64,000 nucleotides of DNA from Candidatus Bathyarchaeota archaeon (GTDB taxonomy: Archaea; Thermoproteota; Bathyarchaeia; Bathyarchaeales; Bathycorpusculaceae). Position numbers and translations under genes: made by a program. The stretch covers positions 2,720,001 to 2,784,000 of the forward strand of contig OY969706.1 in the NCBI GenBank assembly GCA_963702095.1, written 5' to 3'. The notes under the pieces were generated by a model that worked only from the letters and a program-made list of their open reading frames with translations, was not told the origin of the DNA and did not search any database. Below, piece after piece: positions 1 through 64,000 of this stretch (within the stretch, counting starts at the first letter, position 1; each line of letters begins with the position of its first letter).

Positions 1-2
1 AC

Positions 3-128
3 ATCAAACAGAACACCATAAAAGTGAAACTGACACGGCCCATCTGTGCGTTGCCAAATTCAAGGGTTGCCATCAGCAGAAAAATCACTGCAAGGTGGAG
101 ACTCATCGGATACGGACTCATAAAATAA
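3..128 (+). CDS. eif2g: Translation initiation factor 2 gamma subunit, 3' end (partial)
   Basis: Manual translation [41 protein letters not shown]; RWRLIGYG is the aIF2-gamma C-terminal signature; lies upstream of the PIN-rpoE1 cluster. Confidence 0.9.
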
Positions 129-140
129 AAAATGTCTGTT

Positions 141-270
141 CTGCTTGCGGGTTACGCTCAAGCAGTCTGCAAGTCCCCCCTGCAAGCCTGAACCAAAAAA
201 GCAAACCACCCCAAAGTCCCCGAGAAGAAGATGAATAAGGGCAGCATTCTCTTCTTCTTAACTAGAAAAA
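141..270 (+). repeat. Dispersed intergenic element, GAA-type palindrome copy
   Basis: CTGCTTG head ... GAAGAAGATGAATAAGGGCAGCATTCTCTTCTTC TTAACTAGAAAAA; similar to 36079, 43160, 56822 and 62318. Confidence 0.85.
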
Positions 271-279
271 CAGAAACTG

Positions 280-717
280 TTAGTCTTTCACTAACCCTTT
301 CTTTAACAGGAAATCATGCGCTTTCAGCAGGGTTTCTTTGGCGTTTTTAAAAGTCAATTTTTCTAGCGCATGCTGATAGTCCAGCCAGATAAAACCAATA
401 TGCTCAAAGGATATTGTGACTTCATCAGTTTGGGATTCAATAAGGTAAAAAACAACTTCTTTGTTGATTGTTAAGCCTTGTCGCCGATAGAAGTAGCTGA
501 TGGATTCGCGGAAGCCATCTATGAATTGAGCCTCGGTTATCCCTGTTTCCTCTTGCATCTCACGTGTAACCGTTTGTTTCTCGGTTTCGTTTGGTTCCAC
601 GTTGCCTTTAACGAAGTCCCAGTGTCCTGCAGTGTAATTTAGCATTAAATAGCGAGTTTTCTCTTGATTGTTAATGTATATCACTGCGCCACAGGACTTT
701 TCACGGAGCACAATCAA
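280..717 (-). CDS. NUDIX hydrolase (Ap4A hydrolase-like)
   Basis: HWDFVKGNVEPNETEKQTVTREMQEETG Nudix box; SFEH..FIW motif. Confidence 0.9.
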   Translation of the reverse strand: MIVLREKSCGAVIYINNQEKTRYLMLNYTAGHWDFVKGNVEPNETEKQTVTREMQEETGITEAQFIDGFRESISYFYRRQGLTINKEVVFYLIESQTDEVTISFEHIGFIWLDYQHALEKLTFKNAKETLLKAHDFLLKKGLVKD

Positions 718-823
718 TCACCAATCTGCTGAAAATCATGAATTCTTAATATTTAAATTAATACCAAACTAAATCCAACTCAGCCGCATAAAACCTTTAA
801 GTCCCACAAAACAACCTTATCCA

Positions 824-1258
824 ATGGAGCCTGCCATGACGGCGTCGCCAAACAAAAGCTGCCCAATCAAAGTTATTTTGGATTCAAACGCATTGTTTGT
901 GACGCTGGAGTTTAAGATGGATATCTTTGAGGAAACCCGGCGCCTACTTGGCAGAAATGTTGAGTTCATTTTGCTCTCGCCAGTTAAAGCTGAGTTGGAG
1001 TTGCTTGCATCCAAAGAAGCATCTAAGACGCGGCGGCAAGCCAGTTTTGCGTTGCGGTTGGCTGAGAAATGCAAGTTTGTAACTGTGGAGGGCGGGGGCA
1101 AAGAGACAGACAACGTTATTGTCGAGGTGGCTAAGAACTGGGGCGCCCCCGTTTTTACCAATGATAGAGTTCTCCGGAGGAGGCTAAGAGATATAAGTGT
1201 GCCAGTGATTTATCTGAGACAAAAATCACGTCTAGACATTGACGGGTTGATATCGTAG
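824..1258 (+). CDS. PIN-domain protein (Fcf1/Utp24-like)
   Basis: VILDSNAL, V.AEL, FTND..LR..L motifs; conserved position upstream of rpoE1. Confidence 0.85.
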   Translation: MEPAMTASPNKSCPIKVILDSNALFVTLEFKMDIFEETRRLLGRNVEFILLSPVKAELELLASKEASKTRRQASFALRLAEKCKFVTVEGGGKETDNVIVEVAKNWGAPVFTNDRVLRRRLRDISVPVIYLRQKSRLDIDGLIS

Positions 1259-1846
1259 ATGTTCAAACTGATTACTCTTCAAGATACTATTCGCATCCCG
1301 CCCGATACCTTCGGCAACCCACTGGAGAAAGTGGGCCGCGACCAAGTAAAACAGAAGTACGAGGGCATAGTGGATGAAGAATTAGGCTACGTCATCGCCG
1401 TAACCGGCATACAAGTTAGCCCCATAGGAAAAATCATTCCAGGCGACGGCGCAACCTACCACAAAGTGAACTTTTCACTCTTAGCCTTCTACCCAATCAT
1501 ACAGGAAGTCGTTGAAGGCGACGTCGTGGAAATCGCTGATTTCGGCGCATTCGTCCGCATTGGACCAGTTGACGCCCTACTCCACGTCTCCCAACTAATG
1601 GACGACTACATAAGCTATGACGAAAAACAAGGCGTCTTACTGGGCAAAGAATCCAAACGTAAACTGAGTTCAGGCGACCAAGTCCGCGTCCGCATAACCG
1701 CGGTTTCACTGGGCAGAGCAGGCAGCAGCGGCAAAATCGGCGTCACTGCACGTCAACCCTTCTTAGGCAAGCTAGACTGGCTCAAGATGGACCAAGGCAA
1801 AGAAGGCCAAGAAAAGAAGCTTGAAACCCCAAAAACAGAGGCATAG
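1259..1846 (+). CDS. rpoE1: RNA polymerase subunit E' (Rpo7)
   Basis: IRIPP, IIPGDGATY, S1 domain FGAFVRIGPVDALLHVSQ, RQPFLGK. Confidence 0.97.
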   Translation: MFKLITLQDTIRIPPDTFGNPLEKVGRDQVKQKYEGIVDEELGYVIAVTGIQVSPIGKIIPGDGATYHKVNFSLLAFYPIIQEVVEGDVVEIADFGAFVRIGPVDALLHVSQLMDDYISYDEKQGVLLGKESKRKLSSGDQVRVRITAVSLGRAGSSGKIGVTARQPFLGKLDWLKMDQGKEGQEKKLETPKTEA

Positions 1847-1859
1847 AGGAGAAAATTAA

Positions 1860-2045
1860 ATGAGTGAAAAAGCATGCACTAACTGCCATTTCATAACCAA
1901 AGAGAACGTTTGCCCCAAATGCAGATCCACAAACTTCAGCGAAGACTACAGTGGCTTAGTTGTTATGTTTGATCCTGAGCACTCTGCCATCGCTAAAGCC
2001 ATGAACATCAAAGAAAAAGGCAGATACGCGCTTAAAGTGCGTTAA
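1860..2045 (+). CDS. spt4: Transcription elongation factor Spt4 (RpoE2)
   Basis: KACTNC..CPKC zinc finger, GRYALKVR end. Confidence 0.95.
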   Translation: MSEKACTNCHFITKENVCPKCRSTNFSEDYSGLVVMFDPEHSAIAKAMNIKEKGRYALKVR

Positions 2046-2096
2046 CACGGTAGCTTCTTAAGCTATCTGATGCTTTCTATTTTGGCGGGTCAACAG

Positions 2097-2624
2097 ATGA
2101 AAGTAGCCTACAATCTTACGCCGAGATTACGGGTTTTTCTCAAAGAACCATTCGGCACACTGATCGAAGGCACCCCACAGGTAACCATGGCAAAACTCAG
2201 AGAGAGGATACAGAAAGAAAAGCCGCCAGAGTTGATTTCGGTAGGCGATATAGTTTCCCAAAACCTCCATGGAAGCGGCTTGAATCCACAGCTAACAGTA
2301 GTCGACTACATTTCGCTCCGAAACCAAGCCATGCCAAAACAGTCCCCAGTAGAAAAAACAGTTTACGTGCAGAATCCTCAGGGAGCCATAACTGAGGAAG
2401 CCATCGGAGTGATCGAGGAGGCTTTGCGGTCGGGTGCACATACCCATGTTGTGGTAGAGGGGGAAGAGGACTTGCTTACTCTTATCGCGGTTTTGTATGC
2501 GGCGGAGAACTCTTTTGTGGTTTATGGGCAGCCTCATTGTGGCATAGTAGTCGTTAAAGTGTCAAATGAGAAGAAAGCTCAGGTAAAAGAGTTCCTAAAA
2601 GAGATGAAAGCTTCGAAAAGCTAA
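2097..2624 (+). CDS. GTP-dependent dephospho-CoA kinase (DUF359)
   Basis: LKEPFG, VGDIVS, NPQGAIT, VEGEEDLL, YGQP motifs; start placed at ATG 2097. Confidence 0.88.
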   Translation: MKVAYNLTPRLRVFLKEPFGTLIEGTPQVTMAKLRERIQKEKPPELISVGDIVSQNLHGSGLNPQLTVVDYISLRNQAMPKQSPVEKTVYVQNPQGAITEEAIGVIEEALRSGAHTHVVVEGEEDLLTLIAVLYAAENSFVVYGQPHCGIVVVKVSNEKKAQVKEFLKEMKASKS

Positions 2625-2668
2625 ATAAGAAGAATACTGTTTGAATTTACGCCTTAAAGTGAACGTTA

Positions 2669-2980
2669 ATGCAGATCAAAATAGAATCAACCAAGCAGAA
2701 TCCGCTTCTCAAACGGACAGAGGTAGGTTTCACGATAATTCAGGGTCCAAAAGAGAAAACGTCCCCCCGGTTGGAAGCTAAGAAAGCCGTTGCCGTAGAA
2801 ATGAAGGTTGGCGACGACGTCGTTGTCATCAAACACATGCGCACCAAAACAGGAACCAGCATCACAGTGGGAGTTGCCAACGTCTATCAATCCGTTGCTC
2901 AAGTTAAACTAGTGGAACCCGAATACATTCGCAAACGGAACAGTCCACCAGAAAAACCTAAAGAAGAGGCGACCGCATAA
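2669..2980 (+). CDS. rps24e: 30S ribosomal protein S24e
   Basis: NPLLKRTEV, G.ANVY, EPEYIRKRN; synteny. Confidence 0.93.
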   Translation: MQIKIESTKQNPLLKRTEVGFTIIQGPKEKTSPRLEAKKAVAVEMKVGDDVVVIKHMRTKTGTSITVGVANVYQSVAQVKLVEPEYIRKRNSPPEKPKEEATA

Positions 2981-3243
2981 TGGCACCAGCCCCAAAAAAA
3001 GAAGAACCAGCAGCAGCTAAACCTGCAGAAGCAGCGGCGCCAGCAAAGAAAGCCGAAAAAGGCAAAGCTGAAAAGAAACACAAAGAAGAAAGTGGCGTCA
3101 AAGCTATGTACAAAGTTGAAGGCACAAAGATTTCTCGTGCACGCCCAACCTGTGAACGTTGTGGTCCAGGCTACTTCATGGCAGACCATCATGACCGATA
3201 TACTTGCGGTCACTGTGGCTTCACACGGTACAAGCAGAAATAA
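2980..3243 (+). CDS. rps27ae: 30S ribosomal protein S27ae with Ala/Lys/Pro-rich N-terminal extension
   Basis: CERCGPGYFMADHHDRYTCGHCGFT. Confidence 0.95.
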   Translation: MAPAPKKEEPAAAKPAEAAAPAKKAEKGKAEKKHKEESGVKAMYKVEGTKISRARPTCERCGPGYFMADHHDRYTCGHCGFTRYKQK

Positions 3244-3288
3244 GCAGTTTTAAATTCTGCCTCTGCACTATTTCTCTTTTGATCAATC

Positions 3289-3720
3289 ATGCTTCGAGTA
3301 AACGTTGTTGTTTCAAGCATCTCAGCGGAACGTTACTGGGACATCCGCAAACCGGTACCGCCTATCCAGATCAACACCAACATTAACGTGGTGGGCATGG
3401 AGAAGAAGCCAGATGAATCCATAGAAGTGCCCTTTGTACTCACCATAGTTTACAACCCATCCATTGCCCAGATGACGCTGAAAGGCAACGCCTACGTTGT
3501 CGGCGAAAAAAGCGAAGTTGACAAAGTCCTAAAAGACTTTGAACAGAAAAAACCGCCTGCCCAAATAATCATCCAGTCAATCTCCAATGTCGTATTCATA
3601 GAGTCCGTACTGATTTCTCGTACCCTAAACATTCCGCCGCCGATTCCACTACCAATGATTCCTGAAGCAGGAACAAAACCACAGGGCGCAAAGCCCGAAG
3701 GCAGGGACTACAGCCGCTAA
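3289..3720 (+). CDS. Conserved archaeal hypothetical protein (possibly SecB-like fold)
   Basis: Beta-rich N-terminal half, YNPSIA..LKG.A, C-terminal LNIPPPIPLP. Confidence 0.6.
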   Translation: MLRVNVVVSSISAERYWDIRKPVPPIQINTNINVVGMEKKPDESIEVPFVLTIVYNPSIAQMTLKGNAYVVGEKSEVDKVLKDFEQKKPPAQIIIQSISNVVFIESVLISRTLNIPPPIPLPMIPEAGTKPQGAKPEGRDYSR

Positions 3721-3785
3721 AAGAAATCGGTGATTGCTGCTGGTTTAGACTCGACATGCACACCCTTTTTATTGCTTCTTGCATT

Positions 3786-3900
3786 GGTTTGCTGGGGCTC
3801 TGGAACCCGTTTAATGAAGATAAGAGTGGAAAATGCAACTAAACCATTCTTCTACAACCGCGGCTACGTTAGTTATATCCAGAACCCACTCAGCCCACAT
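3786..3900 (+). repeat. 115-bp direct repeat, copy 1
   Basis: Matches 6081-6195 with one mismatch (3795 G vs 6090 A). Confidence 0.95.
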
Positions 3901-4170
3901 GCCTTTTTCCGCTGCCAGCAATACCGATTCTCTAATTTGTTGCCGTTAGGTCGTTAGCTAATCCATTTTTGGGTATGGCTTTTTCAATGACAAAATTCGT
4001 TTTTAGATATGGAGCAGTGGTTTGTTTGAGATGTGGCTTATAGCTGGCGTTTTTGGTTTGTTATGTTAACTTTTTGTTTGGTTTTTTTCTGTGGTTAGAT
4101 TGCTTATAGGACGGTTTGGGTTTTTGGGGTGTTGGAGTCGATTTTTCGAGTGGGCAATGATAGTGCCCGC

Positions 4171-4397
4171 TTGCATTGTGCTGATCATTGCTGTTACTGC
4201 CACGCTAAGAAAGCAAATGATACATGCTTTCACACACACATCCAGTCCGGCCCCTGCATGGAACCATGTACCGCGTGTGGAAAAAAACGCATTTCTCACA
4301 CTGAAACAGACGCTAAAAAACGTTGCAACCACAAAAAGCAACCGCATTCAATTGCAGTCTTGTGGCATGCCGTAAACCGCCACCCCCACATAAAGAC
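4171..4397 (+). repeat. Dispersed 'MEPCTACG' element, copy A
   Basis: CATGGAACCATGTACCGCGTGTGG...TTGTGGC...GCCAC.CCCACATAAAG shared with 10037, 22115 and 47470. Confidence 0.88.
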
Positions 4398-4442
4398 AAA
4401 GATGATCTCAGTCTCTTAGGGGGACGCTGGAAGCAGCAAACC

Positions 4443-4495
4443 GCTGGTTGTTGTTGTGTATGGGGAGTTTTCGGCAACAACTACTAATAAAAAAA
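4443..4495 (+). repeat. Dispersed element, GTT-type palindrome (palindrome part only)
   Basis: GCTGGTTGTTGTTGTGTATGGGGAGTTTTCGGCAACAACTACTAATAAAAAAA; near-identical to 10397-10447 and to the reverse of 13945-13995. Confidence 0.85.
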
Positions 4496-4506
4496 GCCGA
4501 AGGCAG

Positions 4507-6000
4507 CTACAAGAAACCTTTGAAGCGTCTAGCCGCTGCATCCACGATTTTGAATTCAACTGGAAAACTAAAGTATCGGTGCTTCCAGCGGTACCGTGCC
4601 ATCTGATTCATCAGTGCATAGGCAAATTTGAAGGCTAAGGCGCGTTCCCTTATCCTTGCCTGAGGGTAGAAAGCAATACGCGTAACCGCGGAGATGGTGT
4701 GCAGTTTTTGGTTTTGCGCTTTTGTGTGCCAGGGCGGGTCAAAGTGAAAGACGTTGATGTTGCCCCATTCCTCCAGCGTCTGTGGCGCCGTAAACTCGGA
4801 GGGCAAAGAATCCATAACTGGACTTGGAAAAGGCGTGTAAACAAAGATCCCATAGTGCTGAGTTTTAGGGTTAATTTGGCTCATTTTATCCATTAAATCA
4901 AACGTTTCGGTTAGGTCCCCGTCGGTTTCGGTTGGCAAGCCACTCATCCATGACACGTAAGGCTCAATCGAAGGCGCAAACCGCCTCAGGTTCTCGAGGG
5001 ACTGCAACATCTCGTCAGCCGTTACATCTTTGCAAATCAACGTTTGTAGGCGCTCCGAGCCGGATTCCCCGCCAAAATCCAGTTCTACGCATCCTGCTTT
5101 CTCAAGCAACTCCAAGAAATCCTTGCTGTAGTTGGCTAAATAGTCGAATCTGCAGTTAGCTCGCCATTGCACCCCGAGGTTTCTATCCAGTAAGCCTTGG
5201 CAGATTTGTTTAACGCGGTATTCATCGACGAAAAAGTTGTCGTCTATGGGATCGATTATTTTTATGTGTGGATATTTTTGTATGACCCATTGGATTTCAT
5301 CTAGGACTCGGTTGGGACTTTTCCCCCGCCATTTGGTGTGGTTGAATCGAGAGTTGTAGCAGAAACCGCATCTGTGGGGGCAGCCACGGCTGGTTTGGAT
5401 GTGGAAACGTCCTGCTCTAAAAGACGGATACCGATCTAGGAGGAGAAGGTCATAGGGTAAATTCAAGGGTATATCGTCGAGATTGATTACTTTTCCATCA
5501 GGAGTGCTTTTGATTGTTTCGTTCACTTTATAGGTTAAACCTAAAACCTCATCTAGCGGCTGGTCTTCTAAAAGGGCGTCGGCAAGGTCTTTGACGACTA
5601 ATTCACCCTCGCCGCGAACCACTATGTCGACGTATTCGTTGCTTGCCGTTTGCTCTGGCAGCAATGTAGGGTGGACGCCGCCCCAAACGATGGGAACATA
5701 GGACGCCTGCAAACGCACGTACCTTGCAAATTCGAGGGCATATCTTATCTGTTGGCCACTCATGGCGCTTATACCCACAAAGAGGGAACTGCCGACGTTG
5801 TAGTGTCGGTAGTCTTCTAGGCGCATGTCAAGCAGGCGAACTTTGTAGCCTTCTTGCTGCAACGAAGAAGCCAAGTAGAGGAGGGCAAGTGGAACTTGAG
5901 GGTCTGAGGCACGGTATTTGCCGGGGTAGACTAGGAGAATCTCCTGATTACCGTTAGAGTTAGTGCATGAACGTGAAGAACATGATTGAGCGCTGAACAA
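4507..6000 (-). CDS. B12-binding domain radical SAM protein
   Basis: PLALLYLAS, WGGVHPT, VVRGEGE, TSRGCPHRCGFC (CxxxCxxC), DDNFF; exact start uncertain. Confidence 0.92.
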   Translation of the reverse strand: MFSAQSCSSRSCTNSNGNQEILLVYPGKYRASDPQVPLALLYLASSLQQEGYKVRLLDMRLEDYRHYNVGSSLFVGISAMSGQQIRYALEFARYVRLQASYVPIVWGGVHPTLLPEQTASNEYVDIVVRGEGELVVKDLADALLEDQPLDEVLGLTYKVNETIKSTPDGKVINLDDIPLNLPYDLLLLDRYPSFRAGRFHIQTSRGCPHRCGFCYNSRFNHTKWRGKSPNRVLDEIQWVIQKYPHIKIIDPIDDNFFVDEYRVKQICQGLLDRNLGVQWRANCRFDYLANYSKDFLELLEKAGCVELDFGGESGSERLQTLICKDVTADEMLQSLENLRRFAPSIEPYVSWMSGLPTETDGDLTETFDLMDKMSQINPKTQHYGIFVYTPFPSPVMDSLPSEFTAPQTLEEWGNINVFHFDPPWHTKAQNQKLHTISAVTRIAFYPQARIRERALAFKFAYALMNQMARYRWKHRYFSFPVEFKIVDAAARRFKGFL

Positions 6001-6080
6001 AAACCGAAAAAGCCTCTAGAAACACTATTCGAAACAGCACTATTAACCGTTACTCAAAACCGACGTCTGCACATATAGAG

Positions 6081-6195
6081 GGTTTGCTGAGGCTCTGGAA
6101 CCCGTTTAATGAAGATAAGAGTGGAAAATGCAACTAAACCATTCTTCTACAACCGCGGCTACGTTAGTTATATCCAGAACCCACTCAGCCCACAT
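6081..6195 (+). repeat. 115-bp direct repeat, copy 2
   Basis: Matches 3786-3900. Confidence 0.95.
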
Positions 6196-6262
6196 TTCTT
6201 CTTCTCTTATGCTTTGTTCCCAAAAAAAGGGGAAGGAAAATGTTTTGTTGGTTTATGCATGC

Positions 6263-8886
6263 TTATGGTCGTTTTCTAATCATCAATGCCAGTATCACAC
6301 CGACAATGACAATGACGATTATGATTGCAACGCCGATGGCAGCGATGGTCATAGTGTTATCGACAGGTTGCGCTGTTACTTGTGTTGGTGCGGGTGTTGC
6401 TGCGTCGCCTGCATAGAAAGTTGTTGAAGCGGATGATCCGTAGTACGAATTAGATCCTGCGAAGCTTGCGATAACGTTGAAGTTGCCTGAGATGTCGGGG
6501 GTCCATGTGAATGCATAGTTGCCATACGCGTCTGAAGTAGCGGTGCCGATTTGTCTAAAGTTGCCGTTTGCATCGACTACGCTGATGGTAACTGGAACTC
6601 CAGTTGTATTTGCGGGGATTGGCTGTTGCTGATAGAGGTATTCCATAAATTGACTTTGGCTTACGTCAGATACGCATGGAACGCCGTTTGGAAATAGCGG
6701 CCTGTTCTGTTTGTTGTGTGCCTGCGGATTTGTCGATTACAGTTCCCCTTATTGTTATTGGGGTAGCTGTGCTGACGCCAACATCAGGTGCGGTAACGGT
6801 CAAGGCGCTTGGGCCCTTTCCGAAGCAGTATATTTGGTCATCATATGCGTTGAGTGTTACAAGATAGCCATCAGTGACAATTGTTCCCACCTGTCCCCAA
6901 CATTCTTCTTTCCATATTTCCTGTCCGTTGGTTGCGTTGATGCAGCGAATATCCGAACCACGCCATTGGGGATTCGTTGGAGTGTGCTCAGACGAAATGG
7001 TATATATCTTTCCATCGGCAGCAGCGACTATGTTTAGGGGGTAATTGCCATAGGGAGATTCAGTGGCAGTGCCAGTAGCGGTGTAATTCCACAAGACTTG
7101 TCCGGTTGTGTCATCGTAGCAGAATAGTACTCCAGCGTAGCCAGCTGAATACATCTTGCCGTCAGCGACTATAGTAGTTAGAGCATTTGAGCCTTGCACA
7201 AGAAAATCTAAATCTGGTTGACTCGGAGTTGGACCCCATAACAGCTTTCCAGTGTTCAGGCTGTAGCCAGACCATGTCCTAGTTTCCTTGTCATATATTG
7301 TCCAGACACCGGTACTTGGGTCCATAGGTCCAAAGCTTAAGGTTTGGTTGCCTGGTGGCGCAGTGTAGTTCTGATTAAACAGTATAGTTCCTCGGTTTGA
7401 TGATTGTAGGTTTATAGCAAATACTGACCAGGGATCGTTGGTTCCGACCGTAGTCCCTCCACTTGCGGCGGGTGCCGGGTTTAGACCACCTGTACCAACT
7501 ATTTCGACGGGGTCTACGCTTGTTGGCCAGCCGTTGCCTGCTAGAACTCTTGCTATTTTTGCGGTTGAAGGTATTGAGCCTGCTGCCAATGTTATGTTCC
7601 AATCATATCCATATTTAGCTCCATCATATGTTGCATTAGGCTGAGGTCGCCAAATTGTGAGAACAACCCCAAAAGGCCCGAGAGGTGTGGTTTGAATGCA
7701 AGTAGTTGAGTTCCATTGAGCCAGCCAACCTAACGTAGTTGCAGTTGGTGCTTTTAGCACGTAAATTAATTCATTGCCCGCTTGATCTACATATCTTGTC
7801 CCTGTTGGCGCGTTATTGATTTGGCATATGTAATTGCCTGAGGAAGCATCGAACATTTGCCATGTTGATCCTGAAGTGCTCCATAAGTATGGAAATACAC
7901 CGTGTTGATTTGATGATTCATAGTTTAATTCTTGACCAAATGACAGTGCTGGCCAATATGTTGAAGCCAAGTTTGTTGCAGAAAATAACGACGGAAGAGT
8001 GCTATTCGTAAATGATAGTTTTTGCCCTGTCACCAAGTTTACTGAATACCAGCCGTTTCGTGGGTTGTTTAAGTTGTTGTAGTATAGGACGCCATTCATG
8101 ACAAATCCGTACCATCTGGGTTCATATGTTACTCCATAGAAATACTCGTTATTTCCAGCGTTTCCTCCTGCGACGGCCTCCAGCCCATATTGGGCTTGTC
8201 CACATTACGTGACCGCTCTCTGGTGCCGTTGAGTATGGGTTGAGCAGTGTTCCTGCAGCGTCGTAACCAGTTTCAATCCAATCGCCTGTGATAGTTGCCC
8301 ATTGCCTATTCATACCATTTATTGGTCGTGTCCAGTACTCTGTTGGAAGCGGAGTTTCTTGCCAAGCTTGAACGAGTTGATTCTGTACGTTTACTGAGAT
8401 TTTATCACTAATGGATGGGCCAACATAATAGTTGTAATTGACGCCATTTAGAGTTGTGTTATATGTTTGTCCGGGGAAGCTAAATTGGAAATAGTATGTG
8501 CCGTTTGTTTTAGGAACGTAGGTGGTGTAAGTCGATCCAGTTGGATCAGACGTAAATGGACCTAGTGTATCAGTGGTACCGTCTGGTTTAGTTACGTTCA
8601 ACATAAAGCCGCCTAGTTGCGGGTATGAGTATGGTGCAATATTTTGAATCCATGGAGCTGATGAGTCAAGAAGCATAACAACAAGCAGGTTTTGGTCAAC
8701 GCCTACTGGATTAGGTGTGCAGTTTATGTACGCATACGAGGCTTTGTAATAATCTATTGAAGAAGCAGCGTTAGTGTTTGGCAGTGAAATCATTGAAGCG
8801 ACTATTGAAAGCACTAGAATCATAGCAATTGCGATAGTTACAGTTTTATTTTTTGCAGAATAATTTCTTTTTATATTTTTTAACAT
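6263..8886 (-). CDS. Large secreted PQQ-like beta-propeller surface protein with C-terminal TM anchor; split into 3 ORFs by two frameshifts
   Basis: Signal peptide (8149-8886), propeller repeats (ADGKMY, TGQVLWNY), TM plus RKRP tail; frames join near 8175 (WAGG/VAGGNAG) and near 6695 (AA/FPNGVPCVSD). Confidence 0.8.
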
Positions 8887-9110
8887 TGTCTTTTTTTCCT
8901 TTTTTTCTGTAAGAAACAGATGCCCTCAATTTTACATTTAAGAAAGCGTGGTGTATCCCAAACACAACAAATTTAGTAATTTAGAATTTAAGCGCTGTTT
9001 TCTTCAAAATTAAAACAAACTTGTCACCAAATAATAATTCATTCATTCTTCTAGATAAGAGAGTCACAATTCGAAAACATTAAATAATAATTCTACAAAT
9101 TACGCGTAGA

Positions 9111-9938
9111 ATGACTAATTTAAAAGCAGATAGTAACAATGCAGAAATATTAGAAAAGATAGGGTTAACTTCGTTGCAGGCAAGAATCTACACCGCTTTA
9201 GGCTATTCAGGAAAAGAAAAAATATTAACGATCTCAAAGATAGCCAACGTAGACCGATCAAACACATATCGGACAATTCTACAACTTCAAAATATGGGTT
9301 TGGTTATAAAATTACTGGGGACACCAAACTCTTATGAAGCAGTGCCTTTGAAAGAAGCCGTCTCAACTTTGGTTAATCGCAAAAAAAGCGAATACGAAAA
9401 AACACAAAGTATTGCACAGAAATTAATCCAATCAAACTCCGAACTATTTTCGGCATCTCAAGGAAAAGAATATGAGTTTAAAATAGTTAAGAAGACCAAA
9501 GAACCGGCCAAGGAAGCAATGATTGATACATACAGGAATCTCCAAAAAAGTAATGATTACATACTCAAGAAGAAGACAGTTATTGAGGCGTATAGTGAAT
9601 TAACCGAAGAAGGATTAGCATGCCTTAGACGAGGAATAAAATTCAGAGTTATTACTGAAAAGGTAGCATCACGATCCATCCTAAAAGAACTTGGCCTTTT
9701 TATATCAGAGCCCAACTTCCAATTAAGATACATTCTCAAAGAACCCGAGGCAGAAATAGTTATCAATGACAAGAAAGTTGCCAAAATCACGCTGACACCA
9801 AATTTAGGATTAGCAGAAAAGCCGACCTTAATAACGGATCACCCAGTTGTTGTAAAAATATTCCAAAATCATTTTGACAATTTATGGAAACATGCAAAAG
9901 AGTATAATTTAGAAGAATTAAAAGGGCAAAAACCTTGA
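9111..9938 (+). CDS. TrmB-family transcriptional regulator
   Basis: GLTSLQARIY..L, wHTH VDRSNTYRTILQLQNMGLV, C-terminal PLD-like IND.K..FD.LW. Confidence 0.88.
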   Translation: MTNLKADSNNAEILEKIGLTSLQARIYTALGYSGKEKILTISKIANVDRSNTYRTILQLQNMGLVIKLLGTPNSYEAVPLKEAVSTLVNRKKSEYEKTQSIAQKLIQSNSELFSASQGKEYEFKIVKKTKEPAKEAMIDTYRNLQKSNDYILKKKTVIEAYSELTEEGLACLRRGIKFRVITEKVASRSILKELGLFISEPNFQLRYILKEPEAEIVINDKKVAKITLTPNLGLAEKPTLITDHPVVVKIFQNHFDNLWKHAKEYNLEELKGQKP

Positions 9939-10036
9939 AAAAGAGTTTGACAAGACCAACTTTTTTAAAGTTAGTTCGATTCGGTTTATTTTTTGTGACG
10001 GCCTAATTTATCTCTAATGGTTATGCTGATCCCCAA

Positions 10037-10256
10037 TTGCATAGTGCTACTCATTGTCTTGTGGAGGAAAAAAGCTGTCGATACATGCCTCTACATTCAC
10101 GCTGTTGCCGCTTCAACATGGACCCATGTATCGCGTGTGGAGAAAATCGCATATCCCACACCATAACAGTTGTTGAAAAACGTTTCATTCGCAAAAAGCA
10201 ACCGCCTTCAATTGCAGTCTTGTGGCACCCACAAATCGCCACACCCACATAAAAGA
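10037..10256 (+). repeat. Dispersed 'MEPCTACG' element, copy B (diverged)
   Basis: CATGGACCCATGTATCGCGTGTGG...CAAAAAGCAACCGCCTTCAATTGCAGTCTTGTGGC. Confidence 0.85.
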
Positions 10257-10319
10257 AAAACAGGTTGCACTTTGGGTAAGGGAGGCTAGTAGAGAAATAG
10301 TGGTTGGCTTGTGTGTCTT

Positions 10320-10450
10320 CTGCTTGCAGAATAGCCACAACTAACCAACAGATGCCTAAACTAGCCAAACCCCAAACAGGCGCCAAAACGCAGTCTGCTG
10401 GTTGTTGTTGTGTATAGGGGTTTTCTGCAACAACTACTAATGAAAAAAGA
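10320..10450 (+). repeat. Dispersed element, GTT-type palindrome copy
   Basis: CTGCTTG head ... GGTTGTTGTTGTGTATAGGGGTTTTCTGCAACAACTACTAATGAAAAAA. Confidence 0.85.
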
Positions 10451-10508
10451 AAACTGTGTAAACATAAGCATAACAAACAAGAAAGAAAATAAAAGAAGAA
10501 AAGGTTGA

Positions 10509-10901
10509 TTACTTTAGCGGCACATACATCGAAGACCGTGAAGCGCCGATACCTGGAGTTCCATGCCTAACCGGCTTGTTGGTTATGGCAAACTCGCCTA
10601 GGTAGTGACCGATCATTTCTGGGCGTATTTCCATGGCGACGAATTCTTTGCCGTTGTGTACGCTGATCTTAGCACCCACCATTTCTGGAAGGATTATTAA
10701 ATCGCGTACGTGGGTTTTGATTCCGTCGTCTTTGGATTCTTTGGCTTTGCGTAGTTTCTCAAGCAGTATGCGCTGTTCTGGTGTGAGTCCGCGTTGGAGG
10801 CTTCTGCGCTGACGTGATGGCAGCAGGTTGATGAATTCGTCCATAGACATGCCTGAGAGGGTTTCGAGGCTGTGTCCACGGTAATTAAATTCTTTGGGCA
10901 T
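10509..10901 (-). CDS. rps19: 30S ribosomal protein S19 (uS19)
   Basis: [35 protein letters not shown]. Confidence 0.97.
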
Positions 10902-10925
10902 TTTTCATTCTCCTATTTGTTATTT

Positions 10926-11669
10926 TTAACCTCTGATTGCACGTTTCTTTTTCTGGCCTGGACCTCGGGCTGCGATTAAGCCAACTTTCTGTCCTGGAGG
11001 AGCACCGTGTGAAGTTGTTGTGCATCTGCGAGAGCTTCGTTTGCTGCTACCATAGGGGTGGACAGCTGGAACCATTTTGCGGCCGCTGGTACGTGGGTAC
11101 TTGTGGCCTTTGGCTTTCATCCAGTGAAACATCTCGCCTGCTTTGAGGAATGGTTTATCGATGCGTCCTGCAGCAGAGATAACTCCGACTGTTGCTAAAC
11201 AGTAATCGTTAACATAGCGGGTTCTACCAGAAGGCAAACGGATCATGGTGCCTTGGGGGGTATGACCAACGACGGTTGCATATGCACCTGAACTGCGTGC
11301 CATTTTTCCTCCGTCGCCTGGACGAAGTTCAAGGTCGCAAACTAAGGTTCCTTCAGGCATCTTACCTAACGGAATAATGTTTCCAATTTCAGCGGAGGCT
11401 TTTCCGCCGTAGGTGATTTCTTGTCCTGTGTATACGCCTTCGGGGGTGATGCTGTAGACGGATGAGCCGTCTTCGAATTCTATTAAGGAGAGGGGTGAAC
11501 CGCGTCCGGGGTCGTGAACCAAGTCTACGATGACTCCGACGAGTTCAGCTTCAAAAGATTCTTTCGGCGCGATAGCTGGATATTTAGCTGGAGCAACACG
11601 TTTATGAGTTGAGGCGCGCCAGTTCTGTCCGCCGCGGCCCCTTCTTTGTACACGAATACGTTTTCCCAT
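10926..11669 (-). CDS. rpl2: 50S ribosomal protein L2
   Basis: MGKRIRVQRRGRG, HDPGRG, PGDGGKMARSSG, PPGQKVGLIAAR. Confidence 0.97.
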   Translation of the reverse strand: MGKRIRVQRRGRGGQNWRASTHKRVAPAKYPAIAPKESFEAELVGVIVDLVHDPGRGSPLSLIEFEDGSSVYSITPEGVYTGQEITYGGKASAEIGNIIPLGKMPEGTLVCDLELRPGDGGKMARSSGAYATVVGHTPQGTMIRLPSGRTRYVNDYCLATVGVISAAGRIDKPFLKAGEMFHWMKAKGHKYPRTSGRKMVPAVHPYGSSKRSSRRCTTTSHGAPPGQKVGLIAARGPGQKKKRAIRG

Positions 11670-11689
11670 AAGTCAAGCCTTCTATGTGC

Positions 11690-11950
11690 TTAGAGTATTC
11701 CAAGTTTGATTGCGACATCAGAAGCTCGGTATTCAGGTGTGAGCTTCACGTAGGCTTTTTTGATGCCTTGAGGAGTGATGAGCAAGTTGACTTTTTTGAC
11801 TTTAACCTCGTACATGGTTTCTACTGCACGTTTAATGTCGGCTTTGTCAGCATCTTTATTGACAATAAAGATTAACTTGTTGTCTTTTTCAACCATTATG
11901 CTGGCTGATTCTGTCATCAGGGGGTAATTGATTATTTCATCTGGTTTCAT
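11690..11950 (-). CDS. rpl23: 50S ribosomal protein L23
   Basis: PLMTE, IKRAVETMYEVKV, KKAYVKL. Confidence 0.96.
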   Translation of the reverse strand: MKPDEIINYPLMTESASIMVEKDNKLIFIVNKDADKADIKRAVETMYEVKVKKVNLLITPQGIKKAYVKLTPEYRASDVAIKLGIL

Positions 11951-12735
11951 TGTGAGGTCTCTCCATGGAGGCTTGATAGCTTTTCGATTGCACCATTAGT
12001 CCAAACTGTTAATCGACCCGGATGTGTTCCTGGTGCAAGCATTTCAGTGTTAAGGTTCGTTACGGTAGTGACTTCTACGCCGGGTAGGTTGCTGGCTGCG
12101 TTGGCTAAGCTTTTTCCGTCAACCACTATGATGAGTGGGCCAACGGCTTGCTTCATCTTTCTGCCCCGGTGCTTGCCTTTTCCTGCGCGGATGCCACGGC
12201 TTTCTTTCACGCGGACCATTTCAGCTGTGAAGCCGAGGCTGTTGAAGACTTCTTCGACTTCTTTGGCTTTAGATAAGCCTTCTAAAGCGTTATCTACTAT
12301 TAGGGGTAAGCTGAGGACTTGCTCGATTTTGTGTCCGCGTGCTGCAACGACTTCTTTTTCTGCGGTTGCTGCGATAGCGGATGAGAGGGCAAGTTTGGCT
12401 TCTTTTTTTGGTATGTTTTTTACTATTATTTTTTCTGCTCGTGGAGGATGGGGTTGTCTGCCTTTGACTGTGCTTGGAGCAAAGGCTGCTCTTCCACTGC
12501 CGCCTTTTACACGGGGGACTCTTGCAGTTGCGCTGCCTGTGCCGCGTGATTCTGCGGTGGTTTTCTTTCCAGCCATTGGATCTCTGCCTTGGGGTTGGAG
12601 CCTGTTAGATTGGATGGCTAAGACTGCACGTTTAATCACGTCGGGTCTTAGCGGTGTTGAGAAAACCATTGGTAAATCGATTTTGCCCGTGGATTTTCCC
12701 TGTAAGTCAAAGATTTCTGCGGTTTTCTGTGCCAT
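11947..12735 (-). CDS. rpl4: 50S ribosomal protein L4
   Basis: LRPDVIKRAV, AESRGTG, RAGKGKHRGR, LAPGTHPGRLTVWT. Confidence 0.97.
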   Translation of the reverse strand: MAQKTAEIFDLQGKSTGKIDLPMVFSTPLRPDVIKRAVLAIQSNRLQPQGRDPMAGKKTTAESRGTGSATARVPRVKGGSGRAAFAPSTVKGRQPHPPRAEKIIVKNIPKKEAKLALSSAIAATAEKEVVAARGHKIEQVLSLPLIVDNALEGLSKAKEVEEVFNSLGFTAEMVRVKESRGIRAGKGKHRGRKMKQAVGPLIIVVDGKSLANAASNLPGVEVTTVTNLNTEMLAPGTHPGRLTVWTNGAIEKLSSLHGETSQ

Positions 12736-12747
12736 CTCTAATCATTC

Positions 12748-13760
12748 CTATTTCCGTTGAGTGGACTCCAGTGAGATATAAGTTACTTGCGGTGCTGCTT
12801 CAGGAACCTCTGTGGGCGGACGAGCAGGTACTCTTAGGCGTATTAAGCGTTTTTCTGTGCCGGGTATGCTGCCTTCTAGTAGGACGTATGGTCCATTGAC
12901 CTCTCCATATCGGACGTAGCCGCCTTTTATGGTGACTTCTTTGCCGTCTTTGCCGATTTTGAGTATGCGTTTGTTGAATTCGATACGTTGGTGATAGCCT
13001 GTTTGTCCTGCGCGTGGTATGCTGTACATGAGGTGGTGGGGGTTCCATGGTGGAGGGTGGCGATGCCGCGTTTGGTTTTTCTGCCTTTGTGCTGGAGTTT
13101 GGTTACGTGCCAGCGTTTAACTGGGCCTTGGAAGCCTTTGCCGACGGTTACGCCGGCTATGTCGATGTATTGGCCTTCTTTGAAGACTTCTTCGGGCGTT
13201 ACTGTTTTGCCCAAGAGTTGTTTGGCGTAGTCGAATTGTTGCTGGGTGTTTCCGCCGCCGATTTGGATTTCCATGGTTTCGGGTTTTTTCTTGGATAGGC
13301 TGGTTTGGCTGGGTTGGGTGGCGGTTATAACTCGGACTAAGTCGGTGTTTTCGAGGTTGTCTTGGACTTTCTGCAGCATGGCGTCTGTGTTAAAGTTTTC
13401 CGGCAGGACCAAAAGTCTGCCCAGCAGTGCCGGCGGTTCTTTCATCCATGCTTCTGTGAGGTTTAAGAGCCCATAGGGTGTTTTCTGGTAAGTGCGTATG
13501 CCACATATGATGATTGGTGGCGTTTCAAGTATGGTTGCTGCCCGCATGACTTCTTTACCGAAGTTTGGTGAACGCTTCCTGTCCTCAATAGTGAAGACAT
13601 AGGTCATACCTGCCTTGTAAGATGTGAATCCTAAAAGCCTAGGAGTTTCAGACTCTATTTTTGGCCAGTAACGAATCCGTGCAGTAGGTTTCTTTGCACG
13701 ATGCCTTGGCAAATAGGCTAGTGAACCATGTTTTGGAGCATGAGTTTTACGATGTCCCAT
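12748..13760 (-). CDS. rpl3: 50S ribosomal protein L3, apparent frameshift near 13052 (likely sequence error)
   Basis: ORF 12927-13760 (PKHGSLAY, YKAGMT, GKGFQGPVKRW) continues in another frame as PWNPHHLMYSIPRAGQTGYHQR. Confidence 0.93.
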
Positions 13761-13944
13761 TGATCATCCGCTTCGCGCCTTTAGCAAATAGTGCAAGAGG
13801 TTATAAATGTTGCCGTTTAAAACGCAAAAGGATGGTTAGGCTGAAAAAAAACATTTTCTAAGCTCCAGCCTAGTATAGGATGCTGTTTGCCTTCAGTGGC
13901 TGTCCATCGTTTGCAACACTACACATAGAAACGGGTGCTTTTGA

Positions 13945-14075
13945 CTTTTTCTATAGTAGTTGTTGCCGAAAACCCCCTATACACAACAACAATCAGAGGC
14001 TTGTGAAAACGATTGTATTTCAACATTGGCGTTTGGTTTACGTTGCAGACTGGTTGTGTAACAAACCACAAGCAG
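13945..14075 (-). repeat. Dispersed element, GTT-type palindrome copy
   Basis: Minus strand: CTGCTTGTGGTTTG head ... GATTGTTGTTGTGTATAGGGGGTTTTCGGCAACAACTACTATAGAAAAA. Confidence 0.85.
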
Positions 14076-14184
14076 TCGCAGGTAATTAACGACAGATAGG
14101 ATACATTCATGAATTCCGTGGTAAAAAAAGAACTTTCCAAAAAAGCCATGGTAAAAATTATTGGCATCGCAACCAGAGCAGAAG

Positions 14185-14391
14185 TTAAATCATGTCAAAA
14201 TGTTCTAGGGCATCCTTTATATTCCCAAATTTTTCAATGGGACAAGGATTAGTTCGCTCTTTTCCCTGTCGGTTTGGTGCTTTCCTCATTTTAATGTTGC
14301 ACTGAGATTTAACGTCGGCAATCCAGCAAGTCTTAGGTATGAAACCATATTTCTGTTTTACATAATCTTGGATTTCTTTGTAAGTAGCCAT
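14185..14391 (-). CDS. Small hypothetical protein (ATYKEI...CP.EK...I.DAL.HF.MI type)
   Basis: 68-aa ORF; from memory resembles a small domain found at the C-terminus of some Firmicute RNA methyltransferases (unverified). Confidence 0.6.
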   Translation of the reverse strand: MATYKEIQDYVKQKYGFIPKTCWIADVKSQCNIKMRKAPNRQGKERTNPCPIEKFGNIKDALEHFDMI

Positions 14392-14405
14392 ATGACCACC
14401 AGACG

Positions 14406-14594
14406 TTAAGGATTATCGTGTTCTAGGTCAAAAAATACAACATTACAAGTCGGGCATATCTTAGCGTAAAGAATTTCATGCTTTGTATGTTTATCACTCG
14501 GTACATGAGCAGATATGAGCATTACTTCTCTAAACTGCGTATAATGTGCTTTATGGCCTAAGGGGCAAGTAATTTCTCGTTGCGGATGAGGCAT
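14406..14594 (-). CDS. Small putative zinc-ribbon protein
   Basis: CPLGH ... CPTC; 62 aa. Confidence 0.5.
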   Translation of the reverse strand: MPHPQREITCPLGHKAHYTQFREVMLISAHVPSDKHTKHEILYAKICPTCNVVFFDLEHDNP

Positions 14595-14693
14595 ATAGAA
14601 GTAGGTGCCAAAAAGCGGTTTTATGTTTTTTGGTGGCTAAGTTCGAGTGCCTGTTACTTGTATTGGATAGAGAACAAACGGGACTGGCAAGGA

Positions 14694-14930
14694 TCACTTT
14701 AGTCGCCTTAGCTCTGCCTCAAACGCCTCAGTGGATATGTTGGTAAACGATTCTTTATGCTTGCCCAGTTCATACATGAAATCCCCGAGCGATAAACCAG
14801 CCAACTTTGTGGCTTGCCCAACAGAGATTTTTTTTTCTTTGTAGAGTATTAGGGCTAAGTAAAGCTTCAAATCGTCTTCGCTAAGGTCATTGACCAAAGC
14901 TTTGGGAATGTTGAGCTCCAATAATTTCAC
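14694..14930 (-). CDS. UPF0175-family (antitoxin-like) protein
   Basis: LALILYKEKKISVGQATKLAGLSLGDF..EL. Confidence 0.8.
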   Translation of the reverse strand: MKLLELNIPKALVNDLSEDDLKLYLALILYKEKKISVGQATKLAGLSLGDFMYELGKHKESFTNISTEAFEAELRRLK

Positions 14931-15001
14931 TTGTCGTCAAATGGTTGGACGTTACTAAAATACCTTGTCAAAATGAGAAGAAAGAGAAAATAAGTGCAGT
15001 T

Positions 15002-16420
15002 CTAACGAGGGACAACTGCAAGGAAGGGTTCTGGACCCATTTCTGCAGTCGCATAAACTGCCAGTGATATTGCCCAGAATACGTCGTCGTGTGTGCCTTG
15101 TGGGTGGTGGTAGCCTATGGTGCCGTCTTTGTTTAGGCTGTAGCGTTCGACGTTTAGTTCGGTGCAGATTTCGCCCCGGTAAGGTCGCTCCCAATGCAGC
15201 AGTGGGTAGTAGAGTTGGTGGTTTGCCATGCGCTGTTTGAGCAGGCTTGCCATTTCGCTTTTACGGGGCACGCTAAAGTTTACGCCTTCAGCGTTGTGTA
15301 TGCCTGCTGCTTCCATGTCGGCGATGAAGCTTGGGCCTTCCCGTGTGAAGTCCACTCGGATTTTCTCGAACCCGTGCCAGCGGTCCTGCAAGGTTTTGAG
15401 GTAGCCCAATACAGTTGCGTAAATGGTGGGTTGCTGGAAGATTTTGAGGTGACGCAGCAACAACCGCCCATCCACCCGCTCAACTACGGCGAGGGCGGTG
15501 TAGTCCCTGGTCTGCGCCAAATCCAGCCCAACAAAGAATTCGCCTCGGTGCTCAGATTCGGGGTTGAATTCTTGGAGGTCTACGCCACAGGTTGCTTTTG
15601 TGCCGATGCAGTTGGCGATTAGACTTTGCGTTAGCCATACGTCTTGGTCTTCTGCCCATTCCGCCTCCATTTCCCGCCGCCAACGGATTGGGTCATCGCC
15701 CATCTGTGTCTTGATTTTTTGGATTATGCTGGGTTTTAGTGGTCCGTTTGGTTCGGTGGCTTGTTCGACGGTGACGTGGCTGGTTTTGTAGTCGGCGAAG
15801 TCTTTGTGGGTAAACATTTTGTAGAAGACGCTGTCGGTGTGCCATGGTGTGCTTGTGCAGACGAATTTGCCGTTTGTGGTGCCCAATGTGTAGAGGATGG
15901 CGTCGTAGAGTTCTTGGTCGTTGGCGACGAAGTTGAATTCGTCAGCGTAGACCACGTGCAGGGTGGGTCCGCGGATGGTTTCGGGGTTGTTTGGGAAGGC
16001 TTCGATGCTGCTGCCGTTTTGGAAGTGGATTTGGGTGCGCTGGGGCACAAAAACCAGTCTCCTAGGAAGCTTATGGGAAAGCGAGCCTATGCGGCTAAGG
16101 ATGCGTTTGGTTTGCCGCCAAGACGGACCAACTAAACCGATGGCGCTATCTGGGTGGGTGGTTGCATACCAGAGCAGAAGGGCAGCTACGATGAAGCTCT
16201 TGCCACTTTGCCGACTCCACCGGGCCGCCGTAAACTGGTTTTCAACGAATAGTTTGATGAACTCTTCTTGGTAGGCAAAGGGTTTGAAGCCCAAGATTTC
16301 TCTGCAGAAAACTGCGGGGTCCTCGCTGAGGTCCACAGTTTTCTCCAGTGCCAACCCTTCGGCTAGTAGGTCACTGTTCTGGACTTTTTGCCATGTCTGC
16401 TGGAACTGGTTGGGACGCAT
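15002..16420 (-). CDS. Phage-type terminase large subunit
   Basis: PFAYQ, Walker A SRQSGKS, TIRG, Walker B VVYADEF, coupling motif STP, nuclease GLDLA..RD.TA and HDD; start placed at ATG 16420. Confidence 0.9.
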   Translation of the reverse strand: MRPNQFQQTWQKVQNSDLLAEGLALEKTVDLSEDPAVFCREILGFKPFAYQEEFIKLFVENQFTAARWSRQSGKSFIVAALLLWYATTHPDSAIGLVGPSWRQTKRILSRIGSLSHKLPRRLVFVPQRTQIHFQNGSSIEAFPNNPETIRGPTLHVVYADEFNFVANDQELYDAILYTLGTTNGKFVCTSTPWHTDSVFYKMFTHKDFADYKTSHVTVEQATEPNGPLKPSIIQKIKTQMGDDPIRWRREMEAEWAEDQDVWLTQSLIANCIGTKATCGVDLQEFNPESEHRGEFFVGLDLAQTRDYTALAVVERVDGRLLLRHLKIFQQPTIYATVLGYLKTLQDRWHGFEKIRVDFTREGPSFIADMEAAGIHNAEGVNFSVPRKSEMASLLKQRMANHQLYYPLLHWERPYRGEICTELNVERYSLNKDGTIGYHHPQGTHDDVFWAISLAVYATAEMGPEPFLAVVPR

Positions 16421-16837
16421 TGTTCTTGCTTTCGAGGAGCGCGGCATATTTTGCCTCCATATCGTTTAGTTTGGCTTCTACTTCTCGGTAGTTGAGGTAG
16501 TCGGAGAGGATTTCTTTGTAGGCGCGGGCTAGGGTGGCGACGACTTGCAGTCGCTGAACCTCCACTTTACTGAGCCCGGGGCAGAGGCTGCTTCCAATGC
16601 GCCTGCCAATTTTTTGAGTGTTTCCTCTACGCTAGGCAACTCGGCAGGCAGGGGCAAGGTGGCGGTGGTTACGTGTCCGCTTGGTACCAATCCGAGGCGC
16701 CCGCACTTAACAAGGACTGCAGGGGCTGTTCTTCGAAGGGTTAATGCTATTGCGTCTATGGATTTGTTGGCTTCTACGAGTTTTTTGAGTTGGACTTCCT
16801 CTTCAACTGTCCAAGGTAAACCTCTTGTCATAATCAA
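16371..16837 (-). CDS. HTH/coiled-coil protein, candidate small terminase (frameshift near 16575)
   Basis: WTVEEEVQLKKLV..SIDAIA..L.RT HTH; one extra G in CCGGGCTC joins both ORFs (PGLSKVEVQRLQ); overlaps the terminase start. Confidence 0.65.
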
Positions 16838-16924
16838 GACCTAAAGGGACTGGAGGGCAGAACTGCTTTTGAACTATTTTGCGCTTCAAAAAGGCGATTT
16901 GTTTAATGCTTTTTTAAAGGTTGA

Positions 16925-16987
16925 TTGCTTTTTTGTTTTGGGCTTGCAGTGGCGTTGCAGAAGGGTTGTGGCGTATTCTACAAGCAG
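16925..16987 (-). repeat. Dispersed element, head half only
   Basis: TTGCTTTTTTGTTTTGGGCTTGCAGTGGCGTTGCAG...ACAAGCAG aligns with 43231-43293. Confidence 0.8.
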
Positions 16988-16995
16988 AGGGGGAC

Positions 16996-17490
16996 TTAGC
17001 AAACACGTTCAATAACCTGATCCGCAGCAGCCTCGTCACTGAGACCCGCCACATCTATGGTTACATCGGCATATCTTCGGTAAAAAGGCAACCTCTCCAA
17101 AAAAAGCTGCTCCAGCCCCTTCTCTTTCAACCCAACAATTCCCCTGCCCGAAAAATCCGCAGTGCGCTTTTTGATTTCCTCCAAAGAAGCATCCAAAAAC
17201 ACCACCACAGAGATGCTCTTTAGAAACCCCATTGCCTTCTCCGAATACACGGAACTGCCTCCAGAAGAAATAACCGAATCACTTACCGTCCCTATGCCGA
17301 GTATAGCGTTCTCTTCTAAGTCCAGGAACCTTTCATTTCCTAAACAGTCGATTAAATCCTGCAGTTTCCTGTTAGTAGCTTCCTCAATAATCCTGTCAAT
17401 GTCAATAAAGCCAAAATTCAACCGTTCCGACAAAAGCAGACCTATATGACTCTTACCAACACCAGACATACCAATGAGGGTTATATTCAT
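16996..17490 (-). CDS. aroK: Shikimate kinase, bacterial NMP-kinase type
   Basis: LIGMSGVGKS P-loop, DID, SSGGS, ERLPFY..YAD. Confidence 0.85.
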   Translation of the reverse strand: MNITLIGMSGVGKSHIGLLLSERLNFGFIDIDRIIEEATNRKLQDLIDCLGNERFLDLEENAILGIGTVSDSVISSGGSSVYSEKAMGFLKSISVVVFLDASLEEIKKRTADFSGRGIVGLKEKGLEQLFLERLPFYRRYADVTIDVAGLSDEAAADQVIERVC

Positions 17491-17754
17491 AATGACAACA
17501 TATTGTTGTTGCAGCTATTTTCGTTTTATGGGTTGAAGTTTAAGGTTTGCGTAAAAAGAGGAAACAACCTCAGCCGCCAATCCACCAGCCACACCGAAAA
17601 ACCCCAAATTCCTCCAGCAAACCGCCGCTCCCCAACTTTTGCTGCTGCTAAGCCCCTGTTTTCGGGTTTGGTCGGGACAAACTTATAAACTTAGAGTGCA
17701 GTGATATGCTAATATAACTGTGCTGTATGCAATAGAGCAGGGAAGAGAGGTTAG

Positions 17755-18510
17755 ATGTTTAAGCTTAAAGTATCTGACGCTAAATTACTCCGTGACATGG
17801 CAACCGCCATCTCAATTCTCGTGGATGAAGCCACCTTTAAAATTGAGCCCGACGGGTTGAAACTCCGCGCGATGGATCCAAGCCGCGTGGCCATGATCGA
17901 TTTCGAATGGCCAAAAACCATATTCCAAGAATACGAAGCCAACCAACCCACAAAGGTCTGCCTCAACATAAGCGAATTACTCAAACTCCTAAAACGCGCC
18001 GGCAAAGACGAAGCCGTCGAACTCAGCCTCGACGACAAAACCGGACGCCTCCTAATCACAATCACAGGCAAATACGCCCGCAACTTCACCATGCCCACCC
18101 TCGAAGCCAGCGAAGAAGAGGTGCCTACACCAAAAATCAGCTTCAACGTCAAAGCCAAAACCACCACCCAAGGCCTGAGCCAAGCAATCGAAGACGCCCA
18201 ACTCGTCAGCGACCACGTCCGCATCGAAGCTGAACCAGAAAAAATGACCCTATCGGCATCGGGCGACCTGATGGGTGCAACCATTACACTGGTGAAAGGC
18301 AACGACACACTCCTCGACTTAGAAGTCAAAGAAAACGCCAAAGCAACCTTCAGCCTAAGCTACCTTTCAGAAATCATCAAAGCAGCCGCCGCAACCAGTG
18401 ACATAGCCACCTTAGAGTTCTCCACTGATATGCCGGTTAGAATCGATTTTCAACAGGCAAAAGAGGGAAAACTGACCTTCTTCTTGGCGCCCCGCATCGA
18501 AACCGAGTAA
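17755..18510 (+). CDS. pcn: DNA polymerase sliding clamp PCNA
   Basis: LRAMDPSRVAMID, FFLAPRIE. Confidence 0.97.
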   Translation: MFKLKVSDAKLLRDMATAISILVDEATFKIEPDGLKLRAMDPSRVAMIDFEWPKTIFQEYEANQPTKVCLNISELLKLLKRAGKDEAVELSLDDKTGRLLITITGKYARNFTMPTLEASEEEVPTPKISFNVKAKTTTQGLSQAIEDAQLVSDHVRIEAEPEKMTLSASGDLMGATITLVKGNDTLLDLEVKENAKATFSLSYLSEIIKAAAATSDIATLEFSTDMPVRIDFQQAKEGKLTFFLAPRIETE

Positions 18511-18525
18511 GCGCTGGCATCCAAG

Positions 18526-19557
18526 ATGGAGTTGGCGCCTGCCACACTGTCGATCGAGGACTACGCCAAATACCCATTTCTTAAATTGGCTTCTAAACAA
18601 ATCCAAAACCTTCAACTTACCATCCAAAGCATAGTGGAAGACCGCTTTGTACTGGAACGTGCCCAGAAAAGAGTTGAAAACGCCATCCTCAACCTAACCG
18701 TCGGCGAATTAGACATCGATAAACGCAAAGAAATCTCTTCTTACGCCGCCTCGTTGATTTTGGTCATTGCAACAAAGCAGTCGTGGATAAAAAAAAGGTA
18801 CGCTTTAGCAGTTGCCAAAACAGCTTACAGTCAGATGCTGGGGGAGAAAGCGGCTAAGGAAAAAGTTTTTTTGATCGCCAAAGACTTCGACTGGAACATA
18901 AGCGACGGCAAACCCTACAAAGATTTCCGCGTGAGCTTTGCGTTTTTCTTGAAGAACGCGGCGCATCTCCATAACTACGAATGGAAACTGGTTAACCAAA
19001 TCATCGACAGAGGCATGGTGTACCTAAACAAGGACAAAGTCGCTCGGTTGCTACAGGAGGAAATTAAGAACCGAGTGGAGAAACGCCTCGAAGTGCCTGA
19101 ACTAAGAAACCTGCCTGAAGACATCACTCTTGTCGCCAATGGATTAACTGAGTTAGCGCAGGGGATTATGGGACAGGAAATCGAGGAAATGCCTAAAAAT
19201 GTGGTTCAAGCGGCGTTTCCACCCTGCATAAACGCGTTGTACGCGGATATGGCTTCGAGTCATCATCTCTCGCACATCGGGCGCTTCACGCTTATCAGCT
19301 TTTTAGTAAACATCGGCATGTCTGGGGAAGCCATGAATGACATGTTTAAAACCTTCTCTGATTACAACGAACGTTTAACCCGCTACCAAATCGAGCACAT
19401 CGCGGGTGAACGGGGTTCAGGCACAAAATACACGCCTCCACAATGTTCAGTTCTTCAAACACATGGCGTATGCAAAGGCAGAGATGACTTGTGCCGTCGA
19501 ATCTATCATCCTCTAAAGTATTATTTAATCAAGCAGAAGGAGAAAACTTCGGTGTAA
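18526..19557 (+). CDS. priL: DNA primase large subunit
   Basis: AKYPFL, FPPCI, H..RF, YQIEHIAG, YTPPQC Fe-S cluster motifs. Confidence 0.95.
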   Translation: MELAPATLSIEDYAKYPFLKLASKQIQNLQLTIQSIVEDRFVLERAQKRVENAILNLTVGELDIDKRKEISSYAASLILVIATKQSWIKKRYALAVAKTAYSQMLGEKAAKEKVFLIAKDFDWNISDGKPYKDFRVSFAFFLKNAAHLHNYEWKLVNQIIDRGMVYLNKDKVARLLQEEIKNRVEKRLEVPELRNLPEDITLVANGLTELAQGIMGQEIEEMPKNVVQAAFPPCINALYADMASSHHLSHIGRFTLISFLVNIGMSGEAMNDMFKTFSDYNERLTRYQIEHIAGERGSGTKYTPPQCSVLQTHGVCKGRDDLCRRIYHPLKYYLIKQKEKTSV

Positions 19558-19613
19558 GGGCATGTGTCAATGTTTATTAATTTATGTGAACTTAATTGTG
19601 GTGAGTCGTTTTA

Positions 19614-20360
19614 ATGGGCAATCAAATAGTTGGAAACACTCTTGCAGATTCTGAAATAGGAGTTATCCTGCCAACATATGGGGAAGCAGCTAACATTGGC
19701 AAATTGATAGATGACATCGAAGATCTCGGCCTTAATCCATCGATTTTAGTTATCGATGACTCAAGCCCCGATGGAACAGCTGAAATCGTGTTGGAAAAAC
19801 AGAAAAAACACCCCAATGTCTTGCTATATAGGCGACCCAAAAAATCTGGGTTAGGCACGGCGATCACGGATGGATTTAGGTTTTTCTTGGCGGAGAATAA
19901 ACCTCCGAAATATGTGTTTACTATGGACGCTGACTATTCCCATGACCCTCAGGATTTGCCGAAACTCCTGGCAGTAATGAAAGAATGCGATTGCGGAATA
20001 GTAATCGGCAGCAGGTACAGCAAAGGCGGGCAGATTGAGGGTTGGCCTCTTAGCAGAAAAATCATAAGTAAAACCGCCAACGCCATCGCCCGGGCTTCGT
20101 TGGGGTTGGAGCTAAACGATTGCACTGCTGGGTACCGCTGTTACTCCACTGCGTTTCTGAGAGAAGTCATCGGTAACCTGCACAGTACAACCTATGAGAT
20201 TCAGATTGAAACGGTGCGGCAGGCTTCTCTTAGGCACTTCCAAGTTAAGGAAACCCCGGTCTTGTTTGTTAACCGTAAACAGGGTAAATCCAAGTTGACG
20301 TGGACGGAAATCAAAAGTTTTCTATCATACACGTTTAAAGCGGTTTGGCGCTCGGATTAG
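19614..20360 (+). CDS. Polyprenol monophosphomannose synthase (GT2, DPM1-like)
   Basis: ILPTY.EA.NI, IDDSSPDGT, MDADYSHDP, GSRY, R..GKSKL. Confidence 0.9.
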   Translation: MGNQIVGNTLADSEIGVILPTYGEAANIGKLIDDIEDLGLNPSILVIDDSSPDGTAEIVLEKQKKHPNVLLYRRPKKSGLGTAITDGFRFFLAENKPPKYVFTMDADYSHDPQDLPKLLAVMKECDCGIVIGSRYSKGGQIEGWPLSRKIISKTANAIARASLGLELNDCTAGYRCYSTAFLREVIGNLHSTTYEIQIETVRQASLRHFQVKETPVLFVNRKQGKSKLTWTEIKSFLSYTFKAVWRSD

Positions 20361-20420
20361 TTTTATATTAGGATTAAATATTGCTTGTTCATTTTACGAG
20401 TAGGGAACGGCAGGTTTACG

Positions 20421-22088
20421 ATGCGGCTTGGCAAGGCTGAGATTGTACTTTTAGTAGCTGTATCAATCCTAGCGGTCAGCATAACGCTTGGAGCCGCCAG
20501 CCGATTCCCATTGGCGACTGGCACTGACCGATCCTGCGTGATTATCGATGACACTTTCCATTTATCTCCCAATGAAGTGTGGAGGCAGGGGTTGGGAGCG
20601 TTTGTCGGCGGCGAAAACATCACCGTCTCAGTTTCAAGCTCAGAGAGTTTTAGCAAAAATTTTTCTGTAGTTGCCTATAACGGTTTGCGGTTCAACACCA
20701 CTGAACCGTCTTTTACGTATACTTTCACTGCGGGAGCAGACTACTACGAAGCCACCTTCAATACGAGCGCAGCCCAAGCAGGCACTGTCCACTTAGAGGT
20801 TTCTGTCCTCAAACCCGAGGTTGTTTACCCATCCAGCTGGTTGAGTATGCCAGCAAGAATCCTGTTTTTCTTAAGCGTCGCCGCTGTAATGTTGATTGTC
20901 TTAAAAACCAAGCTGTTAAAGCAGTCTACATTGGCTGCTAAACCGACTTTGCCTTCTATTAACAAAATCAACCGCCATCGGCTTTTAGGGTTTGTTGTTG
21001 TGTCGTTGGTTGTTTGGTTTGTAATCTTAGCTTTTAACCCTAACCCGTTGGGCACCTTTGAAAACTGGTACACTGACCATGTCAGGCACCCCTACGTTTC
21101 AAGCCTTTTCTTAAAGGATGGCTTCTCAGTTTTCAATCAACCCCTCGGCACCCTCGCCAGCCAAGATAACTCCACTTTTATGTATGTAACTTGGCCTGAG
21201 ATGCCGCATCTCTACCCGTTGGGCAGCGTTGCTTTGTTTTTGCCGTTTGGGGTGCTCTTGCAGAACGGTGTTGATCCCTTGTTGGTTTTTAAGCTTGAAA
21301 TCATGGTTTTCTTGGTGTTTGCGCATGTTTGCCTCTACTTTTTCTTGAAGTATCTTTTCAAGAAGGATATGCATCTTTTTTGGCGTCTGGTTGGGCTCTA
21401 CATCATCTATGTGTCGCTGGTCATCTATGCTGCCGATGGCATGTTTGATTCAGTCGCATTTTTCTTTTCTTTGATGGCGGTAACAATGTTTCTTATGGAA
21501 CGCTATGACGGCTTTTTCTTGTTGATGATGACGTCTATACTGTTTAAGTATCAAGCGGGCATTTTCCTCTTACCGTTCATTTTGGTGGGGGTGGTTATGC
21601 TCTTGCAGAACAACAAGCTGTCCAGCCTTGCCAAAAATAAAAAGGTCATATTGGGAATTGCCTTTGCGGGCATCAGCGGTTCTACAGCTTTTCTAAGTTT
21701 ACCCTACTTGATTGAGACTAGGCCTGAACTTATAATGAATGGCATTCACGCTTTCATACCAAACGCCCAGATTTCTTGGACACTGCAATCCACTGCAGTC
21801 CTCATCACTTTGGCTGGCACCTTAATCTACGCCGCTTACATGCTAAACAAAAACAGCTTCCTCTCCCTGTCAGCGATTTTCCTTTTGCTTCCAAGCTTCA
21901 CTTTGCCTTATTTCCAGAACTGGTATCTGCCTTTCCTGTTCGTCTACATACTGGTTCCACAAAAAAGAAAGGAGTTGGAGGCAACGATGATTTGGCTTAT
22001 CTTCATGATAGTGGTACTCTCCTTCGGCGGGAGTGCATTTAATCCCTTGGGAATTATCCAGCATTTCCAATCGATGATCAACATGTAA
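20421..22088 (+). CDS. Multi-pass membrane protein, possible GT-C glycosyltransferase
   Basis: About 12 hydrophobic segments, loop WYTDH, YPLG, GMFDS, KYQ, QNWYL; follows a GT2 gene. Confidence 0.55.
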   Translation: MRLGKAEIVLLVAVSILAVSITLGAASRFPLATGTDRSCVIIDDTFHLSPNEVWRQGLGAFVGGENITVSVSSSESFSKNFSVVAYNGLRFNTTEPSFTYTFTAGADYYEATFNTSAAQAGTVHLEVSVLKPEVVYPSSWLSMPARILFFLSVAAVMLIVLKTKLLKQSTLAAKPTLPSINKINRHRLLGFVVVSLVVWFVILAFNPNPLGTFENWYTDHVRHPYVSSLFLKDGFSVFNQPLGTLASQDNSTFMYVTWPEMPHLYPLGSVALFLPFGVLLQNGVDPLLVFKLEIMVFLVFAHVCLYFFLKYLFKKDMHLFWRLVGLYIIYVSLVIYAADGMFDSVAFFFSLMAVTMFLMERYDGFFLLMMTSILFKYQAGIFLLPFILVGVVMLLQNNKLSSLAKNKKVILGIAFAGISGSTAFLSLPYLIETRPELIMNGIHAFIPNAQISWTLQSTAVLITLAGTLIYAAYMLNKNSFLSLSAIFLLLPSFTLPYFQNWYLPFLFVYILVPQKRKELEATMIWLIFMIVVLSFGGSAFNPLGIIQHFQSMINM

Positions 22089-22114
22089 GCTTCTCAGGAA
22101 GAGGCGTCATTCGG

Positions 22115-22310
22115 TTTGTCTCTTTATGTGGGTGTGGCGTTTTATGGGATGCCACAAGACAGCAATTGAATGCGGTTGCTTTTTGTGGTTGCATTGTTTT
22201 TCTTTGTCTGTTTCGGTGTGGCAAAGGCGTTTTCTTCCACACGCGGTACATGGCTCCATGCAGGGGCCGGACTGGATGTGTGTGTGAAACCATGTATAGT
22301 TTGCTTTTGT
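22115..22310 (-). repeat. Dispersed 'MEPCTACG' element, copy C
   Basis: Minus strand TTTCACACACACATCCAGTCCGGCCCCTGCATGGAGCCATGTACCGCGTGTGG, nearly identical to copy A; ORF 22107-22259 of 50 aa. Confidence 0.9.
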
Positions 22311-22480
22311 GTTGACATGAACGGATTTATCAGCCGATTGTTAACAGAGAAAATTATCGCCAGTTACCAGAAACCGACTTTGTGGATCAGGAAGAGCTAG
22401 GTTTATGGTTTGTTGTTGGTTATAGTTAAATTGGGGAAAAACCACATAACCACACAGTCAAATGTAGGGAGCGTGGGGAT

Positions 22481-23716
22481 ATGGCGGAGACTTCTAGAGA
22501 ATTCGTTTACCAGAAATTCAGCGAGTTCTACAAAGACCCCGCCAACGCCGTGCCAGCTCCGCCTTTACCTCACCAGCGGGAATTCGGCTACCTTACCTTC
22601 AAAGAAAAATTCATGGTGCGACACCGCCGATTTGAGCAGATCGCCAACTTCCGAGTTGTCCTCGCCCAAACTGTTCCATCAGATGTTTACCACAGCTGCG
22701 CTTACTATGAAAACCCCGATTTTGACATGGACAAGAAAGGCTGGATAGGCAGCGACGTAGTGTTTGACATAGACGCAGACCACATTCCTACTTCATGCAA
22801 CAAAATCCATGATGAGTTCCGCTGTGTCAAATGCGAGTTCGAGGGCAGAGGCATCACCCCCGAAGAGTGTCCCTGCTGTGGCGGCACAAAGTTTGTAACT
22901 AAAATTTGGGCTTGTGACCTCTGTATCCAAGCAGCCAGAGAAGAAGCCACCAAACTCGTGGATATGTTGGAGAACGATTTTGGGTTTTCTCAGCCTGAGA
23001 TAAGGGTGTTCTTTTCGGGGCACCGTGGCTACCACATCCACATAGAGAACGAGGCGGTGCTGTCGCTTGATGCTATGGCAAGAAAAGAAATCGTCGACTA
23101 CGTCACGGGCTTAGGTGTAGCGTTCCTAGACAAAGAGGCTAAAGAAGAGAGAAACCGACGAGGAAAAGCCAAGCCAAAAAAGTTTATTCTCCACAATTTT
23201 GGCTGGAACAGGCGCATTAAGAGGGGCATGGAGAGTTTTCTGTTAAACGCAACCAAAGAGGACCTCAAAGCTGTTGGGTTAAAAAATAAGGCACTACTCG
23301 ACAACCGAGAAGTGGTGATTAGACGCGCTATCAACGAGGGCATGTGGGATAGCATACCAGGCGTCAGCGACCAAACCTGGCTAAAACTGGCGGAGATCGC
23401 AAGGGAGAACCAGGCGGCAAAAATCGACACGGTCGTCACCACCGATATTCACCGTTTAATCCGTATGAACGGCTCCTTGCATGGCAAAACGGGGCTCAAA
23501 AAAGTCGAGTTTAAAGCGAGTGAACTGCAAACTTTTGACCCCTTCACTGGAGCAGTAGCTTTTAAAAAGGGCAAGGTGAAAGTGTTGGTGTCTGACGCGC
23601 CAGAGTTCAGGATGAGTGGGGAAACGTTGGGTCCATACAAGCATCAAACCGTTGAGTTACCGACAGCTGCGGCGGTTATGCTTATCTGTAAAAAAAGAGC
23701 CGAGGTGCTGCCCTAA
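22481..23716 (+). CDS. priS: DNA primase small (catalytic) subunit
   Basis: QREFG, VFDIDADH, FSGHRGYH, ID.VVT.DIHRLIR. Confidence 0.96.
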   Translation: MAETSREFVYQKFSEFYKDPANAVPAPPLPHQREFGYLTFKEKFMVRHRRFEQIANFRVVLAQTVPSDVYHSCAYYENPDFDMDKKGWIGSDVVFDIDADHIPTSCNKIHDEFRCVKCEFEGRGITPEECPCCGGTKFVTKIWACDLCIQAAREEATKLVDMLENDFGFSQPEIRVFFSGHRGYHIHIENEAVLSLDAMARKEIVDYVTGLGVAFLDKEAKEERNRRGKAKPKKFILHNFGWNRRIKRGMESFLLNATKEDLKAVGLKNKALLDNREVVIRRAINEGMWDSIPGVSDQTWLKLAEIARENQAAKIDTVVTTDIHRLIRMNGSLHGKTGLKKVEFKASELQTFDPFTGAVAFKKGKVKVLVSDAPEFRMSGETLGPYKHQTVELPTAAAVMLICKKRAEVLP

Positions 23717-24340
23717 GTGTATGAGCAACTGTATGCGGCTTGGCGCAGAGAAATCGACGACTCCACACTGGGAGGATTGCCGCCTGACTTTTACAGCAAA
23801 ATCACAGCTTACCTGGCACGTATAAGAGAAGACAACAAGGCGCTGGATAAGAAATCGGTTAAAGTTAGCCTCTTAGAACATGAAACAAAAAACGTTGAGC
23901 GCATGCTTGGTGAACTGCTCGATTTAAGATACAAAAAAATACTCAAAACGATTACGCGACTGCACAAGGCACCCATAGAGCTTTTGTCTTTGGAAGAAGC
24001 CAAGATGTGCGAGGGCTTTGTGGGCTTCTCCAACACATACCAACAGTTCGCCAAGAACCTTCTGCAGGGTGAACAGACGCAGGCACCGATAACTGTGACG
24101 ATACTTCAGCCGCCCACATCCGTGTCCCCTGTTTTGGGCGCCAAAGAAGAGTATAAACCACCGACACATGTCACCCATAAACGCTTAACCCTACGATTCA
24201 TCAAGAACATCCCCGCCATCATGGGAGCAGACATGAAGTCCTACGGACCCTTCGCAGTTGAAGACGTAGCTTCGTTGCCGGCGTTGAACGCGCAGATTTT
24301 GGTTAAGCAGGGATTGGCGGTTTTGGTTGAGGTTTCCTGA
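23717..24340 (+). CDS. GINS complex subunit (Gins51-type)
   Basis: LPPDFY, R..KI, C-terminal B-domain GADMKSYGPF..EDVA.LP..NA; follows priS. Confidence 0.85.
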   Translation: MYEQLYAAWRREIDDSTLGGLPPDFYSKITAYLARIREDNKALDKKSVKVSLLEHETKNVERMLGELLDLRYKKILKTITRLHKAPIELLSLEEAKMCEGFVGFSNTYQQFAKNLLQGEQTQAPITVTILQPPTSVSPVLGAKEEYKPPTHVTHKRLTLRFIKNIPAIMGADMKSYGPFAVEDVASLPALNAQILVKQGLAVLVEVS

Positions 24341-25358
24341 TTTTCTGCCAAGCTGTGTTGGCGGCGATGATGATTAGGGGGTAGGAAACGATCCATGCCA
24401 TCGCATAGAGGGGTCCATAGTAGTAGTGGAAATCTTGTACTTGGAGGGAGTTGGCGCCGAATTGTGCACCGATTGTGAATATGGTTGCTATGCGGAAGAT
24501 GTTGATTAGGTAGGTGACTGCGGCGCCGACAGCGAAGTAGCCGATTTTTGCCTTCCAAGAAATATGCATCTGCTTCAAAAATAGCAATGCGACGGCGGTG
24601 AATATGAGGAGGCTCTCGATGCCTGCGCAGGGCCACGCTATCGCGAATTTAGCGGAGCCCAAAGAGCCTGTAACGTCAAGGGTGGGCATGCCTGATTCGA
24701 AGCCTGAGACAACCGTGTAACCCATCATGCCCAAAACGCCGGCGGCAAGATACGCTGTGGTAGGCACGAGCAGTTGGAAAGGCGTGAATTCGCCTTGAGG
24801 GTACAGGTTGTCGATGGTGTAGAGTAAACCAACCAAAGCCACAAAGAGGGCGGGCAGAGCAAACCCAGTTAACCCTTTTTTGCCAAACGCGGTGAAAACG
24901 ATTAGGAGGAAGAGACCGCAGAAAACGAGGTATTCAACGGCTAAGGGCATGGAATCGTAGAAGGCGACGCCGCTCTGCAGCGACCAGCTTGCGATGGCTG
25001 CGTTTAACCCCGAAAATTCCCAAGCAACATAGAGGCTTGGAAGCAACAGCACAATTGCGTAGAGGGCGGCTTGGGTTTTTTCGTGGAGGTTTATTTTTGT
25101 TTTTATGGTTTCCCAGCTGAGGATGAACTCTAAAGCGACCAGCCAGAGGAAAAACAGCAGAAAAGTCCTGCCTTTCCACATGAGTTGAAACGAGTCCTGT
25201 GTTGATACGTTGAGGTAGGGGTCCATGGGGTTTAGGGTGTAGAGCACCGCCAATGGAACTGCGAAGGCAACGAGCGGCAGGGTTTTTATTAGAATTTGCG
25301 TCATGCGGTGGGCAGCTTCGTTTTTCACGCCGAACACAACTATACCCCATTGCTTCAC
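24303..25358 (-). CDS. Archaeosortase/exosortase-family transpeptidase
   Basis: WKGR.F..FF.W, IAWPCAG, NIFRI, FH: Cys/Arg/His triad in a multi-TM protein. Confidence 0.85.
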   Translation of the reverse strand: MKQWGIVVFGVKNEAAHRMTQILIKTLPLVAFAVPLAVLYTLNPMDPYLNVSTQDSFQLMWKGRTFLLFFLWLVALEFILSWETIKTKINLHEKTQAALYAIVLLLPSLYVAWEFSGLNAAIASWSLQSGVAFYDSMPLAVEYLVFCGLFLLIVFTAFGKKGLTGFALPALFVALVGLLYTIDNLYPQGEFTPFQLLVPTTAYLAAGVLGMMGYTVVSGFESGMPTLDVTGSLGSAKFAIAWPCAGIESLLIFTAVALLFLKQMHISWKAKIGYFAVGAAVTYLINIFRIATIFTIGAQFGANSLQVQDFHYYYGPLYAMAWIVSYPLIIIAANTAWQKIRKPQPKPPIPA

Positions 25359-25422
25359 GATTTAAAAAAGGATGTGCCAAAGCGTTAACGGCAACATCAT
25401 TAACAAAAGGAGGAAGGTTGGT

Positions 25423-25779
25423 TTAACTGTACTCTCTATAGGTGTAGTTGCATTTTGTGCAGCGTAGAAACTGCGTTGAAGATTCGTCGGCGCCTCTGGT
25501 TTGCACTTGCCACACGTAGGCGATGTTGTTGCCGCATCTGGGGCATTCAATACGCACAGTGGGCAGGGTGCTGAGTTTCTGTTCTTCTTTGCCTATCACG
25601 GCGACGAATTGCTGGGGATTATGCTGAATAATTTTAGGCGCTACTTTCTGCTCAATTTTCTCTTCTGCCTCAGGCTTTTTGTAGCCGCATTTGGGGCAGG
25701 CTAAAACTAGAGTTGCTTCTTTTCCACTCTTGGATTTTTTAGGCTCTAGGCGTGAACCGCATTTAGGGCAAAATTCCAT
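25423..25779 (-). CDS. tfs: Transcription factor S
   Basis: FCPKCG, QTRGADES.T.F.RCTKC. Confidence 0.96.
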   Translation of the reverse strand: MEFCPKCGSRLEPKKSKSGKEATLVLACPKCGYKKPEAEEKIEQKVAPKIIQHNPQQFVAVIGKEEQKLSTLPTVRIECPRCGNNIAYVWQVQTRGADESSTQFLRCTKCNYTYREYS

Positions 25780-25850
25780 ACCACGTTACACATCCACTTG
25801 GGGGATTTCCTTAGCATTGAGACTTTTATACTTTTTCTAACTCCCAGATA

Positions 25851-26465
25851 CTATGGGGTTACGCCTGAAGCGATAAGGTGGGCGACACGGAGGGGTTCAG
25901 GATAGCCGCCTCTAACCGAAGTCAACTCCAAAACCTCCAAAGCCTCCGCCAACGTGATTCCAGCCAAACCCACATAGAGTTTGGCGCCGTGATTGATGAC
26001 TTCGTGGATTACTCCTGCGTCTTGGACGATTCGCCAGCGTTCCTCGGTTTGCGGCAGATGACTAAGCGCCTGATGGATTGAGTCTAAATTGGGTTTCTCG
26101 CGGGTCAACGCCAAAACCGGCAGCCCCACCTCGGCAGAGAGCCTCTTTATGTCGACTAAGTTGAAGCCTGCAAAGGTTATGCCGCTAAGCATCACCAGCC
26201 GCAGTTGCCGACAGTGCGGAGAAGCCAAAATCATCCGGATGATTTTTTGTGTTGCATCTAAGCCGTCGATGGCGACTGTTGTGTGCATGACACCGTCTAT
26301 GCTTAAGCCTCCGCGGAAAACGACGCCTACGACGAGGGCTTGTCCCACTTTTTTTGGGGTGAATCTGCCATCGTCGACGCCGAGCACTCGGATTTCAGGT
26401 TTTATAACTCGAAACGTTTTGGCATTGCTCAAGACGGTATCCTGTAAAATAAGAAGAGGGTCCAA
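25851..26465 (-). CDS. DUF99 family endonuclease V-like protein
   Basis: RVLGVDDG, DGLDAT, GITFAGFN, PEPLRVAHLIA. Confidence 0.88.
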   Translation of the reverse strand: MDPLLILQDTVLSNAKTFRVIKPEIRVLGVDDGRFTPKKVGQALVVGVVFRGGLSIDGVMHTTVAIDGLDATQKIIRMILASPHCRQLRLVMLSGITFAGFNLVDIKRLSAEVGLPVLALTREKPNLDSIHQALSHLPQTEERWRIVQDAGVIHEVINHGAKLYVGLAGITLAEALEVLELTSVRGGYPEPLRVAHLIASGVTP

Positions 26466-26496
26466 CTAAAAATGGTAGTGTGGAAAAAAGGGTGGT

Positions 26497-26778
26497 TTAG
26501 GCTTTTAGAACGCGGTCGAGTTCTTTGCCAAACATATCGTTGGCTTCCTTGACTTTCTCGGCTGCATCTATGAGTGCGTCTTCAGGCTTTGTTTTGCCTT
26601 TCATACGCACATAGATTATTGGACTGGATGCTAAGGGGTGTGGTACATCGTACCCTGCGAAGTCCACCCGTTTGTCCTCTAAGAGGCGTTTTTGGATGAG
26701 ATTACAGAGTCCGTGGCTACTGCCTTCGACTTCGATTTTAAGTTCGTTTTCAGATTTTTTTAGAACTTTAACTTTCAC
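26497..26778 (-). CDS. rpoL: RNA polymerase subunit L (Rpo11)
   Basis: EG.SH.LCNL, FAGY.VPHPL; GTG start at 26778. Confidence 0.93.
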   Translation of the reverse strand: MKVKVLKKSENELKIEVEGSSHGLCNLIQKRLLEDKRVDFAGYDVPHPLASSPIIYVRMKGKTKPEDALIDAAEKVKEANDMFGKELDRVLKA

Positions 26779-26791
26779 TGTTTTTCCCTCT

Positions 26792-27373
26792 TTAAAGCGT
26801 TTCCTTGCCGTAGTCAGGAGCAACCTTGCGACGTTCCACGTTTCCGCATTTGGGGCATTTTAAGTCGTATCGATCTTGGTTTAGCAGGGTTCCATCGCGG
26901 CTACAGGAGGCAAAGATTATCCCAAGGTTCCTATCGTTTGTGGATAAGTGGAAGATTTGGTTTTTTTCACTAATTACTTTGGCGCGAACTATATCGCCGG
27001 GTTTAACGGCGTCGCTCATCTGGTCGATGTATCGGTCGGAGACGTCGCTTACGTGGAGGATGCCGCCGAAGTTGCCTGTTAATTGTTTTTTGCCTATGCG
27101 GAAGATTTTGACTAAGGTGTTGTCGGATTGGGCGTTGCCGATTTGTCCGATGACGACGGTTCCGACTTTGGGAACCACTGCGCCGGGTACAACCGGATAG
27201 ACTGATACGCGTCGGTTCTGCAGGTCTACCAATGAGCGCCCGACGATTTTTGAGTAGATGACGCCGTCTTTAGTGTAGGTTCCTGAATCAGGAATGAATT
27301 CTTCGATTACGCCGAGGCGTTCGCCGGGCAGTACGAGGTGACCGCTTTTTTGTTCTGGTGGATTTAATGCCAT
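26792..27373 (-). CDS. csl4: Exosome RNA-binding subunit Csl4
   Basis: VLPGERLGVIEEF, S1 domain, C-terminal CPKCG..E.RK. Confidence 0.93.
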   Translation of the reverse strand: MALNPPEQKSGHLVLPGERLGVIEEFIPDSGTYTKDGVIYSKIVGRSLVDLQNRRVSVYPVVPGAVVPKVGTVVIGQIGNAQSDNTLVKIFRIGKKQLTGNFGGILHVSDVSDRYIDQMSDAVKPGDIVRAKVISEKNQIFHLSTNDRNLGIIFASCSRDGTLLNQDRYDLKCPKCGNVERRKVAPDYGKETL

Positions 27374-27478
27374 ATATCTTCATCTTTATGTTAGGTAAAT
27401 AGGGAAGCTTGAATTTTATAAGTGCATATGCTTAGTTTCCATTCCCCGCAATAAACCTTTTGATGAAAATAAACACGC

Positions 27479-28189
27479 CTATGGCGACTGGGTCTTGATA
27501 ATGTAGAGGTCTATTACGAAGTCATGCTTCAGTTTCCTGTGAAAATCGAACAGTTTGGGAATCGTCATAAGCATCGCATACACTGCCGAAACTGCGCCTC
27601 CGTGTTTGGCGATGAACCGCTCCAAGAAGGCGTTTGGCTGCACCTGCACCATTCCTCCGCTGGATTTAAGCAGTTTTATGAGGCGTTCGTCGACTTCAGG
27701 GTGGTTATGCAGTGAGTAGACGGCGTTGCCGACTTCAAGCGCCTTAACCAAGAAAGCGCGGTCAGCCTCGCGGGTCTGGACGCCAAACGGCGGATTCTGC
27801 AGAACAGTATCAAACTGCCCAGTGATGGCAGCGATGTCTCCGTTAACCAGTTGAAACGGTAGCTCTGCCTTGACGGCGTTTTCTTTGGCCGTTTTTATGG
27901 CGACTGGGTCGATGTCTATGCCCACGACTTCTTTTGCGCCCAAGTAAGCGGCGCCTAACCCCAACCGCCCTGTGCCACAGCCCAAATCCAGCACCGCCTT
28001 GTCGATGACGTCACCGTTTGTGTAGCTGGCGAGGTAGAGCATGTTTGCGGCTATCTGCTCAGAAACCGTGTACTGCTCAAGCTGAGCCTGAGGGTTGGGC
28101 TGCGGCGTCAGTGACTCTAAGAAGAGTTCAAGGTCTAGCTTTCGAATAAGCCTTTTCTGAGCATATCCGTCCATGAGACCTCGCCGCAA
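27479..28189 (-). CDS. METTL5-family SAM methyltransferase
   Basis: LEQY, VLDLGCGTG, QNPPFG, YSLH; start may be 28174. Confidence 0.9.
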   Translation of the reverse strand: MRRGLMDGYAQKRLIRKLDLELFLESLTPQPNPQAQLEQYTVSEQIAANMLYLASYTNGDVIDKAVLDLGCGTGRLGLGAAYLGAKEVVGIDIDPVAIKTAKENAVKAELPFQLVNGDIAAITGQFDTVLQNPPFGVQTREADRAFLVKALEVGNAVYSLHNHPEVDERLIKLLKSSGGMVQVQPNAFLERFIAKHGGAVSAVYAMLMTIPKLFDFHRKLKHDFVIDLYIIKTQSP

Positions 28190-29136
28190 ACCACCATAAA
28201 CTCGTTAACTGTAAGCATTGGCTTTTGAAACTTACCTGGAGCATCCAATGAGATACGTGGGCAAGCTGTGTTGACGTAGGCGTCGATGCTTGGGAACTCC
28301 ATCAGTGACTCAGGAGTGATTTCTCTGCCAGCCAACAAAAATGCTGCTCGACCCGTCATCTCCGCCGATTTTTTTACTCTTAAGGCTTGGTCGAGGTGTT
28401 TCTGTCCAGGTTTTAAGCTGACGAGTATGCCGATGCTTTTGGCGTTTTGGGCTTCTTGGATGCCCGCATAACGCTGTTTTATGATGCGTTGGGCTTGGTC
28501 TGTTATCGAGTGTGCTCGGTTGTCGTAGGGATCGGCGATTATTGTAGGTTTGGATGTGGCTAATGCTATGCCTAGGGCGTGGAACATGCCGCCGCCGACA
28601 AAAAGAAACGCATCGACCTGCCGAGCAATGGCTGTGACGTTGCTATAATTGCAACCAATAACCTGCCCAGCATAATCCATCTGCTCCGCGTTACCGATGA
28701 ACACGACTTTTCCCGCGTCAGTTAAGATTTGTTTTGCTGAGTCTATCGTCTTTATGTGTTGGATTGAGGTGGCTAAACCTATACTGCGGTAAGAATCCAG
28801 CAGTATAAGGGCTTGATTGACCGCAGTGTCGATTTGGATGTTTGCGTAAGCTTCCACGTAGAGCGTGGGAGTTTTTTCCTCTTTGATGATTCTTGCGTGT
28901 CCAAAATGCACTATTAGGTCTACGCCTAAACTTGCCGCTTCGGTTTCAGCGATGTCACAGGCGCCATAGCAGGGGTCAGACGAAATTATCGGAGTTGCAC
29001 CGTAATCCTCGACGATTTTGGCGAGTCTTGTTGCTTGAGGTTTTAGGCCTTGAGGCATCTGTAGCAGAACCCGTTTAGCGTCAAGTCTAACTATTTCCTG
29101 CTTGATTCTTTGTTCTTCAAAGTCGAATTCTGACAT
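28135..29136 (-). CDS. dph2: Diphthamide biosynthesis protein Dph2
   Basis: LQMPQGLK, PCYGACD, GQVIGCN, TACPRI. Confidence 0.95.
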   Translation of the reverse strand: MSEFDFEEQRIKQEIVRLDAKRVLLQMPQGLKPQATRLAKIVEDYGATPIISSDPCYGACDIAETEAASLGVDLIVHFGHARIIKEEKTPTLYVEAYANIQIDTAVNQALILLDSYRSIGLATSIQHIKTIDSAKQILTDAGKVVFIGNAEQMDYAGQVIGCNYSNVTAIARQVDAFLFVGGGMFHALGIALATSKPTIIADPYDNRAHSITDQAQRIIKQRYAGIQEAQNAKSIGILVSLKPGQKHLDQALRVKKSAEMTGRAAFLLAGREITPESLMEFPSIDAYVNTACPRISLDAPGKFQKPMLTVNEFMVVCGEVSWTDMLRKGLFES

Positions 29137-29182
29137 GTTCAGTCCACTGATAAAATAAGACTAAAAAGAAGAAGGGATGATT

Positions 29183-31603
29183 TTACCATTCCCAGTCTTG
29201 AACCGGCTTCTTCATAGGTTTGCCCATTGCCAATGCCGCTTGCTCCGCGAGGCGTTCAAGGATAATTTTCTGTTCAACTTGGGCGACGTTTCGGCGTGTG
29301 GTGAATACTGCGTCATTGTTGACTGAAATGCTGTCGATGCCTGCTCTGACGAGGAACTCTGCGAAATCCGGCAGGTTGCTGGGGCCTTCACCGCAGATGC
29401 TGACTGTAACTCCGTTTTCGTGGGCGACTTGGATCAGGTGGGCGATGATGCGTTTGACTGCTGGGTCGCGTTCGTCGAAGTATCCCATTTGGCCGAGGCG
29501 TTCAGAGTCACGGTCAATCATGAGTACGCCCTGTGTCATGTCGTTTGAGCCTATGCTGAACCCGTCAACGAGTTTGCTGAATTCGTCTGCCATGATGGCG
29601 ATTGCAGGTGTTTCAGCCATGAACCAGATTTTGAAGTCTTTGCTGCGTTCTAAGCCTTCGTCTTTCATGATTTGCAGCACAGCTTTTGCTTCCCAGAGGG
29701 TGCGAACCATCGGGAGCATGACGTAGACGTTTTTGAGGCCCCATTCACTGCGGCATTTCTTGATGGCTTGACATTCCAATCTGAAGGCTTTATCGTACCA
29801 TCTGCTGATGTAGCGGCTGCATCCTCTCCAACCCAACATGGGGTTCTCTTCTACGATTTCGTATTTGTCGCCGCCTTTGAGGTTACGGTACTCGTTGGTT
29901 TTGAAGTCGCTAAGGCGGACAACGACAGGTTTAGGCTGGATTGCTCTTGCAACTACGGCAACTGCATCGGCGAATTTGTCGACGAATTCTTGGCCTTTTC
30001 CTTCCTCGACAAACGCCATCGGGTGCTTGCCAATTGTGCTTGCCAAGATGAATTCGGTGCGCATAAGACCTATGCCTTCAAACGGCAGGTTCTTGTATTG
30101 CTCAATCATCTCGGGGGTACCGAGGTTCATGTAGATTTTTGTTGCAGTAACTGGGGCTGATTCTGCTACAACCACTGATTTGCCGCCGTCTTGACTGATT
30201 GCGGGTGCAACTGCCTGCGGCATGATCCCCTCATAAATAACGCCGTTTCTGGAGTCAACGGTGTAATCTACGCCTGTCTGCATGACTTGAGTGGCGGTTT
30301 CTGTGCCTACGACACAGGGGATGTTGAGTTCGCGGCTGACGATGGCTGCGTGGCTGGTGATGCCGCCTTTATCAGTGACTATAGCAGACGCCATCTTCAT
30401 AAATGGGACAAAGTCTGGGTCCGTCATGGCGGTGACGAGAACGTCTCCTTTCTGCATAAATTTGTTTGCCTCGTCGAGGTTGAGGACAACTTTGGCTTTG
30501 CCCACGCCGTATCCTCTTCTGCCAGCGGAGATTCCGCGGACAACAATTTTTAGTGCTTCAGCTTTTCCTTCTTCCATTTTTGACCCCTCAGTGAGTTTTG
30601 AGCCGAAAACCGTTTCTGGACGAGCCTGAACAAGCATCATGTTTTCGGGATAAGATAAGTCTTGGTCGATTGCCCATTCAATATCCATGGGTTTGCCATA
30701 GTGTTTCTCGATGCGTTTAGCAAGGTTTGCTAAAAACTGGATTTCAGTGTCGGTTACGCAGACAAGTTTCTGTTCTACTTCAGGGATATCTTGATGGATG
30801 GTTTTGCCGGTTTTGAGGTCGCGGATATAGCGGACAGTTTTACGGGCGATGCGACGATCCTTAATCATGGTAGAGCCTTTGTCGACGACAAAATCGTCAG
30901 GGTTCACTGCGCCTGAAACGACTGTTTCTCCGAGGCCAAAGTTGCCTTCAATTACGATTTCATCCCGGTTGCCTGTAACAGGGTTAATTGTGAACATGAC
31001 GCCTGCACAGCGGCTGTTAACCATTTTCTGGACGCCGACGCTTATGAAAACCTTCTCGTGCGGGAATCCTTTCTCGTTGCGGTAGAAGATTGCTCTTGGC
31101 GTGAAGAGGCTGCTCCAGCATTTGACAACTTTCTCGATTAAGTCGTCGGCGCCTTTCACGTTTAGAAAAGTTTCCTGTTGACCCGCAAACGACGCGTCTG
31201 GGAGGTCTTCGGCAGTGGCACTTGAGCGGACTGCAACAAAAGTGTCTTTTAGTTCGAAGCGTTTGTTGAGGTCGGCGTAGGAGTTGCGTATGGCGACTTC
31301 GATGTCTTTGGGCATCGGAGTCTTCCCCATGAGCTCGCGGATCTTTTTGGACGCTACATCGTATTGTTTGGGGTCGTTTGGGTTAGTTACGGTTTCTTTT
31401 ATGATTGCGTAGATTTGTTCGGCGATTTTTTTCTCAACAATGTAGCGTTCATAGGAATATGCGGTTACCGCAAAACCAAAAGGAACGGGTAAACCCGCAT
31501 GGATCATTTCTCCAAGGCTGGCGTTCTTGCCGCCAACAATGGATACATCAGTATTTCTAAGATTATCAAACCATAAAACAAGTGCTTTCTCTTTCACACT
31601 CAA
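29183..31603 (-). CDS. ppsA: Phosphoenolpyruvate synthase
   Basis: VGGKNASLGEM, AVRSSATAED, GGITSHAAIVSRE, NPMLGWRG, SIGSND. Confidence 0.97.
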   Translation of the reverse strand: MSVKEKALVLWFDNLRNTDVSIVGGKNASLGEMIHAGLPVPFGFAVTAYSYERYIVEKKIAEQIYAIIKETVTNPNDPKQYDVASKKIRELMGKTPMPKDIEVAIRNSYADLNKRFELKDTFVAVRSSATAEDLPDASFAGQQETFLNVKGADDLIEKVVKCWSSLFTPRAIFYRNEKGFPHEKVFISVGVQKMVNSRCAGVMFTINPVTGNRDEIVIEGNFGLGETVVSGAVNPDDFVVDKGSTMIKDRRIARKTVRYIRDLKTGKTIHQDIPEVEQKLVCVTDTEIQFLANLAKRIEKHYGKPMDIEWAIDQDLSYPENMMLVQARPETVFGSKLTEGSKMEEGKAEALKIVVRGISAGRRGYGVGKAKVVLNLDEANKFMQKGDVLVTAMTDPDFVPFMKMASAIVTDKGGITSHAAIVSRELNIPCVVGTETATQVMQTGVDYTVDSRNGVIYEGIMPQAVAPAISQDGGKSVVVAESAPVTATKIYMNLGTPEMIEQYKNLPFEGIGLMRTEFILASTIGKHPMAFVEEGKGQEFVDKFADAVAVVARAIQPKPVVVRLSDFKTNEYRNLKGGDKYEIVEENPMLGWRGCSRYISRWYDKAFRLECQAIKKCRSEWGLKNVYVMLPMVRTLWEAKAVLQIMKDEGLERSKDFKIWFMAETPAIAIMADEFSKLVDGFSIGSNDMTQGVLMIDRDSERLGQMGYFDERDPAVKRIIAHLIQVAHENGVTVSICGEGPSNLPDFAEFLVRAGIDSISVNNDAVFTTRRNVAQVEQKIILERLAEQAALAMGKPMKKPVQDWEW

Positions 31604-32142
31604 AATGTCTCCGTCTCCGGTTGAGCCTCTTCGGTCTTACTAGGAGATGCTTCAATCTTAGAGATAACTATTTTGCAGTGGATTGGAAGTTTTGCACTGC
31701 CTCTTTTGAGGGCTACTTTGGCGGTTTCAACAGCCGCTGCTTTAACCTTGACAGTGATGATGGGTTGCCCCACCTCCACTTTTGCGGCTGTTCCAATCGC
31801 GGTGCCGAAGCTGCGTCTCATGCCCTGTTGGAGACGGTCTGCGTGAGCGCCGAAAATCATCTTGTTTTCTCTCAGAATGATGTGTGGGTATGGGTGAACG
31901 ATCATGTAGTAATCGTTTATGAGTTTATCCATTAAGATACGGTTGGTTGCTACACGTGCTGCTTCCAGTGCGCTGTGGCGAATTTGAACTCGCTCAGTAG
32001 CGATAAGTTGCCCTTCAACCTCAAATTGTGCTCTGGTGTCGCCCATTGTAAACTTTACAATCTTTGGCGGCGGAAAGCCTCTTGCATACTCTTTTCTGGT
32101 GTAAGCACGGTTTTTTACGTGTCTATAGTTTCTTGCGTGCAT
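31600..32142 (-). CDS. rpl10e: 50S ribosomal protein L10e (uL16)
   Basis: YTRKEY, ALEAAR, LRENKM..GA.ADR.Q.GMR. Confidence 0.96.
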   Translation of the reverse strand: MHARNYRHVKNRAYTRKEYARGFPPPKIVKFTMGDTRAQFEVEGQLIATERVQIRHSALEAARVATNRILMDKLINDYYMIVHPYPHIILRENKMIFGAHADRLQQGMRRSFGTAIGTAAKVEVGQPIITVKVKAAAVETAKVALKRGSAKLPIHCKIVISKIEASPSKTEEAQPETETF

Positions 32143-32312
32143 GCAACGTCACTTTGGTAAGCATACTGCATGTTCAGCAATATTTAAACGATTTGTAAAT
32201 ATTCGAGCATGCGTCCGTGCATTTTTTACTTTCTAACTATTTACTTAAAACCGCAAATACCAGCCCCTGCCACTCATCTGCTTATATAGTTAGTTTACTT
32301 TTCTTCTCGCAA

Positions 32313-33626
32313 ATGCCAACATACCTATTTGTTTCGGGTAAAAACTGGATACTATCGCTAGCGGAGCTCACTGCATACTTCAAGGCAAGAGCAGTGGAGT
32401 TCAAGATTGACTACTTCTCAACCGAATTCTTCACCCTAACATTCCCAGAAGAAATCGACGCCAAAACCATCGACGACTTGGGCGGAACCATAAAAATCGC
32501 ACAAGTAAAAACAATACTATCCACAGAAAAAATAAAAGAAGCCTTCCTTGAAAAAAACAAGCCATCCCAAAAACAGATATCCCAAACCATCACCACAAGC
32601 AACGCATTAGAGGGCATGACAAAGGCAGAAGAAAAACTGCTCTTCGGCATAAGCATCTACACAAGCGACAACGCAATAAAACCGTTAGGCGGCAGAATTC
32701 AACGGTTTATCGGCAGCGCCATCAAAGACGAACTGGCAGCACAGGGCAAAAAATCAGGTTTCATGGGCACAGGCGAAGACCGCGGCGAAGCGCAACTCAG
32801 CCATGTGGAAGTGCTCAAGAAGAACTTTGTTGAAAACCAGGCTGAAGTGCTCCTATGCGTCGGCAAAACCCAAACATGGGTCGCCAACACAGTAGCCGTC
32901 CATAACCCTTTTGAATTTCAAAAAAGAGATGTTTACAAACCCAATCAGCGGGCGATTTTTGGCATGTCCCCTCGGCTAGCGCGCCTAATGGTTAACCTGT
33001 CGGCCTGCACTTCGCAGAAAACTTTGCTGGACGCCTTCTGCGGCGTCGGCACCATCCTCCAAGAAGCCCTCCTTGAGCATGCAGCAGTTGTGGGAGTGGA
33101 CGTTAATCCATGGTGTGTTAAGGCAGCTGAAGAGAATCTTGAGTGGCTATCACAAGAGTATGACATTTCCGGCGCAGAATTCCGGGTTTTGCAGGGCAAC
33201 GTAGAATTGCTAGCCGCAAAAGTCGGAGTAGAAAGCGTCGACTGCGTCGTGTCCGAACCCGACTTGGGTCCAGCGCTCCGCGAGACGCCGACGGGTCCTT
33301 ATGCGCAAAAGATTATTGAAAAGTTGGAGCCACTGTTTTTTGAGTTCATAGAAGAAGCCTACCAAGTGCTCAAGCCAAACGGGCGGCTAGTTGTGGCTAC
33401 CCCATTCATACGTACTCGGTCCCGAGATGCTGTGACAATGTCCATCGACGAGAAACTCCGAGAAGTCGGTTTCAAACGTGTTTACCCCTTCACCGACGAC
33501 ATGTTCAGCCCAGAAGCGCCCGAGCATGGACGCCTCATGGGGGCACCAGCGCTGGTGGAGACGGATGAACGCCACAAAATCGGCAGAGAAATCCACATCC
33601 TCCAAAAGCAGCCGCCATCTCTTTAG
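32313..33626 (+). CDS. Trm11-like RNA methyltransferase
   Basis: PRLARLMVNL, LDAFCGVGTI, EPDLG; start placed at ATG 32313. Confidence 0.75.
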   Translation: MPTYLFVSGKNWILSLAELTAYFKARAVEFKIDYFSTEFFTLTFPEEIDAKTIDDLGGTIKIAQVKTILSTEKIKEAFLEKNKPSQKQISQTITTSNALEGMTKAEEKLLFGISIYTSDNAIKPLGGRIQRFIGSAIKDELAAQGKKSGFMGTGEDRGEAQLSHVEVLKKNFVENQAEVLLCVGKTQTWVANTVAVHNPFEFQKRDVYKPNQRAIFGMSPRLARLMVNLSACTSQKTLLDAFCGVGTILQEALLEHAAVVGVDVNPWCVKAAEENLEWLSQEYDISGAEFRVLQGNVELLAAKVGVESVDCVVSEPDLGPALRETPTGPYAQKIIEKLEPLFFEFIEEAYQVLKPNGRLVVATPFIRTRSRDAVTMSIDEKLREVGFKRVYPFTDDMFSPEAPEHGRLMGAPALVETDERHKIGREIHILQKQPPSL

Positions 33627-33677
33627 AAACAATTTATTAAGCCCTAGTAATTTCTTCTAAATCTTGAGGCACCCTAA

Positions 33678-34169
33678 ATGGCAGTTAAAAGCAGCAATAG
33701 ACCCAACTGGGACCGATACTTCCTTAACATGTGTGAAGCCGTGGCTGCACGGGCAACCTGCGACCGAGGCAAATGCGGAGCAGTCATCGTTAAAGACAAA
33801 CGCATCATGACCACAGGCTACGTCGGCGCACCTGCTGGGCTACCGCATTGCGACGAAGTCGGACATGACATGCGCCAAATCACCAACGGCAACGGCGAAG
33901 TCAGCCAACACTGCGTCCGAACCCTCCACGCCGAACAAAACGCCATCCTCCAAGCCGCCAGATTTGGGATACCCCTTGAAGGCTCCACCCTATTTTGCAA
34001 AATGACGCCTTGCCGCACATGCGCCATGATGATCATCAACGCTGGCATCAAACGGGTTGTCTGCGAGAGACGTTACCATGCCGACGCCGACACGATTGAA
34101 ATGTTTAAGCAAGCCGGAATAGAACTCTGCATCTTAAACGGTGAAGTCGTCAAATACGACAAACAATAG
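33678..34169 (+). CDS. dCMP deaminase (ComEB family)
   Basis: RP.WD.YF, HAEQNA, PCRTC. Confidence 0.92.
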   Translation: MAVKSSNRPNWDRYFLNMCEAVAARATCDRGKCGAVIVKDKRIMTTGYVGAPAGLPHCDEVGHDMRQITNGNGEVSQHCVRTLHAEQNAILQAARFGIPLEGSTLFCKMTPCRTCAMMIINAGIKRVVCERRYHADADTIEMFKQAGIELCILNGEVVKYDKQ

Positions 34170-34174
34170 TTAAT

Positions 34175-35938
34175 CTAAATTGTTTTACGTCGTCTCTCAT
34201 GGGTAACAGCTACTAACACAGCAACAACTATTCCCACCACAACTGCGGCAACAGCCACCCCGACGATTATCTGCGTTAAACTGATCTGCTGCTGCCCCTG
34301 TGACATTTCAGGCGTCGCTGTTGCGCTCGGCAAATTTGCGGTAAAGACTATTGATATTTGATGGCTACTGAAATGCGCCGTGTACCAAACGTAGTAGTTA
34401 ACAGCGTCTTGGCTGTAATCCTGCGGTTGGACTGGTTGACCATCGCTTAAAACTGTGATAGAGTCGCCGTAGGGGATTGCTGTTTTTGGGATTGTAATGT
34501 TGCTAAACCCTGTGGTTCCACTTGGGCCGGTTAAGGCGAAGGTTAACTGGGTGGTTTGGGCTGATTGGTTTGTGGCTATTTGGGCGTTTGATATCTGTGA
34601 AGCAGTTATGTTTCCAGAGGTTATCAGTTCCAATGCTGTTCCTGTGTCTGTGGTCACTTGTATGGTTGTAGATGGCGGCGATGTAGGTTTGGGGGTCGGC
34701 GCTAGCGTTGGATTAGGAGATGACCCTTGCGTAGGCGCACTTGTAGGGGAGGTTGTTGGAGTTGGAGAAGGGCTCGGTCTAGGGGTGGGTGCAGGCGCGT
34801 CGGGGGAACCGATAAATGCGTAAAGCTTCTCAAATGAAGCGGCGTAGACTATGCCGTTTGCAATGGCAGGCGATGTGCCAACATGCATTCCTGTGTCATA
34901 GCTCCAAATCATCCACCCGTCGTTAGCATCTAAACAATAAGTCTTGTTATCCATCGACCCAATGTAGACTTTGCCGTCGGCAACAGCGGGAGCAGACCCC
35001 ATAATTTCGCCACTGGTGGTATAGATCCAGACCACCTGGCCCGTTCCTGCGTCTAGACAGTATGTTTTGTGGTCATACGAACCAAAGTAAACCTTACCGT
35101 TTGCCAATGCAGCCGCTCCCGAAATTCTGCCGCCAGTACCTCGGCTCCATAGAAAAGACCCTGTAGAGGCATCTAAACAATAAAAGTAGCTGTCGGCTGA
35201 TCCAATGTAGATTTTTCCGTTTGAGATAGTGGGTGAATTATCCACAAAAAGACCAGTTCTAAAACTCCATATCTGTGCACCGTTGCTAGCATTTAATGCA
35301 TAGAAGGTGTAATCATGCGATCCAAAGTAGACGATTCCGTTTGCAACGACAGGGGAGGACCAAACAAAGCTTCCGGTTGTGTAATTCCAAATCAGGTTTC
35401 CGGTGGCTGCGTCCAAGCAGTACATGTTACAATCAGGTGAACCTATGTATACCCTATCGTTGGCAACAGCCGGACATGCCTCTATTATGCCTCCGCCTGT
35501 GGTATAGTTCCATATCAAATCACCGTTGGAAGAATTAAAGCAGTAGACATCAGTCAATAATCCAATGTATAACCTATCATTAAGAATGGTAGGGATAGAA
35601 CCTTCCATACCATTTGATTTATTCGTATTAATTATCCAAACAGGAGCGCCCGTGAAGGCATCAAAGCAGTAAAGCAACCCTGTTATTGACCCAATGAAGA
35701 CACGCCCATTCACCACGACTGGGCTTGAGTAAGCATTATTCGTAGTGTAATTCCACAGGGTAACGTTTGTGTAGGGTGCGTTTGAACTTGAATATCCCGA
35801 ATGAGCCGCATCATGCTGAAGGGTAGGCCAATCATCGTTTACTTCGGTGCCATCCACCCCAAAATCAAAGACAAATAGCGTTGCAGCTGCGACCAGAAAA
35901 ATAAGCGCAGAAACATAAATCGAGTTATACATTTTCAT
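34175..35938 (-). CDS. Secreted PQQ-like beta-propeller protein with Pro/Thr linker and C-terminal TM
   Basis: Signal peptide, repeated SSP.V..G.VY.GS.D..YCLDA.TG..W, PTP linker, HFSSH, TM plus RRRK. Confidence 0.9.
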   Translation of the reverse strand: MKMYNSIYVSALIFLVAAATLFVFDFGVDGTEVNDDWPTLQHDAAHSGYSSSNAPYTNVTLWNYTTNNAYSSPVVVNGRVFIGSITGLLYCFDAFTGAPVWIINTNKSNGMEGSIPTILNDRLYIGLLTDVYCFNSSNGDLIWNYTTGGGIIEACPAVANDRVYIGSPDCNMYCLDAATGNLIWNYTTGSFVWSSPVVANGIVYFGSHDYTFYALNASNGAQIWSFRTGLFVDNSPTISNGKIYIGSADSYFYCLDASTGSFLWSRGTGGRISGAAALANGKVYFGSYDHKTYCLDAGTGQVVWIYTTSGEIMGSAPAVADGKVYIGSMDNKTYCLDANDGWMIWSYDTGMHVGTSPAIANGIVYAASFEKLYAFIGSPDAPAPTPRPSPSPTPTTSPTSAPTQGSSPNPTLAPTPKPTSPPSTTIQVTTDTGTALELITSGNITASQISNAQIATNQSAQTTQLTFALTGPSGTTGFSNITIPKTAIPYGDSITVLSDGQPVQPQDYSQDAVNYYVWYTAHFSSHQISIVFTANLPSATATPEMSQGQQQISLTQIIVGVAVAAVVVGIVVAVLVAVTHERRRKTI

Positions 35939-36078
35939 AGTGCTCTACTGCCTTAAGTCATTTTTATTCTATGGGGATAAGCTTTCTTGTCAAGGTTTCT
36001 TGACTTAAGGCAAAGGGAGTTCTTGTGCTCAGCTAAGAAGCTCTCCCCTCTTTGCCAGTAGTTCAGGGTTCTTTGGTT

Positions 36079-36232
36079 CTGCTTGTGGTTTGCGCCTCAA
36101 TCAACCTGCAACCCATCTCTGTTGCAGAACGCAAAACACAGCCGTTCACCAAGCCCCTAAGAAGATGATGAGCAAGGGCGGCACTCTCTTCTTCTAATAT
36201 AGAAAAAACAAAAAAGCCCAAATTTGAGCTAC
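36079..36232 (+). repeat. Dispersed element, GAA-type palindrome copy
   Basis: CTGCTTGTGGTTTG ... GAAGATGATGAGCAAGGGCGGCACTCTCTTCTTCTAATATAGAAAAAA. Confidence 0.88.
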
Positions 36233-36280
36233 TGTTAAAGGCGCAAACCTTATTTCAAGGAGGCAAGGCTACATCGAAAA

Positions 36281-36610
36281 CTACTTTCCAGCCGGAACAA
36301 CAATCCACTTAACGTTGTCAAAGCCGTATTTGGTTATCAATGGGTCAAGAAAATCAGGCGCCAAGTTGTCGTCGATCTCCGCCATAACCACTGTGTCGCC
36401 GATCCTGTACACGATACCGATTTCTGTTAGGTCTTTTAGGGCGGCGTATTTGCCTCTGATCTCCCAGTACCCTGGCTCGTCTCTGCCAGCCTGCATGATC
36501 CATGAGTACTTGTCTTCGGGGTGTTTGCCCTCGGTGTAGTTGAAGGCGCACACAATGTCTCCGACGGCTTTGGGGTCGTCGGTTGTTTTAACATAAAACC
36601 ACATAGTCAT
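36281..36610 (-). CDS. Hypothetical protein
   Basis: 109-aa ORF co-oriented downstream of the hemK2-like gene; no recognised motif. Confidence 0.6.
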   Translation of the reverse strand: MTMWFYVKTTDDPKAVGDIVCAFNYTEGKHPEDKYSWIMQAGRDEPGYWEIRGKYAALKDLTEIGIVYRIGDTVVMAEIDDNLAPDFLDPLITKYGFDNVKWIVVPAGK

Positions 36611-36645
36611 AAGTTACCACTGAAGAATAAGTGGGCGTTTATGCC

Positions 36646-37281
36646 TTAAAGCATTTCTTTATGTTCTGGGCGTTTGGCTTCTATTAGGGTCAGGGTTTCA
36701 AAGAAAGCCAGCTTCTGTTCTGCGGCAACATGCGCATCGAATCCCTGCTCGGCGAAGCCACGGAGGGTTTCCTGCACGCCGGTTAAGGTGGACTGCATCA
36801 ACAGGACCCTGCCCGCCGGCTTGAGGTAAGCCGGAACCTGCGTGATAAAGCAGTCGACCACCTGCCGCCCATCTGCGCCGCCTGCCCACGAACGCCCAAT
36901 CCAAGACGCCTCCTCACCCGACTCCGAAGGCAAATAAGGCGCGTTAAAGAGAACCACATCAAACCCTACTCCAACCCTAAAAGGAGCAAACAAGTTGCAT
37001 TGAACGAAATCGATTCTATTATTCACACCGTTTAGTTTGGCGTTCTCTTTGGCGCATCGAACAGCATACGGGTTCAAATCAACCGCCACCACTCGACTAG
37101 CCTTGTTCGCTACTAAAACCGCCAAGATGCCGCTGCCAGTGCCCAAATCCAACACTGCCTCGCCAGCCCCTACCTTGAGGTTTTCCGCGAAAAGAAACGA
37201 ATCCTCCGCAGGCTCATACACATCATCGTTCACGTCGAAAACAAAGCCGTCGAAGTGGACACGTTTAGTTGGGGAGGGCAT
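36646..37281 (-). CDS. HemK2/Mtq2-family protein methyltransferase
   Basis: VYEPAEDSFL, LDLGTGSG, FNAPYLP, WAGG.DGR; start ATG 37281. Confidence 0.9.
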   Translation of the reverse strand: MPSPTKRVHFDGFVFDVNDDVYEPAEDSFLFAENLKVGAGEAVLDLGTGSGILAVLVANKASRVVAVDLNPYAVRCAKENAKLNGVNNRIDFVQCNLFAPFRVGVGFDVVLFNAPYLPSESGEEASWIGRSWAGGADGRQVVDCFITQVPAYLKPAGRVLLMQSTLTGVQETLRGFAEQGFDAHVAAEQKLAFFETLTLIEAKRPEHKEML

Positions 37282-38083
37282 CTGCGATTGCTCCGAATTC
37301 TTGTGGCGCCAACTCTCGTGGGCGCTTATCATGGAAGGGCATTTGATAAGATATTTTTTCTGCGTCCTGTTTGTTAAGTTTAAAGGTGCTTTTTAGGAAG
37401 GGCGTAAGGGCTTTGGCGAGTTTTTTGTTGCGTTGTGTAAAGAGCCACTTCGTTAGCCGCATGAATTGAGCGGGGTCTTTTACTTCAAAGGGTTTTTTTG
37501 CCCATGGTTTGAGACAGAGGATTATTGAGTCGACTTCAGGCTCCGGATAGAACATATCTTTTGGCACTTCGTCTAGCAGGTGGGCTTCTGCCTGTTGCTG
37601 GGCGACCACGGTTAACCAGCCGTATCCTTCGCTGCCTACCACTGCAACAAGGCGCTGTGCGAATTCTTTCTGTACAATCAACACCGCCCAATCCACCCTG
37701 CGCGTAAGCAGCCACACAACCAAGTCAGAGGACAAATAGTACGGGGGAATCGCGATTGCCTTGTTGAAAGTCGGCAACTCCACCTTAAGCACATCCCCCT
37801 CAATGACAACCACATTTTGGGTATCATTGAATTCTTCACGCAAAACCTCAGCTAGCTGCGGATCCTTCTCCACAGCAACAACACCACGGCATTTGCCTGA
37901 GAGGTAACGTGTTAGCAAGCCGAAACCTGCGCCCGCATCCAAAACTACGTCCGACCCCTGCAGGTCAGCGTAGGTGCAGAGTTTAGGGTAGAGGGCTGGT
38001 TCAACCATGAAGTTTTGGCCTAAAAGCTTGTTTGGGCTTACGTGATGAGCCAGTAGCAACTGCTGGATTTGCCGAAGACTCAT
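37265..38083 (-). CDS. rsmA: 16S rRNA dimethyladenosine transferase
   Basis: LGQNF, VEKD, QKEFA.RL, F.P.PEVDS, FTQRNK. Confidence 0.93.
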   Translation of the reverse strand: MSLRQIQQLLLAHHVSPNKLLGQNFMVEPALYPKLCTYADLQGSDVVLDAGAGFGLLTRYLSGKCRGVVAVEKDPQLAEVLREEFNDTQNVVVIEGDVLKVELPTFNKAIAIPPYYLSSDLVVWLLTRRVDWAVLIVQKEFAQRLVAVVGSEGYGWLTVVAQQQAEAHLLDEVPKDMFYPEPEVDSIILCLKPWAKKPFEVKDPAQFMRLTKWLFTQRNKKLAKALTPFLKSTFKLNKQDAEKISYQMPFHDKRPRELAPQEFGAIADALPN

Positions 38084-38093
38084 CGCTTATGCC

Positions 38094-38681
38094 TTACTGA
38101 TTTCGGGTGAACAAGCGGTACTTGCTGTCGCCTTCAAGCTCCTCCATGACGCGTTTGGTTATAAGCTTAACAGGGTTGGGCAGCTCAGTGCGTTTCTGGA
38201 GGTCTTCGAAGCTTTCGAAAGGTTTGCGTTGGCGTTCATTGATGACTTGCCACATGTACTTTTTGCCGATGCCAGGCACCAGTTCGAGAGCGTGCATACG
38301 GGGCGTTATGGCGCGTGCGGTATTGAAAAAGTTAACGAACCATTTCTCGCGGTTCTGCACAATCTTACCGATGACGCTGGGCAACTCGGCTCTGGCTGCG
38401 GCGGTTAATTCTTCGTAGCCAATGCGGCCGATGATGTAGGTGACTTCTGAGCGGCTGTCTTTTCCCACATAGACTTTGTCGCTTGGTTTAAGCATCAAGC
38501 CTTCTTTGACAAGCGCTTCTAAGAGGGTGAAGAATTCTTCGCCTACACATTGAATAAGGGCGCCTGCTCTGTAACCAGCTCGGCCCGTGGGGCGTACGCC
38601 TGGTTTGCCATGTGGCAGAAAGTCTAGTACGTAAGCGTTCTCTTCATACCGTTTTTCCATAATCGCCAACTCTTGAGTCAC
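38094..38681 (-). CDS. DUF655 family putative RNA-binding protein
   Basis: YVLDFLPHG, FTLLE, TPRMH.LEL.PGIGKK. Confidence 0.9.
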   Translation of the reverse strand: MTQELAIMEKRYEENAYVLDFLPHGKPGVRPTGRAGYRAGALIQCVGEEFFTLLEALVKEGLMLKPSDKVYVGKDSRSEVTYIIGRIGYEELTAAARAELPSVIGKIVQNREKWFVNFFNTARAITPRMHALELVPGIGKKYMWQVINERQRKPFESFEDLQKRTELPNPVKLITKRVMEELEGDSKYRLFTRNQ

Positions 38682-38727
38682 CTAGTGTATTCTCGCTAAC
38701 TACTTAAAAATACTTTAGCTGTTTCGC

Positions 38728-39066
38728 CTACTTGAGGAGCCTATTCTCGTTTAAAAGGTTGACGATTTGACTAAGTTTTTGGGTTTCGATGATTTTTTTG
38801 CCGCCTGCCAGGAAAACACGCAGTTCATCCACGGTTTCGGGGAGGCAGTTTATGATTTGGACGGCTTCTGCTTCGTCGAGTTCGTATTCTTTAACAAGAG
38901 TTTGCAAGAGCTCTTCAGCCTTTGCGGGGTCGACTTTGCTGAATTTGCTGACGTAGTCGAGGGTGCGGCGTTGGAACTGGTCAAGGTTTTCTTCACCTAT
39001 GGTTTCGAGTACTTTTTTGACTTGTGGTAGTGTTAGGCGGTTTTCGCTTACTTCTCTCTTGCTCAT
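38728..39066 (-). CDS. rpoF: RNA polymerase subunit F (Rpo4)
   Basis: Q.RTLDY..KF, I.NC.P.T.DELR; synteny rpl21e-rpoF-DUF655. Confidence 0.9.
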   Translation of the reverse strand: MSKREVSENRLTLPQVKKVLETIGEENLDQFQRRTLDYVSKFSKVDPAKAEELLQTLVKEYELDEAEAVQIINCLPETVDELRVFLAGGKKIIETQKLSQIVNLLNENRLLK

Positions 39067-39076
39067 ATTGACTCAC

Positions 39077-39373
39077 TTACTGACCCGTGTATGGTTCGAG
39101 ATGTTCAGAGCGGGTAATTATGGTTTTCCTCATTTCACCCTGAGGAACACTGATAACGTAGCCTCTGCCCCGTTTCTCTATGATTTGGCCTATTTTACCG
39201 TGGAAACGTTTGTGAGGCATACTCTTCTGTGTGCTAGAATCCATCTTTATGATTACTTGGTCTCCCGCGTTGTATACGTGGAGTATCTTGCTGATTTTGG
39301 GTTTTCCTCTTGCGCGGGTTGGCTTGCGCAGTAGACTGCGTGTGCCACTGTAGTAGCCTTTTGAACCTCTCAT
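39077..39373 (-). CDS. rpl21e: 50S ribosomal protein L21e
   Basis: SKGY...TR, MPHKRFHGK.G, EHL. Confidence 0.96.
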   Translation of the reverse strand: MRGSKGYYSGTRSLLRKPTRARGKPKISKILHVYNAGDQVIIKMDSSTQKSMPHKRFHGKIGQIIEKRGRGYVISVPQGEMRKTIITRSEHLEPYTGQ

Positions 39374-39386
39374 CTAATTTTCACCT

Positions 39387-40721
39387 TTATTCCATTATTA
39401 CATTGAGAACGTCAAGCTTAAGCGTCTTCGCTGGGTTATCAAGCAAAGCCGACACGTTGGGTACTGTACGTCCTTCATCTCCAGACACCAATTCTTTCAC
39501 GTAAAGCCCACCCTGACATCTAATATAGAGCAGAGCTTTCTTAAGCGTCACCTTCTTAACTTCAAGCTTATATATGTACCTTTCTCGGACAATGTCAGCG
39601 CGACGATGCACAACGCGTAGAGGCGTCTGCTGCTTAATCAACACGCCCGAAAGCTTCTCCTCTAACATACTCAAGCCCTCGTCCGTTAAGTCTTTCTCGA
39701 ATTCAGCTAAAAGCCGATACTCCTTCTGGGCACCCTCGCCCTTCTTGAGGTGACGCACATCGTCCTTGGAGGCGAAATGCAACACTGAAACCTCAACTTT
39801 GCCCGCTCCGCCAACGTTTACGGCGTCTTCCATCTGCTTTAAGTCGATGGAACGATTTTTTGGCTTAGAAACCTCGACTATGAAAGGTCTGCCTGAGCCA
39901 AGCATGCGAGCATCGATATCTTCTCTTCCTGAGGCATGGAAAAACGATTCTACCCCAGCAGTGGCTTCAAGCAGCGGCTTAGATGTGAAAGCTTCGACTG
40001 ATTGAGGGTAGAGTTTGCCTGTGCCGCCGCATTTTTCGCAGCCTCTGCCTCTGCAGTTGGAGCAGAACCACTCGGACTGGGGAATGTCACGAACGAGTTT
40101 GCGGTATCTTCCAGCGACGAATAAGGGGTTAACTTGAAGCCTCACTTTTTCGAGAAAAGGGTCAATCACGACGACTATATCCTGTTTAAGGTAGTCCGCT
40201 TCTTTGCCTGTGGCTTTGGCGAGGGCTTTGCCGTAGACCCGCCCGAATTCATGGCGGATGCTTTCGCCGTTCTCTATGTTGAAAGCTGCTTTGAACTCGT
40301 CCTCACGTTCCTCAACTGACAGGGGTAACTCGATACCCACCAGAAAAGTCGTGAATTCGTAGCCTTCGAGTGCTTTCTGCGCCTTCTCTGTTAGGCAATC
40401 GACGAGGTCAAATTTGCCTTCACACAGGTAACACTTGACTTGCGCATCCTGTTTAGGTAAGCGTTTCTTTAAGTGCTCGAGCGTTTCTTGGGCAGTAGCT
40501 GAAAAACCGTTAGTTGCCAAAATCTTGAGTTGTTTGATGCCTTCGACGTTTTTTTCTTGGGTCGCTAAAGCGTTGGCTTGCATGGTTAAGCTGACTTTTA
40601 GTGCCAAGCCCCGGACGTTGTTTTCCATGCTGTACCCCAAGAGCGCAAACTGCCGTCCCAAGCAGTGGTCGCAAAGCGGGTATTTACTGAGCAATTCGGC
40701 GGCTTTCTCTAAAACATCCAT
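39387..40721 (-). CDS. pus10: tRNA pseudouridine(54/55) synthase Pus10
   Basis: LCDHCLGRQF, GREDIDARMLGSGRPF, QQTPLRV, GGLYVKEL.SGD.GRT. Confidence 0.96.
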   Translation of the reverse strand: MDVLEKAAELLSKYPLCDHCLGRQFALLGYSMENNVRGLALKVSLTMQANALATQEKNVEGIKQLKILATNGFSATAQETLEHLKKRLPKQDAQVKCYLCEGKFDLVDCLTEKAQKALEGYEFTTFLVGIELPLSVEEREDEFKAAFNIENGESIRHEFGRVYGKALAKATGKEADYLKQDIVVVIDPFLEKVRLQVNPLFVAGRYRKLVRDIPQSEWFCSNCRGRGCEKCGGTGKLYPQSVEAFTSKPLLEATAGVESFFHASGREDIDARMLGSGRPFIVEVSKPKNRSIDLKQMEDAVNVGGAGKVEVSVLHFASKDDVRHLKKGEGAQKEYRLLAEFEKDLTDEGLSMLEEKLSGVLIKQQTPLRVVHRRADIVRERYIYKLEVKKVTLKKALLYIRCQGGLYVKELVSGDEGRTVPNVSALLDNPAKTLKLDVLNVIME

Positions 40722-42081
40722 TGAAGTTACCTACTACGAAACCCATCGGGGGCATACCTTTACCGCCGCCCAACCCGAAAGGCAGCTTCTTTTTACGTTT
40801 AAACATCTTTAACATCTTTTTCATCACGAGGTACTGTTTGAGGAGTTCCTTGACTTCTTTCTCGGTGGTACCTGAACCGTGGGCAATGCGTTTTGCACGG
40901 GAACGGTTGAGTATTTTGGGGTTCTCTTTTTCTTGGGGCGTCATGGATTGAATTATAACCTGCCAAGTGTCGAGGCGGCCTTCAGCGCTGTTAAGCATGT
41001 CGTCGGGGATGTTTGAAGATGACATCCCAGGAATCATCTTCATAACTTTGCTAAATGGACCCATGTTTTTGACTGCAGCGAACTGCTCATACATGTCGGT
41101 TAAGGTGAAGTTGCCGCTTAGGATTTCTTTGGCTTTTTTCTGGGGCACTTTGATTTCTGCGTCATGTACCTTCTCGAGCAGCGTCTCCAAATCGCCCATT
41201 CCTAAAAGGCGCCCGACGAAGCGGCTGGGAACAAAGGCTTCGATGTCCTCAACTTTTTCGCCTGTGCCTATGAATTTTATTGGCGCACCTGTGGCTGCGA
41301 CTGCGGAGAGAGCGCCGCCTCCACGACTGGAGCCGTCTAGTTTGGTGACGATGATGGCGCCGATGGGAGTGGCTTCATGGAATGTTTTGGCCTGTGCCAA
41401 CGCCTGCTGCCCGATGGTGCCATCGATAACCATGATGATTTCGTCGGGGTGAACGCCCTTCTCTATGTCCTTCATCTCTTTGATGAGGTCTTTCTCTTCC
41501 TTATGGCGACCAGCTGTGTCGACGATTAATAGGTCGCGGTCCTGGAACTGTTTGAAGCCTTCTTTAGCGACTTTAACAGGGTCTTTGGCTTTAGCGTCGC
41601 CGTAAATTGGAACGTTTATTCTGGTTGATAGCTGCTGGAGTTGGGCGTAGGCGCCTGGACGGTAAGTGTCGGCGGCGATTAACCCTACTTTTATGCCTCG
41701 CTTCTGGAAGTACCGTGCGAGTTTGGCGGCGTGGGTGGTTTTGCCTGAGCCTTGAATGCCAACTAGCATGATGGTTTTCTTTTTGCCCGGCTCAACTTTG
41801 AGGGGGACGGGTTTGTCGCCGACGAAACGTGTTAGTTCTTCGTAGACGACTTTTACGACGTGTTCGCGTCTTGATATTCCAGGTGGCACTTTTTCTTTTA
41901 GGGCGCGTTCTTCGATGTTCTTTGAGATTTGGAGGACAAGCTGGACGTTGACGTCGGATTGCAGCAGTGCACGTTGAATGTCGCGGACCAGTTCTTTCAC
42001 TGCCGCTTCGTCCACTACGCCTGCTTTGAACAGCTTCTTTATGGCGTCGGTTAGTGAAGAACCTAACTTGTCTAGTGCCAT
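40684..42081 (-). CDS. srp54: Signal recognition particle protein Srp54
   Basis: GIQGSGKTT, DTYRPGA, DTAGR, TKLDG, M domain; tail overlapping pus10 may be indel-extended. Confidence 0.97.
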   Translation of the reverse strand: MALDKLGSSLTDAIKKLFKAGVVDEAAVKELVRDIQRALLQSDVNVQLVLQISKNIEERALKEKVPPGISRREHVVKVVYEELTRFVGDKPVPLKVEPGKKKTIMLVGIQGSGKTTHAAKLARYFQKRGIKVGLIAADTYRPGAYAQLQQLSTRINVPIYGDAKAKDPVKVAKEGFKQFQDRDLLIVDTAGRHKEEKDLIKEMKDIEKGVHPDEIIMVIDGTIGQQALAQAKTFHEATPIGAIIVTKLDGSSRGGGALSAVAATGAPIKFIGTGEKVEDIEAFVPSRFVGRLLGMGDLETLLEKVHDAEIKVPQKKAKEILSGNFTLTDMYEQFAAVKNMGPFSKVMKMIPGMSSSNIPDDMLNSAEGRLDTWQVIIQSMTPQEKENPKILNRSRAKRIAHGSGTTEKEVKELLKQYLVMKKMLKMFKRKKKLPFGLGGGKGMPPMGFVVGNFNGCFRESRRIAQ

Positions 42082-42188
42082 CTGGGTCTCTCGTCCCTAC
42101 AATCTATTGTCGTTTTAGATAAAGATTACACAAGTAAAGTCTACTATACCGCCTAAATTCTCTATATTTCTGTGGTTGCAGCTTTGGG

Positions 42189-42257
42189 TGAAGCCTCAGT
42201 TTCCCCATTTAAGCATTCTTCACAATTCAGACGGCTCTTCATGCATCATTGGCTTCA
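42189..42257 (-). ncRNA. Candidate C/D box methylation-guide sRNA
   Basis: Minus strand TGAAGCC-AATGATG(C)-...-CTGA(D')-TGTGAAGA(C')-...-CTGA(D)-GGCTTCA with a 7-bp terminal stem. Confidence 0.7.
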
Positions 42258-42343
42258 GCAGAGAAGGCACCGTGCTAGAACATAAACTTTGACGGAAAAT
42301 CTTAAAACAACCCAGCAATACACATCACCTACAGGTGTAACTA

Positions 42344-42550
42344 TTGGGCGCTGAACGTATAATCCACGCGTCGATTTTCGTGCTCTTACTGGCAGGTTTA
42401 GCCGCTTTGAGCGTTTGGGCAATCGTCACATATGTCGGGTTTGCGGATAACTCGATTTTGGCGGTCGCCAGCTTTCCGCTTTGTTGGGGAATAATCCTCT
42501 TAGCCATGTACCTTAGCTTTGCCAAACTAGGCTGGAAATGGTGGAAATAG
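42344..42550 (+). CDS. Small 2-TM membrane protein
   Basis: Two hydrophobic helices, 68 aa, TTG start. Confidence 0.55.
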   Translation: MGAERIIHASIFVLLLAGLAALSVWAIVTYVGFADNSILAVASFPLCWGIILLAMYLSFAKLGWKWWK

Positions 42551-42601
42551 CACAAAAAGGTAAAACTGGCAAATAACCAGTAAAGAAAAGTGATCGTTAG
42601 C

Positions 42602-42994
42602 TTATTTTGCGCGTACGATTTTTACTTTGCCAAGAATCTTCCAGTACTCGATTTCTGTGCCGGGAATCAACTTGGCTTTAATGTCTTCCTCTTCGGGAAA
42701 CGGTGCATCCAGGTACTCATAGGTTTCGAGATCCATAATTTGGACGCCGGTCGGGTTGACTGCGAAAACTTGGCCGGCTCGTTTGTCGATTATTGGGACT
42801 TCTGCGCCTAAATCTACTGGTTTGACGAATTGTCGTTTCTGGTTATCGAAGACGCCGATGGCTACGATTCTGGCTTTAGCGGAACCGTGTTTGCCGGGCT
42901 TGGATTTGGATATGTCTACGATGCGGCAGGGTTCGCCTTCAATCATCATGTAGCCGCCAACACGTAATTCTCCAACATCTACTGGTTTGCTCAT
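42602..42994 (-). CDS. eif5a: Translation factor aIF5A
   Basis: SKPGKHGSAK hypusine motif. Confidence 0.97.
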   Translation of the reverse strand: MSKPVDVGELRVGGYMMIEGEPCRIVDISKSKPGKHGSAKARIVAIGVFDNQKRQFVKPVDLGAEVPIIDKRAGQVFAVNPTGVQIMDLETYEYLDAPFPEEEDIKAKLIPGTEIEYWKILGKVKIVRAK

Positions 42995-43159
42995 ACACTC
43001 ACCACAGTAAGGGTTCTATTCAATGCAATTCTCAACAACACCCATATATAGATTAAGGTGCCCAAGCAAATATCGAGGACACTTTTCTCTGCTGAGTTAG
43101 AGATATAGGGCTAAGACAACATGCTTTTAGGCCCTTGTAGACATCTATAGAGTTAGCGT

Positions 43160-43293
43160 TTGTTTTTTCTAGTGTTAGATGAAGGCAGAGTGCTCCTTAC
43201 TCATCATCTTCCAGCGGATTTTGCTGCGGCTTGCTTTTTGGGTTTGGGCTTGCAGCGGCGTTGCAGGTTGGTTATGGCTGATTCCACAAGCAG
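43160..43293 (-). repeat. Dispersed element, GAA-type palindrome copy
   Basis: Minus strand CTGCTTGTGG ... GAAGATGATGAGTAAGGAGCACTCTGCCTTCATCTAACACTAGAAAAAA. Confidence 0.85.
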
Positions 43294-43434
43294 TTAAACA
43301 CTTGAAATGCCATCTTTGATTGTGAGTGAATGTTGTTGAAACAAGTAATCTACAGCAATGGCAAGTATAGAAAGCAAGCTTATCCCTACTGCGAATGTTA
43401 ATATAGATTAAGCTTCACGTCATTTACAGAGCAG

Positions 43435-44280
43435 TTGAACATGTTCAAAACCGTTGGTTTAGTCGCCCGCTATGACCAAAAACAAGCGCTAAAGCTCGCT
43501 GAAGAGTTGGGAGAGTACCTAGCCAAGAGGGGCTTGAAGGTTTACGTAGAAGAGTCCCTAGCCAACAAGATTTCAACCAAAGAAGAGTTTGTTCCGCTCT
43601 CAAAAATGGTCGTTGACTTCATAATCACCATAGGCGGAGACGGCACCATACTGCGAACCGCCATATCCACCCCTAAACCTGAACCGCCTATCTTGACCAT
43701 AAACATGGGAGTACGCGGCTTCTTAACCGAAGTTGAACCACAATTTGCCTGTGAAGCCGTGGAACGCATACTCAAAGGAGACTACCATATTGAGAATTCC
43801 ACCAAGATGGCTGTTTGGGCAGGCAAAGAACCCCTCCCCGACGCCCTCAACGACGTAGTCATCTCAACTGGGGAACCATCCAAGATACTCTACGCAGAAA
43901 TCTGCAAGAACGGCAAGCCAATCCTCAAATGCCAAGCAGACGGCTTAATCATCGGTACACAGACTGGCTCCACTGGTTACTCGCTTTCAGCTGGGGGTCC
44001 AGTGCTTGACCAAGAAGTGGATGCTTTTGTGTTGACGCCGATTTGCTCGCTAACGGTTTTTCATTCGCTGGTTTTTCCCACTGACGCAACCTTAACCTTC
44101 AATGTGCTGCGCCCCGAAAGTATGCTTGTTATGATCGACGGCAACTACCGCAAGTTCATAGACACCGAAGACGCGATGGTTAAAATAACGAAATCCAAAA
44201 ATTGTACCCCTTTTATTCGTTTTGAAACCAGCTTTTACGACCGCCTCCGCAACAGGCTACTGTTCAAGGGAACCGAATGA
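43435..44280 (+). CDS. nadK: NAD(+) kinase
   Basis: GGDGTIL, ALND, ADGLI..T.TGSTGYSLSAGGP. Confidence 0.95.
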   Translation: MNMFKTVGLVARYDQKQALKLAEELGEYLAKRGLKVYVEESLANKISTKEEFVPLSKMVVDFIITIGGDGTILRTAISTPKPEPPILTINMGVRGFLTEVEPQFACEAVERILKGDYHIENSTKMAVWAGKEPLPDALNDVVISTGEPSKILYAEICKNGKPILKCQADGLIIGTQTGSTGYSLSAGGPVLDQEVDAFVLTPICSLTVFHSLVFPTDATLTFNVLRPESMLVMIDGNYRKFIDTEDAMVKITKSKNCTPFIRFETSFYDRLRNRLLFKGTE

Positions 44281-44813
44281 GCAAACCCCAAGAAGTCCCT
44301 CGCCGCATCGTTGTTTTGGATACGTCTGCTTTTTTGGCGGGATTTGATCCCTTCGCTTGTGGTGGAGAGTTAGTTACTGTGCCCAAGGTTGAGGAGGAGA
44401 TTCTGCGTGACTCCATGGTTAAGATGCGGTTTCAAGTTGCCTTGGAAAGCGGCAAAGTAAAGGTAAAAACGCCCATGCAGCAATCTACAGAAGCCGCAGA
44501 GGCCTCCGCTGGCAAAGTCGGCGACTTCTATAAACTCTCAGAGGCAGACGTGCAACTGTTGGCTCTTGCCTTAGAGATGAAGTTGCAGGGGTACAAGCCC
44601 CAAATCGTAACCGACGATTACTGCATCCAAAACGTCGCCTCCCAGTTGGGCATAGAGTTCTGTGCATTAGCCACTTTTGGCATCAAACGCGTCTTAGAAT
44701 GGATTAGGTACTGCCCAGCCTGCCACAAACAGTACCCAGCAACTACCAAACTAAAAGAATGCAAAATCTGCGGAACAGAACTCAAAAGAAAACCCCGCAG
44801 GCAACCAAAGTAG
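44277..44813 (+). CDS. nob1: Nob1 endoribonuclease (PIN + Zn ribbon)
   Basis: VLDTSAF, LS.AD..LLALA, TDDY.IQNVA, CPAC..CKICG. Confidence 0.93.
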   Translation: MSKPQEVPRRIVVLDTSAFLAGFDPFACGGELVTVPKVEEEILRDSMVKMRFQVALESGKVKVKTPMQQSTEAAEASAGKVGDFYKLSEADVQLLALALEMKLQGYKPQIVTDDYCIQNVASQLGIEFCALATFGIKRVLEWIRYCPACHKQYPATTKLKECKICGTELKRKPRRQPK

Positions 44814-44814
44814 C

Positions 44815-46624
44815 CTAAAAAAGCAGCAACAACAGGATAAGCAGCAGCCCCTCAACGCCGAAGATAACAGGAGCAGTCTTTTTTGCTTGCTCAATCGCTT
44901 TATCAACCAAGGTTGTGACGGAGTGCAGGCGTTCTTCGCCGATTACCCTGACCCCTGGAACAGTGAACTGGATGCAGCCGGCTTTTGATGCTTCAAGGTT
45001 CGCCGCTGCCTTCTTTGCCGCCTCCGTGATGTAGTTAAGGAGGACGTCGTGGTCCATGACTTCGCCGACTGGGTAGTATCCACGGCTAGTCCTCACTAAC
45101 GCGCTGACGGCATGGGTGTCGGTGGTGTAGACTTCGCTTTCTACAAAACCCAGCGATGAGAGAGAGGAGAGGATTTTTTCTCTAAGGTGGGGCACCATGT
45201 TGTTTCCGTCAATGATAACGTAGATGTTTTGTTGTTTTTGAACTTCGACGGCGATGGCTGTTATTCCGCCTGTGCCCATGCCCTGCTTCAAAGTGAACTC
45301 ACTGGGGAACACTGTAGCGGCACCCACCAGAAAAGTTGAGAGGGGCAACTGGGTGGCTTTTTGGATGCATTTGGATGCTGCCCGCTTCAACTCCTCCAAG
45401 TGCTCCGCAGTATCATCTATTACGTCGAGGCAGTTGTGGCAGTTAACGACCACCGCATGCTTAAGTCCATATTTTTTGGCTTCCTCGGTTACGATGTGGC
45501 CTACGTTCTTGGGGCAAGTCCTCGGTGGTTTTGGGTGCAAGCGAGAAAGAAAGGAATACTGTGTCGCCGAAGATTTGGCAGTTTGCGATGGCGCAGCCGT
45601 CGGTGGCGCGGGTAAAGGGTGAAGCTAAAGCAGAGGATGCTTCAAATCTTGCGTGGAATAAAACCTCGTTGACTATTCGGTGGTTTGCAGCTTGGGAGGC
45701 TAAGTCTTGTTCATGCCCCAGAATACCCAGCGGCGTGCAAGCGTCGCAACCGTACTCTTTTTCGAAATCCGCTTTTAGCATTGAGGGTAGAAGGCTGCTT
45801 CCGATGTTTTTGAAGGGTCCCGGATGAACTTGGGGCACTATAATTGCCGCTTTAGGTTTGGACGTGTCGAATTTGAGTAAGCTTACGTCTATGTCGGCGT
45901 TTTCACCCATCTCTTCAAGGTACTTCTCCAGCGGCGTGTTCAGGTCGGCTACCCAGTTAAGCAGGAATGCTTTGAATAGGTGCATGGCGGGTAATCCATA
46001 GGTTTTCTGTCCCAATCGATCTATTGAGCGAAGAAAGAGGTAGGTTGCGGCGTAACTGATTATCGGAGCCAATATGATGAAGGGGAGAAACTGGAGCGGG
46101 AGGCTCTCTGTGATTGTTGTCCAAAAAACAAGCAGAACCGATATGGAGAGAATCGGTTGTAGCAGAGCAGAAGTGATTTGCCGCCATGTGGCTCCATCCG
46201 ATGTTGCACTTACCACGAGTGCCCTCAGAGTTATAACGGCTGCAAACCCAAGCAGGGTAAGCTTAACCCACAGCAGCCAACCGAAAAAGTAGCCCAGCCC
46301 CGCTCCTAGAGCCATTAATGCAAGCCAGAGTAGCCAGCAGTAGAAGGACATGCCCGCTGTTCTACGTGGGTTAAAGATGTGGTCGCCTCTGAGAAGCGCT
46401 CTGTTCATGGTTAAATCGGCGATTAAGGTTACGGCAAAAAGGGAGATGCCCAGTATGAGGCTGTTGAGGCTGGGGAAGAGTGCGTATGCGGTGAGGGTGA
46501 CGCCTATTATGCAGGTGGCAGCCATCGAGAGGAGGGCTTTTCTGTAGGAGGGCATGAAGAACAAAGACGAGTAGTGTTTCTTTGCATTGTCCATAGAACT
46601 ATTAAGGGAGCGGTTTGTTTCCAT
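44815..46624 (-). CDS. DUF2070 family membrane protein (frameshift near 45505)
   Basis: N-terminal TM bundle, HPGPF..IGSS, TEDLP joined to CHN, DGNNM, TTDTH. Confidence 0.8.
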
Positions 46625-46866
46625 TTTTTGTTCTCCACTATGGAATTGGGGAGCCCTACTTAAAATTTAGCTAAGTTGGAGCTTACACTAAATACAATAA
46701 TTTTCATAACGTAAAAAAGACACAGCGCTGTTTTGACATAAACAGAGCAAAGCAACCGAGAGGAAAACACAGTTTTGCCGCTTAGAACCCTGAAGTCAAC
46801 ATGTCAAAGCAGAGATACTGTTTTATCCCATAAACGCTAATCATACTATTCCACAGAGTCTTATCT

Positions 46867-47163
46867 ATGCCAGATCAAGAATTGCCCCCCTCCATCTTCC
46901 ACATGCTGGAAAGAAACGTGGGCAAAAAAATCAGAGCCATTATAGACCCATCCTACGGTTTCGAGGGCACCCTAGCAGCAGTCACACAGCAACCCTCAGG
47001 CATCTGGCTGTCAGAGGCAGAAGCAATCGTTTTACGCTCAACCATGGCGCAGCCCATCCCACAGGTGGCTTCCAGAGAAGAAAGAAGCGAACTCTTTTTG
47101 CACCTAAACTCTGTTCAAAGAATTGAAGTGCTTCACACTTCCCAGCCGCGCAGCAGACAATAA
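46867..47163 (+). CDS. Hypothetical protein, possible Sm/LSm-like fold
   Basis: L...VGK.I......FEGTL......I.L..A...LFL...SV..I pattern. Confidence 0.5.
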   Translation: MPDQELPPSIFHMLERNVGKKIRAIIDPSYGFEGTLAAVTQQPSGIWLSEAEAIVLRSTMAQPIPQVASREERSELFLHLNSVQRIEVLHTSQPRSRQ

Positions 47164-47180
47164 AATAAGAAGGAAGATGC

Positions 47181-47345
47181 TTAGAAGAATATTTTAGCCA
47201 TTACCGAAACAACGATCAACGTAACCGATAAAGCCACTAGCAGTTCAGGGCGGATTTTTATGCCTTCAGTTTCTTCTTCGAAGAAACGCAGTAAACCTGC
47301 ACTTCCAGCGGGCATTGGACTAGTATCTTGTTTTCTTTTTCTCAT
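47181..47345 (-). CDS. secG: Preprotein translocase subunit Sec61-beta (not in ORF track)
   Basis: Manual translation MRKRKQDTSPMPAGSAGLLRFFEEETEGIKIRPELLVALSVTLIVVSVMAKIFF*. Confidence 0.92.
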   Translation of the reverse strand: MRKRKQDTSPMPAGSAGLLRFFEEETEGIKIRPELLVALSVTLIVVSVMAKIFF

Positions 47346-47469
47346 TCCCATGATTATCGCTGTCCGAAAGTGTTGTGATACATGCCTAATACTGGCTTAA
47401 ACTAATTAATCTTATGCCAAAACTTCGCAATTGCCAACTGCAAAAGTAGGCGAAGAAACTACCGCGTCT

Positions 47470-47675
47470 TTTCTCTTTATGTGGGTGTGGCGGTTTGTGG
47501 GGGACCACAAGACTGCATAGGAGGACTGTTGCTTTTCTTGGTTGCAACGTTTTTTGGCGTCTGTTTCGGTGTAGCATATGCGATTTCCTCCACACGCGGT
47601 ACATGGTTCCATGTTGAGTTGGTCACGGTGTGGATGTGGAAGCATGTTGGAATAGCATAAAAAAGATGTATAGTT
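47470..47675 (-). repeat. Dispersed 'MEPCTACG' element, copy D
   Basis: Minus strand CATGGAACCATGTACCGCGTGTGG...GAAACAGACGCCAAAAAACGTTGCAACC...CGCCACACCCACATAAAG. Confidence 0.87.
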
Positions 47676-47770
47676 GCGAGCAAAGCGGGTTCCGTATACA
47701 AAAGCATCAACCAAACACAGTTAAATTCAAACTTTAATACCGCAAACGCCATTTTGCCTTGGTGAAACCA

Positions 47771-48057
47771 ATGCAAATAAGCGAATTCCAAGAAATGATG
47801 AAACGCCTCTATGGCGACCGTGACAAGGCCCGCGGCGTCGACGGGACCTACAACTGGCTACTCGAAGAAGTAGCCGAGTTAGCCAAGAACTACGGGGCTC
47901 CGACCGGGAAGCCACTGAGAAAGAATTCGCCGATGTCATAGCGTGGCTGGCATCACTAGCCAACATAGTTGGCATAGACCTTGAAAAAGCAGCCTTAGCC
48001 AAATACCCCAACAAATGCCCCAAATGCCACCAGTCACCCTGCGCCTGCACATTCTAA
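47771..48057 (+). CDS. MazG-like nucleotide pyrophosphohydrolase (frameshift near 47887)
   Basis: WLLEEVAELA, then shifted frame EKEFADVIAWLASLAN..GIDLE...KYP..CPKC. Confidence 0.85.
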
Positions 48058-48323
48058 CCTAGACGCTTCTGTCCCAAACCCGTTTTGAGCCAAACATAAC
48101 GTCTGCTGCCCCTGTGTTCGACTGTTCCTTCGTTTTTTAGTAGTCGCAGATGATACACTACAACGTTGTAGCTTAAGGTGGATTGCTGGGCGATTTTGGA
48201 GGCGCTAAACTCCTGAGTGTCCAGCAATGCCAAGAGTTTGGTTCTAGCTAAAAGTCCGCTGTGTACGTTTCGGGTGTGTTTTAGGTAAGCGTTGGGATGC
48301 CAAGTTTCCTTGATGGATGCCAC
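48054..48323 (-). CDS. Small winged-helix (ArsR-like) protein
   Basis: ASKIA....LSYNVV.YHLRLL..EG.V, W..TG.GQ. Confidence 0.75.
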   Translation of the reverse strand: MASIKETWHPNAYLKHTRNVHSGLLARTKLLALLDTQEFSASKIAQQSTLSYNVVVYHLRLLKNEGTVEHRGSRRYVWLKTGLGQKRLG

Positions 48324-48361
48324 CAGTAGAGAAGAGGGGTTTATCCTTGAAAAGCTTATGT

Positions 48362-51300
48362 CTATTTGAAGTCGAAAAGGGTCGCCTGTTTGGGCTTCTT
48401 GTTATCAAACATCAAAATTAACTCTTCTTTGATGAGGTCCATGCGTTGAGTGTAGTAGTTGGGCAAACCATATTTGTCGACGAGTTGCTGTGCCGCCACC
48501 AGATACTTCTCTATGCCACCACGATAGACCGTTAAAGTAAGCTGCCCTCCGCAGAAGGGGCATTTGCCAACCAGCGGTAGTCGTCGGAATTTTTTGTTAC
48601 AGGACTTACATCTGAAACCCTGCGTTGAGAAAGCGCGCATGTTACCTGCGATGTCACGCATGAAATGGGTGTTTAGCACCTTTAAGGCTACGCGTCTGGC
48701 ATCTACGGCGTCTATTTTTTCGCCCAATCCCAATTGCATGTTGAGTTTGTCTATCATTGATTTGAATTCTTTGTAGCTGCTGTTGGCGTTGCCTAGGTTG
48801 ATGTTGGTGCATGGCGTGGTAAACTGGAAGCCTTCGAATTGCCCATCTGTGCCCAACCTGTGGCTGATGACATCCATGAATGCGCTGACGGCTCGGGCTT
48901 CGCCCTTTACTTGGGTCTGCTTGTAGAATTCGATGGGGTAGGTGATGCTGACGTCGAAGTCGTGGGCTTGCCTCTGCACCTCTTTTGTGTTGCAGAAGGG
49001 GATGAGCAGAATTGGAGCGTCCATGATGCCGCCGATTTGCGCAGGCAGAAAAATCCTTGAGAAGTTAAGCAGAGTATCTAACCCTAGCATGATGGCGTCT
49101 TCGTCGCCGTCGCAGTCCCGACGCTTAGCAGAGTGCCAAACAGGATGCGCATAGATTACGTTGCGGTCGGTGTAGCCGACGACTCTGCCCAGGATGCAGG
49201 CGCATGTGTGAGGTGCTAATCCAAAGATTAGGTGACCAACGAGGTCTTCGGCTTTTTTGACGTTGTAGTAAGGTGGCTGTTTGTAGAGGCGGACTAAAAG
49301 GTCGTCGATGAAAGAGGCGATTTTGATGAAATATTCGCCTGCCGTCCAGGGGATGACGACGTCTTGTATTTTTAGTTCACACACTTGGTTGGGGTCTGTT
49401 AGGGGCAAGCCGTGGGTGTCAGCTAAGTAGCCCATCTGATGCATCTTTTCAATTGAAACCCCGATTTCTGCAGGCGTGATATGGGTGAGGGGCGCGTTGG
49501 TGGCGTCAAAACGAATTGTGCCATCTTTGTAAACCGACAAGCCATGCTTCGCACGCAGAATCCCTTTCTCGACGATTTCAGGCGTCTTGTCGAGGTTTGT
49601 TAAGCCTTTGACGCCGCGTAGCATCTTAGGCGCTTGATAGCCAAGATTAGTGCTGGCGGATTCTACGAGTTCTTTAAAGTTGACGGGCTGGCGCTGGTAT
49701 TGAATGGCGTCGGCTTTGCATGTGCCGCAATAGTTTTCTTTGAGGGTTCTGCCGCATCGGGGACAGAACTTTTCTAGGATGGTTTCGCATCCGCAGGTGT
49801 CGCAGCGGATTTTTCTGGTGTAGGTTTTGCAGTTGGGGCATTTGCGTTTAACCATGTCGACGAAGACAGCGTTTTTCTTGGCTGCTTCCATCAGGTCGCG
49901 GTGGCTACCGCCGGCTAAGCTGACGGGAAAAAGAACATGGACGTTTGGTTTCATTTCTCGGTGTTTAGCTTTCTCGGGTCTGCCCATGCGTCCACCGACG
50001 TAGGTTGGGGCTTTGTCTTTGATTTGCACACCACAGAGCAGGCTCAGCAACACCAGAACCGAAGCCGCCTCCAAGGACTCAGAAAATCTGGATGTGCCGT
50101 AACCCAACGTAAAAGCTAACGCCGCGGCATCCTCGTCTGTCATCACGACTTTGCCGTCGATTACTCGGAAGGGCGCAAAAATCTTACGCAGAAACTTGAC
50201 TGCGCCATCATCGGTGGGTCCTGTGATTTTAGTGGCAAAGCCACCGTCACATTGGACCTCACAGCAGGCTAGCCATTTCCTTAAACATTCAACTTCTTCT
50301 ACAGTGGTTGACCCTGCCCAAAAGAGGGTGCAGTTTGGCGCCAACGGGAGACCTAAGGTTTGGCTCAGCATGGCTGCCTCTTTTGTGGTGGGCTTGTTTT
50401 CGAAGGGGTCGGCAATGAAGCCCTCGAGCCTCTCGGCGGATATTTTGGTGACTTGTGAAGCTTGCTGGGTGTTGGTGCCATATTTTTCTCTGATGACGTT
50501 TTGGAGGTCCTTAGACCACCACTCCTCCACGTACCCCGAGGGCGGCAGCGCCTTGTTGCTATAGAGGAAATCGCCGAAGTCGATTAGCATGTCGCCTAAG
50601 AAGAGGATTTTTTCGACCTTGCCCTTTACAGTAGATTCATAGTTCTCCAGCGACACCCGAACCACTGAACCATCTTTGAGTAAAACCACAGGTTTCTCGA
50701 TGCTGTCCACGGGCAATGTGACGCCACCTTTGCCTGGCAGTTCAAGGCGCATCTGGGTGCCTGCGGCTAGGAACTTCTCTACAACCAGCATGGTGGCGGG
50801 GTGGATGCCAACGGCTGAGAGCCCCGTGTTGCGTGATCTGCCATAACGGAGTCGGAAGCCGCCGCGGGTTGAGGGAAAAGCAAAGATGGGGCGACCCGCG
50901 ATGACGTCGTCCATGAAGCCGCCTGATTTTTTCTCAGACTTTTTCTTGAAGGTCTTTAGCCAATCCCACTCGTGAAAGCCTATCTTGTCCACGATGACGT
51001 AAACCTTCTGTGCACGGCCCACGATACCGTCGTTGACGACGCGGAGGGCTCCGCCGCGCACTCGGTTGGTTTCTACCCGCTGCAGGTTTCGGTAAGAGGA
51101 AACCTCTACTGGGTCTGATTCGGTGCCGGTGCATTCGACTGGAATCAAATTCAGTGCTTTGCGGAGTTCTTCGTCGGGAATGTGATATTGGAAGCGTCCA
51201 ACTGAGCGTTCATACAGCCTGAGTTCTTCTACAAAACGTGAAACCTCTTCCTCAGTCGGCTTGTAAACGTCTAAACCCAGTTCCCGACGCACATAGTCTC

Positions 51301-51799
51301 CCACGACCAATGTTAGGGCTTGGTCTGTGCCTCCTGCCGAGCGGATGGGGCCAGCAAAGTAGATTCCAAGGTAGCGGGTCTGGTCGGCGTTCTTTTTTAC
51401 TTTAACTTGGGCTATGCCCTGTATTGGCGCGGCGGTTAAGCCTTCAGTGAAAATCGCCAGCGCAGTTCGAATCGCCTGCTCAGCTAGCTTCTCTTCGGTG
51501 CTTTCTTCGGGGGTTTGGACGAATTTGCCCTGGGCGATTTCCTGTGCGACTTTGAAGGCGATTTCTTCACGGGGCATTTTGGCGCTAAGCTCTCGGATGC
51601 TCAGTGCGACGCCTTTTGGTCCAACCAAGCCCTCTACCAAGTCGGCGATGTCATGTGCAATAATGCATTCGGTTTTCAAGGCGGGGTCTAAACCCATGGA
51701 TCTGGCGTTGTCGCTTATGGCGTAGAGCCGTTTAAGCTCCTCCTCCATCGTTTCAACGTAGTTTCGGTATCCCTTGCTTATACCCATCTTAATGTTCAA
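48362..51799 (-). CDS. polC: DNA polymerase D large subunit DP2
   Basis: FAGPIRSAGGT, GFRLRYGRSRNTG, RMGRPEK, KRRDCDGDED, C-terminal PIP box KQATLFDF; no intein seen. Confidence 0.98.
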   Translation of the reverse strand: MNIKMGISKGYRNYVETMEEELKRLYAISDNARSMGLDPALKTECIIAHDIADLVEGLVGPKGVALSIRELSAKMPREEIAFKVAQEIAQGKFVQTPEESTEEKLAEQAIRTALAIFTEGLTAAPIQGIAQVKVKKNADQTRYLGIYFAGPIRSAGGTDQALTLVVGDYVRRELGLDVYKPTEEEVSRFVEELRLYERSVGRFQYHIPDEELRKALNLIPVECTGTESDPVEVSSYRNLQRVETNRVRGGALRVVNDGIVGRAQKVYVIVDKIGFHEWDWLKTFKKKSEKKSGGFMDDVIAGRPIFAFPSTRGGFRLRYGRSRNTGLSAVGIHPATMLVVEKFLAAGTQMRLELPGKGGVTLPVDSIEKPVVLLKDGSVVRVSLENYESTVKGKVEKILFLGDMLIDFGDFLYSNKALPPSGYVEEWWSKDLQNVIREKYGTNTQQASQVTKISAERLEGFIADPFENKPTTKEAAMLSQTLGLPLAPNCTLFWAGSTTVEEVECLRKWLACCEVQCDGGFATKITGPTDDGAVKFLRKIFAPFRVIDGKVVMTDEDAAALAFTLGYGTSRFSESLEAASVLVLLSLLCGVQIKDKAPTYVGGRMGRPEKAKHREMKPNVHVLFPVSLAGGSHRDLMEAAKKNAVFVDMVKRKCPNCKTYTRKIRCDTCGCETILEKFCPRCGRTLKENYCGTCKADAIQYQRQPVNFKELVESASTNLGYQAPKMLRGVKGLTNLDKTPEIVEKGILRAKHGLSVYKDGTIRFDATNAPLTHITPAEIGVSIEKMHQMGYLADTHGLPLTDPNQVCELKIQDVVIPWTAGEYFIKIASFIDDLLVRLYKQPPYYNVKKAEDLVGHLIFGLAPHTCACILGRVVGYTDRNVIYAHPVWHSAKRRDCDGDEDAIMLGLDTLLNFSRIFLPAQIGGIMDAPILLIPFCNTKEVQRQAHDFDVSITYPIEFYKQTQVKGEARAVSAFMDVISHRLGTDGQFEGFQFTTPCTNINLGNANSSYKEFKSMIDKLNMQLGLGEKIDAVDARRVALKVLNTHFMRDIAGNMRAFSTQGFRCKSCNKKFRRLPLVGKCPFCGGQLTLTVYRGGIEKYLVAAQQLVDKYGLPNYYTQRMDLIKEELILMFDNKKPKQATLFDFK

Positions 51800-51880
51800 A
51801 GCGCCAATTCACATGCAGAGTATACGTTAATGGGTATTTTGGGCTTTCTAAAAAACAGAGAAAAAGTGCATGAAAGAAAG

Positions 51881-52636
51881 CTATGCTCTTGGATGTTTGA
51901 TGGCTTGGATTATCTGTGATATGCGTTCGTTGGCTTCGCTGGTTTCTGTGAGGTTACCTGTGACGATTATGTCTGCGCCTGCGTTGGCTGCGGCTAGCGC
52001 GGCTTCTTTGGTTCGGATGCCTCCGCCGACGATGAGGGGAACATCGATTGTCCTTCGCACTTCACGGATTAACTCGGGAGGCACCGGAGTTACTACACCT
52101 GAGCCGCCTTCAAGGTAGATGAAGCGCATGCCCAAGTATTGACCTGCCAGTGCGTGGTCGGCTGCAAGCGTGGGTTTGCTGTAGGGCACGGGGAGGGCTT
52201 TGCCGACTCTGCCTGCGGTGCCGCCGTCGCCTACGATTACGTAGCCCATGGGGATTGGTTCAACATGGAATTTTTTGATGTAGGGTGCGCCTAGGATTTG
52301 GGCGCCCATCAAAAAGTAGGGGTCGGTTGAGTTGAGCATGGACATAAACCAGATGGCGTCGGCGTAGCGGCTTATGCCGCTGACGTTGCCCGGAAAAAGA
52401 ATAGTCGGCGTGTCAACCGCGTCTTTTATGGCTTTAACAACATCGTCGAGTTGCTTTTGTGACGCAACAGTTGAGCCCCCGATCATGATGGCGGCTGTTC
52501 CGCTGTTCTTGGAGCTCTTAGCAACTCTCGCGGCGGCTTTGGGCGTTACCTTTTCTGGGTCGATGAGGGTCATGTGGATTGTGCCGTCAGCTTTTATTTT
52601 GTCTAGCAAGTACCGTTCAATGGACCCAACCATCAA
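51881..52636 (-). CDS. Geranylgeranylglyceryl phosphate synthase
   Basis: HMTLIDPEK, IMIGGS, YLEGGSG, VGGGIR, IVTG. Confidence 0.93.
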   Translation of the reverse strand: MMVGSIERYLLDKIKADGTIHMTLIDPEKVTPKAAARVAKSSKNSGTAAIMIGGSTVASQKQLDDVVKAIKDAVDTPTILFPGNVSGISRYADAIWFMSMLNSTDPYFLMGAQILGAPYIKKFHVEPIPMGYVIVGDGGTAGRVGKALPVPYSKPTLAADHALAGQYLGMRFIYLEGGSGVVTPVPPELIREVRRTIDVPLIVGGGIRTKEAALAAANAGADIIVTGNLTETSEANERISQIIQAIKHPRA

Positions 52637-52649
52637 GCAATCCTTCGGG

Positions 52650-52919
52650 TTACTCTTCTTTTGCCTTAGTTATTGGTGTACGCTTTATGTTAGCGTAAAC
52701 CCTATCGGTTAACATGCAGTAAACGTCAACTTCGCCCTGAGCAGACTTGACGGTGAATTCTTCTTTGAGCCCACAGCTGCTGCATTGAGCAACTGCTCTG
52801 CCGCCTTCTTCGCGGTAGATTTCTACTCGGACGGTTTCTTTTCCGCATCTAGGGCAAGAGAAGAACTTGGGTAGTCTTTTCTTTGGAATGTGAACAACTT
52901 TTTTCCTTCTTCGCCCCAT
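52650..52919 (-). CDS. elf1: Transcription elongation factor Elf1
   Basis: MGRRRKK..LPK.F.CP.C...C..C..VDVY. Confidence 0.9.
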   Translation of the reverse strand: MGRRRKKVVHIPKKRLPKFFSCPRCGKETVRVEIYREEGGRAVAQCSSCGLKEEFTVKSAQGEVDVYCMLTDRVYANIKRTPITKAKEE

Positions 52920-53019
52920 ACAAAGTTCCTTCTACATGATTTGGTAGTGTTCATTAATATTTATCCTTGTCCTTAAATACTTGCCTACTAACCATTGCTA
53001 TGAAGCTGCGTGATAAGCC

Positions 53020-53862
53020 TTGAAGTTAACGCCTTCTGCACTGGAAATAGATTTCTCAGAAGCCCAAACCCGCATAGTCCGATTCATAAAAGAATATCTC
53101 GCCAACGCAGGCGCCAAAGGCGTCGTTTTGGGCTTATCTGGTGGAGTAGACAGCGCAACCGTAGCGGCGCTTTGTAGCCAAGCCGTAGGAGGAGAAAACG
53201 TCCTCGCCCTCTTGCTGCCCGAGAAAGAGACGTTCAAACAAAAGGACATCGACGACGCCAACGCCGTAGCAGAGCTGTTCCATCTCCAAACACAGTTCTG
53301 TGACATGACAGAGGTCCTCGACGCCTTCTACTTGGGCATACCAATCTTCAAAGCAGCCGACCGCATCTGCAAAGGAAACATCAAAGCCAGAACCCGAATG
53401 ATCTATCTCTACTACTACGCAAACAACCAAAACCGAATCGTCGCCGGCACCTCAGACAAATCCGAAACCATGATGGGTTACTTCACCAAGTGGGGCGACG
53501 CAGCAGCCGACATCTCACCCATAATCGACCTCTACAAAACCCAAGTGCGCAAACTAGCCATGCACCTTGGAATCCCCCAAGAACTCGCCATGAAACCCTC
53601 CACACCTGCCCTGTGGCCAAACCAGCTAGCTGAGTCTGAGTTGGAGATCAAATATGAAACCCTCGACCTGATTCTCTATGGGTTGGAACGGTTTATGAGG
53701 CCAGTGGAAATCAGCGAGCAGTTAGGCATCGAAGCCGCCGTCGTGGAGAGGGTGCAGAACCGCTGGTTAGCAACTGAGCATAAGCGGAGGCTGCCTCTTG
53801 CGCCTAAACTTGGCTTTAGAACTGCAACAACCGATTTTAGGCTCCCAAGACACACTTACTGA
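53020..53862 (+). CDS. nadE: NAD+ synthetase (synthetase domain only)
   Basis: GLSGGVDS, NIKARTRM, GYFTKWGD, LYKTQV. Confidence 0.95.
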   Translation: MKLTPSALEIDFSEAQTRIVRFIKEYLANAGAKGVVLGLSGGVDSATVAALCSQAVGGENVLALLLPEKETFKQKDIDDANAVAELFHLQTQFCDMTEVLDAFYLGIPIFKAADRICKGNIKARTRMIYLYYYANNQNRIVAGTSDKSETMMGYFTKWGDAAADISPIIDLYKTQVRKLAMHLGIPQELAMKPSTPALWPNQLAESELEIKYETLDLILYGLERFMRPVEISEQLGIEAAVVERVQNRWLATEHKRRLPLAPKLGFRTATTDFRLPRHTY

Positions 53863-53873
53863 AAGGGATCACA

Positions 53874-54707
53874 GTGAAGGATAAGGTTAAGCTTGCACTT
53901 TGCCAAATAAGCAGCAGACGAGAAAACAAGGAGGCTAACCTCCAAAAAATCGAGGAGTTAACCGCCAAAGCTAAAGGGGAGGGAGCGGAATTGGCGATTT
54001 TCCCAGAGATGTCACTGACAGGCTATGTTCTCCATGACCAAGTGTACGGTTGTGCCGAGACCGTGCCTGGACCATCAACCCAGAAAGTGGTTGAGATTGC
54101 CCAGAAAAACGGTATGCACATCATTTTTGGGATGCCTGAGCTTAGCGAAAAAACCCAAGCCACCATCTACAACACCGCCGTCATGGTGGGTCCCAAAGGC
54201 TACATCGGTAAATACCGCAAAATGTACCTTCCCACGCACAGCGTGTTTGAGGAGAAGCGTTATTTCCGTCCTGGATACGAGCCAGGGGCGTTCCAAACCG
54301 ACATCGGTAACATCGGGTTAACTATCTGCTATGATGTTTTCTTTCCAGAAGTGTTTAGGCTTTGCCGATTGAAGGGTGCGCAACTCATGGTTTGTATTTC
54401 TGCTTCCCCAGCGGTGCGTCGAAGCTACTTTGAGTTGCTAACTGCCGCGCGTGCATTGGAGAACACGGCATATTTAGCCTACGTTAACCTCGCAGGCGTG
54501 CAGGATGGCTTGCAATTTTGGGGCGGAAGCCGCCTCGTCAGCCCCACAGGCGACGTTTTAGCTAAAGCAAAGTATGATTTGGAGGATTTTGTGGTCGCCG
54601 AGGTCGATTTGGCTGATTTGCGTACCGCCGAAACCTTTGTTCCGACGATAAGGGATCTTCGCCCAGAGCTTTATGATAAGCTTAAGCGGTATTCCGAGCA
54701 AATTTAA
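53874..54707 (+). CDS. Carbon-nitrogen hydrolase (nitrilase superfamily)
   Basis: FPEMSLTGY, YRK..LP, ICYD.FFPE: E-K-C triad. Confidence 0.92.
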   Translation: MKDKVKLALCQISSRRENKEANLQKIEELTAKAKGEGAELAIFPEMSLTGYVLHDQVYGCAETVPGPSTQKVVEIAQKNGMHIIFGMPELSEKTQATIYNTAVMVGPKGYIGKYRKMYLPTHSVFEEKRYFRPGYEPGAFQTDIGNIGLTICYDVFFPEVFRLCRLKGAQLMVCISASPAVRRSYFELLTAARALENTAYLAYVNLAGVQDGLQFWGGSRLVSPTGDVLAKAKYDLEDFVVAEVDLADLRTAETFVPTIRDLRPELYDKLKRYSEQI

Positions 54708-54711
54708 GCAG

Positions 54712-54836
54712 GTCACATATAAGCGAAATGCTCGGGAGAACACATCACAGATGCATCACAAAGCTGTGATATCAAGTGATTTCGGGCTAAATCACAGCTT
54801 TTTGGTGATGTCACGGTGATTTTTTGGTTAAATCAC
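54712..54836. promoter_or_regulatory. Array of ATCAC/GTGAT motifs (8) plus 2 GTCAC
   Basis: Starts at 54744, 54755, 54766, 54776, 54791, 54805, 54816, 54832; GTCAC at 54712 and 54810. Confidence 0.8.
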
Positions 54837-55186
54837 GTTGAGATTAGCAGGAGGATAATGTATTTTGGTGTTAGATTTGGGCTGAAAAAGTGTGTGTTAT
54901 TTCGCTGGGAATGTAAAAAAATGGGCGGGAGAGGGTTTGAGGTGTTTGCAGAAGTGCGTTTTTTGTGTAAAGTTGAGGCATGTGGATGGTTGAAATTACC
55001 GAGGAATTTAGCCTTTTTCATGTTAAATGGTCTAAAACTATCCTTAAATCGTCGGGCAAGGTATTAATCGGCATATTTTTGTGAATTAGGGCAAATTTAG
55101 CCGTTTTTTTTATCGATATAGCGGGTTTTGTGGGGGTGAAAGGATAAAAACAGGGGTTAGTATACAAAACTGTATCCATTTGGACT

Positions 55187-55684
55187 ATGGAGGAAAACAG
55201 TGGTTTGAAGCTAAAAGACGGGGTAACAGCATGGTTAAATGGGGCACTAAATGACCCCATCGTACAAATACTGGCTAAAAACAGCCAATTAACAAAAACA
55301 CAGCTAGAAACGCTACTCATTGACGTTTTATCTGAAAATATATCGGGGAAACAGCTAAAATACGACGATAAAGCCGCATTAAGGCTAACAAAGGCTAAAA
55401 TAAGTCGCGGTAGCTTTAATAGGACTTTAAAACAGTCCCGCGAAAACGTCATTAAGTCCATCTACACAGTGCTACTTTTAGGGTATTTGGGAGTTTTTGA
55501 GACAACAACTCTCGACCCGTACCTCGAAATAGCCAATAAACTGCACGAGTACGTCGATGCACACCAGGACGTTCCTATCAAGGAAGAGGAACTAAAAGAC
55601 CATCGAAAAGTCATAGAAATCATCAGAAATGAGCTTGAAACGAGCCTAAAACGGCTTTCTAGCCCATCAGAAGCCCCCCTGTGA
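55187..55684 (+). CDS. Hypothetical HTH DNA-binding protein
   Basis: LTKTQLETL...ISRGSFNRTLKQSR resembles a sigma-r4/Tfx-like HTH; its stop TGA lies inside a GTGAT motif. Confidence 0.7.
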   Translation: MEENSGLKLKDGVTAWLNGALNDPIVQILAKNSQLTKTQLETLLIDVLSENISGKQLKYDDKAALRLTKAKISRGSFNRTLKQSRENVIKSIYTVLLLGYLGVFETTTLDPYLEIANKLHEYVDAHQDVPIKEEELKDHRKVIEIIRNELETSLKRLSSPSEAPL

Positions 55685-55989
55685 TGTCACAAATCACAGG
55701 TTTATCCATCTTTTTATGTATAAATTGAAGGAAAAAATAACCGTTCCTACAGGGCTATATTCAAGGGCTAATTTCCTAAACAGGCTCAAATTTCAATCTT
55801 TTCAACCTATGGATAGGCCATTAAGAGAGCCAACTATAAAGTTGTGATCTGTGATGTCATTCTTGCATGTGATCAGGTCACCGATAACCTTAAATTTCCA
55901 TGGGAATTAGTGTGATGTGTGATGCAACCGTTAAAATCACGGGGAATCACGGTTGAGTCACACATAAATCACGGGGGAAGAAATCACGG
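55681..55989. promoter_or_regulatory. Array of ATCAC/GTGAT motifs (11) plus 3 GTCAC, including 4 x AATCACGG
   Basis: GTGAT 55681, 55844, 55851, 55869, 55912, 55919; ATCAC 55693, 55936, 55946, 55968, 55983; GTCAC 55686, 55877, 55957. Confidence 0.85.
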
Positions 55990-56009
55990 TTGACCTCACA
56001 CCATTAATA

Positions 56010-56777
56010 TTGGCTGTTTTAGTAGCTGTTACAGCGGTAGCTGCCTATGAATACTACAAGCATATTCGAATGGCACACAAAGAATACGAGAAAGCCAAAG
56101 ATTTTCTAGAAGATATCGTGTTGAGTTTTGATCGAGAACTTAAACGTGAATCAAACAAGTTTGACACTATGGTATCAAAGGTAGAGGGAAGCCACAACAC
56201 AGCTGATGTCAGCTACAGAAAAGCTGAGCGATTAGAACTCAAAATCGAGCCAATGGAGGAGCAGCTTGGCGCCCTCACTCAATCATACCAGGCGATGTCA
56301 CAGACAGTCACAGAGGAACTAACAGAAAACACGCAAAACAACACAAGAGTCCTCTCAGGGCTCCAAGGCTTAGAAGCAAAACTCAAAGACATCGACGTGG
56401 CGCAGGAAACTCTCAAGAACAAAATCTCAGGCCTTGAAGAGCAAATCCAGAAGATAGCCACTGCCCCGCCGCCTCAACCAGAATTCAGAACAGAAGTTGT
56501 GTTGCCGCCTATACCCATCAAACGGGACAAAGCCCTAGCCGCCCTCACAGAAACCGAAATCCAAGTGCTTGAAATGCTCTCAAAAGAGGGCTCTAAGACT
56601 GCACCTGAAATAAAAGAGAGAGTACACCTAAGCCGGGAGCACACTGCACGGTTGATGAAGAAGCTCTATGAAAATGGGTATCTCGAGAGGGAGGCAGGCA
56701 AAATTCCCTTCCGCTACAGCATAAAGAAGGAAATGGAAGCACTGCTACAGAAAGTAGAGAATCCACCAGCAACATAG
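56010..56777 (+). CDS. Membrane-anchored coiled-coil protein with C-terminal winged helix (MarR-like)
   Basis: Hydrophobic N-terminus, long heptad region, Pro linker, LTETEIQVLEML..EG..TAPEI.....LSREHTARLMKKLYENGYLER. Confidence 0.8.
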   Translation: MAVLVAVTAVAAYEYYKHIRMAHKEYEKAKDFLEDIVLSFDRELKRESNKFDTMVSKVEGSHNTADVSYRKAERLELKIEPMEEQLGALTQSYQAMSQTVTEELTENTQNNTRVLSGLQGLEAKLKDIDVAQETLKNKISGLEEQIQKIATAPPPQPEFRTEVVLPPIPIKRDKALAALTETEIQVLEMLSKEGSKTAPEIKERVHLSREHTARLMKKLYENGYLEREAGKIPFRYSIKKEMEALLQKVENPPAT

Positions 56778-56821
56778 CGTGAACTAGGTAGGCGTGGTTT
56801 CCCACGTTAAAGGTACCCCTT

Positions 56822-56976
56822 CTACTTGTAAAATCAGCCTCAACCAGCCTACAGCCCGTTTCCGTTACAGAACACAAAACACAGCCGCCCACCAAGCCCA
56901 TAGGAAGAAGATGAGTAAGGGCAACACTCTCTTCTTCTAACACTAGAAAAACAAAAAAGCCCAAATTTTGATCTAC
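56822..56976 (+). repeat. Dispersed element, GAA-type palindrome copy
   Basis: 56869-56951 is an exact inverted match to 62319-62401. Confidence 0.92.
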
Positions 56977-57005
56977 ACGGGGGAGGGAGGCAGTAAAAGA
57001 AAAGC

Positions 57006-57977
57006 TTAGACAACCAAGTCCGCCATGTCGACGCTGCGCTCATAGATCTGCCTAAGAAAAGACACTGCCGCCAAGAATTCAGGCATCAAATCCACCGAGG
57101 ACTCCTTAGCTGCCGACTCAATCTTTGTAGAGGTATCAAGAATTTTTGTCCTTAGATTCCGCACGTTTTCTGCTAGCGAGATGTCTTTGGATAGGAATGA
57201 TTTGAAGGCTTGATCGTTGGCTTCACAGCAGGCAGATTGCAACTCGGTTAGGAGCTTGCGGATTTCCTCGGAGAGTTTAGCATCGTTTAGTTCCAGCGTG
57301 TTCTGAGCCAGTTGCACACATGCGTCGCCTATGCCTTCGATCAGACTTGCGGCTAAACGGTAGTCAAGGCATTCGATAGGTGTTATGGACAGTTTTTCGC
57401 TTAGCCTTGGATTCTGGATGATGGTTCGAAGTATCCTGACAAGTAAAAAGTAGAATTTGTTGTTTTCAACGTCGCGTTCGATTACGTTTTTAGCTAAGTC
57501 GGTGTCGACGGTGATGAATGAGTTGGCGGCGTCGCGTATCATGCGGGCTGCGCTTGCGTTGTTGCGCTGCAAGATTTTACTTGGGGAAGTAAAGGGCTGC
57601 TGCATCATGCATTGCAGAGACATCATGGAGGTGGTTTCTTCAACAATCATCAAGCCGGCCAATGAGTTAGCTGTGGATTTAACTAGGTTGCGAACGTTGG
57701 AGTCGATGCGGTCTTTGGCTTCTACCCTTATGATGTCGTATCCGAGCAGGTAGCGACCGATGATTTCGCGGCTCAAGTAGGGACCGATGCTTAGAACGGC
57801 GACTTTAGGCTGTACTTCATTGTCGAATTGGGGGTCGATAAAGAGTTTTCCGTCGCTTGTAACTTCTAAATTAACCTGGGTGCCTTTCTGGAGCCCATGC
57901 CCTTTAGCCCAGTCACGTGGCAAGCATACAAAGAAGGTGCCTGTTGGCGTCTGCTGGATTTTTCGTAGTTCACTCAT
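57006..57977 (-). CDS. PhoU-family phosphate uptake regulator with N-terminal AbrB domain
   Basis: RKIQ.T..G...V.LP..WA, YL.GYD.I, E.IGD, D..LA..V. Confidence 0.88.
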   Translation of the reverse strand: MSELRKIQQTPTGTFFVCLPRDWAKGHGLQKGTQVNLEVTSDGKLFIDPQFDNEVQPKVAVLSIGPYLSREIIGRYLLGYDIIRVEAKDRIDSNVRNLVKSTANSLAGLMIVEETTSMMSLQCMMQQPFTSPSKILQRNNASAARMIRDAANSFITVDTDLAKNVIERDVENNKFYFLLVRILRTIIQNPRLSEKLSITPIECLDYRLAASLIEGIGDACVQLAQNTLELNDAKLSEEIRKLLTELQSACCEANDQAFKSFLSKDISLAENVRNLRTKILDTSTKIESAAKESSVDLMPEFLAAVSFLRQIYERSVDMADLVV

Positions 57978-58201
57978 TGAATTGCCACCGAGATATGATT
58001 CATCTAAACATTTCAGGGCTTATATAAATTACTTCCAAACGGTTTTGTTTTAATGGCAGATAATACAATCAAGCCGCAACCGTAAAGAAAAAACATCACC
58101 GCACTTGCAAGCGCAAATGAAAAACAGTAAATAACTCAAAAGCAATAATGGCTAAACATCAAGCCAGCACCAACCATGGATAAAAGAGGGGTGGAAACGC
58201 G

Positions 58202-59800
58202 ATGGGTGAAGAGGAACAACTGCAAAGAGCAATCGAAGCAACAATCGCTGCAGGTTACCAGTTAAACAGCGAAGCCTTCGAGTTCCTCATCCAAAACTCT
58301 CAAACCAACGACCCCATGGCAGTAATGAATTTGGTGCTAGAGCGGATGGCTAATCTGGCGGATAAGCCGATGTTTATCGAGCGCAGTTTCTTAGAAACAG
58401 TGGTTCAGCAAGCAGCTATGGCTGTTGCAGAAGTTGTTTATGAGCAGCCTCCCGCGCAGGCGCCCACAGTTCAGCTGTACCCAAGCTACCCCGAGCCAAC
58501 GGCGAAGCCACAGATCAACGCTGCAGATTCGTTCTATCCCTATGCCAAAGACATCGCCTCTGACCTCAAAATCCTCGACGACTCCACCGGCAATCTAACC
58601 TCCAACGGCACCCTCAACGAATATATGGGGCTTTTTCAGGACCGATTTAAACGGGTCGAGAAAATATTGCGCCAAAGAATGGATGTTAAAGCAGCCACCC
58701 CTATAGTGGAAGCCCTCAAATCGCAGCCTAAAACCAAACTAAAAATCATCTGCATGCTAACTGAGAAGCGGGACTCCAAGAACAATATGATCCTCTCTGT
58801 GGAAGACCTTCATGGAAGCGCAACCGTGCTTATCCCTCAGAAGGCACCTGAAGAAGTAAAAAGGAAAGCGCTCATGCTATTGCCGGATACAGTGTTCTGT
58901 GCAGCCGTCATTAAAACCCGAACCAACCTCTTGATGGCAGAAGACATTATTCTTCCAGAAGTAGGCAAAAAAATACCCCAGCGGGCGCAGGAGCCAGTGT
59001 ACGCTGTACTTACCTCAGACACACATATTGGCAGCACAAAATTTACCAAAGAAGCCTTCCGCCGCTTTATCCTTTGGCTCCGAGGCAAATACGGCACGCC
59101 TGAGATGCGGGAAATTGCGGGCCGAGTCAAATACCTGCTTATCGCAGGCGATATAGTTGACGGCATCGGAATTTACCCCGGGCAACAGAACGAAATCACC
59201 ATACGCGATATCCACAAACAATACAATTTTGCCATTAAGTATCTCGAGAAAATTCCCAGTTATATCGAAATCGTGCTCTCGCCCGGCAACCATGACGCCG
59301 CACGCAAATCACTGCCTCAGCCAGCCATACCCGAAGGCTACCTGTCGGCAATCAAAGACAAACCCAATATCCACAGCGTCGGCAGCCCCTGCCTACTCAG
59401 CATCCATGGGGTAGAAGTCCTCATGTACCATGGCCGCAGCTTAGACGACATTATCTCCGTCATCCCAGGCATGGATCATGAGCACCCCGATAAATCAATG
59501 CGGCTTCTCTTGCAGAGCCGGCACTTGGCACCGGTATATGGTGGAAAAACAATGCTTTCCCCAGAGAACCGGGATTACCTAGTCATCGACAGAGTTCCCG
59601 ACATATTCCATGCGGGACACGTACACGTCAACGGCTTGTGCAACTATCGTGGTGTGTTGGTTGTTAATTCGGGCGGTTGGCAGGAACAGACGGATTACAT
59701 GGAAAAGTTGGGGTTGGTCCCCACTCCCGGAAAGGTGCCGGTTGTGAACCTACAAACTATGGAGACCACGATTTTAGATTTTATTAATCCGTTATTCTGA
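58202..59800 (+). CDS. polB: DNA polymerase D small subunit DP1
   Basis: SDTHIGS, AGDIVDG.G.YPGQ, PGNHD, YHG, HLAP, H.GHVH. Confidence 0.97.
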   Translation: MGEEEQLQRAIEATIAAGYQLNSEAFEFLIQNSQTNDPMAVMNLVLERMANLADKPMFIERSFLETVVQQAAMAVAEVVYEQPPAQAPTVQLYPSYPEPTAKPQINAADSFYPYAKDIASDLKILDDSTGNLTSNGTLNEYMGLFQDRFKRVEKILRQRMDVKAATPIVEALKSQPKTKLKIICMLTEKRDSKNNMILSVEDLHGSATVLIPQKAPEEVKRKALMLLPDTVFCAAVIKTRTNLLMAEDIILPEVGKKIPQRAQEPVYAVLTSDTHIGSTKFTKEAFRRFILWLRGKYGTPEMREIAGRVKYLLIAGDIVDGIGIYPGQQNEITIRDIHKQYNFAIKYLEKIPSYIEIVLSPGNHDAARKSLPQPAIPEGYLSAIKDKPNIHSVGSPCLLSIHGVEVLMYHGRSLDDIISVIPGMDHEHPDKSMRLLLQSRHLAPVYGGKTMLSPENRDYLVIDRVPDIFHAGHVHVNGLCNYRGVLVVNSGGWQEQTDYMEKLGLVPTPGKVPVVNLQTMETTILDFINPLF

Positions 59801-61024
59801 GTTTTTACGGGTGTTTTTTGGCTCGTACTGGAGTAGTGGGCTAAAGCGGACGTCGCCGCCAAAGACATCGCGAATTAAGCCTCGGCTGATTTCTAAACGT
59901 ATCTTCTTGGTTCTGCCGTACCTGCCCATGCTCACGACTTTGGCGTTGACCAAACCCATCGAATCCAACTCGTTAACCAAGGTGCCCAGTCGCCGCTGAG
60001 TTAGCAATCCAGCGCCCATTTCACCGCATAACTCATTGTAGACATCGTAGATTTCGCCTGTACTCGCGCTTGGCTTATTGAGGTGGTAGACGCTTAGCAG
60101 TACCAATTTTGAGTGCAGGGTTAAGTTTTTGAGGGCTTCTACGACACGGTTGTGCTCGATGTGTTTTTCAGCTTGTCGCACATGTTCCTCTGTGATGGTT
60201 TTTGCTCCTTGCCGCTCCGCAACTTCGCCTGCAACACGCAACAGGTCCAGGGCACGTCTGGCGTCCCCGTGTTCGGCGGCTGCAAGCGCAGAGGAAATGC
60301 TAAGAGCTGAATCAGAGAGAACGCCGTCTTGGAACGCCAGTTTGGAGCGTTCAAGCAATATGTTACGGAGTTCTTCTGCGTCGTAGGGTCTAAACACGAG
60401 TTCTTCTTCGCTAAGTGAACTAAAGACTCTGGGGTCGAGGAATTCTTTGAGGCGTAAGTCGTTGGATATGCCGATGATGGAGACTTTGCTTTTGTGGAGG
60501 GTTTCGTTGATGCGGGTGAGTTCGTACATGAAGGCGTCGCCTTTGTCCTTGATTAGGGCGTCGACTTCGTCTAGGACGATGATAAAAATTATTCTTGACT
60601 GGTCTAGCCCTGATCGGAAGCGGTCAAAAACTTCACCTACCGACAACCCAGTAAAGGGTATGGATAAGCCTACGCTTTGGCTTAAACTGGCAAAGACACG
60701 GTACTCCGAGCCAGTCATTCGGCAGTTGATATAGCAGAATTTGACTTGGGCACCGTACTCTTTAGCCTTTGATTCCAAGTGGCTCAAAACATATTTTGCG
60801 ACCGCGGTTTTTCCTGTGCCGGTTTTGCCGTAGATGAAAATGTTGGAGCATCGGGCGTCTCTTAGAACAGGCGCTACAGTTGAGCCTAAAAGACGAATCT
60901 GGTCTTCTCTATGTGGAAGCTTCTCTGGAATATAGTCATGTCGAAGAACCTCTCGGTCTTTGAACAGTTTTATACCGTGAACGAAGTTGTCGAATACGTC
61001 GTCGAGTACACTTGAATTTCCCAT
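59792..61024 (-). CDS. cdc6: Orc1/Cdc6 replication initiator
   Basis: YIPEKLPHRE, GKTGTGKT, VLDEVD, GDARRA.DLLR.A, GRYGRT; start placed at ATG 61024. Confidence 0.97.
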   Translation of the reverse strand: MGNSSVLDDVFDNFVHGIKLFKDREVLRHDYIPEKLPHREDQIRLLGSTVAPVLRDARCSNIFIYGKTGTGKTAVAKYVLSHLESKAKEYGAQVKFCYINCRMTGSEYRVFASLSQSVGLSIPFTGLSVGEVFDRFRSGLDQSRIIFIIVLDEVDALIKDKGDAFMYELTRINETLHKSKVSIIGISNDLRLKEFLDPRVFSSLSEEELVFRPYDAEELRNILLERSKLAFQDGVLSDSALSISSALAAAEHGDARRALDLLRVAGEVAERQGAKTITEEHVRQAEKHIEHNRVVEALKNLTLHSKLVLLSVYHLNKPSASTGEIYDVYNELCGEMGAGLLTQRRLGTLVNELDSMGLVNAKVVSMGRYGRTKKIRLEISRGLIRDVFGGDVRFSPLLQYEPKNTRKNSE

Positions 61025-61170
61025 TTGCCCACCCTCGCCTTTCAGAGGTACAACCGTTATTTCGTGTGGAACAGATAAAGGATACAGTACAAAAAACTGG
61101 TTCAAGAACACAATATTCCTAAAAAAGCTGAGGAAAAAGCTGTAGCAGCTAAGTAAACATAGTAGAGCAC

Positions 61171-61379
61171 ACACCCCAAGGTTTCGACTGGAAAAAAAGT
61201 CACTAAATTATAAATTCATATTAATAATATATAATAAAATATACTCTGAGTGATAAATAGGCTTTTTATATATTAATTATTATCATCAAAGAAATTAGAC
61301 ATTTCTTCTGCAAATATTTTTTCAGCCTCTCTAGACTTCTTTTCTGCCAAAAAATCGTCGACTGGAAACATAGGGGTGT
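61171..61379. other. Replication origin oriC: inverted ORBs flanking an AT-rich unwinding element
   Basis: ORB1 61171-61194 (minus TTTCCAGTCGAAACCTTGGGGTGT), AT-rich 61200-61330, ORB2 61357-61379 (GTCGACTGGAAACATAGGGGTGT); directly upstream of cdc6. Confidence 0.9.
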
Positions 61380-61473
61380 CTCTTCATCGATAAATCCATG
61401 GAAATCAATATAAAATCACTGCTTAACCGCTATCTTGGCTTATGGCCAAACTAACTTTAACTTGAACAATTTT

Positions 61474-61801
61474 GTCACCAAAGTTATCGGTAACTTCACA
61501 TTCACAAAACTGTGAACACATGTGAAATAGCATTAAATCTGCCGCTTTATCTAAGCGGTTTTTCGCTGAATTACCCTAATTCTGTTCTACTACAGAGAAT
61601 AAGGCACCCCTTGACTTCTACTGGAAAATCCAAACTAAGCCATACAGACTGGGCTTTTACGGTGTCGTTTCCTTGTGAAGCTGGTTATTCCATAAACAAT
61701 CCAGAAAAAAACTATTTAGCTATTATACGCCTAAATTAGCCTTTTTTTATTGCCATGTTTCACCATCACAGTTATAAGTTGTGAAGTGTAAAGATTGTGA
61801 A
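61474..61801. promoter_or_regulatory. Cluster of TTCAC/GTGAA motifs
   Basis: TTCAC 61495, 61501, 61759; GTGAA 61512, 61522, 61675, 61781, 61797; ATCAC 61765; GTCAC 61474. Confidence 0.6.
61605..61627 (-). promoter_or_regulatory. Third ORB-like element
   Basis: Minus strand TTTCCAGTAGAAGTCAAGGGGTG. Confidence 0.75.
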
Positions 61802-61820
61802 CAACCTATAGGTGCACTGA

Positions 61821-62249
61821 TTGCCGGCTCGTAAAATACGCGTAGAGCTCTTCGATAGCGATGGGAATCGATACACTATCGCTTTTGAGGGTCAAGTGAC
61901 CCGTGACAAAGCTCTGCGACTGCTTGACCTCGTCGAATTGCTAGGCGGTGCGCCAAGCGAAGGCCCAACAGTTAACAGCGGTCCAGCAATGCCTAACCGT
62001 GCACTGTCCCGTTTTGAGAAGGTGCAGTTGGTTATTCAGAAAAATTTTCCGTTAATCTGGTTTTCATCGAAGGAGGTCCAATCAGTCTATGAGCAGGAAC
62101 TCAAAGAACCCGTCAGTTTGAGTACAATCTCAACCTATCTCTCACGTATGGCCGGCAAAGGCTTGCTGCTTAGGACCGGTAGTTCAAACAGCCTCAAGTA
62201 CAAGACAGCGCCAAACATTCCACAGGCAATAAAGCAACACATAAAGTAA
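61821..62249 (+). CDS. Origin-adjacent winged-helix protein
   Basis: N-terminal beta-hairpin/helix domain, linker, FSSKEV...YE......VSLSTISTYLSRM..KGLL.R wHTH. Confidence 0.75.
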   Translation: MPARKIRVELFDSDGNRYTIAFEGQVTRDKALRLLDLVELLGGAPSEGPTVNSGPAMPNRALSRFEKVQLVIQKNFPLIWFSSKEVQSVYEQELKEPVSLSTISTYLSRMAGKGLLLRTGSSNSLKYKTAPNIPQAIKQHIK

Positions 62250-62317
62250 CTTTATAACTGCTTCCCAAGCGATTCACAGAAAAGCTGGTATTGTGAACTG
62301 TAGCATTTTCGTTTTCT

Positions 62318-62455
62318 TTTTTTCTAGTGTTAGAAGAAGAGAGTGTTGCCCTTACTCATCTTCTTCCTATGGGCTTGGTGGGCGGCTGTGTTTTGTGTTC
62401 TACACTAGAAAGGGGTTGCTGGCTGGTTGAGGAGCAAACCACAAGCAGAACCAAA
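62318..62455 (-). repeat. Dispersed element, GAA-type palindrome copy
   Basis: Minus strand CTGCTTGTGGTTTG head; 83 bp identical to 56869-56951. Confidence 0.92.
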
Positions 62456-62531
62456 AAACCTCTCAATTATTATACCGACAGGTTACTAAAGGGTTAAATC
62501 TGCTGTCACGCATTCAAATCGGGGAACGCAT

Positions 62532-63155
62532 ATGTCCACCATAACCGACAAAATCGCAAACGCACTCTACCAATCAGGCTGCCTCCACTTCGGCAGCTTC
62601 AGAATAAAATCCGGAGCCACCAGCCCCTACTACATCGACTTAGCCCGCGTCCTCTCCGCGCCCCAGCAACTCGACGTCATAGCTGAGGTCGCCGCGGAAA
62701 AAATAAAGCAAATCGACGCTTCCGAACACATCGACAAACTTGCCTCTATCGAACTCAAAGGCGCCTTAATCGTGCCCAGCATCGCCGTCAAACTCAACAT
62801 GCCCTGTGTAATTGTGCGCAAGGAATCGAAAGCCTACGGTGTCACGGGCAGAACCGCGGGGGCAGACGTCGCTAAAGGCGACAACATATTGTTCTTCGAC
62901 GATGTGGTCAGCGAGGGGCTTTCAAAAATCGAAGGCGTCAAACCCCTCTTGGAATTGGGCGCCAATGTCAAGCATATGCTGGTGGTGGTTAACCGCGAGC
63001 ACGGCGGCAAAGAGAACCTTGAAAAACTCGGCTACCAAGTTCACGCCCTGGCAAAAATCACTGATATAGTGGCTTCGCTGTCTGTGAACGGGCACATTTC
63101 AAAAGAAGAGGCTGACAGCGTTTTAGAGTACGTGAAGCATTTTAGGGCGCAGTAA
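62532..63155 (+). CDS. pyrE: Orotate phosphoribosyltransferase
   Basis: FG.F..KSG..SPYYID, RKE.K.YG, DDVVSEG.S PRPP motif. Confidence 0.93.
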   Translation: MSTITDKIANALYQSGCLHFGSFRIKSGATSPYYIDLARVLSAPQQLDVIAEVAAEKIKQIDASEHIDKLASIELKGALIVPSIAVKLNMPCVIVRKESKAYGVTGRTAGADVAKGDNILFFDDVVSEGLSKIEGVKPLLELGANVKHMLVVVNREHGGKENLEKLGYQVHALAKITDIVASLSVNGHISKEEADSVLEYVKHFRAQ

Positions 63156-63368
63156 GGTAGAACTGGATAATTCGGTCGGCGACGGCAGTGGAGTAACCGC
63201 TATTTGTCAACGACTGTTTTAAAAGCTTTAACTCGTCTGCTTCCATAGTAACCGCTAATTCCTATGTATTAAACAAAATATAAAGTTAACCAGAATCATC
63301 CGCAGAGCAACTGACCCCTACGTTTATTGGCTGCCACCTCAAACAGTATACCAAAAAGAGTGCCCAAA

Positions 63369-64000
63369 ATGCCCGCCCAAAACCCCATCGTCGAAGCAAT
63401 GCTAAACCCCCAAACCTACCCTGAACCAACAAGCAAAGTCGAACTCATCCAAACCCACATCTCCTATGTCTTTCTAACCGAAAAATACGCCTACAAGATT
63501 AAGAAACCCGTAAACTTTGGCTTCCTAGACTTCTCCACACTCGAGCAGCGCCATGACTACTGCGAAAAGGAACTCCAGCTAAACAAGCGGCTGTGCCCAG
63601 AAATTTACCTTGAAGTCGTCCCCATCAACAAATCTGCAATCCTCAAAATCAACGGCGACGGAGAAACGGTTGAGTATGCCTTGAAAATGAAGCGGCTTCC
63701 ACAGGACCGCATCATGACTCAACTGCTCCAAAAGGGCAAAATCGACAAAAAAGTCATCGACGAACTCGCCAAGATAGTCGCCAAATTCCACGGCGAAGCT
63801 GCGACCAACGCTGAAATCAACGAGTTCGGTTCCCTCAAGATTGTTAAGACTAACTGGGACGAAAACTTTGCTCAAACCACAAAGTACATTGGGCAAACAA
63901 CATCCAAAGAAGACTTCGACTTTATCAAAGCTAAAATCGATTGGTTCATCGCCAAAAACAACGTGCTCTTTCAAAGCCGAATCGACGGCAAACGCATCCG
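63369..64000 (+). CDS. Aminoglycoside-phosphotransferase-like kinase (COG2187 type), 5' part, runs off window
   Basis: Manual translation MPAQNPIVEAMLNPQTYP...IQTHISYVFLTEKYAYKIKKPVNFGFLDFSTLEQR..CEKEL.LNKRL. Confidence 0.85.
   Translation, partial: MPAQNPIVEAMLNPQTYPEPTSKVELIQTHISYVFLTEKYAYKIKKPVNFGFLDFSTLEQRHDYCEKELQLNKRLCPEIYLEVVPINKSAILKINGDGETVEYALKMKRLPQDRIMTQLLQKGKIDKKVIDELAKIVAKFHGEAATNAEINEFGSLKIVKTNWDENFAQTTKYIGQTTSKEDFDFIKAKIDWFIAKNNVLFQSRIDGKRI

Follow-up and report, generated by a model that had tools for sequence, protein, structure and literature searches.

A large terminase gene (terL) and its HTH partner, which lie between rpl3 and the PCNA gene in the window (the whole stretch of 64,000 nucleotides of a Candidatus Bathyarchaeota genome analysed here), appeared, with modest confidence, to be a vertically inherited solitary terminase module that was exapted and is kept by purifying selection, rather than viral debris. 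The pair is of viral ancestry, is solitary clade-wide, occupies a conserved position and has retained its catalytic motifs, with a dN/dS value of ~0.07. Conservation of this kind, resembling that of a housekeeping gene, suggests that the pair still serves the cell or a resident element.

Locus and neighbouring genes

The features of the locus are as follows (positions in the window).

12748-13760: rpl3, one flank of the terminase pair
13946..14075, + strand: full copy (~130 nt) of a dispersed repeat, upstream of rpl3
14185..14391, - strand: 68-aa ORF, viral family phrog_27283 (8.6e-13) of unknown function, a variable neighbour
14406..14594, - strand: 62-aa ORF with two Cys pairs, a variable neighbour
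14694..14930, - strand: UPF0175 antitoxin-like small ORF, 78 aa (Pfam UPF0175, 4.4e-12), a variable neighbour outside the conserved pair
15002..16447, - strand: terL, 481 aa, intact; T4 gp17-type ATPase (N-terminal) and putative RNase H-like nuclease (C-terminal)
16371..16565, - strand: putative TerS-like partner, C-terminal part, 64 aa in the -1-shifted frame; long coiled-coil helix
16529..16837, - strand: putative TerS-like partner, N-terminal part, 102 aa; Myb/GcrA-like three-helix HTH, linker and conserved LPSVEETLKKLA helix
16925..16987, + strand: related dispersed repeat, partial (3' module) copy, 63 nt, between the HTH and kinase genes
16996..17490, - strand: shikimate-kinase-fold kinase, 164 aa, an accessory gene
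17755-18510: PCNA, after the shikimate-kinase-fold gene

As the sequence-only reading had described, the pair is located between rpl3 and the kinase and PCNA genes, with three small ORFs (68, 62 and 78 aa) in the gap, and no portal, capsid or integrase gene was found within ±10 kb; homologues of 16 provirus genes were also absent within ±10 kb of the window TerL. The gene previously called aroK does have the shikimate-kinase fold, but its best NCBIfam match was a shikimate-kinase-fold homoserine kinase, below the cut-off. It was present in only 9 of the 61 genomes of the genus, and was linked to the terminase pair only in the window and in one other genome (G007). Among the small ORFs, the UPF0175-like one was also a PADLOC candidate (PDC-S70, 2.7e-8) and was absent from the orthologous locus of genome G005; the 62-aa ORF, possibly a zinc ribbon judging from its Cys pairs, had no family match in Pfam, PHROG, PADLOC or NCBIfam.

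The pair had been described as bounded on both sides by a dispersed element. One side carries a full copy, which is also found at the same place (upstream of rpl3) in G005, but the other carries only the 63-nt partial copy, 62% identical to the full one. Their role as element boundaries was not upheld because the element is common in the genome: the ~130-nt repeat has more than 50 copies, and the ~34-35-nt module shared by both copies (74% identity between the flanks) occurs 109 times. A search of the whole window against Rfam gave 0 matches, and the repeat is therefore not a described RNA family; its + strand folded slightly better than shuffled sequences (z -2.3), and the - strand did not.

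Large terminase subunit

In profile searches, the window TerL matched Pfam Terminase_6N (5.4e-19) and, over residues 52-466, phrog_2, "terminase large subunit" (3.4e-40), while residues 58-213 matched the ATPase domain of T4 gp17 in PDB (2.7e-13); Terminase_6C scored 22.2 bits, slightly short of the Pfam cut-off of 22.6. Walker A (SRQSGKS), Walker B (VVYADE) and the C-motif (TST) of the ATPase were found together with the nuclease motifs (the first Asp in GLDLA, and HDD); the names follow the literature on T4 gp17. All five motifs were conserved over 75 relatives: RQxGK[ST], hhhh[DE]E and [ST]ST were kept in every TerL group, and GLD and HDD were invariant. These matches bear out the earlier description of an intact ORF with all ATPase and nuclease motifs. 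From its ATPase domain (Walker A, Walker B with the catalytic Glu, and C-motif), the protein is predicted to be a Caudoviricetes-type large terminase, and its gene is not part of a viral genome with portal and capsid genes next to it.

HTH/coiled-coil partner

The partner had been described as an HTH/coiled-coil gene overlapping terL. The layout was confirmed, with an overlap of 77 nt between its C-terminal part and the start of terL, but no intact ORF spans the gene: relative to the G005 and G008 orthologues, one nucleotide is missing from a C/G run near 16580, a frameshift that the sequence-only reading had overlooked. Since rpl3, 3 kb off, contains a similar 1-nt deletion near 13050, the split is probably an assembly error; if real, the deletion would mean that the pair is breaking in this genome. 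The C-terminal part was 86% identical to the G005 orthologue.

The HTH profile matched the GcrA DNA-binding domain (3.9e-4), and an AlphaFold model of the G008 orthologue (mean pLDDT of 81.5) showed three short helices followed by helices 68-82 and 89-138. Foldseek comparison of the model with PDB gave no whole-protein match at E<=0.001, and only a 45-residue GcrA-like HTH fitted. No TerS family was matched in Pfam, PHROG-TerS or NCBIfam, and the protein may be called TerS-like by position and predicted architecture only (upstream of and overlapping terL; HTH with a helical region). A homologue of this gene, partial in some cases, adjoined TerL in 81 of 83 cellular loci. PADLOC had no model for either TerL or the HTH protein.

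Solitary state and TerL phylogeny

A locus was classified as solo when none of 16 genes from a single provirus had a homologue there, so that unrelated viral genes in the flanks would escape; by this definition, the 83 cellular loci comprised 41 solo pairs, 25 with structural genes, and 17 with only the linked ABC-ATPase, cl13 or cl12 genes. Among the best 80 IMG/VR contigs, 59 were structural, 21 partial and 0 solo, and none had a TerL more than 69% identical to that of the window. In the TerL tree, which comprised 80 rows after exclusion of 4 whose ORFs fell outside 440-560 aa, the window TerL belonged to a clade of 16 rows with an SH-aLRT value of 99 (referred to as S1), 15 of which were solo, and this solo clade was nested among provirus-linked TerLs. 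Two further solo clades contained 15 and 4 rows, and a minimum of 7 changes between the solo and linked states was required (26 well-flanked solos vs 42 linked rows). The solitary state is recurrent, monophyletic within lineages and positionally stable.

Paralogous pairs in the same genome

Terminase is not a single-copy gene in this genome, which contains three intact paralogous HTH-TerL pairs and two TerL fragments; the window pair is the solitary copy among the three. Copy B, whose TerL was 66% identical to the window TerL, is located at the end of a complete virus-like cluster of head and tail genes (1.089-1.108 Mb) encoding an MCP (phrog_267, 1.1e-12), a tail tube protein (Phage_tube_2, 5e-10) and a Mu Gp36-like protein, together with weak HK97 gp10-like, cement and scaffold matches. 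A 419-aa candidate portal of this cluster had no family match and was not called a portal. Copy C is a decayed remnant, in which TerL, HTH, cl12 and cl13 are intact and the downstream ABC-ATPase is present only as fragments. Other provirus genes in the genome have decayed to fragments (scaffold/cement, tail, MCP, ABC and the two TerL scraps).

Conserved position, selection and age

At least five other genomes carry orthologues of the pair in a neighbourhood that has been conserved. The gene order in G005 is rpl3, two ORFs, TerL and HTH; G007 has TerL, HTH and the same kinase as the window; and at loci L051, L052 and L053 the pair adjoins the PCNA-PriL-GT-...-c16 segment that the window has in inverted orientation. 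Locus L052 spans 2,096,776-2,118,224 of CP170178.1. No TerL was found upstream of rpl3 in G027, G014, G030 or G008. No full provirus was present at this site in the related genomes examined, of which G005 and G007 carry the same solitary pair.

The dN/dS values of the window TerL against six orthologues were 0.063-0.099, and those among the fully syntenic L051-53 were 0.057-0.073, with dN values (0.033-0.038) below those of PriL, GT, p411 and a 567-aa membrane protein; the values for the HTH gene were 0.11-0.15 in the syntenic sets. Since viral TerLs show the same low dN/dS (0.033-0.077), a low value alone is no proof of host-level selection, the case for which comes from the monophyly of the solo pairs and from synteny. 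Between the window and G005, the dS value of TerL (0.81) was similar to those of L2 (0.82), S19 (0.84) and L4 (0.98), and the same applied to L051-53 (TerL, 0.45-0.59; PCNA, 0.43-0.63). This parity with flanking core genes indicates that the solo state is older than the split of these species. The earlier proposal of a domesticated module rather than a decaying provirus was supported by these results: there is more than one copy, selection on TerL is not relaxed (dN/dS of 0.06-0.10), no full provirus occupies the site in the genomes examined, and the essential rpl3 has a defect equivalent to that of the HTH gene.

Alternative explanations

A satellite or cryptic integrated element (NitKor-E1- or minimal PICI-like), the own TerS-TerL of which would redirect the capsids of a helper virus to packaging of the island, is an alternative that we regard as unlikely. 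Loci L048 and L049 (91-93% identical) had no neighbours in common with the window within 10 kb, and the pairs of L048 and L059 occupy two different sites of one syntenic region, each within a ~5-kb insert with different cargo (in L048, a methylase/Mrr fusion and AbrB; in L059, a glycosyltransferase). The pair must thus have moved or been lost differentially in some cases. Several genomes carry two clade-S1 paralogues, and proviruses that might act as helpers are frequent, an MCP being present in 28 of the 61 genomes of the genus. Toxin-antitoxin-like genes were found within 5 kb of 10 of 41 solo pairs vs 1 of 42 linked pairs, a weak difference, since solo loci supplied the queries and related loci are not independent of one another. 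A precedent is NitKor-E1 with TerS-TerL, VapBC and an integrase (PMC6563490). On the other hand, the flanks of the pair contained no integrase homologue, and only 1 of the 41 solo pairs had one nearby, a 67-aa fragment (query: one tyrosine-integrase family). There were no flanking inverted repeats or target duplications at the window pair besides the common dispersed repeat, and no replication gene was seen in the island. The within-genome S1 paralogues are old, with 69-73% nucleotide identity confined to the coding region (G005 and G022), and the same neighbourhood and host-like dS were shared by the window and five other genomes.

The ends of a mobile unit could not be defined from the paralogues: those of G005 and G022 match in the coding region only, and identity in the only near-identical pair, that of G015 (95.6% over ~6.5 kb including flanks), runs beyond the terminase genes. 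The two G015 copies are probably a strain variant or a segmental duplicate.

A neutral remnant, namely the last piece of a decayed provirus with TerL intact by chance or recency, appeared quite improbable. Copy C of the same genome is such a remnant, the HTH gene of the window is frameshifted, and the basal S1 members L061 and L062 have retained tail/ABC genes or an MCP-like ORF alongside the pair. Two of 18 clade members have a split or truncated TerL (G007/L064, 104+383 aa; L084, 388 aa), and splitting was also seen in L122 and L124, 2 of the 15 members of the second solo clade; the L108/L113 group has its HTH gene broken in two, with dN/dS values of 0.3-1.2 over 71 codons. However, the solitary syntenic orthologues maintained dN/dS values of 0.06-0.10 at dS values of 0.45-1.1, and every member of the three solo clades (16/16, 15/15 and 4/4) retained the key residues of the five catalytic motifs. 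The dS parity described above, which places the solo state before the species split, and the defect of the same 1-nt type in rpl3, which makes the frameshift a probable artefact, also argue against a remnant.

Very improbable was a split gene-transfer agent (GTA), in which the solitary terminase would serve structural genes elsewhere (e.g. at 1.089-1.108 Mb) and package host DNA. This head-tail cluster had no integrase homologue within the 40 kb inspected around it and is reminiscent of the immobilised clusters of Thaumarchaeota that two studies considered as possible GTAs (PMC6563490, PMC5797428). Vertical inheritance and purifying selection, the hallmarks of GTAs, were both found for the window pair. 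However, the cluster, which is the only MCP cluster of the genome, has its own intact HTH-TerL pair, so that the earlier qualifier "GTA-like" was not sustained. At least G022 (95% complete) contained two matches to the window TerL (69-73% identity) and no MCP match, G026 contained only MCP scraps, and the HTH proteins of solo pairs were only 35-40% identical to the viral HTH. The window locus itself had no head-tail structural cluster.

A self-mobile two-gene element, also proposed earlier, was not supported: a recombinase (query: one tyrosine-integrase family), inverted or target-site repeats in the flanks and recent copies were all looked for without success.

Origin and possible role of the solitary pair

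Under the preferred reading of an exapted solitary module, the pair would descend from packaging genes carried by BATPV1-like proviruses of Bathyarchaeia, which resemble siphoviruses. Its viral origin is indicated by the paralogous pair in the head-tail cluster (copy B) and by L078, a member of the same TerL family on JAAKEZ010000002.1 (the BATPV1 host record) that was 65% identical to the window TerL. All linkage to genes for capsid, tail and integrase would have been lost in an ancestor of several Bathy-6 species, and vertical inheritance in a fixed chromosomal neighbourhood under strong purifying selection would have followed. The HTH protein may recognise a DNA site and recruit TerL, which would cut and translocate DNA. 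Since a terminase pair without its own capsid genes can only work in trans, the holoenzyme would act on the procapsids of infecting or resident BATPV-like viruses. The outcome we prefer would be packaging interference that protects the host; as a second option, host DNA may be packaged into BATPV-like capsids (transduction). This specific in-trans mechanism, taken alone, is a tentative proposal that we consider doubtful. As a more general proposal, for which we see a little less than an even chance, Bathyarchaeia took TerS-like and TerL genes from siphoviruses at least three separate times and kept them as a capsid-less chromosomal pair; this would be the first terminase exapted alone, with a role in anti-virus packaging sabotage or hijack or as a host-controlled DNA-export motor.

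Relation to known systems

A terminase gene is taken as a strict hallmark of a tailed virus. Phage satellites (PICIs and relatives) are mobile and have integrase, replication and regulation modules, and classical PICIs carry TerS and are not known to carry TerL. They resemble the window locus as chromosomal islands with terminase-subunit genes and no capsid, by which helper capsids are usable in principle, but neither such modules nor mobility was found at the window pair. GTAs (RcGTA type) are, like the window pair, virus-derived, vertically inherited and under purifying selection in the host chromosome; they keep a whole head-tail cluster with the terminase inside, whereas the window keeps the terminase only.

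BATPV1 is a tailed provirus of Bathyarchaeia on JAAKEZ010000002 (PMC11705971), and a Bathy-6 cMAG carries a 46.8-kb provirus (PMC11697101). These proviruses and the window share the same TerL/HTH family, but in the proviruses the neighbours of TerL include cl13, cl12, a gene for an ABC-ATPase/GNAT protein, and genes for tail and head, none of which accompanies the window pair.

NitKor-E1 from Ca. Nitrosopumilus koreensis AR1 contains TerS-TerL, VapBC and a tyrosine integrase; its authors called its function "enigmatic" and read it as a likely relic (Krupovic et al. 2019, PMC6563490). TerS directly upstream of TerL is, as in the window, the only Caudoviricetes-like content, in an archaeal chromosome and beside toxin-antitoxin genes. 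The likeness is one of layout. Whereas NitKor-E1 is a lone element and has a tyrosine integrase, the window pair has none, and the window-type solitary state differs from this published case in being common to whole clades across species, with a conserved position and measured selection. In the literature on Bathyarchaeia terminases and on domesticated or solitary terminases, supplementary tables aside, we found no description of conserved solitary terminases.

NitKor-E1 is the one solitary archaeal TerS-TerL known earlier, and the recurrence found here turns an anecdote into a testable class, in which the constraint on a solitary TerL equals that on PCNA or ribosomal proteins. Should the pair act on the capsids of related viruses, it would represent a new route of virus-gene exaptation, for defence or gene transfer, in an abundant uncultured archaeal class for which enrichment cultures now exist. 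In practice, provirus callers that rely on TerL will report too many viruses in these genomes.

Locus organization and gene assignment

The minus strand at 13.7-17.5 kb carries, in transcription order, a kinase gene, a helix-turn-helix (HTH) gene, the gene for the terminase large subunit (TerL), three small ORFs, a dispersed repeat, and the rpl3-rpl4-rpl23-rpl2 operon.

Features of the terminase locus
16996-17490, minus: shikimate-kinase-fold gene, first in transcription order
16529-16837 and 16371-16565, minus: HTH/coiled-coil gene in two frames, overlapping terL by 77 nt
15002-16447, minus: TerL, 481 aa, T4 gp17-type large terminase
between TerL and the ~130-nt repeat, minus: three small ORFs (78, 62, and 68 aa)
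13946-14075: dispersed repeat, upstream of rpl3
from 17755, plus: PCNA, then PriL

The 481-aa protein was assigned to the T4 gp17-type large terminases from its matches to phrog_2 (3.4e-40, residues 52-466), Pfam Terminase_6N (5.4e-19), and the gp17 ATPase domain in the PDB (2.7e-13); Terminase_6C scored 22.2 bits (cut-off 22.6). The Walker A, Walker B, C-motif, GLD aspartate, and HDD motif were all found. In the HTH product, a three-helix HTH of Myb/GcrA-like type is joined by a conserved helix and a coiled-coil helix of ~50 residues; this architecture and the gene position are compatible with a small terminase (TerS), and a search of the protein for a TerS family or fold match returned none.

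Compared with its orthologues in two related genomes (G005 and G008), the HTH gene has lost a single base within a run of C/G near 16580 and is split as a result, and the downstream part is still 86% identical to that of G005. Since the essential rpl3 (12748-13760), 3 kb away, carries the same type of 1-nt deletion near 13050 (relative to G005 and G007), yielding two overlapping ORFs, the HTH frameshift was treated as a probable assembly error; the rpl3 split suggests that the assembly, a single contig with completeness 90%, still contains some indel errors.

The neighbouring gene named aroK in the sequence-only reading (16996-17490) has the shikimate-kinase fold but is accessory (9/61 genus genomes); among NCBIfam models it scored highest against the Desulfovibrio-type homoserine kinase, with 147.9 bits where the cut-off is 197.

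Solitary and provirus-linked terminases

The source genome (2.94 Mb, one contig), most closely related to Bathyarchaeia MAGs that carry the label Bathy-6, contains three intact TerL paralogues (A, the window copy; B; C) and two scraps; the paralogue count proposed in the sequence-only reading therefore showed that TerL is not single copy. Together with 80 loci on relatives' contigs, these made 83 cellular loci, and up to ±10 kb around each was queried with 16 proteins of copy B/C other than the terminase. Forty-one were solitary (no homologue of these provirus genes nearby), and for 27 of these the flanks reached 5 kb or more on both sides; structural genes were present at 25/83, and ABC/cl13/cl12 alone at 17/83.

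The TerL tree has 80 rows, L064, L084, L101, and L121 having been dropped because of their ORF lengths, and its root was placed on the G052 provirus copy. The window copy fell within a 16-row clade (SH-aLRT 99) with 15 solitary rows. In the one row that is not solitary, L061, a 4.8-kb contig, an ORF like the major capsid protein (MCP) adjoins TerL, and the sister row of the clade, L062, is provirus-linked. Two more solitary clades (15 and 4 rows) are nested inside linked clades, and at least seven changes of state are required; being solitary is thus shared by whole clades. The best 80 IMG/VR contigs were all linked (59 structural, 21 partial, 0 solitary), a contrast with the cellular loci that is partly built in because virus callers would not flag a solitary locus; none was >69% identical to the window TerL.

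TerL of copy B (1,090,399-1,091,847) terminates a ~19-kb head-tail cluster, on one strand throughout except for two inserted ORFs: scaffold-like, cement-like, MCP (phrog_267, 1.1e-12), wHTH, and a 419-aa protein without assignment; a Mu Gp36-like protein, a 451-aa protein, and tail tube (Phage_tube_2, 5e-10); a protein resembling HK97 gp10 only weakly (under the Pfam cut-off) and a tail protein of 691 aa; and cl13, HTH, TerL, and an ABC-ATPase/GNAT protein. This region (G000:C1:1088946-1108216; loci L035 and L036) is complete-looking and virus-like, with the terminase at the tail end followed by the ABC-ATPase/GNAT fusion, which is TerL-linked in most viral contigs of this TerL family. No integrase homologue was found in the 40 kb inspected, and this cluster, too, might be a GTA-like element that has become immobilised. 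At copy C, cl13, cl12, HTH, and TerL are retained, with ABC-ATPase only as fragments, and further scraps of this provirus type are dispersed across the genome. The family is already known: its member L078 sits on JAAKEZ010000002.1, whose provirus is named BATPV1 in PMC11705971, and PMC11697101 describes a 46.8-kb siphovirus-like provirus of a Bathy-6 cMAG as "common in Bathyarchaeia".

Selection and age

TerL dN/dS (NG86), a check proposed in the sequence-only reading, was low in every comparison.

TerL dN/dS
Window vs six orthologues: 0.063-0.099
Fully syntenic L051-53: 0.057-0.073
Second solitary clade, syntenic L108/109/113/114/115: 0.03-0.07
Third solitary clade: 0.048-0.080
Virus-linked copies: 0.033-0.077

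TerL dS matches that of flanking core genes: 0.81 between the window and G005 (L2, 0.82; S19, 0.84; L4, 0.98), 1.09 between the window and L051 (PCNA, 1.30), and 0.45-0.59 among L051-53 (PCNA, 0.43-0.63). TerL dN was below that of the adjoining PriL, glycosyltransferase, 411-aa protein, and membrane protein. The HTH gene evolves faster (dN/dS 0.10-0.28; 61-70% identity to the window). These data fit a pair that has been solitary since before species divergence and retained by selection afterwards. The codon data do not sit easily with a neutral relic. Two observations count against a maintained pair: G007/L064, L084, L122, and L124 have a split or truncated TerL, and the HTH gene is fragmented in part of the second solitary clade; a number of these records may suffer from the same indel problem as the window.

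Position, neighbourhood and mobility

In G005, the order is rpl3, two unrelated ORFs, TerL (91%), and HTH; in G007, TerL (93%) is in three pieces and is accompanied by HTH and by the kinase found in the window. At L051, L052, and L053 (TerL 84-86%), the pair adjoins the PCNA-PriL-GT-574aa-411aa-181aa-c16 segment as in the window, where the segment is inverted relative to L051-L053 and G027. The window block at ~17700-25400 (PCNA-PriL-glycosyltransferase-membrane protein-411aa-207aa-351aa) is likewise inverted relative to G027 (L135), G008, and two other genomes, with one breakpoint at the terminase island. TerL was absent upstream of rpl3 in G027, G014, G030, and G008. Flanks are conserved in the other solitary clades too, over three to five genomes each.

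Past movement of the pair is evident. L048 and L049 (91-93%) share zero neighbours with the window within 10 kb, and in L048 and L059 the pair occupies two sites ~6 kb apart in one syntenic region, in inserts of ~5 kb with different cargo, whose homology to each other is confined to the two genes of the pair. A currently mobile satellite is not supported: the within-genome paralogues are old, and no homologue of the tyrosine integrase adjoining full clusters in G052 (Phage_integrase, 2.8e-22) and G014 was found near the window copy, while the 41 solitary loci together yielded a single 67-aa fragment.

Flanking repeat copies had been read as bounds of the island; this reading is weak, as the sole flanking direct repeat is the 35-nt end module of the dispersed repeat (74% identity), and the 34-35-nt module (GTTGCAG...CCACAAGCAG) has 109 genomic copies. 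The family (~130-190 nt, >50 copies in the genome) had no Rfam match; other window copies lie at 4210-4496, 10083-10449, 22116-22307, 36067-36225, 43159-43293, 47456-47647, 56820-56968, and 62312-62460. In the window TerL clade, a copy lies 0.9-3.6 kb past the TerL stop on the opposite strand at 6/13 loci.

Potential role

A terminase without capsid genes can act only in trans or on DNA alone. We favour the possibility that the pair interferes with, or hijacks, packaging by related viruses, because viruses of this kind occur widely in the genus (MCP in 28/61 genomes), the putative specificity subunit (HTH) evolves faster than the motor (TerL), and TA and RM genes surround the pair. The closest known parallel is NitKor-E1 of Nitrosopumilus koreensis, in which a solitary TerS-TerL is accompanied by VapBC and an integrase; it is termed enigmatic in PMC6563490.

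The gap between TerL and its neighbour varies among loci, and AbrB/PIN, UPF0175, or methylase genes are frequent there. Large ORFs next to solitary TerL in two relatives, at L053:11486-14434 (982 aa) and L050:2819-4828 (324 and 343 aa), matched no Pfam family and are candidates for novel defence or cargo genes. Elsewhere in the window, 34926-35473 is made up of ~120-nt repeats, five in tandem and 65-71% identical over 65 nt, and probably encodes a repeat domain.

What the first reader, a model, noticed from the sequence alone, without database searches (positions are those of the whole stretch)
54712..56777. Candidate ParA-independent origin tethering/segregation module: ATCAC arrays, an HTH gene and a membrane-anchored coiled-coil wHTH gene
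Seen: 19 ATCAC/GTGAT and 5 GTCAC motifs are packed into two non-coding patches (54712-54836 and 55681-55989) in both orientations. Many are 10-11 bp apart (54744/55/66/76; 55936/46/57/68), and AATCACGG occurs four times. The patches bracket an unannotated HTH gene and abut a gene encoding TM helix, long coiled coil and winged helix, about 4.4-6.5 kb from oriC. Established: centromere-like sites are arrays of short mixed-orientation repeats (pSM19035 omega binds WATCACW heptads); pneumococcal RocS combines HTH, coiled coil and membrane anchor; Sulfolobus SegAB needs a ParA ATPase. No ParA is visible in this window. Inference: a centromere-like array bound by one or both proteins anchors the origin region to the membrane.
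Basis: partly seen in the sequence, partly recalled or inferred. Interest (0 to 1): 0.85.

Follow-up and report, generated by a model that had tools for sequence, protein, structure and literature searches.

The report
Membrane-anchored DNA binder's site arrays near oriC
Two dense clusters of a short DNA word beside the replication origin of this archaeon are most likely the docking sites of a neighbouring membrane-anchored DNA-binding protein, a pairing that is conserved across two major archaeal classes and could hold origin-proximal DNA at the cell membrane.

Summary
19 ATCAC/GTGAT and 5 GTCAC words lie in two patches. These patches are the two densest places for the word in the whole 2.94-Mb genome.

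The arrays, gene A (159 aa, all-alpha, no known family) and gene B (N-terminal membrane helix, about 150-residue helical stalk, C-terminal TrmB/MarR-type winged helix) are conserved together beside oriC/cdc6. This holds in the genus, the order, much of Bathyarchaeia and in Nitrosopumilaceae.

The arrays follow B, not A. They are present in 41 of 43 distant loci that have B, and in 1 of 15 that lack it. Sites are helically phased at 7, 10-11, 21-22 and 32 bp. In some lineages the arrays are written into the coding sequences of nadE and hypF, so they are more than promoter operators.

Best reading, with confidence 0.5: B binds the arrays, represses its own promoter and holds this origin-proximal DNA at the membrane.

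Binding, tethering and any role in segregation are untested. "ParA-independent" and "HTH" for gene A are not supported.

The scan reported the same module earlier in other Bathyarchaeia genomes.

The parts
54712..54836 (.). Upstream array (U): 8 ATCAC/GTGAT and 2 GTCAC sites in both orientations, starting 5 bp after the stop of the CN-hydrolase gene and 370-490 bp upstream of gene A. It includes an ATCAC-N6-GTGAT palindrome (54755-54770) and GTGATGTCAC (54805-54814).
   Evidence: Conserved in position and orientation in all 20 genus loci, with 6-13 sites each. The equivalent array lies inside the nadE coding sequence in family f24.
55139..55177 (+). Gene A promoter region: a TATA-like AAAGGATAAAAAC, then the 'A-box' GTATACAAAACTGTATCC (55160-55177). 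The A-box is a palindromic ATACA-N4-TGTAT element distinct from the RTCAC arrays.
   Evidence: Nearly invariant in 20 genus loci. Seen by eye, not counted, in most of the 20 distant loci, whether or not they have B, about 25-60 bp before A, and in a Nitrosopumilus locus. The 18-mer is unique in the genome.
55205..55684 (+). Gene A: 159 aa, all-alpha, no known family. Probable start is TTG 55205, preceded by GGAGG. The ATG at 55187 is not conserved.
   Evidence: 38 invariant residues in 16 sequences; AF2 pLDDT 75, seven helices; no PDB fold match at E<=0.001; no family. Single copy in 169 of 201 Bathyarchaeia genomes.
55680..55698 (.). Palindrome plus one further site, TGTGATGTCACAAATCACA, overlapping the stop codon of gene A.
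   Evidence: TGTGAYGTCACAAATCACA in all 20 genus loci. The same position holds GTGATATCAC-type palindromes in order-level and class-level loci.
55843..55989 (.). Downstream array (D): 9 ATCAC/GTGAT and 2 GTCAC sites that embed gene B's putative promoter. Order of elements: TGTGATcTGTGATGTCA upstream of a TATA-like AACCTTAAAT (55886-55895); TGTGATGTGTGAT at the expected transcription start; then four AATCACGG with GTCAC at 10-11 bp phase, running into B's ribosome-binding site and start.
   Evidence: 7-11 sites in every one of 20 genus loci. The number of AATCACG units varies from 2 to 6 between species, in 10-11 bp steps.
55986..56777 (+). Gene B: membrane-anchored DNA-binding protein. It has a TM helix (residues 2-20 counted from ACG 55986), one continuous helix to residue 157, a Pro-rich disordered linker at 158-178, and a C-terminal winged helix at 181-255. 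The first canonical start (TTG 56010) is not conserved. The conserved frame begins at ACG 55986, which aligns with TTG/GTG starts in other species.
   Evidence: MarR 33.4 bits vs cut-off 24.6; TrmB 31.1 vs 25.6; AF2 pLDDT 85.6; hydropathy 2.27 over residues 2-20. Single copy in G000.
56820..56958 (.). Left copy of a dispersed 139-nt repeat; left breakpoint of the inverted origin segment.
   Evidence: (more than 100 copies genome-wide).
61175..61820 (.). Probable oriC: AT-rich (34% GC) intergenic region next to cdc6, with TCGACTGGAAA repeats. It has no RTCAC array.
   Evidence: repeat family D8; cumulative GC-skew maximum at window position 58,444.
62312..62450 (.). Right, inverted copy of the same dispersed repeat; right breakpoint of the inversion.

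Best explanation
The two patches are arrays of binding sites (consensus A-n-R-T-C-A-C-R) for the protein encoded next to them, gene B. B is held in the cytoplasmic membrane by an N-terminal transmembrane helix. It projects a helix of about 150 residues into the cytoplasm and carries a TrmB/MarR-type winged helix on a flexible linker. The sites sit on one face of the DNA (7, 10-11, 21-22, 32 bp spacings) and as GTGAY|RTCAC palindromes, so several B molecules would load side by side. In this genus the downstream array covers B's TATA box, transcription start and start codon, so loading should repress B (autoregulation). The two arrays bracket gene A. Because B is an integral membrane protein, occupied arrays necessarily hold this origin-proximal stretch of chromosome at the membrane. 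In relatives the stretch is about 1.5-2 kb from oriC. In this genome it is about 5 kb away, after an inversion. Shown here: the anatomy, uniqueness, phasing and conservation of the arrays; their co-occurrence with B; the origin linkage; and arrays embedded in coding sequence. Inferred: that B is the binder, that it represses its own promoter, and that the membrane attachment has a function. Gene A has its own separate palindromic operator and is probably autoregulated. Its role is unknown.
For: (1) Uniqueness: these are the two densest ATCAC/GTGAT windows in 2.94 Mb, and composite forms are private to the locus. The patches have no other copy in the genome. (2) Conservation: arrays sit at the same positions and orientations in 20 of 20 genus loci and in 9 of 9 order-level loci. 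In 54 Nitrosopumilaceae loci the density is 2.9-3.9 sites per 100 bp at +200 to +500 from A, against about 0.2 in flanking bins. (3) Arrays follow B. In 60 distant Bathyarchaeia loci, 41 of 43 loci with B reach at least 6 sites per 200 bp near A, against 1 of 15 loci without B. A whole-genome profile search found no B in 8 of 8 B-less genomes tested, while 2 controls scored 1e-66 and 1e-68. A and the oriC-side wHTH gene persist in those array-less lineages. (4) B's recognition helix (REHTAR...K) is invariant across 22 sequences that are otherwise 23-59% identical, which fits an invariant DNA word. (5) A TrmB-family winged helix is known to read TATCAC-N5-GTGATA (PMC4706686, passages read), and B passes Pfam's TrmB and MarR cut-offs. 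(6) Helical phasing: same-orientation spacings peak at 7, 10-11, 21-22 and 32 in both the genus set and the 43 distant loci; opposite-orientation spacing peaks at 5. (7) The arrays are not only promoter elements. In family f24 the upstream array lies in nadE codons about 62-117, with 7-8 sites and no indel, whereas nadE of 5 other lineages carries 0-3 sites per gene. Where hypF lies between A and B, it carries 7-11 sites per 200 bp at codons about 420-500 in 10 of 13 genes; this genome's hypF, which lies elsewhere, has 5 sites in total and at most 2 per 200 bp. (8) B's anatomy: TM hydropathy 2.27, with basic residues after the helix; AF2 model pLDDT 85.6; an N-terminal hydrophobic helix is visible in most of the 22 aligned orthologues. 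(9) Origin linkage: A-B-wHTH-oriC-Cdc6 order in 18 of 18 genus and order loci that reach that far; Cdc6 within the fetched stretch in 39 of 60 distant loci, and Cdc6 or PolD small subunit in 54 of 60; the same order in Nitrosopumilaceae; GC-skew extreme at window 58,444.
Against: No binding, expression or localisation data exist. No RNA run was listed. There is one site cluster per genome, next to the binder's own gene and over its promoter, which is the classic picture of an autoregulated transcription factor. Known origin anchors instead use several dispersed sites (RicO: nine peaks over about 700 kb). One B-less locus (L071) keeps about 7 sites after gene A, next to an unrelated XRE-HTH/CBS gene. 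Two loci with B have weak arrays (L189 4 sites, L194 5 sites). In family f24 no Cdc6 was found in the fetched stretch, so origin linkage is not universal. In this genome an inversion moved oriC about 5 kb away, so close spacing is not strictly required. The genomes compared are related to each other, so the 41/43 versus 1/15 contrast overstates the number of independent events (about 13 families with B against about 7 without). Three of the 15 B-less loci are cut by contig ends.
Confidence: 0.5

Rival explanations
1. Plain transcriptional control. B is a membrane-tethered repressor, possibly released or inactivated by a membrane signal or by proteolysis. It autoregulates and also controls gene A, and perhaps nadE or hypF by roadblock or looping between the two arrays. 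Membrane attachment of DNA is incidental or does not occur.
For: The downstream array covers the TATA box, transcription start and start codon of B in all 20 genus loci and in order-level loci. There is one cluster per genome, beside the regulator's gene. TrmB-family regulators repress or activate according to site position relative to the promoter (PMC4706686). The two arrays bracket A's promoter, a geometry suited to looping.
Against: 17-24 sites is far more than an operator needs. Arrays are kept inside the nadE and hypF coding sequences, 1.5 kb from B's start, in f24. There the 450 bp before B holds only 2-4 sites in most f24 loci whose hypF separates A from B. B has only 2-4 residues outside the membrane, so it has no sensor domain. 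No regulon is visible: the other GTGAYRTCAC copies are single and not in arrays.
Confidence: 0.3
2. Gene A, alone or together with B, is the array-binding protein, and B has another role.
For: A lies between the arrays in every locus with arrays. It is much better conserved than B (76-95% against 53-90% identity in the genus). The Atlas search gave a weak Sigma70_r4 lead, score 0.79.
Against: A persists as a single-copy gene in 14 of 15 B-less loci that have no arrays. A has its own, different conserved palindrome at its promoter, seen in loci with and without B. No DNA-binding family or fold was found for A.
Confidence: 0.07
3. The arrays are part of the replication apparatus: iteron-like auxiliary origin elements, or a site that sequesters or times initiation at the membrane, with B as an origin regulator rather than a tether for segregation.
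For: Conserved adjacency to oriC, cdc6 and the PolD small subunit across two classes. Helically phased direct repeats resemble iterons. There is a precedent for an accessory origin-binding protein in archaea, UBP/ucm (PMC12141716, abstract and sections 7-8 read).
Against: The arrays are separated from the AT-rich ORB-bearing region by 1.5-7 kb of genes. The oriC intergenic region itself has no array. Whole lineages with the same oriC neighbourhood lack both B and the arrays. An inversion changed the distance and orientation here without loss of the module.
Confidence: 0.08
4. The repeats act at the RNA level (leader hairpins from GUGAU/AUCAC pairing) or are a compositional accident.
For: GTGAT and ATCAC are reverse complements, and the D array lies partly in B's presumed 5' leader.
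Against: Sites occur on both strands of genes transcribed in opposite directions (nadE, hypF), and also upstream of promoters. Unit number varies in 10-11 bp steps. No Rfam match reached a gathering score anywhere in 50000-64000; the one weak match lies at 52786-53001, outside the finding. Genome-wide uniqueness excludes chance.
Confidence: 0.02

Closest known systems
RacA / RocS / RicO family of Firmicutes (origin-to-membrane or origin-to-pole anchors). bioRxiv 10.64898/2026.03.06.710092; abstract and sections 8 and 13 read.
   Same: A small HTH DNA-binding domain plus a coiled coil plus a membrane-targeting element. [quoted passage not shown] The proposed consequence is bridging of origin DNA to the membrane.
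   Different: The domain order is reversed: HTH at the N-terminus and an amphipathic helix at the C-terminus in RicO/RocS. B has an integral N-terminal TM helix and a C-terminal winged helix. RicO binds nine dispersed sites over about 700 kb, whereas this module has one cluster of 17-24 sites next to the gene. Different domain of life. Homology was not tested, because no sequence of that family was available to me and the ricS motif is in a supplement I could not open.
TrmBL1/Tgr and the Thermococcales glycolytic motif TATCAC-N5-GTGATA (PMC4706686; passages read).
   Same: A TrmB-type winged helix reading an ATCAC/GTGAT half-site. Site position relative to the TATA box decides the outcome. B passes Pfam's TrmB cut-off. 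One ATCAC-N6-GTGAT palindrome lies in the upstream array.
   Different: TrmB-family proteins are soluble, carry a C-terminal sugar-binding domain, and control a regulon of dozens of promoters with single palindromes. B has no such domain, has a TM anchor and a long stalk, and has one locus with phased multi-site arrays.
pSM19035 omega (ParB) and its parS: 7-10 contiguous WATCACW heptads in both orientations that overlap promoters (PMC9499535; passages read).
   Same: Arrays of a short non-palindromic word with the same ATCAC core, in mixed orientation and with 7-bp spacing. They overlap the promoters of the partition genes, so one array serves as both operator and centromere.
   Different: Omega is a ribbon-helix-helix protein working with a ParA ATPase encoded beside it. 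B is a winged helix with a membrane anchor, and no ParA gene is adjacent. The shared core word is most likely coincidence.
Noc of Bacillus (a ParB-like protein that recruits DNA to the membrane through an N-terminal amphipathic helix) and parS inside spo0J. Recalled from memory, not checked in a paper here.
   Same: A site-specific DNA binder that brings chromosomal sites to the membrane, with binding sites tolerated inside coding sequences.
   Different: ParB/CTPase fold, many sites spread over the chromosome and excluded from the terminus; the function is nucleoid occlusion.
Archaeal SegAB and pNOB8 AspA-ParB-ParA (review PMC5120986 appeared in a search listing only; details recalled).
   Same: Archaeal site-specific DNA binders with sites upstream of their own operon, proposed to act as centromere-like sites.
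   Different: These depend on an adjacent ParA-type ATPase and are soluble. No such ATPase gene lies next to A-B.
UBP and the ucm element at Sulfolobus oriC1 (PMC12141716; abstract and sections 7-8 read).
   Same: A lineage-specific accessory DNA-binding protein tied to an archaeal origin.
   Different: UBP is a beta-rich saddle protein that binds inside the origin and at hundreds of other sites and contacts MCM. B is helical and membrane-anchored, and its sites lie outside the origin.

Membership tests
MarR/TrmB-type winged-helix DNA-binding domain (Pfam PF01047, PF01978) | Profile match above the curated cut-off | tested here: met
   MarR 33.4 bits (cut-off 24.6) and TrmB 31.1 bits (cut-off 25.6) on residues 179-238 of the 255-aa ORF. 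The AF2 model shows three helices plus a beta wing at pLDDT above 90.
TrmB family proper (sugar-sensing regulators) | C-terminal effector (sugar-binding) domain after the winged helix | tested here: not met
   The winged helix is the C-terminal end of B (residues 181-255 of 263). No further domain appears in Pfam or in the model.
MarR family proper | Soluble protein of about 140-170 aa in which the winged helix is flanked by N- and C-terminal dimerisation helices | tested here: not met
   B has a TM helix and a 150-residue single helix before the winged helix. The best PDB MarR sequence match is only E=0.0039.
RacA/RocS/RicO origin anchors | N-terminal MerR/MarR-like HTH, central coiled coil, C-terminal amphipathic helix or DivIVA contact | tested here: not met
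   B has the opposite order, TM-stalk-wHTH, compared with the description in section 13 of the RicO preprint.
RacA/RocS/RicO origin anchors | Sequence homology to family members | not tested
   No member sequence was fetched. The family is reported only from Firmicutes.
RacA/RocS/RicO origin anchors | [quoted passage not shown] | tested here: inconclusive
   The candidate sites are origin-proximal and unique, but binding has not been measured, and they form one cluster rather than dispersed sites.
ParABS / SegAB-type partition cassette | ParA/SegA Walker ATPase gene adjacent to the centromere-binding protein gene | tested here: not met
   No AAA_31 or CbiA match above the cut-off lies in the window. 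The nearest matches above the cut-off are at genome positions 2.66-2.67 Mb, more than 48 kb before the window start. None is seen beside A-B in 20 + 60 + 12 related loci, which were annotated with the window's own proteins only. ParA was not searched for specifically in those loci.
ParABS / SegAB-type partition cassette | Arrayed centromere repeats next to or overlapping the operon promoter | tested here: met
Omega (RHH) / WATCACW heptad centromere | Ribbon-helix-helix binder | tested here: not met
   Neither A (all-alpha) nor B (wHTH) has an N-terminal beta strand-helix-helix. There is no RHH family hit.
Iteron-type replication origin | Direct repeats adjacent to an AT-rich unwinding element and an initiator gene | tested here: not met
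   The patches are 38-39% GC and have no AT-rich DUE. The AT-rich, ORB-like region is 5-7 kb away here and 1.5-2 kb away in relatives.
   Pfam and NCBIfam give nothing below E=0.08 for the window's protein. Across the 16 family members scanned, no Pfam family recurs in more than 4, and the best single match is CHASE3 at E=0.0013 in one member. No Foldseek PDB match at E<=0.001. The PDB sequence profile search gives nothing below E=0.75. The only lead is a Sigma70_r4-bearing cluster at score 0.79.

The most novel reading that the evidence does not exclude
A-B and its arrays form an ancient archaeal origin-proximal 'membrane centromere'. B would be an integral-membrane centromere-binding protein that loads cooperatively on 17-24 phased sites beside oriC and fastens each newly replicated origin region to the membrane. 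Membrane growth or division, rather than a dedicated ParA motor, would then separate sister origins, as in the 1963 replicon model. The module is shared by Bathyarchaeia and the ammonia-oxidising Nitrosopumilaceae. It has been kept even at the cost of rewriting the codons of nadE, hypF and B itself.
Probability: 0.2. Interest if true: 0.9.

Novelty: new variant of a known kind. Interest (0 to 1): 0.7.

Why it matters
How most archaea position and segregate their chromosomes is unknown, and no DNA-to-membrane anchor has been described in the domain. This module is a concrete, testable candidate.

- It consists of a single-copy integral-membrane site-specific DNA binder with a private, helically phased site array next to oriC.
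- It is conserved across two large and ecologically important classes: Bathyarchaeia and the ammonia-oxidising Nitrosopumilaceae. The second class includes cultured species in which ChIP, fractionation and microscopy are feasible.
- The arrays are maintained inside unrelated coding sequences. This is direct comparative evidence for selection on the DNA word itself.
- If the role turns out to be only autoregulation, the module would still be an unusual case of a membrane-tethered archaeal transcription factor with a 20-site operator.

Searches of the held literature found no description of the module. Public annotations call B a 'MarR family transcriptional regulator' and A a 'hypothetical protein'.

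Tried and rejected
- Homodimer prediction for B (two copies, alignment A2): verdict 'no answer', scores 0.17 and 0.19 against a mark of 0.42. This is not evidence either way.
- RNA evidence: no RNA holder was listed for window:54600-57000.
- Rfam over 50000-64000: only a chance-level RAGATH-8 match (18.6 bits against a gathering score of 86.7) at 52786-53001, outside the finding. No tRNA.
- Fold search of the gene A model against the PDB: 84 matches at E<=10, none at E<=0.001; BAR-domain and myoglobin-like helical noise.
- PDB sequence profile with A1: nothing below E=0.75.
- Pfam on all 16 members of A1: no recurrent family.
- PDB profile search with A2: dominated by generic coiled coils such as SMC and tropomyosin, so not informative.
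- Regulon search: the other copies of GTGAYRTCAC (3) are single sites. One lies in a coding region and two lie in a repeated sequence, so the regulon idea was rejected.
- Mobile element or integrated plasmid: rejected. Both genes are single-copy and vertically conserved across two classes.
- The 139-nt inverted repeat as an origin-specific feature: rejected. It belongs to a dispersed family of more than 100 copies.
- Small ORFs between the upstream array and gene A (54816-55067 + and 54833-55021 -): no Pfam hit for the first (the second was not scanned), and the frames are not conserved in the genus alignment. The conserved blocks there (54945-54975, 55003-55025) remain unexplained.
- Literature searches found no description of this module.
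- Supplements of the RicO and UBP papers were not opened, so the ricS motif could not be compared.


Full report
OBSERVATION

- In 54700-56010 there are 9 ATCAC, 10 GTGAT and 5 GTCAC.
- AATCACGG occurs four times on the + strand of the window, and all four are in patch 2.
- The whole 64-kb window holds 98 ATCAC/GTGAT, or 0.46 per 300 bp. The two patches give 9 and 8 per 300 bp, and the next best window gives 3.

The window is positions 2,720,001-2,784,000 of a single 2,937,366-bp contig.
- Genome-wide there are 3893 ATCAC/GTGAT sites, or 1.33 per kb.
- The two patches are the top two 150-bp windows (9 and 8, next 4) and the top 1300-bp window (19, next 9).
- Composite forms are nearly private to the locus: TGTGATNTGTGAT 2 of 2, ATCAC-N6-GTGAT 1 of 1, GTGAYRTCAC 2 of 5. 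The three outside copies are isolated single sites.
- BLAST finds no second copy of either patch in the genome.
- Aligning the 24 sites gives the consensus A-n-[A/G]-T-C-A-C-[A/G], with A at position -2 in 19 of 24 sites and a purine after the core in 20 of 24.

ANATOMY OF THE LOCUS

The gene order here is nadE (53020-53862), CN-hydrolase (53874-54707), array U, gene A, array D, gene B. Then follow a PhoU/AbrB-like gene on the minus strand, the PolD small subunit, cdc6 on the minus strand, a 646-bp AT-rich intergenic region (34% GC, TCGACTGGAAA repeats), and a 142-aa wHTH gene.

The cumulative GC-skew maximum of the genome falls at window position 58,444. This supports an origin in this neighbourhood.

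Gene A
- The genus alignment shows that ATG 55187 is not conserved. GGAGG followed by TTG 55205 is conserved, in one species as ATG, which gives 159 aa.
- A has no Pfam or NCBIfam family.
- Its AF2 model has seven helices, pLDDT 75, with no PDB fold match at E<=0.001.
- The protein atlas gave only a weak lead to a Sigma70_r4-bearing cluster, score 0.79.
- The label 'HTH gene' is therefore unproven.
- A has its own promoter: a TATA-like AAAGGATAAAAAC, then the palindromic box GTATACAAAACTGTATCC at 55160-55177.

Gene B
- The first canonical start, TTG 56010, is TTA or CTT in many congeners.
- The reading frame stays conserved back to ACG 55986. That codon aligns with TTG or GTG starts in more distant species and follows a GGGGG/GGAGG box. 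The last ATCAC unit overlaps this start.
- Counted from ACG, residues 2-20 have a Kyte-Doolittle mean of 2.27 and are followed by K, H, R, K.
- AF2 (pLDDT 85.6) gives one helix from residue 5 to 157, a disordered Pro-rich linker at 158-178, and a winged helix at 181-255.
- Pfam MarR and TrmB both pass their cut-offs on the winged helix.
- The genome's own gene call is 235 aa and so drops the membrane helix.

Array D embeds B's putative promoter. The order is:
- TGTGATnTGTGATGTCA upstream of a TATA-like AACCTTAAAT;
- TGTGATGTGTGAT about 20 bp downstream of it;
- then 2 to 6 AATCACG units at 10-11 bp steps, up to the ribosome-binding site.

A palindrome, TGTGAYGTCACAAATCACA, overlaps A's stop codon in all 20 genus loci.

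CONSERVATION

Genus and order
- B is found in 23 of 24 other genomes of the genus and in 11 of 16 genomes of other families of the order.
- A lies directly upstream of B in 20 of 20 genus loci. A is 76-95% identical and B 53-90%.
- Both arrays are present in all 20: U with 6-13 sites and D with 7-11, at matching offsets and orientations.
- Nine order-level loci keep the D architecture.
- Names on close homologues indicate Candidatus Bathycorpusculum, a member of the Bathyarchaeia.

Class
- An A profile finds a single copy in 169 of 201 Bathyarchaeia genomes, and in 115 of 126 high-quality ones.

Phylum
- A relatives occur in 104 of 251 genomes, including other classes.
- Twelve loci from those classes show the same A-B-wHTH-Cdc6-PolD order in several families.
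- One family is Nitrosopumilaceae, by record titles.
- In 54 full-length Nitrosopumilaceae loci, ATCAC/GTGAT density rises to 2.9-3.9 per 100 bp at +200 to +500 from A's start. A second peak of 1.3-2.2 per 100 bp lies at +800 to +1000, inside B's coding sequence. Most flanking bins hold about 0.2 per 100 bp or less.

WHICH PROTEIN OWNS THE ARRAYS

I fetched 60 loci around A from other orders of the class and scored them uniformly.
- B was called with profile A2 at E<1e-25, with coverage of the winged helix. It is present in 43 loci. In 41 of these the best 200-bp window within 1.5 kb of A holds at least 6 RTCAC/GTGAY (range 6-15). The exceptions are L189 with 4 and L194 with 5.
- B is absent from 15 loci. 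Only one of these (L071, with 6) reaches that level; the others hold 1-3.
- Two loci with weak B-like hits (L191, L219) hold 5 and 3 and were set aside.
- Elsewhere in the same loci the maximum is 2-7.
- Whole-genome searches found no B in all 8 B-less genomes tested, while two positive controls scored 1e-66 and 1e-68.
- A, its A-box, and mostly the oriC-side wHTH gene persist in the B-less lineages, so neither of those proteins explains the arrays.
- B's recognition helix is invariant in 22 sequences that are otherwise 23-59% identical: R217, E218, H219, R222 and K225, numbered on the 263-residue form.

Caveats
- The genomes are related to each other: about 13 families with B against about 7 without.
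- Three B-less loci are truncated near A.
- L071 keeps about 7 sites after A, next to an unrelated XRE-HTH/CBS gene.

THE ARRAYS ARE NOT CONFINED TO PROMOTERS

In family f24, nadE is divergent from A, and the U array lies inside nadE.
- Codons about 62-117 hold 7-8 sites in each of three genomes.
- The protein alignment has no indel there.
- nadE of five other lineages carries 0-3 sites per gene.

In families f24 and f28 a 776-aa hypF gene lies antisense between A and B and carries the D array in codons about 420-500.
- These genes hold 7-11 sites per 200 bp and 12-26 sites per gene, in 10 of the 13 hypF genes found in that position.
- The three without an array are L087 (maximum 4), L191 and L219. 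The last two are the loci with only weak B-like hits.
- The hypF of this genome lies elsewhere (447,813-450,095) and has 5 sites in total, at most 2 per 200 bp.
- In most f24 loci whose hypF separates A from B, the 450 bp before B holds only 2-4 sites.

So the word is kept between A and B, and upstream of A, whatever sequence lies there.

PHASING

Same-orientation spacings peak at 7, 10-11, 21-22 and 32, with a weaker peak at 42-43, in both the 20 genus loci and the 43 distant loci. Opposite-orientation spacing peaks at 5, which is the GTGAY|RTCAC palindrome. This is one-face, cooperative geometry.

ORIGIN LINKAGE AND THE LOCAL INVERSION

- In all 18 genus and order loci that extend far enough, the order is A, B, wHTH gene (reversed), oriC-like intergenic region, cdc6, PolD small subunit, PhoU-like gene.
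- Only this genome has the PhoU-to-wHTH block inverted.
- The inverted block is bounded by inverted copies of a 139-nt repeat at 56820-56958 and 62312-62450, which are 86% complementary. The repeat belongs to a dispersed family of more than 100 copies.
- The closest relative has one copy between B and the wHTH gene, and both junctions here are hybrids of it.
- Among the 60 distant loci, Cdc6 lies in the fetched stretch in 39, and Cdc6 or PolD small subunit in 54. Family f24 shows PolD but no Cdc6 hit.

MECHANISM

Shown here:
- a unique, conserved, phased array;
- its co-occurrence with a single-copy protein that has a TM helix, a long helix and a TrmB/MarR-type winged helix;
- conserved adjacency to oriC;
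- persistence of the arrays inside coding DNA.

Established elsewhere:
- a TrmB-family winged helix reads TATCAC-N5-GTGATA (PMC4706686);
- arrays of WATCACW heptads act as both operator and centromere on pSM19035 (PMC9499535);
- Firmicute proteins built from an HTH, a coiled coil and a membrane helix anchor origins to the membrane (RicO preprint).

Inferred:
- B binds the arrays;
- loading on array D shuts B's promoter;
- bound arrays are physically held at the membrane because B is an integral membrane protein.

I give this combined reading a confidence of 0.5. Plain membrane-tethered autoregulation gets 0.3, and the other rivals share the rest. A role in segregation is the bold version, at probability 0.2.

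The 'ParA-independent' label is not supported. No ParA-family match above the cut-off lies in the window, but the genome has 6 AAA_31 and 9 CbiA matches above the cut-off elsewhere.

RELATION TO EARLIER WORK OF THIS SCAN

After I had recorded my own reading, a look-up by sequence showed that the scan had met the same module in four other Bathyarchaeia genomes.
- One report (e1-5225923) reached the same reading and pointed to the TrmBL1 motif, which I then checked in the paper.
- Others noted a NurA-HerA block beside the origin and 'three DNA-binding proteins each with its own operator'.

What is added here:
- the B-versus-array contrast over 60 loci;
- the arrays embedded in nadE, hypF and B itself;
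- the extension to Nitrosopumilaceae;
- the phasing statistics;
- the repeat-bounded inversion in this genome.

LIMITS

- There are no expression, binding or localisation data.
- The homodimer prediction gave no answer.
- No RNA run was listed.
- Supplements were not available.
- Literature searches found no description of the module. The held library lacks most subscription-journal papers.

Noticed in passing
window 56820-56958 and 62312-62450: A 5.5-kb segment carrying the PhoU-like gene, PolD small subunit, cdc6, oriC and the 142-aa wHTH gene is inverted in this genome relative to all 18 relatives examined. It is bounded by inverted copies (86% complementary) of a 139-nt repeat that has more than 100 copies genome-wide (MITE- or REP-like). 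The closest relative has a single copy at the B/wHTH junction.
   Followed up: partly
window 55983-56012: Gene B seems to use a non-canonical start (ACG 55986, or ATC 55983) in most of the genus. The first canonical start, TTG 56010, is not conserved and would truncate the membrane helix. Gene callers disagree, giving 219-333 aa, and the genome's own call of 235 aa drops the helix. One distant orthologue (L079) also has no canonical start before its membrane helix.
   Followed up: partly
window 55160-55177: The 'A-box' GTATACAAAACTGTATCC is a palindromic ATACA-N4-TGTAT element about 25-60 bp before gene A. By eye it is conserved in most of 20 distant Bathyarchaeia loci and in Nitrosopumilus, whether or not B is present. 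It is probably the operator of gene A itself; the binder is unknown.
   Followed up: partly
window 54945-54975 and 55003-55025: Two blocks (GTTTGCAAAAGTGCATTTTTTGTGTAAAGTT and GAATTTAGCCTTTTTCATGTTAA), lying between the upstream array and gene A's promoter, are conserved in about 13 of 20 genus loci. They hold no conserved ORF, and their function is unknown.
   Followed up: no
window 61821-62249: A 142-aa protein with a C-terminal BlaI/Penicillinase_R-like winged helix (weak, E=0.0018) borders oriC on the side away from cdc6. This holds in nearly every Bathyarchaeia and Nitrosopumilaceae locus examined, including those that lack B. It is a candidate origin-associated factor.
   Followed up: no
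loci L028, L032, L034, L036, L037, L039, L040 (between B and the wHTH gene): A 2.5-3 kb insertion separates B from the oriC-side wHTH gene in several lineages. Earlier scan notes call this a NurA-HerA operon. I did not check it.
   Followed up: no
locus L071 (G089), downstream of gene A: B is replaced by an XRE-type HTH + CBS-domain gene, yet about 7 GTGAT/ATCAC sites, including a GTGATATCAC palindrome at A's stop codon, remain. This could be a recent loss of B or a second reader of the word.
   Followed up: partly
genome positions 573117 and 2907470 (outside the window): Two copies of a roughly 45-nt sequence (TTCGGSGGAACATRCCCT..GTGATGTCACCCGCATACC) each contain the GTGATGTCAC palindrome. 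This is an unidentified repeated element.
   Followed up: no
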